A stretch of DNA of 62,293 bases, taken from assembly GCA_964252035.1 (NCBI GenBank), contig CAXUOO010000179.1; one strand, written 5' to 3'. Shown here in pieces: positions 1 through 62,293 of the stretch. Below the pieces are notes generated by a model, which worked only from the letters and a program-made list of their open reading frames with translations, had not been told where the DNA came from and did not search any database. This DNA is from Podarcis erhardii. Lineage: Eukaryota. The position numbers were made by a program, and so were the translations under genes. Numbering within the stretch: the stretch's first letter is position 1; each line of letters starts with the position of its first letter.

Positions 1-1618
1 AAGCGTACAAAAGCACGGCTAACGAGGGAGAAGGATTTGCAAGGAGCGCAGATGTGTGTTTCCACATGATTGCACGAAGACTTTGATAAGGATGAATGTG
101 TTTGCAGCTGCAAACTGGGGAGACCACGTCTACGTATTACTACGTCCGTCCATCATTACAGTGTTGCTGCTAGTACACCAGCATTATACTGGCTCGATTT
201 TGGTGACTGTTACGCGATCTGGTTACCAGTCCTGAACGGCCATTTTGATATATAATATTGTGTATTAAAATTAAGGAAAAGAAGCCGGTGAGAAAGGAAG
301 ACCAGTGCCGAGCACAATGTAGATGCAATATGTATGATCGATTTGAAGTTGTGAGGGCAAAGATTTCGGCTCGCTGCTGTTTGGAAATGCCTTAGAGAGG
401 ATTGAAGAAAAATTCAGTCGAGCTCAATGTAGATACATCATATATGATCGAGTCGAATTCTTGAATGCAAACTTATTGGCTCTTCACCATTCCAAAATTG
501 GCAAAAACAAAAACTTCAGTACTCAAGCACAATGTAGGAATCAGGAATACGATTGAGTCATGGGGCTGCGTGGAAGCTCTTCTACACCACTAGAACTATC
601 CGTGTGCGGGATAGAATGCACTTTATAAGATTAACAGAGAAGGCCGCAAGAAAGAGGAAATGGAGCGTTTGAGGCTGTATTTTAAATTGCGAGAGTGTCA
701 AGCATACGCATAGAGTTTCCTGTGTACGCGATTGAGATACAATTGAACGTATAACGACCGCTAGGTGCGGAAAACGCACAGCAATAATGTGTCGACAAAA
801 AATTTATTTTTCGAGACAAATGAGTAAGCATTCTGTGATTCTATTTGTATATATACATGCATCTTACAAATATATATGCAATAGTGAATTGTATACAATT
901 TTCCCACATAAACATACCTATGTGACTGAATAATGCAGTTTTTACTGTGTCAACTACTTCACTCCGAGAAGACCATCCGACAACTTGTACGCATAGAGCA
1001 ATAGTATTAGTTTTCATATCGTTGATGTATATCAATCTGGCTTTGACATGTAACTACGCAGTTGGGTAAAAATTGAAAAATTCAGCGTCTCATACCTGTT
1101 TATATGAAATATGCAACAGCAAGCGTTTGTGATCGTTTCTAGCACCTTGTGTCAGAAAATAATACACTGCGCTTATATTGATATTCGTCTGAGATCACCA
1201 CGTTGGGAGAAAAAGTAAAAATACTGTACATGTCTTTAATTGAATACATACAATTGCATATAAAGCACAATCGAGCATCAATTAAATGACGAAACGGTAG
1301 GACCTAGCCATTATGCTATACTATAATCATGATTTCTTAGCCATTCCTATAAATACAATTAAATAAATAAATAAATAAATATATATATATATATAAATTA
1401 CTTCTGCTCGAATCACGTTAGAGTACACAAGAGTGAGGAGCGTCCAACTGAAGAGGGTATTCTGTGTAATTCTCACATCCTAGCAAATGTCAATTCATGT
1501 AGACCGTGCACGCCAACCACAATGTCAAGCACTTGTCAAAGTACAGATATTGCAGTAGTGCAAAGCTGGAGCTGAAGCACGTAGGATAAAAAGTGTACGT
1601 TTTTGTAGATGCCGTGTT

Positions 1619-2175
1619 CTACAAGGGCGTCTTTTCAACATTCTGTCGGTCACACAACTTTCTCCTGTTTTTTTTCGATTCTTCTCCATGTGGAATCATA
1701 TTCAAGGGCAATGGTGGAGGCCACAACGTCTGCCATGCTATATACTCTGTATCGTCTTCTTTTTTTTGAGCAGGTTCCACTAACTCATTTTTCTTCCTAG
1801 AGTGCGCATCTGCTGCTGGTGAAACAGAATTTTGTACATGTAAATATTCTGCGGGGGCTAGTTGAGAGGGGTGACAATCTACAGACACTTCAGTTGAGGG
1901 AATCTGTGTATCAACTTTGACACCACTTGCACCCCCGCCTTCTACTCCTTGCTTTGCGCCACTCTTTTGACTTTCCAACGCAAGTGGCTGCAATGGCTGT
2001 TGTTGCTGTTGCAGATACAATCGCTTAAGTTCAGTAGCGTGAAGCTTTAGTGCAGGCGCATGCATAGCCCCGCCTGTCATAGCAATTTCTCTGCTTCTTG
2101 ATGCATATGCAGGATAAGCGGCAAGGGAAGCGAGCAGATCAGACCGTTGTCTCGCCCAGTAATCTACCTCTAAGC
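1619..2175 (-). CDS. DEAD-box protein, exon 6 (terminal)
   Basis: Acceptor gtatatag|GC (phase 1) gives NAP-G-LEVDYWARQRSDLLASLAAYPAYASR, open to TAG at 1619. The six exons sum to 8001 nt, which is divisible by 3. Confidence 0.65.
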
Positions 2176-3407
2176 CTATATACAGCAAATAGAAACACAG
2201 GGAAGGGCTAGGAAAAAAGCGACTGCTGCGTTGGTGCCGGTATTTCCTTGCTATTGCGACTTGTGCAGGTTTTTCTTTTTCCGCTGCTGCTGCTGTGGTT
2301 GCCTTTTACTGTGTTGTCGCTTTCTGCTCTTGGTGCTGATGTCAAGTCTACTGGACTTGCTGCTGCCGCTCTGTTTTCAATCAGTGCTGCGCTACCTGTT
2401 AGTGCTCATAATCTATCTCTAATTGCCTTCTGATCATTTATTGCGCATATAAAGTGCCATGCAACTGCTGTTGCTGCTGCTTCTTCACCCTGATGCTGCG
2501 GCTATCCTACCGACAAAATACCGTAGTAAGGCATACCCAATTACTACATCATTGACAAGAAAAGCCGCTATGGTAGGGAGTAAACAAGAACATGAATCAG
2601 ACAAAACAGTGCACCTATCTGTCTACATAGACGTAATCTGGTACAACAGTCACTTTGGACTGTCGAAGTTCTCAACCTTCTAGCCTGCTGCTCTAGTGCT
2701 GACACCCACAGTTACAGTCTTTTTTAATTATCACATTCATACTGACAGAATATAGAGAACGTCCACGAAAGTTGAAGTGCTTCGCAATGCTGCGGTGTAT
2801 GCTGCTGCTAGTGCAGTTCATTTTTGTGCCGCATGTAGAAAAGAGGCTCTAGTGTGTTTCTTTCTGCTACCGTACACATTATATATATATATATATATAT
2901 TTGTACATGTATAAATATACACATATATATGTAAAGCAGCATATCTGCACTGTAGCAGAGCAGCCTCGACTGCCACAGCAGCAGCAACTTAGATTACGAA
3001 GGCAGCAGCAATCGTGAAAGTATGGCAGCAACTGCAGCTACATCTATAGCAATAATAGCAAAGACAAAATCAAGTACCGAATGGCAGCCACAAATACAGT
3101 ACTACCAAGTTAGTCACCGCCCAAGAGGAATTGGCACGAGCCAAAAAAAAGAAGGTCAAAGAAGTCTTCAGAATGAAACTTCAAGCTACAACAGCTATAT
3201 ACTGAGTGGTATATGTTCTTTTCTTCAATCTACACACATACAAAATATGCGCTCTGTTTCAGAGCCAGCAACTGACGTTCAAAAGACTTTTTTCATTGAT
3301 ACTCGGGCCACCGAAGAAATATGCGCTATTCGGGACAATATGAAAGAGAGCTCATGCAATATACAAAAACATATATATATATATATATGCGTGTATGCAG
3401 GAGTTAC

Positions 3408-3517
3408 CAGGGGCATTGAGCAGCTGCAGACGAGCAGCAAACTGCTTCGTCACAGCAAATTGTTCGGTAAGTCCAAAAGAAGTTAAAATCGCCTTTACAA
3501 GAGAGGGAACTTGCCAT
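3408..3517 (-). CDS. DEAD-box protein, exon 5: C-terminal extension
   Basis: ttgtcag|A TGG ... CCT G|GTAACT, 110 nt, phases 2 and 1 match both neighbours. Encodes WQVPSLVKAILTSFGLTEQFAVTKQFAARLQLLNAP, resembling the CTE helix-G-l-x-x-x-P-helix-L-x-L pattern. Confidence 0.75.
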
Positions 3518-3833
3518 CTGACAACACACATAAGTATACGCAAGCTCCTTGATGCAAAAAATATGTAAACAGAATATCGCATACGTAGATAGCATCTTGA
3601 GTTAATGAAATACAGAAACGGAATAGCAACTGACAACATTTTCATGCACTACAGAGGTGTATACTATAATTCTATATGTATATTTACACAGAGAGAGACT
3701 CGAGAAGAAACGTGGGCTACGAATCTGCCAGATACCAAAGCAGCTTGAGATGAATTCATTCACATAATCGAGCATTCTGTTCTACACTGTCATTCCTGCT
3801 CTACGATAAGTTCAATCCTGAATTACAAAGATC

Positions 3834-3872
<39 letters not shown>

Positions 3873-4570
3873 TTATAATCATGTACTACCTTAAACAGAG
3901 TATCTACTCATACATACTCCTAAAATATGCACCTTTCTATATTTATGCTGATGAATATCTACGTCCGTATGTACCCCTTTACATACATACAAGTGTATTT
4001 TTAAAAAAAAGTAAGTACCCCTTTGTATACGTATACGCATACAAAATGCATATTGCTTATATACAATCTATGAAAATTTATCTTCTTCAAAATTGGTGTA
4101 TATATATATATATAAGTGAGTGTTTATTACTCTGCAAATCGTGCTATACAAATGTACTATATATATAAAAATATACAAAGTGAATTGTGTGTGTAAGGGT
4201 GAAGTTCATTCCCGTAGATGCGCAGCCTGTTAGTGTAAATTCCTCAAAAAGCTACTTGCAACCAAATGAAGAGCACTATTTCCCATCTTGTACAAGTAAA
4301 GCATATATATGATATGTTTAAGTAATAATATCTCCCGAAGATCAACTGATCAGAGTCATAAACCTCAACAGTTCTGACGTTTGTGAAAAAAATCAGGGAG
4401 GTTTTCCGCAATATCCAGTTGAAAACCATAAATACGTTCTACGTGATTCGACAATATCACCATACTGATGAGATCAATGTTTACGTGACGCTTAGAAGAG
4501 AGGAAAGCGAATCCAGGTACAAAATGAGGTATATATCGCTAGTTTTCACTAATCTATATATCTACACCTA

Positions 4571-4608
<38 letters not shown>

Positions 4609-5225
4609 CTTATGAGGATGTATAGACAAATACGCGAGTCTCTAGCACTTCAGCGTCTTCCATGCGCTGATTATACACAGGGCCGTATACGATAACTGCA
4701 TCCAGGCAGGTGTATGCAGAGAGCTAAAGAACTTCTACACAGATACATATACATATGTTTACGTATGGGTTTCCTGTGTATATATCGATCTAGTTACACA
4801 CTAAATGCAGATATATTTATACATATATGTATATATATATGTATATATATATCACAACGGTATGACTTTGTTCGTAGGTTTTTCTATCTGTTTCAATAAG
4901 CTGCTGTTTTTCTGGTGCTTTCGCCCTCTATTGACACAAATATGCAGGACTCTTTCTTGGCTTATACCTGCTATTCCTACTCCTAGGATATACATTTGTT
5001 CTTCTGTATCTACATTAGTATATATGCATAAACGTTACTGCTCGTAGAAAGCATGTGCACAGCGCCTATCATACATCTATTTTTTTACCTATATCTATAT
5101 ATATCTATATCTATATTTATATACATATTAGATAGCGCTGCAAAAGTTTGTTAGCAGCCGCCGGGCAAAAAGAAGACGTGCATTATATCTTGTATATCAC
5201 GGCTCTGCGTGCTTCTGAATACTAA

Positions 5226-5370
5226 ATCGATTGAGTATAAGTTCGTTCATAGATGCGTGTACGTAGATAATAGAGAGGTGTATACATTGGCTTTTGAATA
5301 CTACATCGATTGAGTATATGTTTGGTCATAGATGCGGGTACGTAGATGATAGAGAGGTGTATACATTGGC
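5226..5370. repeat. Intronic imperfect tandem duplication, unit ~79 bp
   Basis: atcgattgagtat...tagatgcg(t/g)gtacgtagat(a/g)atagagaggtgtatacattggc occurs at 5226 and 5305. Confidence 0.8.
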
Positions 5371-5538
5371 ATGTGTAGGTCGAGATTTGTAGATGTGTTG
5401 TCACAAACAAGTACGAGAAAGTTTGGGCTGCGCTTCGTCGGAAAAAAGTATCCATCTACATGCACACACTAGATAGACAAAGTAGATGTCGTGCACATAT
5501 TTATGTAGATGTTTGAATATTCTAGTGTCGCCTTTTAC

Positions 5539-7380
5539 TTTTCGAATTTGAGAGTTTTCGATTGCATGCTGTAAAACCCCAAAAGACAGCGGTACATCAA
5601 CTCAGCAGAGGCCCGAAGCGGGGGCAAAGCGTCTTCCCAGCGAGGCAGCGCTGTTGTTTCCAAAACAATCTCATCACTATCTTTTTCAGCCACAGCGAAA
5701 GTAAGCTCATCAGCATCCGCAGCAGTCATTTCTTTTGATTTCCTCTGCTTTCTCTCTCTAAATTCAGTCATTTTTTTGTGCGAATCTGCAAAAGTTTCGG
5801 TCCGTGAACTTTTCACCGGTGCTGTCAATGCTAGCGCTTCCGCTTCTATCGTTGCTGAATCAACAAGTATTGCGCCTCCTCCTGTGGCGTTTGCACTTGA
5901 TTCTACCGCCACGCTTGCAGTGGATTCTGTCGTAACTATTGCAGTGGATTCTGTCGTGATTGCTGCAGTTAAATTTTTTGTGCTTGCTGTAGTTGAATCT
6001 TTTTTTGTGACTGCTGTAGTTAAATTTTTTGTGCTTGCTGTAGTTGAATCTCTTTTTGTGACTGCTGTAGTTAAATATTTTGTGCTTGCTGTAGTTGAAT
6101 CTTTTTTTGTGCTTGCTGTAGTTGAATCTTTTTTTGTGCTTGCTGTAGTTGAATCTTTTTTTGTGCTTGCTGTAGTTGAGTCTGTCACCGCGTGTGCTGG
6201 TGGTTGCATGGTGAGTGTATTTTTCGCAGCGAGTTGAGTCGCCAGCAGCACTGCTGCGCTTTTAGTTTTCGCTACTTTGTGTATTTCGCTTTTCGGCTCC
6301 GCTCCTGCAGGCCCAACGGTCGTTGCTGGTGTTGAAGTGAGTGCTTGGATTTTATGATCAAAAACAGCAGCAACGGTGTCTGACGATTGCGCTGCTGCCG
6401 TTGACGTAGCAGTGCTCCTCTCACTAGCAACAGCGACGTCATTGTCGAAGTTTCTATCCTTCTTCACTGAGCCGCCTTTTCTATTTCTCTGCAACATCCT
6501 CATCATCATTATCATGCGTGGTTGACGCTTTCTTCGTCGCAGCAGCAAAGGTCCACTTTTTCGTCTTTTTTCCACCTGTTGTGCAGGCAGGGGTTGCATG
6601 CGCTGCTGTTTTGAACTGCATTTCTGTGCAGACTTGGTCCTCAACTGCTCGAAAAACTGCCGTTGTTTGCTTCGCAATCGCCGCGCTAACGAAGCTCTTG
6701 TTTGAGGGCCACTCAGGCGTTTGTTTGCAGCGCTGTAATTCCACGCAAGAGGAAGAAGCTGCACTTGAAGAGCAGTTTGCTGGTGCTGAGACGAAGTGCA
6801 GTGGTTGTTTTGCCCCAGCAAGTGGGCTGTTGAAGAAGAACTCGCCTTCTTTTTCCGCTGCTGCTTCCTCCGCGTCGGGCGCCTCCTTGGAGCCCCTGGC
6901 TGCTGCAACGACGAAGGCTGCTGCTGTGGGGTGTGAAACTGGTGCTTTTTCATCTGCTTCAACGTGGTTGACTGGTGAGTGGGTGGTTGAGACTGGCTTT
7001 CCTTGTCGCTCTTATGCTGCTGCTGCTGGTGGTGGTGGTAAGAATAGTGGACGTAGTCGGAGTAGTGAGTGTTGAGACGAAGTTGTTGGTAGTTTTGGTG
7101 CAGCAGCAGGGCAAGCACTGGGTGAGGCTGCAGCAGTGACAGCGCCTCTGAAGCTGGCATTTCTGTCAAATGAGGCAGCCCTGCTTCTTGGCAACACATG
7201 TACAAAAAGTGAGCTTCTAAATCGTGCAGAAGCAGCAGTGATTGTCCAGGTGGTTGTCTCTCGTTTTCTGCTTCTGCTGCTGGCAACAAAGCTGCTGATA
7301 TGTTTGTTTCACTCTTTCTGCTTGCTTCTGAAGACCAACTAGCAGTAGTAGTGGTAGATGAAGAAGTTTCGCCAGATTTG
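5539..7380 (-). CDS. DEAD-box protein, exon 4: post-motif-VI segment, large insertion, start of C-terminal extension
   Basis: The ORF 5535..7403 begins with TTG, not ATG. Acceptor aaaaacag|C at 7380 is phase-compatible with exon 3. GQSLLLLHDLEAHFL matches the post-VI G-x-slllL-x-x-E-x-x-fl element. ASAELMYRCLLGFYSMQSKTLKFE matches the Mss116-type CTE (AY..wLGYY). Donor AA|GTAAAA. Confidence 0.75.
5961..6183 (-). repeat. Coding minisatellite: 27-nt (TTASTKKDS) and 51-nt (TTASTKNLTTAVTKKDS) units
   Basis: Near-perfect tandem units visible in the sequence and the translation. Confidence 0.9.
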
Positions 7381-9730
7381 CTGTTTTTGCACAGCAACCG
7401 CAAAAACTCACGCAGGTGCTCTCTCTTTCACATTCAGAAAAAAAAGCGGCACAGATCTGTGTGTGAAGCACGTGATGACGCAAACACTAGGCACGCAATT
7501 ATATACACAAATAGATTCAAAGTCTAGTTGGTGCATGGAGGAGGAGGATGTCCTAATCGTCTATACTTATGTGTTAAAATGTAGTATGCTAATAATAGTA
7601 GTTTTAAAGGTTCGTGCAGTGAAAAATCCAGATTCGCCTTTCAGCGAGCCATGGAAACGTGTGTTGTTGGGTTCAACCAACTACTATGCCCCACACCACG
7701 AAAAACACAAAATTTTTCGCTTTTTCATGCAAACTTGCTAGAAAAACTTCTAAGGCATCTGACACGTAAATATCCACACACGTGCAGACGTCTTCAAAAT
7801 TATGACCCAATATACATGTATTTACAGTATTTGCAAGCGTGGTCGTCAAGCATCGCTGATCTGCCATATATACATATATATACATGTATATTTGTATACA
7901 TGTGCGCTGAGATTGTATGAGGAATTGCAAGTAGTTTGCGCTTGTTGAGAGAGAGAAAAAAGCATTACACGACTATTTTAGAAAAGGGTTTTCACAAATA
8001 CATTAGTGACAACACTACATATGTAGATACTACTTTTAGAAGTGGGGACAAGCTGATGATAGAGACGTGTACATACATGTATACACATGTATGAATACAT
8101 GCATACACACACATGAACACATCTCGTGGTGGTGTGAATTCGAACTGTTCGTGTAGTAGCAAGCAGGTGAAATGTACTTATTTGTGTCACCAAATTTTTT
8201 CACCTATATAACTTGCAAATTGGTGGAGAAGCCAGAGACATACATGTTTCTTCAAAATAACAAAAACTATGCTGTGAAAAGTTACAGAACAAAGAAATAA
8301 ATGTATATATAGTGGAAGGCTGCGCGCAACAACCTTTGAGACTGCTTTCTTCTTTTTTTATGAGGAAGCAGCATATACAGTGCAGAAGTAGGAATATTTG
8401 CAGAGGCAGAAGAAGTAGCAGCAGCACTGTAAATATCAGCAGCAATAGAAGTTTCCATAGCAGCCTGAATAACAGAAGCAGCTCAAAATGGAAGTAGCCC
8501 ATAGAGAAGACTAGCGACTTGTACAAAAAAGAGCTTGAAAACAGTGACAGCAGCTCATATAGAAGCAAGTCCACCCACCATACAAAGAAATAACACACCG
8601 TGATAGCAGTAGTAGCAACTTTACTAGCAGCACATCAAAGAACGAATAAAAGCAGAAATTGCTTAGCGCACTTAGAGAGCAGCAGGGCAATTTTTATAGA
8701 TAAAAACAGCAGCGCAAATAACAACAGCATCACACACAGTAGTAACAACTGAAATAGCAGCAGGAGCAGCTTCAATAAACAGTAACTTGCATGGAAGATA
8801 CAAAACACAGTAAAGCAACTGCAACAACAGCAACAAAGAAATCTGAAAGGGCAATATATGAATAGCAACAGCAGCGTAGATGGAACAGCAGCAAGTAAGC
8901 AACGATACAAAGCAGCAGCCTTAACACAAAAAAGTGAAGAACTTTAGTTATGAGGCATCAAAACACCACGAACGGAGCTGAAAGAAAGCGACTTTTGAAG
9001 CCACCACCACCCCTATTGAGAAAACTTTCAAAGCGTTCACGCAAAGAAGCTGAGCAACGGACGTGAAATTTTCTCGAATAAACTATGATATATCACTGAT
9101 TGAGACACTTAAAAAGCAGTGATTTCCACTGGCAACAGAAGCAAGGAGCCTAAACAGAAGAACTGTGGCAGAGGATTGCCGCAGCAGCAGCAGCGGCTAG
9201 CTGCAGCAAAAATAAGGAAACTTCTATTCAAGTTGTGTGGTTTAACGAAGACCGTCACAATTGAATAGAAAAGTTCGGTTTTCGAAAACAGCTAGTAAAC
9301 GACCGCTAGTACAAGAAAAAAAAAAAGAGCATGAGAAGGTGTAGTAGACATTCAATTTTGCTCGTAGAACAGCAACAAGGCCAGAGAAGCGAAATCAAAG
9401 GAGGAGCAACAAAAAGGCAGGTGTTGAGATGAAGCAGAAGAAGAGACAGAACAAGATGTGAGATAGAGAAGGAAAAGAACAGCAAGACAAGAGCAGCAAC
9501 AGCACACTTCAAAACATTCAGACATGCACTGTTGCTGCTAAAACAGAGAGAGAATGCTGCTGAAAAAAAGGCGTTGCAGCAGTGACAAGGCCGCCAGCAG
9601 CAGCAACAGCCAAAGAAAAAAAGAAGCAGCAACTTTTTAAAAGACAAAAACAGCACACAAAACAACAGCGAAAGAGCCGCTACAGCGAAAAAACACATAG
9701 AAAGAGCAACAGTCCTCGCTAAAACCTCAC

Positions 9731-9801
9731 TGCGTCTGCAGATTCCCTTGAAGACGGGTGACTCGTTGCACGTACGTGTCTACACTTTTAGGAATGCCCA
9801 C
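9731..9801 (-). CDS. DEAD-box protein, exon 3: degenerate motif VI
   Basis: Acceptor ctgctcag|, translation VGIPKSVDTYVQRVTRLQGNLQT (compare VGxPxxxxxYIHRxGRTAR), donor CA|GTGAGG, phase 2. Not in the ORF track because it is too short. Confidence 0.75.
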
Positions 9802-10627
9802 CTGAGCAGTAAAGCATTAAAAAAAACCACTGTTTCATTAACGGAAAAGCAAAACAACAGATGCAGCATAAAAATCAAGCAGATGCATCCAAAACTGCAG
9901 CGAAAGCGCAAAATCCCACCAAAATCTGCTCTCATACGAGTCGAAAAAGCTCAACAATCAGACGCACAAGCGATATCTTACATATATATATATATATGCG
10001 CACAGATGTAGATGTATACAAGTATCTATAAAAGTTTAAAAGTAAGGTATATATGCATACACGTATATACATATACATTAAGAACTACGTATGTCGATCA
10101 TGTAGAAATGCATGTGTACTCATATGATAAATATATATGTATCTCTATTTGTATTAGTTACGATCGCGAGATTCTACTGATGAAGCGATAGGCTTTTTGC
10201 ATAGCGAAAAAACCACAGTTTGCGTATTTTGATCTGAAATGGCAGCAAATGAAACTTCAGAGAAAAGAGATTCGTGAATTAGTGGTTCAACTGAAGCACT
10301 AGTAACATGTATATGTACACATGCACATTGGGGAATGTACGTCTGCGTAGAAATGCTTGTCATATCTGCCTGCGAGTTTTCTTCGTTTTTAGATGTATAT
10401 GTATATATTGATTGAAGTCCAAGCAAGTGTGCATGTGTATCCTTTTGTTCATTCAAATCTGTCCTAGCACACACTACACATTACGACTGAGTAAATTCTG
10501 GAGTGACGGATGTGCATGCCACATATACATGTATACATATGTATGGATGGACGACTTTTCTGTAGAAATACAGGCATAAAAAGATATGCAACTGTACTCA
10601 TATATAACAAAGTTCTTATGCATCAGC

Positions 10628-10684
<57 letters not shown>

Positions 10685-10686
10685 AC

Positions 10687-10758
10687 GTGCATCAATGATT
10701 AGGCGAAAGAGACTATGTTTAAAACGAAACAAGTCAGTACAGATCAATATTTCAGCTA

Positions 10759-10807
<49 letters not shown>

Positions 10808-10918
10808 ATATATATATAAATACAGGTGCATCAATGTTTAGGCGAAAGAGACAATGTATAAAATGAAATAAGTCAGTACAGATCAATATACAGCCAAACA
10901 TATATATATATATATATA
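10687..10918. repeat. Intronic imperfect tandem duplication, unit ~139 bp, ending in (TA)n
   Basis: gtgcatcaatg(a/t)ttaggcgaaagagac...aagtcagtacagatcaatat occurs at 10687 and 10826. Confidence 0.8.
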
Positions 10919-12010
10919 TTTTATTCAAATGTAAATGTGTGCCTAGACGTGAGGACTTTACTGGAAGACATGCGAGAGCAGCTGCAGATGTTGCAAAAAG
11001 GAAGTAAAGAAAATGCTTTTTTTGTGAAACTTCGAATAATAATAATAATTTGAGGCGCTTTTGGAAAAAGAGTATTTTTACAAACTTGAGGACGAGCCAA
11101 GCAAAGAAAGAAAGAGACAGAGCGTGAGAAATGGACTGCAAATGCAGAATTGGAAGAAAGTTGAAAAGCCGTTCGTAGAGAAATGGCTGTTTAAGGAGGA
11201 AAAGGAAGGATACAAAAGAGGCAGAAATTTCAAAGAGAGAAAACCCCTAATAGAGCACGAAACACCACAAAGAACAGAAAAGAACAGAAGGAGGCGCAGA
11301 GAGCGCTAAGAGAGACAGAAGGAATTTCAGGTAGAGAAAGAGAGAGTATTGCAGAAAGGAAGAAAATCGAGAAAACCAGAAAAGAGGAAAGGCTGCGCAG
11401 AGAAGGAAGGAAAACTCACAGAAAGAAACAGAGAGAAGAAAGAGAGGTCTGGAGACGGAGCAGAGAAGAGAAAAAAAGGAAGACGAAGAAAGGAGGAAGA
11501 GTGGTGCCACCACCCAGAAGAAGGGCGCTAATGAGAGAATCGTCGAGAGATGTACACAGCAGACAAAGACGCAAACGAAAAGGCAGACAGAGAGAGTCAG
11601 AGACAGCAAGACGAAGCTTTACGAGAAGTTGAAAAAGAGGCAGGTTGAGCTTGGAGCGCGGATGGTCGAGTTCTTTGGATGAAAAAATGAGCCCGACATA
11701 TGAAATGAGAAAAAAAACACGTCAGACACGCCACAGATCACAAAGAAACTCAGCAAACAGAGAAGGGGATCGACATTTCCAAGTTTTCGAGAGGGAGAAG
11801 AGGAAAAATGCGAGACTGAAAAATTCAGGTGACATTTTCAGCTGAAAATGATGTGAAAGTCCGCGTGAAGAAACAAAAAAAGAAAGTCGAAAGACAGAGA
11901 CAGCGACTGGTGGAAAAAGAAGCGTTTGTGCGCACACACACATAGATACAGTGCGAAAACGGGTGAGACGTACATGTACAATGGAGTGAACGTGTCCAAA
12001 ATTGAGTCAC

Positions 12011-14532
12011 AGCTGCCAAATCAGTTGCAAAGAGGAAGCGAACTTCAGGTTTTTGAGCGCTCGTTTGAGCGCTGCTGCAGCTGTAAGAACTAACGGCGCC
12101 GTTTTTGCTTTCAATAGTAGTAGTGGTAGGAAACGGGCCTTCAAGACGACTACTGCTCGTACTACTACCGACACCACCAGAGAAAGCATCGCGCCCAAAA
12201 AAAACTCGAGAGATTGTGCTTTTCGTGCTCTCCTGCATGCAACTGTCTCTGCTGTTGTTGTCACCACTAGGGAGCGAGTGAATAATCTGCAAGCTGCTGT
12301 CTTTGTGGACTTGGATGTTTCTGCTAAGTGTGCCACTTCTTCCCTCACTGCTATAGTAAACGCTGCTAGTAGAACTTTCACAGTGAAGTCTTTCCTTCTC
12401 GCTGCGGCTAGTGCGAGTGCGAGTGCTGTTGTCTTTCTTGTGGGGGCAGAAACTGCGCAAATTCGAGTTCAAAACATTTCTGGATTTGTACGTTTCATCA
12501 GCAAAACCTTCTACGGCAGCTCGTCGCTTCTCCAAAGAAAGTCCATGATGCAACGCAAACAGGCGAATGCGCGTTTTGCCTGCTATTTCTGCAGCAGGTG
12601 GTACGAGGAGAGGAATAGTTCCGCCTTTTCTAGCAGCAGCTTCAGCAGACGAAGAATCAGCAGTGAGTGAAGCAGCAGTTTTTTGAGTGCTCCCACTCGA
12701 GGCAGTCGCAGGATCGTTAGGCAACAACGGAGCAGTTTCACTTGAAGAAAGAGAAGAAGGCGTTATTGCAGCGAGAGAGATATTACAGGAACTGTTTGAC
12801 GAGTGATTCGGATCCTTTTCAGCACCACCAGAGGAAAGGGGCAGTGTCTGTTTCTCAGCAGCGGGGGAGTGGAAGCTAGCAGCAGAAAAGGCTTTTTCTG
12901 ACATCAAGTCGACAGGAAAACTCCTCTTTCCCCCGCAACTGCTGCTGCTGCTGTGACTGTTGTTGCTATCCTCGTTTTCACTACTGCAGTTATTCAAACT
13001 CCCTGCAAGAACTGGCGCCTTCGTTGCTTTTGGGGTGTTTACGAGGTTTTCTGCTGCCTGCAAAAAAGCAGGCTGAAGCAGAAGGAGACGACGGAGCAAG
13101 GGCAACAGGAAGGACTTGAAGAACACGTAGTGAAATTGAAGGGTTTTTAAACACGAGAAGAAAAAAATGACTCGCCTAACTGGAGCGTGTGTTTCTTCAC
13201 TCGAACGAAAAGCGGCGTGTTGTGAGCTATTAGCTTTCTCCACCACCACCGTTTTCATCTTCTTCTGCACTTCTCTCGTTGATGCCCCCACCCCAAAGTT
13301 GAACTGCAAATCAGCTGCCCCTGCCTCGCTGTTGTTGTTGCTAGTGTTTTCACCGTCTCTTGCGAGTTTGCATGCTTCTTTCGTTGAAGTTTTCACGGGC
13401 ACAGCAGACGCTGCCGCTTCACGCAAAATCACGTTGAAAAGCACATGTGCATGCAATTCGGCTGGATACAAGACGTAGTTTTCGACGCTTCTTCTGCAGC
13501 AACTCTCACTAGGAGGCACGGCTGCTTCTTCTGCTTTTTTGTCAGCGGCAGCAGCAACAGTGTTTCGACCAGAAAAAGCGGAGCAACTCGAATCAGGCGT
13601 CAACACCTTTCCTTGAACACCTCTGGATTCAGACTCAGCAACAACCACAGTGGAGGAATCAGCAAGCACCCTGTTTTCTGGAGCACCTTGTACAGACTGG
13701 CGTTCTGTTTTTTTCGCTCCGTTCTTGAAGAGGGAAAACTCGCTTTGCAGACGCTCTTTCTCTGCGTTTTGAAGAACTGAACACACAGACGCAGCAGCGT
13801 CTTCGCTCTTTCCCCCTCCTGAAGCAGACGCCTGAGTGCAAGACACTGCACTCTCTTTTTTTGGTGAGAAAAAAGAAGGCGAACGATGGTTGCTTTTCGC
13901 CTGCGCACTCACGCGCGTCTTCTCCTCCGCTAGCAGTTGGACTTGCTTCTCGGTGAGTTTCTGCTGCGCAAACGGCTGCTCTTGCTGTGCTCGTTTTCCT
14001 TGTGCTGAAAAAGTCTCAAAAAAAGTCTCCTTTTGCTCGCGCTTTTCCCCTTGAAGAACAGCCTCCTGTGCTGCGGCCTCAAAACTCCCCTGTTTTCCAA
14101 GCCCTGAAAACTGCTGTTGTAACTGCACTTCATTCCGCTTCTTTCGTTGTGACTCTGTGGGCTCCTGTCTCTGCTGAGTTGCCTTGTAGTGTTGGTGCTC
14201 AAACTGCGAGAAATTGTCTGAAAATCGTGGGCAATAGAGTGGCTGCCGCCTTTGCTGTTGAAGTCGCTGCTGTTCAAGACGAAACTCGTGTCGCTTCTTG
14301 GCGAGAAATTCAGACGCTCGTTTGGGGCCCCAAAGAAGGCCCCGCTTGGGCGAAGAAGTTGAGTGGTTGTTGTTTGCAAAGGAAGACTGCTGTTGTTTTC
14401 CCAGTGTCTGCTCTTCTTCACTTTGCTTCGCTTCCAAAGCGTTGATTGTAAAAGCATGCGGACGCATCAGTCGAGTGATTAAGGCTCGTGCATCCACTGG
14501 CGCAAATGCAGACATCAAAATTGTCTGGTGAC
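12011..14532 (-). CDS. DEAD-box protein, exon 2: motifs III, IV, QxxR-like and V
   Basis: Acceptor aaaacag|GT CAC CAG joins exon 1 in phase to give LAP-G-HQTILMSAF (motif III). Then ENYVLYPAELHAHVLFNVI, RRVIFFFSCLKTLQFHY (IV), LFALHHGLSLEKRRAAVEGF and VRFLFATDLAA (V), followed by putative donor GTGACT. The 3' boundary is less certain than the 5' boundary. Confidence 0.8.
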
Positions 14533-16527
14533 CTGTTTTTTCATGTGTGTGCATGCAGAAAAACAAACACGTACGCTCTTTGTATGAACATCTGCGACTG
14601 CTGACTCAGTGGGTTGGATATCGGCAGTGGTTTTGGAACGGAAATCACACCTATGGAAAAAATTATCTCTCTCTCTCTCTGTGTGCAGAGGTTTTTACAC
14701 ATGTACACGGTTCTCCACTACGCCTACTACAAAGCCATTTTTTCGCCGTTTTTCAAACATATATATGCGCCTGTGTACACACATGTATGCAGACGTGGTT
14801 CACAGTTTATGCACAAACAAAAGGCTGTGTTGAAACGGACGTGATGAGCATTTTCATACGCATATACATTTGCATGCAGAAAGTTCTTACTTTACACACA
14901 CACGAACGAATCGGAACTCGTACAGCGAGCACATACACGATCCAGAGCCTCCCACGTTCACATAGACATGCAGAGAAATCAAATATATACGTATGTATAT
15001 CTACATTTGTAAACATACACGTACATGTATATGTTCATCTTCACTTCTTTCATGTGTGCACATTACGTCTGAGCTCTCCCCCATCTCTCTATGACTAAAA
15101 ACACTGTATATTTCGGAGGCTATATCATACATATATACTATATATACATATATATTAGTATAACATGTGCGAGTGCAGATACACGGTCAGAATGTGCTCG
15201 TGTACAACTGTGGAAGATCTTCTTATCATATACATATGTATATGTATACACTATATATATATATATGCGTATGTACAAACTCAAGTGAGTTTGAATAAAA
15301 TAGGCGTTTGTCCGTATTTACACACCGTAAAGGTGCATAGAAAAATATCTCAACTTCGTAGAAACATCAACTTTTGACGTAATAACCGTAGACTTATGGA
15401 TGTACACTTATTTATATACATGTCTGTAATTGCACTGTACAGATTTTGAAATATCAGTGTCGTAGCTGGCGTTGCCCGTTCGTATGCCTGAACCCAGCGC
15501 TGCACATCTTACAAACTTATAAAATTAACGCAGGTGGCGCTTTCAGTAGGAGATCTCCCAAATCGCGACATAGACTACACAATTACTTACATATATACAA
15601 TTCAACAGATTTTGACGTTATAGCTGTTAAATCACTTCACCCTCGTTCTCCATGTACTTCCACATTTCACATATATATATATATATACATCTTGTAGCAT
15701 TTCAGGCATAATTGTGTATTTTTTTATGTGAAGCAACACTTGAGAGTGCTTGTCAGTTGCATTCTGTCACTTTAATGTCACTTTTCACCCAGTATGAGTG
15801 ATCCTAAAATTACTACCAAATACGCATAATTGTAGATACATATGTAGTATACATGTGTATTTGCGCTAAATTACAGTCGCGCCTCGCGAGTGGAATCATG
15901 TACAAGTTGTGAAAAACACTCTTCTTCTTCTATTGGGAGAAAATTTACGAAAAATACATGTGAATATATATATATATATATATATATAGATAGAGAGAGA
16001 GAGAGAGAGACAGTGAGAGCGAGACACATATACAAATTTTTTAAAAAAGTGATACATAAATAGGCAAATTGATGCAGACTTCCATAAGAGCATTTATGAC
16101 GCACAATGATACGTGCACATGATAGGCATATACGTTACAATATTTTTGATATTTACACATATAGTCGCGTATATGTCTGTCACGTATAACCTGATGCGTA
16201 ATGAACATGCTCGAAAGCACAGTCTATAAAAGATTGACTTTTTTGCTCATGTAATATGCAGCTGTTGTACCCTTTTCGCATATTGAAATTTTTTTTGTAC
16301 ATCCTACAAATCTCTGTTCCTAAATTATATACACGTATAACTAGATATAATCTATATGTCTAAGAATATGTATGGCCGTAGATTGGTGTGACTAGCGCCT
16401 AGGCTGTTTTTCTCTCGCGCTATCATTGAGCGTATAGATAGATACACACGATGGCGCGAAACACATGTATAGGGAGTCTCCATGTGGAAGAAAGAGAGCT
16501 AGAACAGGTTGTGTGAAAAATAAGGAC

Positions 16528-19426
16528 CTGGAGCTAGCTGTTCTTTCAAGCGTAGTACACAGCGCATGTGTTGTTCGCCTTCTCTGAGCAAAACAGCTGC
16601 CTCGTCAAGCACCAGCAATTTACATCCTTTCAAACACTCAGCACCCCTCAAAGAGCTGTCACCACTGTTTGTGCTGTGAATCCCCAAACAACTGCCGTCA
16701 TTGCTACTTCCCCCCCTACTGCCACTGCCAGTGCTGCTTCTGCTGCTCTGTTCGCAGCTGCCCCTGTAGCTCTTGCTTCTGTGAAAATGACTGCATGCAG
16801 CACGCCACTCAGTGAAAGCGAGATATTCCTCCAATTTGCCTGGTGTGCAAATCCAGGCAATTGCTTTTTGCTGCTCCAGCCGCTCAAAGGCCCTTCGACT
16901 GCGCTCAGCCGCCCCTCCCTCAGCAGTGCCCACTAGATTTCTCCACTTCCACTTGCTGTTGCTGTTGAGGGCATGCCGCAAACTTGCAGACTGAAGCAAG
17001 GAATGAGTGAGACTTTTCTTTGCTTCTTTCGAAAAACCCAGCAGCAGTGCTTCTTCTCGCTCTGCTGCATCTGCGTCTGCGTCTGCTGCAACTGCTGCGA
17101 CTTGCTCTAACTCGTAGTTGGCTGCATCGAGGAAAGAGCGGCCTCCTACTAGCAAAGCTGTGCGAAATGGAGAATAAAGAAGCAGTTTCTGCAGTTGCTG
17201 GTGTGTCTGCAAAGCCAAGTCTCGAGTTGGAAGCAGAAACACACACAGCGGAAAAACCGACTCAGAGATTCCCGAAACGTCCGTTTCTAACGGCGCCTCC
17301 CTTCTTCGGGTTCCTCCCCTTTCATCAGCTGCTGTTCCTGCTGCTTCTCCTGCTTCTCCTGCTTCTCCTGCTTCTACTGCTTCTACTGCTTCTCCTGCTT
17401 CTCCTGCTTCTACTGCTTCTACTGCTTCTACTGCTTCTACTGCTTCTACTGCTTCTCCTGCTTTTGCTCTAGTTTCTTTTGCTTCTTTGCGCGTGGCCCT
17501 CGTTGTTTTTTCTGCTTTTCTTCTTTGATCATTAGTGACGACTTTTGTTGCTTTAGCGTCAACCCCATCGTGAAGGACACCAACCACTGTGGTTGCTGCT
17601 GAAACTGCTTTTGCGTCAGTCAAAAAAGAAGTGGAGACTAGTTTTTCATTTTCCGCTGCTTCTGTTGCTGCAGCAGCAGTAGAAAGCACAGAAGAAGCAG
17701 CGGCTTCACAGTGAAACACACGAGCAGCAGCATCATCATCGTTTTTATCATTAGTATCCGTGGCCTCGCTGCTCCCAACAGCAACTGCTTCAGCAGTCAG
17801 CAGTTGTTGGCGCCTGAGACTCTCAACTGGCTGCTGTTTTTCTCCAAGAAAAAAGTCTCTCGTCTGCTTCTGCGTCTGCTGCTGAAAGCTCTGCTTGAAC
17901 TGCTGTTCCTTCACCGACAGAAACAGCGCTTTTCGTGTTTTTTCTTCGCCCTCCGCGAGTAGGAAAGATTGTCGCTCTTCTTCAAACTGCTGCATCTGAC
18001 CCTCCTCCTGGTGGTGGTTGTGGTTTGGAGGGGGCTTTTCTTTGAACGTTTGCGCGTTCGTGTTTCGCTTCTTCTGCTGCAGTTCGTCCATCAGAGTCTG
18101 TTTTTGTCGTAATTGTTTGTGATTCTTTGTCGTTGTGGCGGGGCACTGCGACTCCGACTCGTGAGTAGTGAAACACTGCTGAAGACCTTGTTTGAGTGGT
18201 GGAGGCTGGGGCTTGCCTAGTAGTAGTAGAAGTAGTGCCTGATTAGACTTCTGTTTTGGGTGCTGAAGGTGGGGCTGTGGGTGGGGGTCTGGCTGTTTCG
18301 CGTGTTCAGCGTAGAGACGCAAAGCAAAGGCAAGCTGCACAGCCAGGGACTTGCCTGCATGCACGCGAGCAACAAGGAAGAAGTCGTGTGAAGGAGAAAG
18401 CAGCAGAGGCAGCAGCAGCTGCTGCAGTGGAGTCAAGCTTTCCACTGCAGCGACTTTGCGCAGAGCCAGCAGCAGTTCCGCTGGCAGCGTCGGACTTTCT
18501 CTCCAACACGCTCCAGCAGCGTCAACAGCAGCAGCTCTTTTGGCGGAAAGTCCGCACTGCTGCTGCTGTTTTTGCTGCTGCTCCTTCTTCTCTGCTACGA
18601 GCTCAGACCAGTCACCCCTGCTGAGTCGTTTATTCGGTTCTTTTTTCTGATGAAGAAACTTTCGTTGTGGTGGTGGTGGTGGTTGTGGTGGAGGTTGTTG
18701 CTCATGCTCACTAGTGAAGACGCGTTGGCGCGGTTTAGTGGGGGAAAAAGGCAATTCGCTCGTCTGCTGCTGCGCTTGAGCAACTCGCGATTCGTGGGGT
18801 TCTCGGTGTTGATCAGGAAAGAAAAGAAGTTGCTCTTGCTGCTGCTGCAGCAGTGTATTGAGAGACAGCGCAGGTGGAAGGCCTCGAAAACAAAGCTCAA
18901 ATGCACTGCCTCCCCACAAACGCAGCAGTGGGGGTTGCGTTGCAGCAGCTGCAGCGAAGGACTGCGACAGCAACAGCAGCCAGGCAGTGGCTTGTGGAGG
19001 CAACGCTTGCAGCAGACTCTGCTGCAGCAGTGGATATCGAAAAAAAGCCAATATCCTCTTCTGCTGCTCTTCCTGAGCTTGCCACCACCAACCACTAGCT
19101 GCAGCTTGTGCCAGCATCTTATTCGTCACAGACACTGAGACACACTCTCTCCGCCTAGCAGCGCTTTCTGCTAGAGACAAAGGCCTCTTTTCAGCAGCGG
19201 AAATCGCTGCTTGTGTGCTCTCACCAGCAACTGCTTGTGCTGCTCGAGCAGCAACAAACATACACGGCAACTCAAGATTGGCAGCAGACAAACGTGAGTC
19301 AAGGTTTGTAGCGGCAGCAGCAGCAGTTGCTGCTGCAGACGCGCTCGTCAGTCGAGGTGTACCACATGCTTGCAACGAATTCGCTGCTGCAGTGCCCGCT
19401 CGCGAAAACGCTTGCTTTATACGCAT
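16528..19426 (-). CDS. DEAD-box (Mss116-like) protein, exon 1: N-terminus and RecA domain 1 (Q, I, Ia, GG, Ib, II)
   Basis: ATG at 19426, ORF open for 2.9 kb. Motifs in order: Q-like LRKVAAVESLTPLQQLLLPLL; I DFFLVARVHAGKS; Ia FLLPTRDLA; LLVGG; Ib ICTPGKL; II KLLVLDEAA. Donor CCA G|GTCCTT at 16528/16527, phase 1. Confidence 0.85.
17342..17463 (-). repeat. Coding 9-nt repeat encoding (AGE/AVE)n
   Basis: ctgcttctc/ctgcttcta units on the + strand, inside helicase exon 1. Confidence 0.9.
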
Positions 19427-20287
19427 TGCAGAGTGGTTTTAAAGCGCAAGCCCTTTTTCGTACATTTCTGATGCTGTTATTCTTGCATCAGTTGCTTTCT
19501 CGTATACATGATACTTTTTTCTGTGGGGATGAACACAGTTATTGGATGCAGCAAATTGCAAGTGCTTCTGCCGCGTTTATACAAATCCCCATGAAATTTC
19601 GGGCCTGCCAGTTGTGCGGCACACTGTTTGAGACGTGTGTGCTGCACCGCTGTAAAAAATTTCTCGTTATCTCCGCTTTATGAAGCAGTTCTCACAATAT
19701 AAAAAGGCAGCTACCCGTTTTCAGGACATCTATTGCCTCTGCGACTGGTTCAAACGCCGTTACCATCGGAATAAATTAGCAGAAGGAACGAAGAAGCAGC
19801 CAGTTTTATCACTGTCAAACCGCTTAGAGTGGTGTTTCTCTACCTACTGGTTTAGCAGTCTTCAATCCAGGATGAGCATTGAAAACAACAGCGGAAGCAC
19901 AATTTAGCTGAGAGTGAGCAATCTATCGACCCCAAAAGCAGCTGCTACAGCTGCAACAGAGTTTCTTTCAGCTGGTGATAACGCCAGGAAGCACAGTTCT
20001 TAGGTTCAAAAATACCGTTTCAGGCCGAGATTCAAATTATATATATATATATATTATAAATAGGAAATAAAAATATATTGGTAAATTGCTTATAAAAAAT
20101 TATATTAGCCTCGAATCAACAACTTCCATCTCATTCCTGCTGCAGAGTATCGCTCAGCCGCAGCAGCACCACCAGCCTTAAATGCAATCAAGACGCTGAG
20201 TGCCCTTTGTAAAGTAATCAGTACCTTATATATCCCCTCATCCCCTATCCTCTCTACCTTTCCTGCTCCCTTCCTTTTATACACGCA

Positions 20288-20332
<45 letters not shown>

Positions 20333-20382
20333 CTTCCTCTGTGCCTGTTGTTGACAGGATTGAGAGCACGCAAGTATGTCAC

Positions 20383-20813
20383 CGTAATAGACTGTGCAGC
20401 CGCCGCAAATAGTTTCGATTGAACCACACTGTAGCAGTGGCATCACATTGTGTGTACTTGATAACTAAATACATTGATAAATGTAACGCGATTTCCTTTA
20501 CTCGTTTGAACCGAAGTACAACAGAGCATCCTGATCGTAGAGGACACCTCTTTGCTACACTCCCTGCATTGACTGCTGACATCATTTGCTGCTTTTACTA
20601 CTGATTCGAGTAACCTTGCTGCTTTCGCTGCTTCAACTGCTGCTGCTGTGGTGAATGCTTTCGGATTTTCCCGATAATAGCATAACTGCTGTTGAAGTTT
20701 CTAATATTGCTGCCCTTGCAAAACCTCTGCTGAATGGAGTCGAGAAACATCTCGGGTGCTGACAACTTCTTAGTCTGAGATTCACTAGCATGTCTGTGTG
20801 TCGTATGGAGCAA
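20383..20813 (-). pseudogene. Candidate fossil exon with two adjacent stops in a Gln run
   Basis: ORFs 20598..20813 and 20379..20585 share one frame, separated only by CAG TAG TAA AAG CAG CAA. The segment ends at CG|GTGACA, the same donor hexamer used at KBP 30293. Confidence 0.4.
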
Positions 20814-21385
20814 GAATCGAGTAAGTAAAACTTATGCTGGAGAAAATAAAGCGTTCTTCGCTGCTCAGAATGCCCATTTTCGTACCTGTTGTCCGCTGCA
20901 CAGTAGACTATGGCTTTGAGACATGGCAGATGAGACAGAAAATTGAAATATATATACAAATTTGTACGTACACTTACGTAGATACCTAGATAGATTCATA
21001 GACGTTTACAACAGCATATATATGTAGAAATCATATAGATGTATATATATATCCTTGTTCTGCTTGCCAAACGCTTCCCGAGTATCTGTTGGCTTATGTA
21101 GAGGTAATGTTGCTAATGCACAAGAGGTGTTCAGGCATATAGCTGCTGACTAGGGATAATACTCAATACCTCTTTCCTCATTACGGTCATATTGTAGAGG
21201 CGAGCTTCAGATAGGTAATTCGCAATCGTTGTGAGGTAATATTTGACCAGGCTTCTGGAGAACATGAATAGCTTGAAAGAAAGCATAAGCATCGCTGTTA
21301 AAGCGCATTGCTTTACCAGACAGCATAACAGCTAAAATTTAGCAGGCATCTCAGCTGCTAAACGTCTACTGACGTCATCCTTTAC

Positions 21386-21689
21386 GGAGCCATTGTACTA
21401 GCTGCTCTCTCAAACATTCCCCGTTTCTTCACTGTTTTGCAGTGAATCGCTTGGCTGTTGAAGTCTCGTAAAGACCCTCGCCGCTGTTACGGCCGCTGCT
21501 TGATAAACGTTTTTCCGCTGCTGCATGTACGGAGATGCCTACTTGCTTCTGCATCTTCTTCTACTGCCCCTGCTGCCGCTGCTGTCGCTAATATTGCTGC
21601 ATCTTCCGACGTTTATCTTACCGATGGGCGTGCCCGTGAATTTTATGATTTTGCTCGTCATACTGATGCTCACTTGAGGTAAACCGAAG
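21386..21689 (-). pseudogene. Candidate fossil exon flanked by splice signals
   Basis: Long poly-T tract plus cag| acceptor and C|GTAAAG donor. 101 codons with 4 stops (TAA, TAG, TAG, TGA), mostly in Q/R-rich context. Stop density alone is close to random expectation. Confidence 0.3.
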
Positions 21690-21902
21690 CTGAAAAAAAG
21701 AGAAAAAAAAAAAAAAATTTAGAAATTATTCAGTTCTACAGCTATATACATTCCTTGAAAGCATGCGCGGTGCACACCGTTGCACAACCTGCAGTTCGCA
21801 TTAAAACAACAGAAAACCAGATCTATGGCAACGCAAAAAACCTGTTAATTCTAATAGAATGGGCTTTTGAAAGAGACAAACTACTCATTCGGTGTGCATG
21901 TG

Positions 21903-21910
21903 TGCATGCA
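21903..21910. promoter_or_regulatory. TGCATGCA palindrome in the spacer between the two genes (ApiAP2-type motif)
   Basis: Exact octamer. Other copies at 14550, 14871, 35213, 37124, 42644 and 56622 lie in introns or coding-like sequence, so function at any one site is unsupported. Confidence 0.2.
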
Positions 21911-22739
21911 TTTCCCATGGCTATGCACATTCCATGTCGTCTTTCGCTCTCACATGCAAACAATGTAATCGCGCAATAACGCGGCTACCCGAGCTGGTGT
22001 AAACTCTACGTTGCAACTTATTCTAAGCTAGGAAAAAAACCTACGCTAAAATTTTCAGATTCTCTTGGTTTTCATAACAGCACTTAGAAAAGCGTGTTGC
22101 TCTCTGAAAAAAACCCATTTCGGCTGTAATCTAAAATCTAAGTATACAACCTCCCCATTTGCAGAAATATTACAGAGGCTATGAGCTCGAAGGCAGCAGC
22201 GGCAGCAGCGGTTGTGAAGCAGTACAGAAGCAGCTGTCAGATGAAGCTCTCGAAAAAGTAGTAGTAGCAAATAACGCCTTCGCTGCAGCTGAAATAGTTT
22301 AATCGAAGCTGTCGCTACAGAAGTGGTTTTTGCAACACAGACGGAAGAACTCGATGCACGAAAGGCTTCTATGACGTATAATTGTGAATTCAGTAGAGTA
22401 TTGCATCCAGAGAGTACCACTGGTGACTTTGCTCAGAGCTGAGCTAAGACACTCATTCCAATTTGCAGATTAAACGCTTTCGTCAGCTGTTTTCGACAGC
22501 TCGCTGTAATTCTTTTGGATAAATTACTCGCGCAGCTGTGAGAAGGCTACGTTTATTGGTGCATGTTCTGCAATGGGCGATTTGCGAATGTGTTGCGGCT
22601 ACTGCAGCCGCAGCTACACAGGAATACTATGTGCTCTCGCCCTCTGCAATCCCGGAATTTGCTAAATTCAGTATACCTGTTTGGCGCTTTCAATTTGGAA
22701 TCTACCCAACAGCTTTTGTGTAAAGATGTGTGTGATATA

Positions 22740-22774
<35 letters not shown>

Positions 22775-25700
22775 ATATCCCGTTTATATTAGTAGATCTC
22801 CATTAAGTTTACCTTGTCAACTCGGCAACAAGACACGTGGAAGATGTGCTTGAAATTCAAATTACAGTATTTGCCCCTGACGGTGGCTTGTAGGTAGATT
22901 TTATCAAAGTCCTTCTGTAAAAAGGGAAAACGCATTCGGTTAATAACCCTATGATGCAAACAGTAACAATAATATACTACTTTATATATATAAAAAACCC
23001 TATTTATTGTGAGTACTTGTAGCGCATTGTGTTTGTATATGCGCCTTGTCAAAAATTGTATCACCACCAACAGGTACGATGGGCTACATACATTTATGTA
23101 AAAAACGCTGGATGTTCTTCTCGCAAAAGATCGCTAATATTCCAACCTCATGTTAACTGAATAAAAATCGAAAATCTTAGTACTTCCTTCTTATATCTGG
23201 TTGAACCCTTACTGTGCAGTGGTAGTGATCGTGCCACATGACCAACTTTGATTCTTTTTATATAGTTGTTGTTTGATTTATGTTGTACTCCGTAATGTTT
23301 GAAAGAAAATTAGTGTCCTCCGAGAGATTCCTCAAATCGTGCTGATATGGGCTGACCCTTCACTATATACTCTAACTGCGACTTACGATAGTACAATGCA
23401 GAAAACGCGCGTATAAGGATCGCTTCACTCGAAGAAACAGCTCTGCTCGAGCGGCTTGATCTAAACAAATGTGTCGAAGGTTCACTGCTCCGTATTTATA
23501 AACAATAAGAACAGAATGTGACTTTTCAATGCCGTACTTAAGAGCACGTAGAACGGGAGCTGACCAGATGCTCTCAATATGCATTTACTGTTCACGTAGT
23601 AAAGTGTATATCGTATATTTATAGATGTATATATTCATATCTTTTGCAAGGCTGCTTAGTGGCTGAAGCTTGCTACAAGGTAGCTAGGTTACGACAATAT
23701 TTACGTCTTTGATTTCACCTCCAGTTGTGGATTCCTTTCTTTTTTTTCCTGTTTATAAGTCCATGATCTATTAAGTTTTACCCCAAAGCACTCCTTACGT
23801 TTCATGAGAGAAGTATGTTGGGGGGCGGTCAATTGCTGGGTTATATAGACCTATTAGCCCGCTTCTACTATTCGCCATATACCTATGATCAATGTGATGG
23901 GTTTACCAGCTGAAAATGGTCATCGTATAGATCAGTCGTTGTTACTTGCGCAACTAGGCATAGGTATAATGAAATACAACAAAAAGAATAATAATTTTCG
24001 CAAAACTGATAATGTGTGTTAATTTTCCTTGGTGTCTTTTCATACGATTCTTCGAATTCTAGCAATCACTTGCACATTATCTATGAAGACGTCCACTCGC
24101 CCATATTGTAATTCTCAAATTTATAGTGTGCAAGTTTTACTATGAAGTGCCGTTCGTAGTAAAACAATATAGTTGTAGACATATAGATAGTCTCCAGCCT
24201 TGTACGCGTACATCTATATGTGTGTGAGTAGATGTGTAAAAATAGAGAGATACATATTCGACTTTTTATTCACTTAGCTATTTTCTCTCTAAGAGTGAAA
24301 CACTTTGAACATGTTTACGTTTACGCTCTTACAGAACATTTGCGCAGCAATGTTCAGTATCAAGAGCTGTAACAAACCAAGTCAACCCCAAATCTGCGTG
24401 GATGATTTTGAATACTAGGACGCCAAATCAATGTGAATATCTGACGTTGCGGAGGCATCCGTGCATTAATCACAAGATGAAGAGCAGCACAATTTGACAC
24501 ATACGAAGGGGTCAACCCTTACGGCTACCTTTATTTACTGTTATTCAAGTACGTCCAACAATACCACTTCACAACGATTAGTATGGTCTTGCACTCACCA
24601 ATGTGTTTTGACTATTGGTCAATAATATAGTGTGCCGGCCATATAATTATATTCAGCATGTTGGTACGTTGTTCGCAAAACACCAACACTGGCACGTTGC
24701 CATGTCGCTTCGTCATTGAAATTATTAAGAAGCGGTGCGCCGCGGAATATCTTGTAAACGTATGCTCTCTGCTGAGGTACTGCATCGGCGGGCTGGCGCA
24801 CCAACTTGACAAGACAAAGCGGATGCGATTCCAAAATTTTGGTGCCGCACGGTATTCGTCATGTAAGAACTGTAGTCAAACTTTTTTAAGCACATGGAAG
24901 CGTCTTTCTTCCGTAAAATCACTCATCGTATAAATCGTGGCGCTTTCCTCTCGGTTACTTCCGCCTTCGCCGTTTATTTGTTCAAGTGTGCGAGTCTCAC
25001 GTTTCCCTGCTGCATTGTCTTGACGCTTGCTGTGTTGCCTACCTTTCGATGATCAACCTGGGACAAAGACATTTTTATATATTTTTGACATTCTGCTTCG
25101 TTTGTTGTACGAACCTGCTCATCAAATCATCTACAAGTCCCATTTTGTAGAAGTTTATTTTCCGACGGGGATGGTTCCAGTTTTTCTTACGTTGTACAGA
25201 AAGAGTTCTGGAATCCTTAGCGGTCACTTAGTGGGCTACTCGCGGTCGTTCTGAAGATTTGCCTTTTCTCATTCCATTTTGTAAGGTGTGACGCGTATTT
25301 ATCAAATGCGTTATTCATATTCCGCAGAAATTCTGTACTTCATCGTCATCAAAAATCTTTTCGGCTCAATATGTTCGCTTGTTTTTCTCCGTTTGAATCG
25401 CATCTCTCAATTCAGTCTCGTGCTGCATTCTAACTATTTTACGGGGAAAGCAAAGTTTTTCTCCGGTTCTCGATTCGCCTCCATCGACCGCTCTTAACGC
25501 ATTCAGAACCCGCTAGAGTTTTGCAGCAACTAAAAAGAATGCCACACCAACGTCTCTGGGTAGTAGGGCACAACCTATTGTAGTGCCATCAATTCTATTT
25601 TAATTGTACAATAGATTTTGTTATAGCACCGAAGTCATCTGCATCTATGTTTCTTTGTCCGGCGTACGAACGGATATCCATCAGAGCGAATCACACACGA

Positions 25701-25875
25701 AAGGTCGATTTGGAACGTACAACAGGTGCTATACCATAATCTTTGCAAAGAACTCCCTGAAGTGGAAAATTTAGTTTTGAGCTAGGAGTTGATAGCAAGG
25801 GCGGCAATTGCCCCTTTTTTTACTGAGGAGAGCGATGCCCCATTCAACAGCACCAGCAGCTAGAGCAGCAAAGCC

Positions 25876-26827
25876 ATGGCTTCTGAACAACGCGAATCAC
25901 CTGGGACGGCGAGAGATACAGAGGGAGAAGAAGAAGATCGAAAGAGAAGCGCTGAGATATCGAGGATGCTGACGGATTTATTGTCAGCTGAAAATTCAGA
26001 CTTCTTTGAAAGTTTTTTGAAACAGAGAGTTAATTCTCAGGTGTCTTGGTCTTCTTTATTGGACAGCAAAGTGCATTCGCGGGGAACGGCGCAGCAACGA
26101 AAATGTGTCTCGAATCATCTGCAGAACTCACAGAACAGCAGACCAAAAAATTTTTCACCCGAAGCACATCCAATAACAGTTGAAAAAAATGAAGCAGCTA
26201 CCACTGAAGCACGATCTACTAGGACGACACTAACGAGCTCTTCAGAAGAACTCCTAGCAGCAGCAAGTAGCGGGGAGCCGGCAGCACATGCGAAAGCGAA
26301 TTTTGCAGATTTTGAAGTTTGTGAAACAGGAAGAGCTGCAACAGGAACAACACAGTCGTCAGCAGCATTCACACCAACAGCGGCAATTCCACCAGAGTCA
26401 GCGACAGCACTAAAAGCAACAACTGCTTCAGCACAAACGGCAGCAACAGCAATTGAGGAAAAGCATTTGACCGAAGCGGCTCCAGAGGAGACAGAATGTG
26501 GTTTCAATTCAACGGAGGAAGAAGACACATGGACCTTCTTGATGTGCAGCGAAATGTGTCGCACTATTCTTCAATACCGATATATTTTGAAACAGGAAGA
26601 AATGGGATCGCCTGTCGATCCAGACAGCATAAACGAATTTCTAGCTCAGAAGCAGCTTCCACAGCAGCGGCCAGCAAGTCAGCCGCCTCTTGCACCTTTT
26701 CAATCGAAATACGCTGGCCGTCGGCTCTTGCAGCAACAAGCTCAGGTGTTTTACAAGCTATTTCGCTGCAGAAGAAAGCAGCTGTTGCAGCAGGCTGCGA
26801 AGGGGGAGAAGTTGGAGCAGCTGCCAG
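25876..26827 (+). CDS. KIFBP: KIF1-binding protein (KBP) homologue, exon 1
   Basis: ATG in context gcaaagccATGG, ORF open, donor CCA G|GTCAGT (phase 1) compatible with the exon 2 acceptor. Assigned to KBP by splice continuity, not by its own motifs. Confidence 0.7.
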
Positions 26828-27524
26828 GTCAGTCCCTCAAAGGTTCGTGCTGGATATAGACTTTGTCATGTGGTAGTCAGACGTACTTTCAGACACTAGT
26901 CACACGTAGTCAGACGTACTTTTCCTTTCAATATATACACAAGCTACTACGAGAGCTGTAGCTTTTTTTCTTCTCTGTATTTTACATTTGGCACTATCTC
27001 CTTACACATATTTTTGAACTTTGAAACGCACATCCACACATCCACACACGACGTGTGCGAAGCACAGGGAAAGCTGTTTTTTAGTCAGACACACCTCGTA
27101 TCGTGTAGGAGTGTGTTGGCTTCGTCACCACATTGACGTTCTTTTTTTGTCGCCAACGAAAGAAGCAGCCGTAACTTTGCGTATGCACACACACTTGTGC
27201 AGGTATCGTATGTACGCAGTTCCCATACACATAGATAGAATTGTATCTCTTGCCGAGGAGCTGCGTTGCGCCAGTCATTATTGACAGAATATATCGCGGC
27301 TCTACACATATGCATATGTATACGTAAACGTGTGTATCTACCGTAGACATAAGTGTATCTGTGTTCTTGCAAGTGTCTGTGCATCTACTTGTGTAGGTGT
27401 GGATTTCTCGTACCCTCTTGACTTGCTACGCCGCAGCGACTCTCTCGACGAGTTCACCACGCGAGAACTTTCCGTGAAAAAGTTGCAAAATGTTCTACTA
27501 TTATTATGTGCTGAGTTTTCGCAG

Positions 27525-30292
27525 GTGCAGCGGAAACCCCCGGGACAAGAAGTTGCTCCAAACTTGACCACGAGCAGCAACAGCAGCGAACTCGACTGCA
27601 ATGGCAAGAAGGACTGCCGCTGCTGTGTATGGCGCACTTGTACGGTTTACTAGGAGAAAACTACATCAACACGGAAGAGGCAGTGGAGGGAGAGCTTCGT
27701 CTGCGAAAAGCCGTGGAACTCCTCCTGAAACTGGCGCCGGAGATCAGCGATTTCTCCGAGTCCCTCTCTCCCACTGCTGCTTCTTCTTCTTCTTCGCTGT
27801 GTTCTTCTTTTGCGGATTTTTCCACTTCTCCAGCCACTGCTGGTGCAGCTTTCGAGAACCACTTCGACGCTGCTGCCCACTCGCTCAACTTTCCAGCAAC
27901 AACGCCGCGCAGTTTTCGAGCTGCACCCAATGGAGCGAGTGACTCGCCACGCAAAACTGCAGAAAGAAAGAGTCCACTAGAAAGGCAGCCCCTCTTAAGC
28001 GCACTTTCTCCCAGCCACACACACACAGCCACTGTTCGTGCTGGTCCCAAAGCGGCAGCTGCTTCACCCAGTGAAGGAGAACAGAAGAGGCCGAAACAAG
28101 CAGAAGAAACGGGCCTGCTTTTCCTCCACACAGCGACTTTCCTGTTTTTCTCAGCTCCAGTGCTGCAACTGAGACTCAGCACGCTGCTGTTCAACCTCGC
28201 TGCGGTGTACGTACAGTGGCAACGCCCCCGCGACGCGCTGGCCTGCTTCGTGCCTGCCTCTCGACTCCTGCGCCTAGTCAAACAGCAGCTGCTGTGGCTG
28301 CTAAAACAACTCCACTACCACCACCACCACCATTCTTTTCCTCCTTTTTCTTTTTCTTTTCCTTTTTCTTTTTCTCCTTTTCCTCTTCACCACCACCACC
28401 AGTGCCAGTCAGCCCCGCAGTGTTTGGTGGTGAAGAACCGACCACCTCCACTTGAGCAGGAGAGGAGGAGGCCTGAACACCTGCAGCGTCGCCTCGAAGA
28501 GGAAGAAAGAGAGGACTTGGAGAGGAGAAGAGCGGAAAGCAGAGAGAAGAGTTGGTGGATTTCTGCGGATCCACAGTCGCGGGCTGAGTGCAGAAAACTG
28601 CTGCTGGAGAGTCTCCGTCTGCTGCTGACTCGTGTGGTGGCTTCTTTGGCTTTGCTGCAGCAGTGCATTGCGGCTCAATTGCAACTAGCGCTGCACGAGC
28701 AAAGCTCCACTAGTGCCAAAAACGCTGCCGCTGCTGCCGCTGCTGCAGGCACTGCTGCTGCTCTTGGAGACTTGCTGGCTAGACGCGAGGCGCTGCTGCA
28801 TGCGTTGCAACAAAAAGAACACAAAAAACAACACGCACGTAACCAGCAGTTTGAACACGCACGTAACCAGCAGTTTGAACACGCACGTTTCCAGCAGTTT
28901 GAACACGCACGTTTCCAGCAGTTTGAACACGCACGCAACCAGCAGTTTAGCCCAAAAAGCGCAGCAGAGCAGGAGAAGAAGGAGGAAACGAGGAGGAGTG
29001 GGGGGGTTTTGGTGCCAGCGCCCCCACAAGAAGGCGCAGAGTTTGCTCAGTCAGAAGCGCAGTGGGTGGAAAATGACAAGCTCCTCGAGCAAGCAGCAGC
29101 AGTTTCGCTCGCTGCTGCGCAGAGGCGCTTCTTCGACTCGTTGCTGTTGCTGTGGAAGTCGAAGCAGCAGCAGCAGCAAAGAAACGGAGCAAAGCACACT
29201 TCTTCTTCTGAGAAAATTCCCCGCCCCTGCTGTGGTGGTGCTGACGGTGGTGGTGCTGCTGAACGGCTGACGCAGAGAAAAGAGAAGAAGAAGGAGGAGG
29301 AAAAAGGGGAGGCTGCGCTTACTGCGAGTGGAGAAAGCAGGAGAGAAGAAGAGACGCTGTCGCCGCTTTCAGTGCATGCACCGTCGCTCGCAGGACTGCT
29401 CTTTACTTTCTTTTCCTTCACGCCCTTTCGCATTGACGTGCGCAGCATAGTCGGCAACTTGGCTTCCCTCGCCTCTTTCTACACCTACTCAGCAGCAGCC
29501 TTTCCCACTGCTTTTCCTTCAGAGCCCCCCCCCTTCCCCTCCTCCACTACTACTGTGCTAGGAAGTTGCTGCTCGCTTTTCTCCGCAGAATACGCCCTGC
29601 TCACTGCTGAAGCGCTGCTAGAAAACAACGCATGCACCTACTCAGAGCTCCAACAACCACAACCACAACAACAGCCACCACCACTTCCACAACAACGAGG
29701 AAAAACGCAGAGCTCCGCAACCACCACCACCACCACAACAGCAGTTGAACTGGGAGGAGGAGAATCGTCTTTAGATGCAGAATTGCACAGTGTGTGTTTG
29801 GACGAGAACGGAGACGCAGTGGCGCTGGAAGAGGGCGAAGTTGCAGTGCAGGTTGTGGCTTTAGACGACTCGAAACGACGAGAACTTCGAGGCGAAGTGC
29901 ATCGCGAACTCTTTCAACTCTACGCGCAGCGTCTGCAACTTTCCAGGAAGTTTCTGACAGACCACCACACCGTCGCTGCTGCCACTGCACTCAAAGCAGC
30001 ACTTGAAGCAGCAGCAGCAGAAAAAGAAGAAGAAAAAGAAGAAGAAGAGGAGAACTCTCCACTAGAAGTGGAAGAAGAAGGGGGTGAAGCAGCGACAAAA
30101 CTCGCGGAAACTGAGGCTGCAAAGCCACGCGCAGCTGCAAAAAAGAGCCCAGACAATCACTGTGCAGTCTCGTTCGTTTCACCACAACCACAACAAATTC
30201 ACCAGCAGTTGAAGCAGCAGGCGATTGTTGGCGGTCAACAAGAAGACTCGACTGCTCGCTTTCAGCGCTTGTTTTATAACAGAGAGAAAAAG
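27525..30292 (+). CDS. KIFBP: KBP homologue, exon 2 (TPR-like helices with large low-complexity insertions)
   Basis: Acceptor ttttcgcag|GT. LLGENYINTEEAVEGELRLRKAVELL resembles KBP LGxNHIxTEELSAGEEHLVKCLRLL. VGNLASLASFY resembles AINAATLSQFY. RGEVHRELFQLY resembles KGEIARCWIKY. Donor AAG|GTGACA. Confidence 0.85.
28830..28949 (+). repeat. Coding 24-nt repeat x5 encoding HAR[NF]QQFE
   Basis: aacacgcacgtaaccagcagtttg-type units in KBP exon 2. Confidence 0.9.
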
Positions 30293-31325
30293 GTGACAAA
30301 CATTTAACCTTTCTCCAGATACAGAAATTGTCGTTGTTTTCAGCGATTTCGGGGAAGGCTGTCAGACAGACACTTCTCGAGTACTGGTTGAGTGTGCAGG
30401 TGTGAGGAGGAGATAAGATTGGAGCTTAAGATTGTACACATGCACGAAAGAAAGAATTAAAGAAACGCCGCAGATATACGGAGTACTGCATCGAAGTTAT
30501 ACCTGTGTCTGCAGTTTGAGGTCTCAAGACGCCTTCACAAAAAAAAGGCCGTTATATCATATATATATATATATGTATATGTGTGGATGATGCAAACATG
30601 TGTTGCTGGGACTGACTCAAACTACGACTACTGTTGTGAGTCACACACAGTGCCTTCTGCTTGAAAAATAAACCCTCCTATTATTATGAACCTCAGTTGC
30701 TCGCACACACCGCTTTCACACACGCTTCATTTTCCACTTCACACATACAAATTTCATACATTTCTCTACTTTTCTCACACACTGCAGCAGCTCCTCAACC
30801 TTGCATCCGGTTCCCATGTAGACAAAATGTACATTTTTATATACATATATACAAATTTTATAGTCAGGCCGCTCCATGCACCTGTGCATATTCAAATCCA
30901 TTTGTACATATATATATATATATGTCTATTTCAGATTGCATTAAGTAATTCAAAACAGTCAATAATTGTTGAGACTTGTTTGTCGAATGAAGTACTCTCG
31001 TAAGCATCTTTCTAGACGCTAATAATACGTAAGCGCAAACAGCCCTATTATATGAACATGTGTAAAGTATATATATATGTAATGTATATGTGCATGTTTT
31101 ACATATCTAGATAGATTTGTACACACATATATATGTACATCCGTAGATTTTTTTTCAACGCGTATGTGTGTATATATACATATACAGATATGCACCTGCA
31201 GAGGCATTATAGAGTCGAACCCACATGTGTGATATATAATACGTATGTGGACATATACAGATGCATTGGTGTTTCTAGAAGACTTAGCGTAGAAACTCGA
31301 CAAGCATTGTATGGATTGCATTCAG

Positions 31326-31729
31326 GAGGAAGTTCCAAGAATAGAAGACTTGCAAGACGCTTTGGGACTTCTTTCTTGCCGTGAAGAGTTTCTCAGAAAT
31401 CTGCTTAGCAAGAAAGAGAGCAGAAAGCAGCTGGAGAGTGAGAGCGGAAATGAGAGTCCAGTTTGTGCAGAAGAATCCTTCAATTTATGCATGCAGCCGT
31501 TGCGCATTGCTAAGGGCTTCTTTCAGTGCTGTTCCTTTCCGTGCGCTCTCCTCTCTCCTCAAAGCTGCAGCTGGTGCAATTTTTCCGTCTCTGCTCCAAC
31601 AGCAAAAGCAGCCACAGCTGAAACCAAAGCAAGCAAAGTAGGCGAAAAAGAATACACGATTTGGTTTCGATCAGCGAAACACACAGAGGCGACTTCACTT
31701 GAGAGTCGCCGCAGCCCCTCGCTCAATAA
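31326..31729 (+). CDS. KIFBP: KBP homologue, exon 3
   Basis: cattcag|GAG GAA GTT ... AAT AA|GTGAGT, phases 0 and 2 fit both neighbours. Confidence 0.7.
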
Positions 31730-32151
31730 GTGAGTCTGCTGCAGTCTCTGCAACCTAGAAAACAGCAGCGAAAACTTTCCTCTAAACGCATTCTCTCTCT
31801 TTTTCTCCCTATATACGTGTATATATGTATTTGTGCAGAACGTGTCTCAGTGTATATGCTTCGCAGGCAATGTGGAAGTGGAAGAAAGCAGCGTTTCTGT
31901 GCTTTTTTGCCTTCTTTTCACCCAGAGATTGTACGGACTCGTCTGCTGCTTTCTGCAGCACTTCTGCTTCGACTCGATAACCGATTCACCTGTGTGTGTG
32001 CAGCCAAATGCACGTAGCACAAGTTCCCACACCTATCTCACCTTTTCCATACCTATTTTGCTTGTTTGGGCCGTGAATGCGTGGAATTTTCTCTATGTTG
32101 TGATCTCCTTTCTGATTGCTACTTGTATGTGTGTGTGGCGATGATGTACAG

Positions 32152-32227
32152 AAACGTGCGTCTATTGCGATTGAGTGAAGAGTTGTTTGTTCATTGCTCG
32201 CTTTACTTCCCTTCGTTTCATCGACAG
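32152..32227 (+). CDS. KIFBP: KBP homologue, exon 4
   Basis: gtacag|A AAC ... CAG|GTGAGG, 76 nt, NVRLLRLSEELFVHCSLYFPSFHRQ, phases fit. Confidence 0.6.
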
Positions 32228-32879
32228 GTGAGGCTTCTCAAAATCGCAGCAGTAAATAAAAGAGCAACAAAAATGAAAGAGCAGCAACGATTCAACATAG
32301 GGTCGTCGATATACGCTATAGTGTGTACGCGTGGATTCTCGTGCTTGGGGGATATATTCTAGACGCATATATAAAAAATGCAAAGTTTATGGTGTCAGCT
32401 GAGGACTTGATCAAGCCAGTTTCTTCTTCAAATTCTTCAAAAAAGTGCTCTTTGATCTCATGGAAATGCATGAAAAAAGTGCGTCAAGTTAAACTATAGG
32501 TGAACGCTGAATGCCCGCTAAGCAAAATTTCATAGGCATATACACTAGTAACTTTACACATTGTATATACACATGTATGGTTGGATAGTAGATAGGTGTC
32601 TGTGTTTTGTGTGCATGTGCAAAGAAGCGTAGATTTCGTCTACACGCTTATGTGTAGTTCTGCGCAATGCAAATTTGCCGAAGAATTGACATCATTGATA
32701 AACTCGCGATTTGCAGTTGCGTGTTGATTGACTTGAGAAAATGCGTGGAAACCGACTCTTTTTCGGTCGCAAAAAAAAGGACATCTTTGTGTACTCCTTC
32801 GCCACTTTTTTGTCCGCATGCAACTATATGTGAAGCAGTGTTTCTTTCTTGAGATTTTTGGGTTCGCTCTTATCGTCAG

Positions 32880-32968
32880 GTAGAGAAGAAGATGCAGCAG
32901 AGAAACGAAATGTTTCTTCGAGCAGTAGGAGATCTTGGATCCCTGCCTAGTTCTCTCTCTGCTTACAA
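32880..32968 (+). CDS. KIFBP: KBP homologue, exon 5
   Basis: atcgtcag|GTA GAG ... TAC AA|GTCGGT, VEKKMQQRNEMFLRAVGDLGSLPSSLSAY, phases fit. Confidence 0.6.
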
Positions 32969-33592
32969 GTCGGTCAAAAACTCTCCTCTTCTCCGTCTTC
33001 GCGTTTCTTCTTCAAGCTGCTTTCAGTGTTTCTACTGCGTTGCTTTAACAGTAGATGCTGCTGCTGCTGTTTTTGTTTAGTCTGTGCTGAGTTAAAGGTG
33101 GTGATGTCGCTATTGACGACTTTTTACTAGTTGTCTGCTGTGCATGCTGTTGCTGCTGCTTCTTTCTGCTTTCTTGGTGCAGCTACGTAGATGGATGAAT
33201 TTGCTGGGTCGATTCTGACTTTGCTTTACTACTGCTGTCTTCCTCTTCCTTACGCTAACCCATCGAAATTTCAATTTTGCTGGAAAAAGCCTAGACTTGG
33301 ATATGTGTAGGCAGCTAGTTGTGTGTGCGTCTAAGTTGCACTCATGCTCACACAGTTACAGTTTCAGCAGCGCAAAAATAGTGAGTGGCAATTTCGCTGC
33401 AATATATCAGCACTCTAATGAACTGGCTCTTTTTCGTGTCTTCTTTTCTACGTTGTTGTGTGTTATTAAGTGTGTGTGATTCAACGATTTCTCTGTGTGG
33501 AAGTGACGCCTTTGCTGATTTGCGTGAGAATTGTCACTGATTGCGCTGATTGCCTTTGTTTGAGTGCTGCAAATTGCATGCCGCTTTTTCAG

Positions 33593-33698
33593 GGAATTCA
33601 TCAAGAAGCGTTTGATGTCTTTGGCTCTTGTCGACGACTTCGCTGCTCCTCGCAGTCTTTTTGCTATGGCCATGAAAGAGGCCTCAGCTGCTCAACAA
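33593..33698 (+). CDS. KIFBP: KBP homologue, exon 6
   Basis: ttttcag|G GAA ... CAA|GTACTT. LVDDFAAPRSLFAMAMKEASAAQQ resembles KBP PLDFEEARELFLLGQHYVFEAKE. Confidence 0.75.
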
Positions 33699-35477
33699 GT
33701 ACTTGTTCGTTGTTTTTTTGTTTTTTTTTTTCCTCCCTTTCAGCCCCTTCCTCAGTGAACATTTAACATATCGTTATTATGGTTGTGATAGCTATATGCT
33801 GCTGCAGTCTCTTTTGTGGTGTAAAACTCTCCAAACTGTCTAAGTCCTCTTTTCCTCTCTTCTATATGTGTCACTGTCTCCCTCCAATCATTATCAGCCT
33901 CGCTTCCACTGACTGCTTCTTTCTTCAGTGAAATCGCGCACTGAGTGTTTGTGCTTCTTCGTTTGAGCCACGCACTGCTCCTCTTTTACTATAAATGTCC
34001 CAAAAAAGGGCTACTTGCTGTCTATACAGTGCAGGCGAAAAAAAACGCAAAAAAGAAGCTCGTCGTCGTGAGACTTTTCTTCCATCCAAACACGAGTCTG
34101 TTTGAGGCAGCTTCTTTGGCTACTCGTTGCGTCCAACTTGTGCATGCTGTTGCTTGGAGTTTACAAAGCTTTTAGATTTCGGCTGCTGTTTCTGCAGTTT
34201 TTGCGGCTGCTGTTTGTTGAGGGTTTGCATTGATGCACACCAGTATGGTATTTATACGCCTTTTTCATGACTCACTGTTTGTTGTGTTGCTTGAAGCGTT
34301 CTCAGTGTCGGCTAGTTTTAAAAGGTCTAAACTCGCTTTTTTACTGCATGCACTGCACCTTTTCTTTTCTTTCAGCTGCTGCTTACAGCCACACTGTGTC
34401 TGCTTTGTTGCTGCTGTATCACGCTTTCAGTGCTCTCTCGTTTTGTTAGCCTGCTCGAACTTTCAGTAGTACTAACAGTAGTACTACAATAGTAGTAGTA
34501 GTAGTAGTATTAATTTTAGTAGTATTAGTAGTAGTAGTGATAGTAGTAAGAGTCGACTTATCATAAGCATATAGACATATGCAGAGAGACGGAGTTTGCA
34601 GCTGCTGTCTCTGCTTTTGAGGAGAAGCATTGAAACAGGTTGCTGGTGCTGTTTACATGGTTTTATTTCTCTACTGTATGTACAGCTAAGTTTTCTCTAT
34701 TAACAACTGCGAGATTTCACGCTTTTTCACCAGTTGTCTTGTCTTGCTGGCGTCTGCAGCTGTCTCGTCTCCATCCATGCCCATACAAATCGCTTTTTTT
34801 CGTAAACATAGCACAACCAACTCGTCTGTCTAATATATATATAAAATACATATATATATGTTTGTGAGCATGCGTGTGTGTTTGAAGGCGTTGTTTGTCT
34901 GAAAAATCTCGCGAGCTATCTTCTTTTGCAGTTGCTGTGCTTTCTTTGAATATCTTCTGCTTTTTGTTTCCTTTCTTTACTCGTTGCTAGACCTTGTATT
35001 GCTGTTTTCCTTGTCTTTACTTCACATGGAAGACTGGGATCGAGTATTCAATTAAAGAAAACATATATATATATACATACATATTTTATATATATGTATA
35101 TACATGTTTTATATAAATGGATATACATTTTTTAGATATATATGTAGAGATTTGTATGTAGATGGTGCACTGAGAACTTGCGACTATTGCTGCGGCTGCT
35201 GGAAGCTGCAACTGCATGCATCTTTTTCTGTTGGAAGTTGGAGACTTTGCCTGAGATTGGAGCTGTTTTTGCTCTAAATAGCAGCATTTTTTTGCTGGTT
35301 TTACTTGTGCTTGTTGTAGATGTCTCCAGTTGCTGTTGCTGCTTGTATGGGTCTTTTGTTTGAGCCTCTATTTGCAATAAATGTACACAACATATGTATG
35401 TAAGTGGACTCAAAGTTCGCTGTATTAAAAATCAGTTTGAGTGGTGCTTCGACTGGTGGCTGCTTTTTTGTGTGCAG

Positions 35478-35545
35478 ATTTTCGAGCTTGATGGTTGGGC
35501 AAGCGACTATGCCAAACTTGTCATACAACAAGCAGCCCTTTACAA
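35478..35545 (+). CDS. KIFBP: KBP homologue, exon 7
   Basis: tgtgcag|ATT ... TAC AA|GTATGA. IFELDGWASDYAKLVIQQAALYK resembles FFQIDGYVTDHIEVVQDHSALFK. Confidence 0.85.
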
Positions 35546-36086
35546 GTATGAGTCATTTGTATGCATATAAGCGAGTGTACATATACGTGTTTATATGTAT
35601 GTATATATACATATTTTTGTACAAATATGTATGATTGGGTAAGACTATAAGAAGGTCCAAAAATCCATATACACACATATATATATATATACGCACACTG
35701 GCGCGTGATGGATATAGGAAACGCTTTGCGTACATCTTTATTTACTATGACTGTACGATTAAATTATATCCATATATATAGATTTTATGCATACATGTAC
35801 AGTTGTGTATGTACAGCTACCTAATGCCTCCCACACATATATATACATATATATATATATGTATTCGTATCGCTTTAATCGAATGTATTCCTATCTCTAC
35901 ACATATGACGTTATAGATATGGAATTCCTTGTCTGTAACGCTAATGTAAGTAGACTGGCTGAACTACTGAGTTGTGCGCGGTTTTTTTATAGAAATTTTT
36001 TGCTCTTGCCCGAGTTTCTATATAGGCGATTGCCTGCTATTGAATATATACTCACGCACACATGATTCTTTGTGTATTTGCTCTAT

Positions 36087-36117
<31 letters not shown>

Positions 36118-36921
36118 AGTAGATATCTATATGTATGTTTACGCATATGTATGTATGTGTACATGCTCCCACTACTACTAGTAGTACTACTAATACTACT
36201 ACTATTACTAATACTACTACTACTACTACTACTGCTGTTACTACTGCTGTTACTACTACTACCACTACTAGTGTCGTAGTGTGGTCCATGCTGTTGATTG
36301 TCTTGCCGGTTCTTTTACTAGCGCAAAACGATCGAATTTATCTCGACGGTTTCTCAGCGTGGTAAATTTACAAAAAGCTGTTTGTTTGTTTATTCATGTG
36401 ACTGTGTATACATATTCATCTACATACTCCTCTTTGTGTGAACGTTCAAAACTGTACACATACATATATATATATATATATATGCATTTATATGTGTACG
36501 CTTGTATATATGTGAGCGTGTGAAACCCTATGAGAACGTTACTCTATTTTGAGTCGATTATACATAGAGAGAAAGAAAGAGGGCAAGGCCATTTAGACCT
36601 TGACAATTGTATGCATTTGAGTGAATATATGTACAAAATTTATATCAAAGTATATATATATATGTATATTTACTTTCGGTGCACCACGTTTTTTCTCCCA
36701 CAATGTTTATAGGAGCGGCTTTATTTTTGATTTCGCAGAAGAAACAAAAGCAAAGAGTAGACTAGCAGCAACACTGTACATCCTCTCCATAGATTTTTTG
36801 CATTTTTTCGCAGTATTCCGAGCACAATATTGGTTTGTCCTCATCCGCACGTTGTTGTTGTGTTTTCAAAGAGAAATTTGACTGCTCTTTTTTGCTGCTG
36901 TTGTTTTTCTGCTGCTTGCAG

Positions 36922-37038
36922 GGAACTGAGTTTCTTTGAAAAGGATGTTCCACGCTACATTGCTATGCAGAAGCGGCGCTCACAACTGCTAGCCACTCTT
37001 TCTAAGCAACTCAATCCAAAGCACTACATAGACCTAGT
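36922..37038 (+). CDS. KIFBP: KBP homologue, exon 8
   Basis: cttgcag|G ... GT|GTACGT. ELSFFEKDVPRYIAMQKRRSQLLATLSKQLNPKHYIDLV resembles LAFFETDMERRCKMHKRRIAMLEPLxxDLNPQYYLLV, the most diagnostic KBP_C segment. Confidence 0.9.
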
Positions 37039-37249
37039 GTACGTTTTTTCTTGGAATCGATGCTGCTGAGTGTCCCTCTTCATTGCATCTGCTGCTGACT
37101 GTAAATTGTCTTTTTTCAGTGTCTGCATGCATGATGTAGCACTACTCGTTCCCGCTACTTCAATCACCACCACTACTTTGTTACGGGCACTTTTACTACC
37201 ATAAATTCTCACTACGACGTCGATCCTCACCACTTTCATCATTCCAGCT

Positions 37250-37606
37250 ACTACTACTATCAGTACTACTACTACTACGATTACTACTATTCCTATCACT
37301 ACTACTACTACAACTACTATTACTACTACTACTACTACGATTANNNNNNNNNNNNNNNNNNNNNNNNNNNNNNNNNNNNNNNNNNNNNNNNNNNNNNNNN
37401 NNNNNNNNNNNNNNNNNNNNNNNNNNNNNNNNNNNNNNNNNNNNNNNNNNNNNNNNNNNNNNNNNNNNNNNNNNNNNNNNNNNNNCTATCACTACTACTA
37501 CTACTACTATTACTACTACTACTAGTAGGATTACTACTATTCCTATCACTACTACTACTACTATTACTACTACGATTACTACTATTCCTATCACTACTAA
37601 TACTAT

Positions 37607-37687
<81 letters not shown>

Positions 37688-38040
37688 GATTACTACTATT
37701 CCTATCACTACTACTACTACGATTACTACTATTCCTATCACTACTACTACTATTACTACTACTACTACTACTACTATTACTACTACTACTACTACTACGA
37801 TTACTACTATTCCTATCAACACTACTACTACTACTATTACTACTACTACTATTACTACTACTACTACTACTATTACTACTACTACTACGATTACTACTAT
37901 TCCTATCACTACTACTACTACTACTACTATTACTACTACTGCTACTATTACTACTACTACTACTACTACGATTTCTACTATTCCTATCACTACTACGATT
38001 AATACTCTTCCTATCACTACTCCTTCTACTACTACTACTA
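37250..38040. repeat. Intronic (TAC)n array with higher-order unit, containing the assembly gap
   Basis: TAC runs punctuated by a recurring gattactactattcctatcac unit. N-run at 37344-37485. Confidence 0.9.
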
Positions 38041-39066
38041 GTACATTCACTAGTTCGATGACTACTAGATTGATTGCTGCAGCTGCTTTTTTAGTTGTCT
38101 TTTTTCTGCTTAAACAATTTCTTTGAAGTTCCGAAAAATCGATGCTGCCACGCTGTTTGCCGTGTGTGTGTGTGCCCGTCGCAGAGGTTGCTAGTTGCGC
38201 ACTTTCTCAAATCCGAACTCTTTTTTTTTTTCGCTGAAAAAAGATGCCTTATCTTCATTTGCATGCTCCTCAATCTACTTCAGCTCTCTATCTGTAAACA
38301 TACATATATATATATATATATATATGCATCTGTAATACGTGAAAGACGTAAGACATGTCTCATTTTTGTGCTGTAAAAGTGGCCACAGAAATTCTTGCTG
38401 TAGTTGATTGTGGCTGACTGTTCAATCTCAAGCACAACCAGCGATTGATAGAACAGCTGAAGAAAAAGCGAGCAATTTTGCAGTTGCTGGTGCAAGAAAT
38501 ACTGAGGAGTTCTTTGAATGCCTGCTGCATGTCAATAATTGCGCTGCTTTTTTCTGTCATCACTGCTGCTCCATCGAAAACTCCACTAAATGTGTGCAAA
38601 ACACTCCATTCACGTATATATATCTTTTTTGTATATTTTTTGGTAGAGGAAGTGTGCATGCACCAGCAATTGGTGTTTTTACTGCTTTTCTGCATGTGTA
38701 AGTGCCACGCCTGCTCTGAGCCGCTGCACTTGTTCCTGTAACTGCAAAACACTTCTGCTACAAGTGTACGTACATACATTTACATACATATATACATCTA
38801 TATATGTGTTTTTATATATATTTGTGTATATGTATATATGTATGTCTATCTATGCGTGGTAGGTAGATTTGGACTATTCTTTATTAAATACACATGCAGA
38901 TACACACATTCTACTTGAGAGTAAGTGGGTGATGATTTGTTTGTGATGCGTGGAGCTGACAGTGCACATATATGTTCAAGTAGGCGAGTTTGTGTATTTA
39001 TGTATACGCATGCGTACTCTTTATATGCATGCCTTCAAGAACGTGTAGAAACCTGTTTTTCTGCAG

Positions 39067-39161
39067 ACGGCAGATTTTTTTCGAATTAGGAGATACAACC
39101 AAAGAGCTGCATGATTTGAAATGGAGAGGAAAGATTGACCGCGATTTCGACGGCTGTGAAG
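39067..39161 (+). CDS. KIFBP: KBP homologue, exon 9
   Basis: ctgcag|A CGG ... GAA G|GTAGGG. RQIFFELGDTTKELHDLK resembles RQIQFEIAHAYYDMMDLK. Confidence 0.88.
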
Positions 39162-40194
39162 GTAGGGCTTTGACTGTGAGCTCAGAGCTCATCCGTATAT
39201 ATGCAATATAAATGTCCATATTCGATGTAGAACTTGTAGGCGCTTCTTGCAAGTCGAAGTTTTTCTTTTGGATGTACCCAAAAAATCCGTACGTTCAATT
39301 GAACACACACATATGCATGCATCATCTGTAGCTACTACTTATCTTTGTACATGTACTCACACACGTGGATAAATACGTTTCTGAAAGCAGGGTCTGCTCT
39401 CGATAGCATGGAGCCAGATATACATATGAATTTGTCGATACAGCCTTTCTCATTTATATATATATATATATATATGTCTGTAAGGACATAATATATATAT
39501 ATAGAGAGAGAGAGAGACTCTACATATGTCTGCGGTCCCTACCTGCAAGTATATATGAAGTTACACAAATAATCACCCACATATACTCTCATACATACAC
39601 AAATATATTCATACATATCATATATATATATGTATAACTCTCTAGTTTTGTGTAAACATATAGTTACGAGCAGTGATGTAGATAAAACACGCGAAAGTAG
39701 AGATATATATTTTCTTTCTTGATTTTGGTTGCACCCGCATATCTCCAGATTTCCAAGCCCAACTAACAGACCTTAGGGCGCTGTTTTTACTGCTTCACAC
39801 TCGATACACATATGTCGTATATATACTACATGATTCAAAAGCTGAGATGCTTGGGTTGCTGCCTACAAACAGGAGAGTTTCTGTCTCAATCAGATTCAAA
39901 AAAAATGGGCATTTGCACTGCTTCTGCTGTTCGTAGCAATGGCTGATGTTAATGCTGCTGGATTGGTAGAAGCAAATTTATATATATATATATATATATC
40001 GGGGTTTCAAGACCTACACACGCACGAACATACAACTAGACATATGAATGTATTCATACACGTCTGTAGATCTTTGTGTGCGTAATTCTTTGCTGCTTTG
40101 GCCTGACTTGTGTTTCAACTGCTGCACCAGTGCTAATTAGATAGGTTTTGTGCTTCTTGTAGTGTGTCTTTGCTGCTCCTTTTTTTTCGTATAG

Positions 40195-40242
40195 ATGTGG
40201 AAGAGATGGATCCGGATGTGGCGAAACACGAAGAACTGCTGC
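40195..40242 (+). CDS. KIFBP: KBP homologue, exon 10 (48-nt small exon)
   Basis: ttttcgtatag|AT ... C|GTAAGC, phase 1/1, DVEEMDPDVAKHEELL. Strong splice signals but no homology anchor. Confidence 0.6.
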
Positions 40243-40587
40243 GTAAGCTGCTCGCACTTCTCCTGTACATACAAAACACATGCAAAAGAGCTGTGTAGGC
40301 TTTCTTTGTTCGTTTCAGGTCTATTGTTGTCGCTGTGAGTGTGGGTCACTTTCTTCGTTACATCTTCGCAGTTGTTCCGCTTCTCCTACAACTGCTCTGC
40401 AGCAGAGCTCTGTGTATGTACAGCTAGCTACTCTTCTTTCTTGTCAACTCTTCCATCTCTCTTCTCTCTACCAGATTCTTGACTGGGACTGTGTGAGGTT
40501 GGAGAAAATTCTCTACAATAGCTGCTGTGGGTCTTTTTTTTTATTGTACGCATTGTTTGCATGCTTGCGTTGCTGTCGCTGTTGCAG

Positions 40588-40669
40588 GTTTTCGAGCATG
40601 CACAAAGTTGCACTCCTACGCTGAACGCAGCGTCTTCTACTATTCACAGTTTATCAACTCTTTCAAAAA
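40588..40669 (+). CDS. KIFBP: KBP homologue, exon 11
   Basis: gttgcag|GT. TKLHSYAERSVFYYSQFINSF resembles KINNLNKSALKYYQLFLDSL. Donor is either 40669 (GTCGGT) or 40673 (GTTTTC). Confidence 0.75.
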
Positions 40670-41542
40670 GTCGGTTTTCTCACAGATGAAACACTGCTGG
40701 ATTTTATTCACTGTTGACCAGTACTCAACAAAGTGTGTCTGTGTGATTTGTTTGTGCATCGTAACCTCCTAGAAGAGCAAAAACAAAACTTTCTATACAT
40801 ACTTCAACATATATATATATATGTACAAAATTGCTATACATACTTCAACATATATATATATATATATATGTGTCTGTTTGTGTATGTGCACGGCAATAAT
40901 ACGGGATTCAATCATTTATGGCATTAAGTTGCTTCACAAGCGCTTCAATAAATCTATGTATATAAATTTATAAAGAATGACTGCACAGAACACGAGCCAC
41001 ACGTGCGAGCATATGCAAATGCATGCATATATATATATATAAGTATATTTTGAATTTGAATATATGCAGATGTTCATCAATTTACGCTCGTGTGATGACC
41101 TATTTTCAACTGTCTGTATATACGTATTCGTGCACAAAAGCTGAAGTGTATGGCTGGACTTTCTTCAGTACGGGTACGCATGCAAGCGGGTGAATTGTAA
41201 AAGAAATCATTTATTCAGCTAAATTAAGGAAGGTTAGCACATCTACTTGACTATTTGTAAGTATATTTACGACAAAATATGAATACCAGTAGGTACATAC
41301 CTATATAAGTATTGACACACAAACGCAATTTCGCAATCGCGGGTGACAAACTGGTTTTTATCATGTGTTGTGAGGAATACATGCATATATATATATATAT
41401 ATGTATAGGGAGCAATTTTCACACTGCAAGTATGTCCTTTATACTAAAAACTGGATTTTCTAACCCTGCATTGTGGAGTAAATTTTCTGTATCTTCAGCC
41501 ACCTACACGTCCGAAATTTTCTACGTATATACTGCTACTTGG

Positions 41543-41576
<34 letters not shown>

Positions 41577-42468
41577 CATTTACATTATAAGTATATTGTA
41601 GATTTGTATTTTTTTAAAGAGGCAACTGCTATCGAGGATTGGTGTGAGTATGTGACATTCTGCAAATCCACTTACATATCAACATTCAACGATGCATATA
41701 CGGATATGAGGGGGGCAGGTATCTGGAGAAAAAATTTCTGGACAGATATGATTGGTGAATAAGTGTGTACACAATTTATGTAGAAATAACATTCATGTAT
41801 ATATAGGTTTTATCTAAATTTGTATGGGCGTCTATTCTTTCGCTTGTACGAGTACATATATATATATATATATGTATATAGGTAGTGATGTATATTTGTA
41901 TGTGTATGCTTGCTGTTTCTGTTCGTGCAACTGTGCTTACTTACACGTATCGACTTATGCAGCTAAACCTATATTTGTTTACGTGAGTATACATTTATTT
42001 TTTTCTTTTTTAGCGATCAGTCTAAATCAATATGTATGTATTTCCCCAGATATATTCTGTCTTTCTTGATCTACCTTGTCTTTACATTCTGCTTTTCAAT
42101 CAACCTGTACTCATCCTCTTCTTACCTGTCACGGTCTTCCCTATACTTCTCTGGCAGTTCACATAGGTAGCCTATGTCTGTACATATGAGCACAATATAC
42201 ACATGTACACATCCACATATATATATGTATATGAATATGTATAAATCTATATAGATAGATAGAAAGAAAATATATTAATTAAGTACGTGTATTCATGTTT
42301 TTTTTTCATCTGCTTGCGCCGTTGGCTGCACACCGTTGTCTACATGCAAGGACGTAATAACTTAGACATATCTGAGTTCAGGAGAAATGTCGAAATTTGA
42401 AATTTTGGGTCTAATCTGGGTTTTCTGGCTTTCTCTTTGCATGTGCTGCTTTTCTTTTTACTTTACAG

Positions 42469-42747
42469 CAACCGCAGCAGCGACTTTCGTCTTCTACTGC
42501 CAGTGCTGCTGCTGTCTCACACAAGGCAACAGCAAAGACAACATCAGGAGATAAAAAAGAAGTTCTTAATGAATCTAATATTAGTACTGCTCAAGTTGAA
42601 AAAAAAGATACCGAAGTAGTTTTCAACGAAGTTCCTGAAGAACTGCATGCAGTCTTTTGCGCCGCTTATATTTCACGCGCAAAAATGCTCAGTCGCATGG
42701 GCCGCTCAAAGGAAGAAATGACCAAATACATGGCAGCTGCCTTAGTT
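42469..42747 (+). CDS. KIFBP: KBP homologue, exon 12
   Basis: ctttacag|CAA ... GTT|GTAAGA. VPEELHAVFCAAYISRAKMLSRM...MTKYMAAALV resembles DVLRPAMLAKFRVARLYGKI...ENLATSLE. Confidence 0.75.
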
Positions 42748-43250
42748 GTAAGAAACTGCCTTAAATTTGAAAACTGCTCTTTCTTTCTATATATATATAT
42801 ATGACATGCTCATGTCGGTCAATCTGTTGTGCCATATATCATTTCAATAATATATGCTAGTACAGCACCAACTTCCTCGTTCATGTGTACACAAACTCTA
42901 CTCAGTCTTCTAGGTGTATATACATATATTTATATAGGTCGATAAACGGAAACTTTCATCTGAATTAGACAGAACCGTCCGTGTATTACTCGTGCCCATA
43001 CAAACACAAATGCGTAGAGGACACTTATTACCCATTTTTTGTAGATAGCTGTATGAAAATTTTATGCACGTGCGTGCAAGCATGTTTACATATCTCTCGT
43101 CGATCAAAGCCTTGCATAAATATATGCTTATATACTGTTGCAACTATGCGCATACATACACACTCACAACATAGACATAGTGTGATTCAGCCATTATCTT
43201 GATACGCATATATCAGATATTAACCTTGTGCACATAAAGTACTTATATGT

Positions 43251-43287
<37 letters not shown>

Positions 43288-43597
43288 TGTGTATGTTTCT
43301 TGCTACCTATATGTATATATTTATACGCGTACATACGTATACAACTATAGTTTTCATACACGCATGAGCTAATGGAGTGTATGCCAATAGATATATGCAT
43401 ACGTAGAAATGCAAATGGACTGCGAGTGGTAAACTCATTCGCATTTCTCACAGTCAATAAAATTGTCTTCACATTTATGTATAGAGAGCTTGTAATTTCA
43501 CCTATTAGGTCAAAGCTGGAATCGACCTGCAATTTATCGTGTGAACTTTTGATTGCGCATTTGATCTCGCTCTCCGCTGTTGCCCCTACTGTTGCTA

Positions 43598-43643
<46 letters not shown>

Positions 43644-44436
43644 GCAGCGCTGCTGCAGGTGTTGTCGCTGCCCAATCCGTCTCTAGGTCGTCATCACATT
43701 ACTGGCTCTACTGGTATATATGTCCGTATATATAGAGAGAATACGTGCAAAATCCTTCATTCTTGAACCAAAATAAATCGAATTATCATTCTCCTATGTG
43801 CGCAAGCGTCTTCCACATATGTCTTGGTTTACTCGTCGATGCTCGTTGATTAGACATTGTAGTTGAAATTTTACCGTTTCCAGCTTGCTTTCTTTCCTTG
43901 CTTCTGCTGTTGAGGTTTTACGTACTAACTCCTTCAATGCTGTGTTGCTGCAATTTGAAATATTTACAAGTTTGCACTGTTTTCTCCATCGCCGAAGTTC
44001 TTTCTTTAGTCTGAAGAAACGTATTTTGAGTTCCCAGATACTTCTTCTCGAGTTCGCTAGCTTTGAGATGCCGGTACTTTTCCACTTCTGTTATATAATA
44101 ATAATAATAACAGACTCTTCTTCTTCTCCTCTGCTGGTTCTTTGCCCCTGCTTTTGCTCTACTTTGCCGCAATCTGCTGCCGCTAGTCTGTTGTAGCTGC
44201 AGCTTCATCAAGTGCTGCTTTTTGGGCTTGCTGTGCGAAGTCATTGGATCTTTTCATCACTAAACTTGTGCATCTCGTTCCTTGATGCATCTAAAACTTC
44301 AGTCAGCTCACTCGACTTCGCAGCAGTTGCTATTAGTGTTATTACATTCAAGCACAAGAGTGCATGTTTACTCTGCTTGTGATGGTTTTCCAGCTTCTTT
44401 GTCGTTTTCTCTATGAGCTGTTTCATATTGATTCAG

Positions 44437-44529
44437 CAATACACCCATATTCGCGACTTTCTCTGCCGTCTCAAAGCAGAGAAGGAAGCGACGGACACGG
44501 CTGGTCCTATTACATCGCAACTGCGATTA
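44437..44529 (+). CDS. KIFBP: KBP homologue, exon 13
   Basis: gattcag|CAA ... TTA|GTGAGT, 93 nt. QYTHIRDFLCRLKAEKEA...SQLRL resembles HYKFIVDYCEKHPEAAQEIEVELEL. Confidence 0.78.
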
Positions 44530-45367
44530 GTGAGTGATATTTACACACATTTTACACACCTCATTGGTCTCATATATCAGTCGATTTGGGGCATCACGCT
44601 CAGTTCTTCTTTTGTTGTCATGGATGCTGTAGCAGACTTGACGCTGCTTCAACTTGTAATTCTACATATTTTGCATATAAGCGGAATGTAGGATACTTTG
44701 TATCGATGAATCTACTTGTAAAAAGACTGACTTACGTACAGATGTTGAGATTCCATATACGCTGTTCGTTCTACAGTTAGTTGTGTGATTGATCAAAGCA
44801 GCTAGGTGCGCTTAAACACACGATCTATCACTCGTCCGTACATCTCTATAAACGGCTCTCGTAGTCGTCTCTATAGTTATATATGTGTTTCTCTGCAGAC
44901 GCACTGCATAGACGCAGTAATGCAAAAGAAAAGGCAAATATGTACGCTCTACGTGTGTAGACTTCACATAAATTTATCGTCCAGAAGTTGAACCTTTGTG
45001 CGCTTCGGTTTTCATAAGCTAAAATTTTTTCATTTAAGGCGCCTAGGCTGCAGCACAATGTAGGGCTCCTATTAGTGCCAGTACCAATGAATTCCTGTAT
45101 GTTTGTTTGTGTAACGTCTCGTTATCCAATTAGCTGTAGTCAAATATTTACACCGACAGTGTGAGAATGATATGGTACGTCGACGTACACGGAAGTCGCG
45201 TATTCACCTGTACCTGTGTCTATGAGCACATCTTAAACTCCAAGGACATGATTTCAGAAAAAAAGAGAAAGCATTCCGGCAAAAGAGTACCCGGTATTCA
45301 CTTCACAGTGATTTTTCTTCAGAGTTTATTCCACAAAAACTTGTAGTTATGTGTATTTCGTTTGCAG

Positions 45368-45430
45368 TGCGAACAAACGCTGCAGCTGCTGCCATTGCGC
45401 ATATCAAAGCTGGCGGCTTTGAGTCGCTGA
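45368..45430 (+). CDS. KIFBP: KBP homologue, exon 14 (terminal)
   Basis: tttgcag|CEQTLQLLPLRISKLAALSR*, resembling the KBP C-terminus SKEMVSLLPTKMERF. Confidence 0.8.
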   Translation, partial: CEQTLQLLPLRISKLAALSR

Positions 45431-47139
45431 AGAACCAGTTTTTTGGTGTACATCCTCAGCAGTCCAAGAAGACGCCGGTGAATGGCTACCATTATCATAT
45501 GTCTGTCTGCCGATAATATAGCCATATTTATGCAGATCTCCGATGACGTAGAGGAGGTTAACGATTGCTGAAAACTTGTCTATGTGTGCTCGTGCGTTTT
45601 TGTTTTGCAACGTCATACCGTTGCCTTGCTGGTCAGCAGTAGGTGCAACTCTTTTTTAAACACTGTCTTTCGTTTTCCTTTTGTTATAAGAATAGCACTT
45701 CTTTTCTCATATCCCAGAGTTGATAGAAGATATATATTGCATACTGTACACTATAAGAACGGTGATTGTAACCAAGAAAAATATGTTCAGCAATGGTCCA
45801 TAAATTCACGCAAATCGCGTACAGAAATTGCTGTATGTGGCACGGCCTTGTGTTGATGCCCGATTGTCTGCATTTGGAGTATGTCTATTCTGGTCCCTTA
45901 GCTTCAACTCAACGATATGTGCTTTACGAGCCGACATTGAGCTGGTGAATATTTCAGTCCGGTAACACAAACTCCCGCTTTTATCTAACTTTTCTCCGAG
46001 CGCACCGCTTTATGATGAAATTACGTCCATGATTGACAAAGATAGAAGTTTTGTCCATGGATCAACCGTGGAAGAGTATCGAGGCCAACGTGACAGATAA
46101 GCGAATTGTAAAGCATTTTCTTTTAGCGTGGTCGATCAACGCATAGGTATAATATCATTGCAAACATCGGTTTCTTGTAAAGCAAACCTACTTTTAAAAA
46201 AAGTTTTGATGTATTTTTGAAGTACTTAAGCGTTTGTCATTGTACAACCAAAGTTGAAGCGTGCTCGCCGGCTCTATACGTTCGCATTTCTCAAAATCTT
46301 CACAAACCCCCTATTTTTTTTCCGTAGTTTGTCTTTAGTTGGTGTCACATCTACCACTCTACGGTCTCGCTTACAATGATGCTGCTGTTACGGAACATTA
46401 ATTGAAACCAAAATCGGAAGCGCTGCACCAGTTGTCAAGCCGCTTCATGCGTCTCGAACGGTCAACATTTTCCAAATAAAGCCTTGAGAGTTAGTTTTGT
46501 GCTGTTTTTCAAATGCTTTGCAAATAGGATACTGATTGAAAGTACAAATCTAACTAACACGTAGCAGCTCCCGCTGTCCTCTAAGCTCTGCTCCAGCACA
46601 GGCGTTGCTGTCCTCACCTTCTAGGTTGGGTGTTATATACCGCTTCTAGCAGTCAATTGATTTTGAAGATAAATAGTTGTGGGGTGCCGGTGTCTCTCCG
46701 CTGTCTCTTTTCCACACATTCAATTTGATGTGCATCTGCTGTCGAGAGGAAAAGACAAGCTTAATACATACAATTATATTCTATAGCCAGTAGAATATGT
46801 TGTTTCTGACAACAGATTATCGGAATGTGGAGAATCTTTGTAGCCTCCAACAGACGCTAATGTGGTGTCCCTGTTGCACACGAGAACCTATAAATGTCGA
46901 AGATGCGCTCATGCAATATACTCAAGCATATCTCGGTTGTATCGAGAAATATTTTTTTCAAATATCATCGATTAACTGCGCGTGCACAAAAATGAACTGA
47001 TGGCAAAGTTGCCTTTCGTGCGTTTTGCCAGTTCAGCCAACGCGTAAAGACGACTAGATGCCAAGTTCAGGAAGCTCATTGGTATGAAGTACTCTTGTAA
47101 TGTAAATATTCACGTGTATGTAGGCACACACGGTTGTCA

Positions 47140-47175
<36 letters not shown>

Positions 47176-50100
47176 CAATGCAGTGGTTTTCACTCGATTA
47201 GAGTTGCAAAGTAAACCTATTAGATGCACTTACTTGTTCTTATGAGTAGCATTCGCCTGCGATCCGCGGGAAGAACAATATCAGAGTTCTTCAAAAGTTT
47301 TGACCATCTGTTGATCAGCGTTTAAGTATCTATGAAGCTTAACAGCATACTCGAGTGGAAACTTGAGAGACTTTTTCTAATCGGTTGAAGCTAATCGGTG
47401 TTTCCTAAACACTTCTTTGCTCGGTTTGTTAAATGATGCGTCTCGATTTATCTTATGCTGCATCGGACAGCGTACCCTGCGCTAAACTTTTGAGTTTAAG
47501 GCAACAGAGGAAATTGGGAACTCCGTATAGGTATATATATATATATATGTACTGTATGCTCACCTTCATATATATGTATAGATATATGAATCTAAATCGT
47601 ATACATATAAGCATTTGCATGATTTGCCGCATTCCGCATGGCGAGCAGAAGCAACCTAGTTATCACGGTCAACTTCAACTGGAAAAATTATTCGGGTGAA
47701 ATTATCGCCTGTAAACTATGTTCCAATTGAACTAGCCTCGGTTTATCACAACAAAAAAAACATTCTCTTGCAAAACAAGTCGACTGATCTGTTCGCGAGA
47801 ATCCTTGCACGCAATCATGACAGAACTATTGCGCGACCGTGCCGGAGGATAAAGTTGTAAGTACAGTCGACCTTGAGCCTCAATACTTATCGAGATACAT
47901 ATCATTGTATATAATTTTACCGAAGGCAGGCATATCTTTCAAATTTGAGGCAACTGAGATCTTCATATTTGCAAAACGACAAGAACAATGGCAGTAGCTT
48001 CCACGAAGTCAACTTCGTCACTGATGCTGCATAACCTACGACAATGTCCTGCTGAATAATGACGTGAAAAAACTTCGCTACAAAGTATTCCATTAGCAGT
48101 TCACGCCAGATCGGTTCGTTCAGCAAAGAGATCTTCAGCCGCAACGGCAGCATTTAATCCTCCCCCCCGGTGCGCGATGTGTACGTGAAACACACTGTGA
48201 GTAAATATATATGCAGCATCCAAACCTCCAGACTAAACATATTTATTTACACACATATTCCACATATACTTGAGGTCAAGTAGCGCTTGAAGTTCTGCTG
48301 GGCACATGTAAAATGCCATTCATGCGATGTGTAGAATATATATATATTTATATTTTTAACACATTGTGGATAAGGATAATCTACATTTGTCAAAGTGACG
48401 TTGATATGGGATATATTCGATTCTCTCTCTCTATATATATGTAAATAAACGGATATATATACTAATATAGATGGACTTATGTGTATCTTTGAAATTTGTG
48501 TATGAACCTATTTACATGTGATTGTCACGTTTTATTTACCAAATTGTACAGAGTCAATCCTTTGAATGCAGCATTGCAAATAAGGGCAACCACATTGCAG
48601 GAAATATATACATACATCTATATACATATATAATAGACACCTAGATCATTGTATACACACTACACACCCAATGAATGTACGAATTTGTTGAGTATCTGCG
48701 TATACATGCACAATTGAACGCATAGCAAACATCAAATTGTAGCGAAAATATGAAAATTGAACTTTTCACCTATTCATATATGTATATATATGCATATGTT
48801 AGCAAGTCTAGCTACATATGCTGATAGCAAATTACATGTGTAAGTGGCTTCCTCAAGCGCGGGGGTGGTGCTGCTCGTTGAATTAGGAGGGGGCAAGACA
48901 ATGGAAGACAGCTTACGCAGGTTGGAGAGTGCCACCAGTATCCAAGGGATTAAAAGAGATAAAACAAAGTGTACTGTTCCCAAACAGTGAAGCAATTTCA
49001 CTCCACAGAGAACGTGATAATTCTTTATAGATTCTACTCTAGCGAAAAATGATAGTTTACTCCTCTAGATAATGCATTTTCTTTCTCCAAAGGAAGTGCA
49101 CGACGATGATATTTTTATTTCAGTACTGTTATAATTCCATTGCGTCTACGAGTTGCAGCGGTTTCCTCAAAGCTTCCGCAGTGGGCTCTTTCCTTTTCGC
49201 AGCAGCGAATTTCAAGTAAGTATCTTGCTAGAAAATGTCAATTTACCTTCGCAGGAGACATTGCGGATTTGCTGCAGTAAAAGGAAATTGCTGCTTCTTA
49301 TTAGTACATATAAACACATTTTTTTTTTACACATAGCAGACAGGTGTGCAAGCTCATCAGTAAATGAAGGAGAGCAATTCGCTGACTTTCATGCGCTCTC
49401 TACTGATGCTTATCACAATTGTGTGACCATACAAAGGGACGGTTATCGGCTATCAACGCCCCGTTTTTTCAGTGAATGAGGCTACATAAACTAAAATGTA
49501 CAGCACGCACCATACGGATCCTTTTTTTCTCGCTCCTGGCCGTTGCACATTATCCGCTTCCCTCTTTCCGGTCGTGCGGACATATATGTTCATATACGTG
49601 TGCGTACTACCCTTTTTCAGAAATTTGCGGAAGCCAACAGATAAGTACAAGTGAATGCTTTCTTCAATTATTGTTGGACTCAGCGACGCTGTTTGAATGA
49701 TATATGCCCATAAGAAAATATGAGCATAGTACGTGTGTCAGATTTCTACAGACCTGGTCGGATAGACATGAGTATCCTACATAATATATATATATACATA
49801 CATACTTACATATTTGCAAAGACCAGTGATTACATAACTGTCATTACGAAGTTTTCTCCAGTCACTGGTGCTGCAGGTGTGTTTGATCAATCTGCTCGCA
49901 TTGTCTCTTCTTCGTTGGCGCCTTCAATACATTCTTTGTCGTCAATGTGTTTAAGTGCCCGTTGTGGGATATTGGCTATAAGTTTTACGTTGGCTTTTAT
50001 TCTTCGTCAAATAAGTTGACTTTTTATTTTCTTCACCTTTCAGTATCTTCTTCTCATTTTTAGACCTCTTCTTAGTAACACACTACTCGATTGTCATTAT

Positions 50101-51931
50101 GAACGAAAAATAATTCTAGTCGCTCAAATTAGACAAAACACTTCGATTGTATGAACGGTTGAGGGGTTCTGGATGATTTTTACTTTTGTGGATGCCGCAG
50201 TCTTCCCCTTTGCTCGAATTGGAAGTAATGTGTAAACCTCCACTATACAGTTGCAGGATACAAAATTTTTTTGAGTTCGTGCTTTTTCCTAAAATATATC
50301 GTCGATAGTAATCTGGCCTAGTGCCGTTGTCCTTTCCATTTGTTTTTGCCGGCGGCGCTACTGCAGTTTTGTTACACTTCATTTTATCAGCCGATTTCTA
50401 GCCTTCCTCCTTGTAATTTCTAATCCTCCTCCAGATTTCAACACTGTTCTCGCTTCTAAAGCCACTCAAAATTTTTATGTCTTGTATCCCTTCACTTTGC
50501 TATCTAAACGGACTTCAGCATCTATTTCGTTTCGTTGGCGCTTTATATTGGTCACATGTCATATACCTCGTTTCGTTTTTTTCCAAGATTCGTAAGTTGC
50601 ATTCACTGTCTTCAATCCTTCAATTCTATGGCTCCATTTCTTATACTTTTACTCGACGTTTGATTTCATAAACGCTGCTCAATGAAAAAACAACATATAC
50701 ATATATATATATAAGTACAAACATGTGTATAGATTTATTTATGTATATGATTAGATAGTCCTGCTTATGTTTTCATTCTGTAATTTCACGGTTTGCGCTT
50801 TTGTGCATTTGTTACAACTTCGATCGCCTCTTTTTCCTGGTAAATTTTTAGCGGCAAAGAGCAGAAATTCTCCAATTTTGCGTCTTTTATTTAACGCCAA
50901 AACAAGAAACAGATCGTTTGCAGCGTCATCAGTTTCTATAGCATATTGCATCAAATTTTAAAGAGGCTCGATTGTTCCAATTGAGAAATAAAGTCAAAGT
51001 ACACAGAAGGGAGAGGTCAAGGAAAGTAGTGAGACGGGGCCTGAGGTGTGATTGTAGAACTCTTTTACATTCTTTTGTCTTTTTTTATATGTCCTTCTTC
51101 CACGTACATGCTGTTAACATATACTATGTGTCATATATATTCACACACAGTACATGAGTATACATATGCATATATGTATGTATATGTATAATGTATAAAT
51201 ATTATTGATCGAGTATTCTAACATGAGATAGCGGCACTTCCTTGGAAGTTTAGGCAAGTATCGTTTAGCGCGCTGTTGGAGAGGCGTTTACTGAAGACTC
51301 TTTGAAAGTTTTACGAGGCATGTACTGCATTGTCTGAATACTACTAATTGCAAGTAGTCAGATATCTACACAAAGTAAAACTGAAGACCCAAGAAATGAC
51401 ATCCCACTGTAGATTTCTGCATATACCATACGACTGAACAGCGAGGGTGGCAAACAACCACAACAACTGACTGAAATGTGTGTCGACGTTTACTTTGTCT
51501 AGTCTCTGAGTTCTGCATATGCTGAGAGCTTCCCCTGCGTATCCAAATGTATGTGTGTTGTGAGTGAGTGTGAATTGTCACAGACACAGATGAGTCTTTT
51601 TTTCCGTAAACCATGTCTCTATTGCTGCACAAATCCAATTCGTATATGTGCAGAAGCTCTCTTCTTTCTTCTCTGTCTGAGTGGTTCCTCTTTGCATATA
51701 ATTTGAAACTGCGTGCAGAAGACGGTCTCGAATTCCGCGAGTCAAGTGAAGATCAAAGAAGTTCTGAAGAAAAACGAGCCGGGATCTTTGTGTGTCTGAG
51801 GAGGATTTAGCTGCATTTGCGCAAGAAATCGACAGATTTCGTCAATAAGCAACGAGTTATGGCAGCTCTGCTGCTGCAGTTGCTTCTTTGGTCGCCAGTG
51901 TGTCTGTCGCTTCTTTTCCCTGTCCGCACCA

Positions 51932-54834
51932 ATGACGCCGCCCTCCATTCCGCTGCCTTTCTGTTGCTCAACTGACTTTTCAACTAGAAAAACTAACAGC
52001 AGCAATGGCAAATGCAGCCGCAATACAAACAGCAGTGGCAAATACAGTCGCAACACGAACAGCACGAGAAAGGGCGACGACAACAAAAACAACGTCGATA
52101 GCGACAGTAGCGATGGTGACAGAAATAGAGCAAATCACCACAGATGTGGCAGTTTGAACAGCCGTCATAACACCAGCAACCACTCCAAGTACCAACCCAG
52201 TCTCACACGCAGCAGAAAAAGCAGCAACAACAGCAACATCAGTACACTTCTGCCCATCATCATCAACAGCAGCGAACTGTTGGCTGAGCGTCAATGGCTT
52301 TGCTCAACAGCAGCGCCCTTTGGTGCTTTCAGGACGCCTTCTCCATTTTCTCGCAGCGGCAAGCCCAGCAGTACTAGTAATAGTAGTAATAATTGTAATA
52401 GTAGTAATAGTAATAATAGTAGTAATAGTAAAAGTAGTAGTAGTGATAATAGCAGACGCTCTGACGCTTCTCTGCAGCCAGAACGCCATGGAGAAAGAGC
52501 TAGAACTGCTTTTTTAAAGTCCAGTCCACACACCAACCTCTTCAGCAGTAGCAGCAACGAAAAGCACAGCTCCAGCGTAAACGGCAGGTGCTGTAGCAGC
52601 AGCAGTAGCAGTAATAGTAGTAGGGGAAATAGTGGTTACTACAGGAGCTGCAGTGATCGCACCAAAAAGCGCGTCGATATCTGCAATAGTAATAGAAATA
52701 GCAGTAGTAGTAGTAGTAGTAGGTGGATGAGTTTGAGCCGCAACTCACAACAAAGCGGGGATAAAAGACGCGTCACAGAAAGCCATCGAGGCAGCAGCGC
52801 TAGGTTCAGCAAAGAGAGTCGAAGCAACGACACAAATGTGAGCAAAAGCAGCCAAAACCTTTTCTGCAGCAGTGGGGAGCACAGAGGCGGCAGCAAAAGC
52901 AGCAGCAGCAGCTCAGAGGGGAGACTTTTTCGTTTTGGCACTTCGGCTTCGAATTCTGCTTTTCGTTCACAGTCAAACAGTTCTCATTTCAACAACGCCC
53001 CCAGCAGCAACTGCAGCAGCACCAGTGGTGACGGTAGTAGTGCCAACAGCAGTAATAGCGGCGACAGCACGAAAAACAGCTTGTCGAAACTGCGAGTGAG
53101 TCAACACACACTGCACGCTTTTTTGTGCAGCAATAATAGTAGTAGTAGTAGTAGTCGTCGTAGTAGTAGTAGTAGTCGTCGACGCACTCTTGATTCACCT
53201 CCAAAAAACACGAGTTCTTCGATGCGCGTCGAGAAACCAAGTCGACGATCCTTCCTCGCAGCGCCAGCGCGGTGTACAGACACCGCAGACTTCAGCAGTG
53301 AAGAGAGGTCGACGCGAAAAAGGAACAGAAGCAGAAGCAGCTGCTTGTTTCGCGGCAGCAGCAAGTCGAGTACCTGTGATTGTGAGGCGGGTTTTTTTCG
53401 TGGCTACCCAAATAGAGTCCCCCACTGCAGCACCACCGAAACAGAAAGACGCAGATTTAGCAGACTCGCCACTGAGACGTCTGTGGCAGCAAAAAACTCA
53501 TTGGGGGGGGGGGCTCTGTGTGGTGTCGTCACTCCTACTTCTCGTAGTAAAAGCAGTCTCCACTCGCTTCCACAACAAATACCGTATCTGCAGCAGCAGT
53601 TTCTGCAACAGCAAGAGCAAGTGCTGCAACTCCAGCAACTCGTTGAGAAGCAGCAGCGACTGCTGCAACAGCAGCAACTGCTGCTGTCTCGAGTTTACCC
53701 ACACTGCAAAAATGAAGAAAATAATGGAGCAGAGCTGCGCGCGTTTTCCTCAGCAAACGCTGTTGCTGACTCGACTGCAGAAACTGCTTTTTCTTGCGTG
53801 CGCGTCTCCTCCGCTGCAAACCAGAAGATCTTCACTTCTTCGTCCCCTCACTCTTCCACTTCTTCTTCAACGCCCTTGCAGAAACTGCAGTTTCAACGAG
53901 GCAGATCTTCCAGTTCGCCAGAGCCGCAAAAACGGGACAAAACGGGCTCTGCACAGCAGAAGGGGCAGAAATTTCGGCACAGAACGAGCTCTTTTTCCTT
54001 GCAGCAGAAACAGCAAAAGCAGCTGCTGAAGCAGCGAAGTCCAAGAGCCGCTGAAAGGCGGCCAGAGCCCCAAACAACGACGAGAAACAGACAGCCACTT
54101 CCACTGCAGCGAAGAAGAAAGTCTGCAATTTTGGAACTGAAAAGCTCCGAGCGACGAAGCACAACCACAGCCACACAGCTGAAGCCGAGAACAGGACTAC
54201 TACTACTTCAACGAACGTTGCAGCAGCAGCAGCAGCGACAGCCTTTGATGCACCAGAAAGTGCCTGTTTTTTGTGTTTCTGCAGATTCACTGCAACCACA
54301 GAAGAGCGAAAAGGACCACCTTCCTCCAGCTGCGGAAATCACTCCTTTTCCAAGTGGGACGCTGACGACTCGCTCTTTCGTTTCTGCTCAAACACAGCAG
54401 CAGGCAAAAGAAGCAAGCTTTCAGCGCAAACCAGGAACTCGTGCAGAGTCGCTGCTGCTTTGCACTAACAGAAACTGCTCCCATCTTCGCAATTGTAGTG
54501 CAACTACCAGTAAATCCTTCAATCGAGGGTCGGACAGCTGCTGCTGGGTTCATCACAAAACAGGCAAAAACAGCACCTGTAATAAGGAAGAAAAGGAGGA
54601 GGAGGAAGAATCTAGCAGAACAACGTGCCCCACTTGCAGAAGCTGCAGCTACTGGAACTTGAGTTCTTCCACTTGCAGACGCACTAGCAAAAACCGGCGT
54701 CGCGACTCGAAGCAAGATTTCAGCAACAGACAAACACCCCCTTTTGCCTGCAACCCTCAATGCGACGACCTAAACACAAACAACAGCATTACTCACTATT
54801 GTCCTCGTCACAGTAGTAATAACAATAACAATGA

Positions 54835-54908
<74 letters not shown>

Positions 54909-56317
54909 TTGATAGCGGGTGGAAGAGAGGGGGCAACCAATGCATCAAGTGGTTCAGCAGCAGTAGCAGTAGTATTCGTAGTAGTAGTAGTAGTATTCGT
55001 AGTAGTATTCGTAGTAGTAGTAAGAGCCCCCCAATTCGCAGCAGCTGCCACAAGAGGGCCACCAGCAGCAGCAGCAGTGACAGTTGCAGTGGCTGCTCAA
55101 GTAGGTCGCTTTCTGAGCAGTGGAGCTTTTTCCACCAAAAGAGCAGGCACCACCTGATTGAAAACAGCTCAGTCAACAGCAGCAGTAGTGGTTTGTTTGA
55201 AATTCTGCGCTGTCTTAGCAGCGACTCTTCGAGCTTGAGCAGCAACAGGAGCAGCAGTAGGAAGAGCAGCTCTCGTTCGTTTGAGAGAGCTCTAGTTGTT
55301 GTTTCTAGTTCGCTGGAATCGCGTTTCACTAGTGGATCGGCTGCAGCACCAGAAGAAGAAACTCTCTCTTTCGAAACACCTGATCATCAGCAACCACAGA
55401 AAGCTCTTACTCACTTAACACACCGACTGCAACCACCACCACCATTACAGCAGCAGCAACCATCGACGCTTAATCACCAACAAACGCCACCACTGCACGA
55501 AGCGACCAGTTTCCAGTCACGTGGAAAACAGCAGTCGCCACAACACCTCGATTGTCGTTGTGCTCATCCTAGTAGTAGTAGTAGTACATATTTTGACGAA
55601 ACAGTCTATGTGCAAGCGAGCTGTGGAAAGCAGCCAGTGGTGACTCGTTTTTCTGCTTTTTCTGCTTCTCCTAGTGTTGCTGGAGATGCAGCCAGTTCAC
55701 TACTAGTGGGCAAGATTCCCACTGCAGCAGATTTCGACGAAAGTGAAGCACATGCAGTTGCTCGATGGAAGCGACTAAGTGGAGAGGGCTCAGCAGCTAG
55801 GACAGAAGCAGCAAAGCATCTACTAGCTGAATTCAAAGTCGAAGGAAAGCCAGCACCAACAACAACAGCAGCACTCACTGCTGCAGCAGATTCTGAAAAA
55901 CAGCTGGTAGATTCCTCAGGAACTGGGTTTTTCGCAGACTCAACAGCAGCAAGCGCTGCAGAGTTTTCCGCTGTTCCTCAGCTTCCAAATGTCACAATCC
56001 CCAATACTCCTACTACTCCTACTAATACTACTTTTATTACTACTGCTGCTGCTGCTGCTGACTCAACAACAGAGCTGGGTTTGGGTGGAGGCATGCATCG
56101 CCTTAGCACGCTGATGAACTCGTCTTTCTTTGCTGAGGAAGAGGCAGGGCTTCACACCTTCTTCTTCTTCGACAGTTGCAGCTGGTGGAAATTGTGTGTC
56201 GACTCAAGAAGAGCCCATAGTGTTGTTGCAAAGCCAACAAGATCCCTCGCTGTTGTCGAATCGTGCAGCTGCTGCTGCTGGTGGCGTTTTTCTTTCGCGT
56301 TTGCCTGCTTCACCTGA
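51932..56317 (+). CDS. Large low-complexity (Ser/Gln/Asn-rich) hypothetical ORF, first link of a frameshifted ORF chain
   Basis: 1461-codon ORF on the CAG-rich strand, as for the genuine exons here. No recognisable domain. Confidence 0.45.
54836..54907 (+). repeat. (AGT)24, read as poly-Ser in the long ORF
   Basis: Perfect triplet run, in frame with ORF 51932. Confidence 0.9.
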
Positions 56318-59300
56318 GGCAGCAGTAGCAACAACACTCCTTTGTGAAATCCATCCTAAAGCGAAGGATCTCGGTTCCCTTTTTGAAACTGCACTGAAAC
56401 CCACGAGAACCTGCGCCGCTACGCTGCATGTGAAACAGGTGCTCTCAAAGCTTCCACTGATGCTGCTGCTGTGGGCGTCGTTGAGCAGCCTGCTTCTTTT
56501 CCTCAAGAGTGGTTTCTCCTTTTCTGCAGCGGAGTCGGTCTTTCTTTCTAGTGGGGAAACTTTTCGTGGAGAAAGGGGCCCTCGAGCAGTTTCTGCGGCA
56601 GTTTCGTGTTTCGAAAAAGAGTGCATGCAGTTGGAAAGACCCCCCGCACCACTCTCTGCCTGCGAAACAGCTGCTTACTTCGACAACAGACAACAGGCAG
56701 AAAAAGCAGCTCGCCAGCAGCAAAACACTGAAGAAAAAGAAAAACAAGCAAGAAGTCACCACCGTCCTCATTGTCACTCTCCCACTCGTCGGCGAAGTCT
56801 CGAACAGCAGCAACCACAGACAGAGCGCGCGCGGTGTCTGTACACCGCAGAACCCACAGTTTCTCGGTTTTCTTGGTCTCCACCAATTCAACAGCGAGCA
56901 AAGCACCACCAGACACGAGAGACAGAAAGAAGCGCTTTTGCGCAGTGGAGCAGTCGTCATCACAGCCAGCACAGAAATCCACTCAACCAGCAACTTGTGA
57001 ACTCGACTTTTTGCAGCAGAAAACTCGCAAACAGTCTCAGCAGCGACTGACGCTTCGTCTCGTGGAGGAACTGAAGCATCTTTTGTGCAACGAACTTCAA
57101 CCCAAAAAACAGCAGCAGACGCAAACAAACTTCACAGACAAACCACTAGAAAAGTCGCCCGACTTTCTGCAGCAAAGCCAAGCAGACAAGGAGCAAGCAG
57201 AACAGCTGCAGGCGCAGCAAACTTGGTGCAAATTGCAAGCACTCCATTTGGAGAAACAGGAGTCTGCGAGTCTGCGAGTGGAGCTCGAACTAGCGGAGGA
57301 GAAGAAGAAGCCAAAGCAGCACAATTGGGGAGCAAGAAAAGGTGCCCAACAACAACCACTGCTGCACAGCAGACAGAAGAGAAGACGGAACTGCGCAGCG
57401 CAGACAGTCGAAACGCTGGTGCAAACTCAGTTCAGTGAACAAATTCCAGACAAGAAAGAAAAGCACTCACAGACTCTGCGCCAGCCCCACCACCTCGGTC
57501 TTTTTCGGCTGCTGCAGGAAATTCACTTGTCTTCACAGACAAACTCCACCTTTCCGTGCAGAACTTGTTGCGCTGTTGCAGCAGCTTCAGCAACAGCAGC
57601 TACAGCTACAACAGCTACAGCAGCTACAGCAACAGCAGCACTCAGTAATCGACGAAGAAGAGCGACAACAAAGTCGCTTGGTGCTGCTAGCCCCCAAAGA
57701 AGCGGAAGCAGAAGAGCGAGAAAACTGGGAACTCAAACAACCCAATCCGCTCCAGAAAGAGGGGGCTGAAAGACGAGCCGCAAACAGAAAAGGAGAGGGA
57801 GAAGAAGGAGGAGCAGCCACAAAAACCGCAGAGAAAAAGACTGCATGCGCAGCGTCAAGGGCAGTTGCTGCTGCAGAAGCTGCTGTCAGTCAACTGCGCA
57901 AACAGCAACTTTTCCAGACTCGTCAAACTCCCCAAACCCGACCCCTCTCTTCCTCCACACTTCTCCCGCCTCCTCTTTTCTTTTTCTCAGCACCAAAACA
58001 ACCACACAATTCAACTGCTGGTGGTGAAGGTGGTGATGAAGGTGGTGGTGGTGGTGGTGGTGGTGAAGATGGTGGTGATGTTAGTGGTGGTGGTGGTGAA
58101 GGTGGTGGTGGTGGTGGTGGCGCTCCTGTCTTTGTTGCTGCTGTTGAGGGCAGTGTTTCGAACAGTTTGAACAGTTCGACTTGCACAGAGTTTATGAGGT
58201 TGAGAACTCCATTAACAGAAGCGAAAGCAGGCTTTTTTATGTGCACTGGTGAAGAAGGAGCTTCAGTTGAGACAAGTTGCTGCTAAGTTCGAGGGCTCCT
58301 TTTCCACTCACAAGAGAAAGAGAAGCGGAAAGAGCAGCAAGCGTCGAGTCAGTGGCTGAACTCGTCACTCAAAAAGACTTTAAGTTTTCTGCACACTCGT
58401 CCACAAATGACTCTGACTTGTCTGCCTCAGAAAAACGAACGCCGGCTTCCTCTCTCTCCATTTCTCTCTCCATTTCTCCCTCCATTTCTTTCTCCTCTTT
58501 TCCCTCCATTTCTTTCTCCTCTTTTTCCTCTTTTTTTTCGCTTATGAGAGATGAGCCGTTTTGAGTTGTTGCAGCGCAGATTTCGCGTCGAAGAACTTTG
58601 TGTTTTTTTGTGCTGGGCGGCTGGGTGCGTTTTCTTTCCTTTTTCACCCCTCACTCGTCGGCAACAAACACCACCGAGCAGAAACTGCAGCCTTTTCCAC
58701 CATTATTACCACCACCACCACCACTACAACAAGAGCATTTTCTCATTGTGCGCCAACTGCCTGCTCTTGCTGTTGCTGGAACTTTCGACTCGTTTTGGCC
58801 CTTCTGTGGAGCTGCGCTGCAGTGCTTTTTTCCTCACTTTGCAGCAGAAATCGGGCGATTTCGAGGGCAGCAAGAGCGGCTCACAGAGAAAGCGCCTTTC
58901 AGCAGCCCTCACCGCCAAAGCCACTCGAAGAAATCGAAAAAAGAGCCGAAACTTGGTCTTTTTTCAGAGCAGGAGAAGGAGGAGGAGCCGCAGCGAGAAC
59001 TGGACGAAAAAGCGGAGTTTTGCTGCTTTCAAACACCGACGAAGCAGCGAAAGAAGACGCAGAGGGTGGCGAAACACAGCACTTGTCTCCTTCAAATGAC
59101 GACTTCACAGTGAGTTGCTACTTTTCTCGAAACACCAGCAGCTTTCTCTTCGCAACTCCAACCACAACAACAACTGACAAGAATGAAAGACTGAGAAAAG
59201 CTGCGTTTTCAGCGCAAACTGCAGCGACACTCGGCGAAAAGCAAGACTGCGGGTTCTGCTCTACAAAGCAGTGGCTAGATCTCTCTCTCACTTTGCGCCC

Positions 59301-62293
59301 AGAAGCGCCACCACTGCTGCAACGCATGCAATTGCTGCAGCAGCAAGAACGACGACGAAACTGCGGCTTAATCCACGCAACCACAGCAGCAGCAAAAGCC
59401 CAGCAGCTGCAGCTTCACACAGCGCAGTTTTTTCAGCAGAAAACGAGTGGAAAAAAAAAACGAGCAAAAACACCCACAGCAAGCCCAAGGGACGCAACTC
59501 GCCACCAGAAGCAGGAGCGCATGCACTCAGGCGTTTTTTGCAGAGACAGGAGCCAAGAGAAGTTGTGGTGGAGAGACAGCAGACGCATGCAGGGAAAATA
59601 GGCTCGCAGTTTCCGCTGCAGCAAACTTCTCGAAAGAACTCAAAACGAAAGCGTCGGCTCAACTGCAGCAAGAAATGCTTGCGAAAAAACGAAGACGCCG
59701 TCTATCGCTGCAGTCGTCGCTGCAGCTGCTGTTGCTGCACTTCGACGCAGGCGAAAAAGTGCAGCTGAAACCAGTGCTAGTTCAATTGCTTCGATTAGTA
59801 GTGAAAATGAGGCAGTCTCCATTTTTCCAGAAACCGACATCAACTCCTGCCCTGGAGACTCGCTCAACAGCAGCAACGACAACAAGCGCAGCAGTTGATA
59901 ACGCAACAACGAACACGAGACTCGCTGAGGCAGCAACTGAAGAAAAAAAAGCAGAAGATATTGCAAAAGCAGAAGAGAAAAGGCAGAAGATATTGCAGAA
60001 GATATTGCAGAAGAAGAAGAAGCAGAAGATATTGCAGAAGATATTGCAGAAGAAGAAAAAGCAGAAGATACTGCAGAAGAAGAAAAAGCAGAAGATATTG
60101 CAGAAGAAGAAAAGGCAGAAGATACTGCAGAAGGAAGAAAAGGCAGCGACTTTCACAGAAACTGCAGCAGCAGCTTGCACAGCAGCGACGCAGCAAACTG
60201 CACCTGCAACGCAGTCAAATGAAAACGCAGCAACAATCTTCACACTAGACAAAAAAGCTTCAGCACTAAAAGGAGCAAAAAAGACACGCTCCGACGCCCC
60301 CGCATTTCTACTGCCTCTTCGCAGGAGCAGCGGAATCGACACTGCCAAAAACTGCTTTAATAATAGTAGTAGTAGTAGTAGTAGTGGTAGTGCAAAGCTG
60401 CCTCTATCTCAGCACAGAAGAGAAGTTAGGTGCGGTGTCGTCGCTTTCAGTTTTTTTTGCTCAGGACTCTGCGAGAGTCTGCAGCAAAGAAACAACAGTG
60501 GCGCTTTTGTGCGGCAAAAGGTGATTTCTTTTTCACCCAGTTTCTTCACGCAAGCGAAGCGAAACGAAGCAACAAACGCACATGCTTTGCAGCGAAAAAC
60601 TTTTTCCCGAAATTCAGCACCAACGGCAGTTTCTTCAAGTGCCGTTGGTGCAGCAGCACCAGAAAAGTCCATTTGTTGGGTTAATAACGCAGCAGTTGAA
60701 GCAGCAAAATTGAGGCTTTGGAAAAAAGAAGAAGGAGTAGTCGTTCAGCAGTCATCACGAGATGGCGCAGCTGCACTAGTGGAACCTGCAACGCATGTAA
60801 CAAAAGCAGCAGTAGTCTTCACAGCAGCAGAAAACACCTCAGCAGCAACGAGTGAGACTGAAGAACCAAATGTAATCGTTGCATTCAAAGAAAAAGCAGA
60901 GAAACCAAACACATCAGCAGCTGAAATTGCTGCAACAGCAGCAGTAGTCGCTGATACAGCAGAAAATACATCAGCAACAGACGAAAAAACTGCAGCGACT
61001 GTCTCAGAAAGAGCTGATCCAGTAACGGATAGACTTAAAGTAGTCGACATTGTTTCAAACAAAGCAGCAGACTTGGAGGAGGCGCCAGCATGCGTCGTTG
61101 CTGCAAATTCAGCAGCGAATTTGACTGCTTGTATAGATGCAGCAGTTCATGAAGCAGCGGAAATTAAGACACCCGCACTTCCAGAAACGAACTCTGCAGC
61201 CGAAATAGATCAGTCAAAAATCCAAATAGTCGAGACTGTCTTGACTAATTTCGCACCAGTGAAAACAGCAGCAAACTCTGCTGCAGATTCAGCAGCAGAA
61301 GTTGACGCAGAGATGCACCAACAGCCGCATTAGGAGAAACAGCGTCAGTAAAAATGGGTGTAGTTGCAGCAGCTGCAGCAGAAATTCTTCAAATCGACTC
61401 AGTAGAAGGGACAGAGAAAGAAAACAGAAGTAGCAGCACCAGTGAACTTCGTTTTCTCAGTGAACAGATGGAAGAAGGCTGCAGCAGTAGCAGTAGTAGC
61501 AGCTGCAGCAGTAGCAGTAGTAGCAGCTGCAGTAGTTCTTTTAATAATAGTAGTAGGAGTAGCAGCAGAAGAAGGAAAAAACAGTTAAACTGTAGACGGT
61601 TAGACCCAGATGTTTTTTCGAGTAGAAGAATAGCCAGTGATGAGAGTGAAGAGCAGCAGCCGCCGCCACAAGCAGATCGACGAGAAAAATTGGCGATGGA
61701 AAAGGAACTCGCACTTACGGAAAGCTGCAGACATCACGAATGCCCCACTTGCTGTTGCAGGTGCTGCTAGAGCAGAAATGGAGGCGGGTTTTAACTACAG
61801 AAAACACACAATTTCACGAGAAGCTGCTGCCCCAGAGTCAGAAAGTGCGAAGCAAACTGTTTCTGTTTCTCCCAGAAAAGCAGGGCTTCCACTTCCCGAA
61901 GTCCTTGCTGCGCTTGCGGCTTCTGCCCTTGTTCCTGGCGCTCAACTTTCCGGAAACTCCGACGAAAGACTTTCGCCGGGTGTACGTACACCGGAGATTT
62001 GCGGTGTCACGGACAAACCACACTGCAGAAGAAACAGCGAAAGTAAGCGTTTCGCGAGCAGTAGTGAAAACTCCTATGAGTGCTGCGCTAACAAAGACAG
62101 CACCAAATTCAATAGCGAAGTGGACACTTTCCAGAATCTTCTTTCGAATCGCTCCACGCAGGAAAGCATCGACTTCAACAGCACCAGCGACAGTCACAAC
62201 TCAGCAAATTTCTCCTGCAGCAAAGTGAGTGACAGCACCAATAGTAGCAGCAGAGCGCAACTACTCGGAGCATCAAAGCCTTCTCTTTAGCGG
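56130..62293 (+). pseudogene. Chain of overlapping plus-strand ORFs in alternating frames (frameshifted giant gene, or indel-rich assembly)
   Basis: ORFs 56130-57050, 56771-57769, 57342-58286, 58277-58564, 58598-59113, 58561-59601, 59447-61333, 61354-61770 and 61637-62290 tile the region with similar A/Q/S/E/K-rich composition and no clear introns at most switches. Confidence 0.45.
59981..60137 (+). repeat. gcagaagatatt-based repeat (KILQ in the ORF frame, AEDI in another frame)
   Basis: 12-nt and 21-nt units visible directly. Confidence 0.85.

Follow-up and report, generated by a model that had tools for sequence, protein, structure and literature searches.

The window, by which we mean the whole stretch of 62,293 nucleotides analysed here, carries on its minus strand a very long, six-exon gene for a relative of DEAD-box RNA helicases (Table 1). 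The gene is real, belongs to a Toxoplasma-like parasite and encodes a mitochondrial-type helicase relative that is kept under selection in all apicomplexans examined; its owner would be a Toxoplasma-related (Sarcocystidae-like) coccidian. A phase-consistent model of six exons had been put forward in the earlier note, and we reproduce it exactly, with predicted exons that sum to 2666 residues. The open frames in the exons measure 966, 840, 613, 36 and 184 codons. Four of the five splice junctions (E1/E2, E3/E4, E4/E5 and E5/E6) are confirmed by the protein continuity of orthologues and by their intron positions, and exon 1 ends in the donor CCAG|gtcc in phase 1. The predicted length (about 2680 residues) is reached because low-complexity inserts separate the conserved blocks. 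Judged by composition only and from a predicted start codon, the first 42 residues hold four Arg/Lys, neither Asp nor Glu, and no hydrophobic stretch of the kind seen in signal peptides. At the other end, a direct reading of exon 6 gives Lys or Arg at 7 of the last 19 residues, and the proteins of Besnoitia and Cystoisospora end alike.

Table 1. Exons, motifs and other features of the gene, in window coordinates
Feature	Position	Strand	Content	Support
Exon 1 (E1)	16528..19426	(-)	N-terminus rich in R/A/S, N-terminal block found in coccidia only (..LRLWGGS..), motifs Q and I; ~340-residue insert; motifs Ia, GG, Ib, II (DEAA)	975-codon ORF; PDB alignments of Q/I, Ia and II regions
Motif I	18347-18370	(-)	ARVHAGKS	
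PTRDLA	17213-17230	(-)	PTRDLA	
TPGKL	16832-16846	(-)	TPGKL	
Motif II	16595-16606	(-)	DEAA	
Intron 1	14533..16527	(-)	AT-rich, TA microsatellites	Junction ..EQLAPG-HQTILMSAF.. agrees with ..RLP[AP]G-HQT[IV]FLS.. of orthologues
Exon 2 (E2)	12011..14532	(-)	Frame 0: motif III (SAF), conserved block GLWGPKRASEFLAKK, motif IV, motif IVa (LHHGLSLEKRR), motif V first half (FATDLAA)	blastp blocks to four coccidian orthologues
Motif III	14504-14512	(-)	SAF	
Motif V, first half	12011-12025	(-)	TDLAA	
Frame break	12007..12010	(-)	GTGA where orthologues have ACA GGC (Thr-Gly)	Codon-level comparison with Besnoitia, Toxoplasma and Neospora DNA
Ancestral exon 2 end	11974..12006	(-)	LNFGHVHSIVH in the +1 frame (motif V second half and next strand)	Orthologue comparison
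Exon 3 (E3, micro-exon)	9731..9801	(-)	VGIPKSVDTYV-QRVTRLQG-NLQT (motif VI)	~19-codon equivalent in Besnoitia and Toxoplasma
Motif VI	9745-9768	(-)	QRVTRLQG	
Exon 4 (E4)	5539..7380	(-)	Post-VI block GQSLLLLHDLEAHFLY, long linker (low-complexity and tandem-repeat), start of C-terminal extension (AELMYRCLLGFYSMQSKTLKFE)	
Exon 5 (E5)	3408..3517	(-)	WQVPSLVKAILTSFGL..KQFAARLQLLNAP, core of C-terminal extension	
Exon 6 (E6)	1619..2175	(-)	End of C-terminal extension (LEVDYWA..DLLASLAAYP..), variable region, conserved W.[ST]L.PPP.P block; basic tail and stop codon	Matches TGME49_267960

Orthologues, selection and fold

Sequence searches were made with single window exons or with orthologue proteins, and folding was carried out with an orthologue only. 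Among 1.84 billion proteins, residues 705-975 of exon 1 have only three matches, all of them coccidian orthologues (E 3e-19 to 2e-14), and the homology blocks shared with the Besnoitia, Toxoplasma and Neospora loci are colinear from window position 19033 to 1772. Together, these matches place the gene far beyond chance. A word-index search with residues 700-975 of exon 1 had no hit, for which the length window of that search is the probable cause. Exon 5 is 65-78% identical to its equivalents in Toxoplasma, Besnoitia, Cystoisospora and Plasmodium. Counterparts are annotated, though unstudied, in Toxoplasma, Neospora, Besnoitia, Cystoisospora and each of the 14 Plasmodium species recovered, and public annotation describes members of the family as ATP-dependent RNA helicases. 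Comparison among the orthologues reveals that public annotation divides the Toxoplasma gene into two models (EPT28208.1 and TGME49_267960) and gives a truncated model for Neospora. When the product of the exon 1 ORF was looked up in other assemblies, no exact match was on record, and a literature search, for which some gene identifiers were guessed, found nothing on the localisation or function of the Toxoplasma and Plasmodium counterparts; the hyperLOPIT tables, consulted in truncated form, do not contain the locus. The Plasmodium proteins PfPSH1, PfPSH2 and PfPSH3, considered as possible counterparts, are products of other genes, with DEFD, DEFD and DEID as motif II and with different lengths.

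The earlier note had named shared substitutions together with a dN/dS below 1 as support for a conserved pseudoenzyme. The conserved blocks are under purifying selection, with a dN/dS between Toxoplasma and Neospora of 0.154 in the blocks conserved to the window versus 0.556 in the linkers, and the degenerate motifs are common to Sarcocystidae and Plasmodium rather than private to the window copy. Both observations are as expected of a conserved, functionally shifted helicase relative.

Pfam DEAD (PF00270, first RecA-like domain) is found on window exon 1 with 32.1 bits against a cut-off of 26. Helicase_C (PF00271, second RecA-like domain) was not detected on window exon 2 alone, where alignment does reveal motifs IV, IVa and V; orthologues score 45-72 bits for DEAD and 32-42 bits for Helicase_C (cut-off 23.5). 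For the P. inui orthologue, AlphaFold2 gave a model with a core pLDDT of about 60-90, and the best Foldseek matches of this model are Spb4 (1.5e-15) and Mss116p (6.7e-15), over about 900 columns, with Mss116p at ranks 2 and 4. Searched against the PDB, the family profile aligns in its motif V/VI region to DbpA and Hera (E 3e-8). The C-terminal extension of the family aligns to that of the canonical protein P0033 (hhalign E 6.6e-6, 34% identity, 71 columns), whose best PDB match is Mss116 (3e-53), and exons 4-6 of the window carry the blocks of this extension. Pfam CTE_SPB4 matched no family member, and it did not match the canonical relative either. The DEAD-box fold with an Mss116-type C-terminal extension, as originally proposed for this gene, is supported by Pfam DEAD, Foldseek and hhalign.

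Motif states in the window copy and the family

Every motif quoted in the earlier note is present on the minus strand at its position. We compared these motifs in motif tables and in an alignment of 18 sequences, comprising 17 family members and one canonical protein. In the alignment, the Gln column of the Q motif (..SLTPLQ in the window) and the GK of Walker A are invariant (Q249, G271 and K272 in P. inui numbering), while E392 and A393 of motif II are nearly so. The motif I sequence ARVHAGKS conforms to the general Walker A pattern [AG]xxxxGK[ST] but departs from the DEAD-box consensus AxTGxGKT; GK[ST] is kept in all family members. Motif II is not D-E-A-D in any of them: the window has DEAA, and orthologues have EEAA, DDAA, EDTP, DEAY or DEAH, such that an acidic pair is present in every member tabulated, with Asp and Glu exchanged inside it in Toxoplasma and Neospora. 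Instead of S-A-T, motif III reads SAF in the window and SPW, SSW, STS, TCH, TCI or SSI in orthologues. Motif V departs from T-D-x-A-A-R-G-x-D; the window has TDLAA followed by the frame break described below, and orthologues have ATG or SAG (coccidia) or CQG, YQG or HQG (Plasmodium), with the arginine absent. The consensus H-R-x-G-R-x-x-R of motif VI is replaced by QRVTRLQG in the window, QRLTRxxR in other coccidia and LRTNxxTx or LTTNISTS in Plasmodium. Its arginines number three (R2, R5, R8) in other coccidia and two in the window copy, where R8 is lost; the five tabulated Plasmodium species have at most one, and P. yoelii has none.

The family-wide pattern is degenerate: the fourth Asp of motif II, SAT and the motif V arginine are missing, and motif VI is altered. 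The description of this protein as one with every ATPase motif eroded is nevertheless too strong. The Gln of the Q motif and the Walker A GK are retained, as is an acidic pair in motif II, and other coccidia keep all three arginines of motif VI. Nucleotide (ATP) binding is therefore probably retained in the family. The term catalytically dead goes too far, and a loss of activity is better worded as a prediction.

The exon 2/3 junction

The remaining junction of the original model is probably wrong, since orthologues extend exon 2 by thirteen codons. In Besnoitia and Toxoplasma, exon 2 ends thirteen codons past the equivalent of TDLAA, at ...DFIVH|gtaagg. Eleven of these 13 codons and the donor persist in the window, in the +1 frame behind a TGA, with the donor gtacgt at 11973 directly after the ancestral end of the exon. 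Four bases at 12010-12007 stand against six in orthologues, a two-base deficit (or one-base excess), and GTGA puts an in-frame TGA ahead of the homologous codons that follow. Homologues of the segment LNFGHVHSIVH in the orthologues read LSLGRLDFIVH, VNVGDVDFIVH and VNVGVVDSVIH; of the 11 residues in the window, five are identical and four similar, and the ancestral donor is kept. Without selection, such a tail and donor could not persist for long. The original model appears intact because the GT within GTGA serves as its donor. Its frames, phases and other four junctions stand, and its intactness fails at the frame break. Among sequencing runs, no RNA run was found to contain the stretch; the one run that does is of unrecorded type and stored as contigs. 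A 39-base micro-exon was also sought for the missing 13 residues between 12011 and 9801, and none of 60 AG..GT/GC candidates resembled the orthologues; in the orthologue loci the segment is part of exon 2. To gauge indel quality we inspected neighbouring genes, where the large ORFs (25.8-30.3 kb, 37.2-38.1 kb, 51.9-62.3 kb) match no Pfam family, and comparison of the orthologue flanks with the window gave no usable synteny.

Judged from the sequence, a genuine alternative junction is a less likely reading of the frame break than an error in the assembly or sequence or a lesion that arose very recently. That the new GT at 12010 truly acts as donor, giving a mature protein without the 13 residues (second half of motif V and next core strand), appears improbable. 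Such a junction would run from phase 0 to phase 0 and keep the frame, GTGACT is not inferior to other donors of the gene such as GTCCTT or GTAACT, and the break lies outside any homopolymer, which is atypical for a long-read error. However, the skipped codons and the ancestral donor are as conserved as the remaining core, the segment is retained in all orthologues including those of Plasmodium, and loss of a central strand should unfold the second RecA domain. A young pseudogene in this parasite is still more improbable. A premature TGA and frame break within the conserved core would fit such a copy, as would a motif VI more eroded than in other coccidia (R8 to Gly), but the open frames, splice signals and conserved blocks are all intact, whereas the AT-rich introns nearby close all frames within a few dozen codons, and the gene is present in each apicomplexan lineage sampled.

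Proposed mode of action and known systems

Apicomplexan mitochondria assemble their ribosomes from dozens of rRNA fragments, and the responsible factors are only now emerging. We consider the window gene an orthologue of an apicomplexan-wide, Mss116/CYT-19-type offshoot that has lost its coupling motifs and is likeliest an ATP-binding clamp or chaperone on organellar RNA, with a probability of about 0.5 for this reading. The results above show the orthology, motif states, selection and fold; weak or absent ATPase activity, the localisation and the RNA substrate are inferred. The protein keeps two predicted RecA-like domains, the Q motif that reads adenine, GK[ST] of the P-loop and the acidic Walker B pair. 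Most RNA-backbone motifs (Ia, Ib, IV) are likewise there, as are a basic tail and an Mss116-like helical C-terminal extension, the latter strongly conserved. What the whole family lacks are the parts by which ATP hydrolysis is coupled to RNA remodelling: SAT, the last Asp of DEAD, the arginine of motif V and, in motif VI, His and Gly. In Plasmodium most or all motif VI arginines are gone as well, and the window copy lacks the last one. Such a protein would most likely work as an ATP-binding RNA clamp or chaperone with slow or no hydrolysis, and its RNA would be organellar, probably mitochondrial.

Two of the three motif VI arginines are present in the window copy together with the catalytic Glu and the Lys of the P-loop, which counts against this reading, and since other coccidia have all three arginines, real ATPase activity is possible. 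The protein might therefore still be a working, if unorthodox, RNA-dependent ATPase or helicase that tolerates its substitutions and acts as an Mss116-like, ATP-driven RNA chaperone, a reading that we regard as the less probable one. It accords with the invariant Gln of the Q motif and GK of Walker A, with an acidic pair that is always there, with R2, R5 and R8 in the coccidian QRLTRxxR, with strong purifying selection on the core and with the name given by public annotation. However, SAT, the fourth Asp of motif II and the motif V arginine are absent in every member, motif VI has been stripped to one arginine or none in the tabulated Plasmodium species, and the acidic pair is swapped in Toxoplasma and Neospora. 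In DEAD-box mutagenesis, each such change singly reduces coupled ATPase or unwinding strongly.

Returning to the clamp or chaperone, a more specific and rather doubtful version is that a mitochondrial helicase of Mss116 type turned, early in the history of apicomplexans and before coccidia and haemosporidians diverged, into an ATP-binding, essentially non-hydrolysing clamp required for holding or assembling the dozens of tiny mitochondrial rRNA pieces. A DEAD-box relative selected from Plasmodium to Toxoplasma-like parasites, with binding elements kept and coupling motifs gone, is a testable candidate for an rRNA-assembly factor. The family would also be a natural experiment on which DEAD-box motifs are dispensable while the protein stays useful. 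In practical terms, the comparison exposes the split Toxoplasma model, the truncated Neospora model and the frame break in this assembly's copy.

One close likeness is to the mitochondrial DEAD-box RNA chaperones Mss116p of yeast and CYT-19 of Neurospora, which likewise have a helical C-terminal extension and then a basic tail behind two RecA domains. Mss116 is an active ATPase with canonical motifs Q, I, II (DEAD), III (SAT), V and VI, whereas D4, SAT, the Arg of motif V and the motif VI His/Gly are missing from the apicomplexan family, which has inserts of hundreds of residues. To our knowledge, apicomplexan mitochondrial genomes contain no introns, thus the classical splicing substrate of Mss116 is missing there. 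The nucleolar proteins Spb4, Has1 and DDX18 are top Foldseek and language-model neighbours and also have a C-terminal extension after the core, but they are canonical enzymes of cytosolic ribosome assembly, and their CTE_SPB4 domain is unmatched in the apicomplexan family. In the exon junction complex, the DEAD-box core of eIF4AIII is a long-lived, ATP-bound RNA clamp and not an unwinding motor; its motifs are canonical and the clamped state is held by partner proteins, while in the apicomplexan family the coupling motifs themselves are altered. In Toxoplasma, the essential mitochondrial DEAD-box helicase TgmRHel (TGGT1_313240) is likewise a nucleus-encoded DEAD-box protein for apicomplexan mitochondrial RNA, acting in coxI 5' processing and rRNA accumulation (bioRxiv 10.64898/2026.05.29.728635). 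It belongs to the DDX5/Dbp2 subfamily with all motifs canonical and is not orthologous to the gene studied here. The main texts of two Toxoplasma mitoribosome structure papers do not mention a helicase. A supplementary table of one of them (PMC11652630) lists mL169 (TGME49_266110), a DEAD/DEAH-box-domain protein, among the large-subunit proteins of the Toxoplasma mitoribosome, and the gene studied here is absent from that table. As listed there, mL169 is a precedent for a DEAD-box fold as a fixed RNA-binding part of a mitoribosome with fragmented rRNA. It is the product of a separate gene, 867 residues long, and has canonical APTGSGKT, PSRELA and TPARL in the printed part of its sequence. If the apicomplexan family indeed clamps rRNA, the problem of fragmented rRNA would have drawn in two proteins of DEAD-box fold, mL169 and this one, and the latter would be a parasite-specific essential factor with no human equivalent.

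Relatives of the gene and origin of the contig

Both the gene and its motif pattern are genuine and recur in a family of proteins in Sarcocystidae and Plasmodium. A search with exon 1 residues 705-975 against 1.84 billion representatives returned three proteins only (E 3e-19 to 2e-14), Neospora caninum XP_003884059, Besnoitia besnoiti BESB_064650 and a Toxoplasma gondii 'DEAD/DEAH box helicase'. Starting again from Besnoitia, and from Plasmodium inui in a further round, brought in PHJ24744 of Cystoisospora suis and counterparts from 14 Plasmodium species or clades, labelled 'DEAD box ATP-dependent RNA helicase, putative', together with one canonical metagenomic relative, P0033. Every query was either a single exon of the window or an orthologue protein. 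Each exon of the window matches the corresponding part of the relatives' proteins with the order kept, and at the DNA level colinear blocks span the whole gene (tblastx, window against orthologue loci). Since the only close relatives of the gene are Sarcocystidae, the contig is parasite DNA. The source species is about equally far from Toxoplasma, Neospora, Besnoitia and Cystoisospora and the gene's introns are AT-rich and 2-3 kb long, which suggests that this species is Sarcocystis-like and belongs to the Sarcocystidae.

The public T. gondii ME49 annotation (CM002043.1, locus L002:8001-15597) divides this gene between two models: EPT28208.1 (1242 aa), which continues into the intron after motif VI, and TGME49_267960, a 'hypothetical protein' of 248 aa corresponding to exons 5-6, the C-terminal extension. 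Neospora XP_003884059 (FR823390.1, locus L003:6001-13214) appears to keep part of intron 1, with extra residues before HQTIFLSSW, and ends at ..LKFDK; exon 5 and 6 homologues lie beyond, at about 12497-12682 and 13038-13214 (L003).

Gene model and the frame break after exon 2

The minus strand of 1619-19426 carries ordered long open frames of 975, 913, 622 and 189 codons. Between them lie AT-rich stretches that contain TA microsatellites (31-39% G+C versus 45-55% in the frames). Six exons, with junctions read directly and frames checked by script, are consistent in phase and add up to 2666 residues, exactly the sum given in the earlier note, and all motifs quoted there were found at the expected positions. 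Orthologue proteins that read across the junctions, and matching intron positions in Besnoitia and Toxoplasma, confirm four of the five; the loci of these two species have the same six exons, including a 19-codon micro-exon for motif VI. At about 2680 residues the orthologue is longer than its relatives (1136-2002) because of length-variable, low-complexity inserts.

Positions of exons and other features in the window
Feature	Position	Strand	Basis or remark
Exon 1	19426-16528	-	junction reading and frame check
Exon 2	14532-12011	-	junction reading and frame check; end as in the earlier model
Exon 3	9801-9731	-	junction reading and frame check
Exon 4	7380-5539	-	junction reading and frame check
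Exon 5	3517-3408	-	junction reading and frame check
Exon 6	2175-1619	-	junction reading and frame check
Frame break (GTGA)	12010-12007	-	end of exon 2
Repeat (EAV/EAG)n	17300-17480	-	in-frame tandem repeat, exon 1 insert
Repeat (KKDSTTAST)n	5776-6240	-	in-frame tandem repeat, exon 4 insert
Block ..LRLWGGS..	18893-19033	-	conserved in coccidia, upstream of Q motif
Block GLWGPKRASEFLAKK	14279-14335	-	conserved in coccidia, between RecA domains; Plasmodium there KLWY.KDAK.F
Two long ORFs	25876-30307	+	327 and 892 codons
Run of 142 N	37344-37485		assembly gap or masked stretch
Chained, partly overlapping long ORFs	51932-62290	+	shifting frames; 1461, 306, 332, 314, 346, 628, 217 codons

The earlier description of the model as intact does not hold for the junction of exons 2 and 3. 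In Besnoitia, Toxoplasma and Neospora, T-D-[LV]-A-A is followed by T-G and eleven further codons, and the mapped exon 2 of Besnoitia and Toxoplasma ends in ...[FS][IV][IV]H before gtaagg. In the window, GTGA comes after GCA GCT (Ala-Ala), at the place where the orthologues carry ACA GGC. Directly behind the TGA, in the +1 frame, stand the codons CTC AAT TTT GGA CAC GTT CAC TCC ATT GTA CAT and then gtacgt; their translation, LNFGHVHSIVH, is identical to Toxoplasma in five of eleven residues and similar in four, and the ancestral donor is retained at its ancestral site. Judged from this alignment, the window is two bases short, or one in excess if the species has one residue fewer. The model stays open only if the GT inside GTGA serves as donor, at the cost of 13 residues, namely the second half of motif V and the next core strand. 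These skipped codons are conserved like the rest of the core, so the break must either have arisen very recently or be an error of the assembly. It lies outside any homopolymer. The copy of the gene assembled here is not fully intact.

Elsewhere in the window, the chained frames are of Ser/Gln/Ala-rich low complexity and match no Pfam family; they represent either frames kept open by composition or a single giant gene of low complexity, interrupted by introns or frame breaks. The two frames at 25876-30307, also with no Pfam family, may be another parasite gene.

Fold, motif states and selection

Exon 1 contains a Pfam DEAD domain (32.1 bits, cut-off 26). It also aligns to DEAD-box proteins of solved structure in three regions, namely the Q motif together with motif I, motif Ia together with GG, and motif II. 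When the coccidian proteins are combined in a profile, the strongest match to solved DEAD-box structures falls on motifs V-VI (DbpA, 3e-8). Both Pfam helicase domains score above cut-off in the orthologues. For the P. inui protein, AlphaFold2 with an alignment of 17 family members and one canonical protein predicts confident cores, with block pLDDT values mostly of 60-90 in both RecA domains and the tail, and low values in the inserts. In a Foldseek search with this model, Spb4 (1.5e-15) and Mss116p (6.7e-15 and 7.1e-14) rank best, with matches over about 900 columns. The best solved match of P0033 is Mss116 (3e-53), in an alignment that extends into the C-terminal extension; the family tail aligns with that of P0033 (hhalign E 6.6e-6) and, as in Mss116, the last residues are Lys/Arg-rich. 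Together these results support the Mss116-type extension proposed earlier.

The joint change of the motifs, also reported earlier, is correct and proves to be a family-wide trait. That every ATPase motif is eroded is too strong a statement, however, as the residues kept best in the protein are those that bind adenine, phosphates and Mg. Both the Q-motif Gln and the Walker A GK (then Ser/Thr) are invariant in the 18-sequence alignment, canonical relative included. TP in motif Ib, QT ahead of motif III and two acidic residues opening motif II (DE, EE, DD or ED) are kept family-wide.

States of the degenerate motifs
Motif	Window	Other coccidia	Plasmodium
II, position 4	Ala	Ala or Pro	Tyr or His
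III (SAT)	SAF	SPW, SSW, STS	TCH, TCI, SSI
V, arginine	broken by frame break	ATG, SAG	CQG, YQG, HQG
VI (HRxGRxxR)	QRVTRLQG	QRLTRxxR	LRTNxxTx; P. yoelii LTTNISTS

In motif VI, His has become Gln and Gly has become Thr in all coccidia including the window; the other coccidia keep all three arginines and the window two, and in Plasmodium the motif is essentially erased. Coccidia preserve the RNA-backbone motifs PTRD[LV]A, TPG[KR]L and IV well, Plasmodium less so. Blocks specific to the family, such as GRSLLLL..LE.H.L behind motif VI and, in the tail, WQVPSL..SFG..K..A.RL..LNAP, are better conserved than the classical motifs; the two coccidian blocks in the table of positions also lie outside those motifs.

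Exon-by-exon Nei-Gojobori estimates for Toxoplasma and Neospora give dN/dS of 0.50 in exon 1 and 0.39 in exon 2, with 0.154 over the 286 codons in blocks conserved to the window versus 0.556 over 863 linker and N-terminal codons. Toxoplasma and Besnoitia give 0.14-0.19 for exons 1 and 2, with dS saturated. Purifying selection on the core is clear, and the inserts are fast-evolving yet open.

Probable function and comparison with known systems

We show here a conserved, selected, Mss116-derived protein with two RecA domains that has kept its nucleotide-binding elements and lost its coupling elements. The earlier idea of a conserved degenerate helicase thus gains comparative support, the motif pattern being old, family-wide and under selection. 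From established DEAD-box biochemistry, loss of the fourth Asp of motif II, of SAT, of the motif V Arg and of the motif VI His and Gly would leave RNA-stimulated hydrolysis uncoupled or greatly slowed; the remaining role could then be that of an ATP-dependent RNA-binding clamp or a passive chaperone. Ancestry and N-terminal composition suggest that the protein acts in an organelle, probably the mitochondrion: residues 1-42 include neither an acidic residue nor a hydrophobic run like that of a signal peptide. Any part played with the fragmented mitochondrial rRNAs is speculative.

The proteins are already present in public databases under generic helicase names; what is new is to recognise in them an offshoot of Mss116 that is motif-degenerate throughout the lineage, a family on which we found no study. 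The Plasmodium 'parasite-specific helicases' 1-3 were considered as members and rejected as different proteins. A precedent in the same organisms for a role with fragmented rRNA is mL169 (TGME49_266110), which has a DEAD/DEAH-box domain and appears among the large-subunit proteins of the mitoribosome in the PMC11652630 supplement; it is a different gene from the present one. Likewise distinct is TgmRHel (TGGT1_313240), a canonical mitochondrial DEAD-box helicase.
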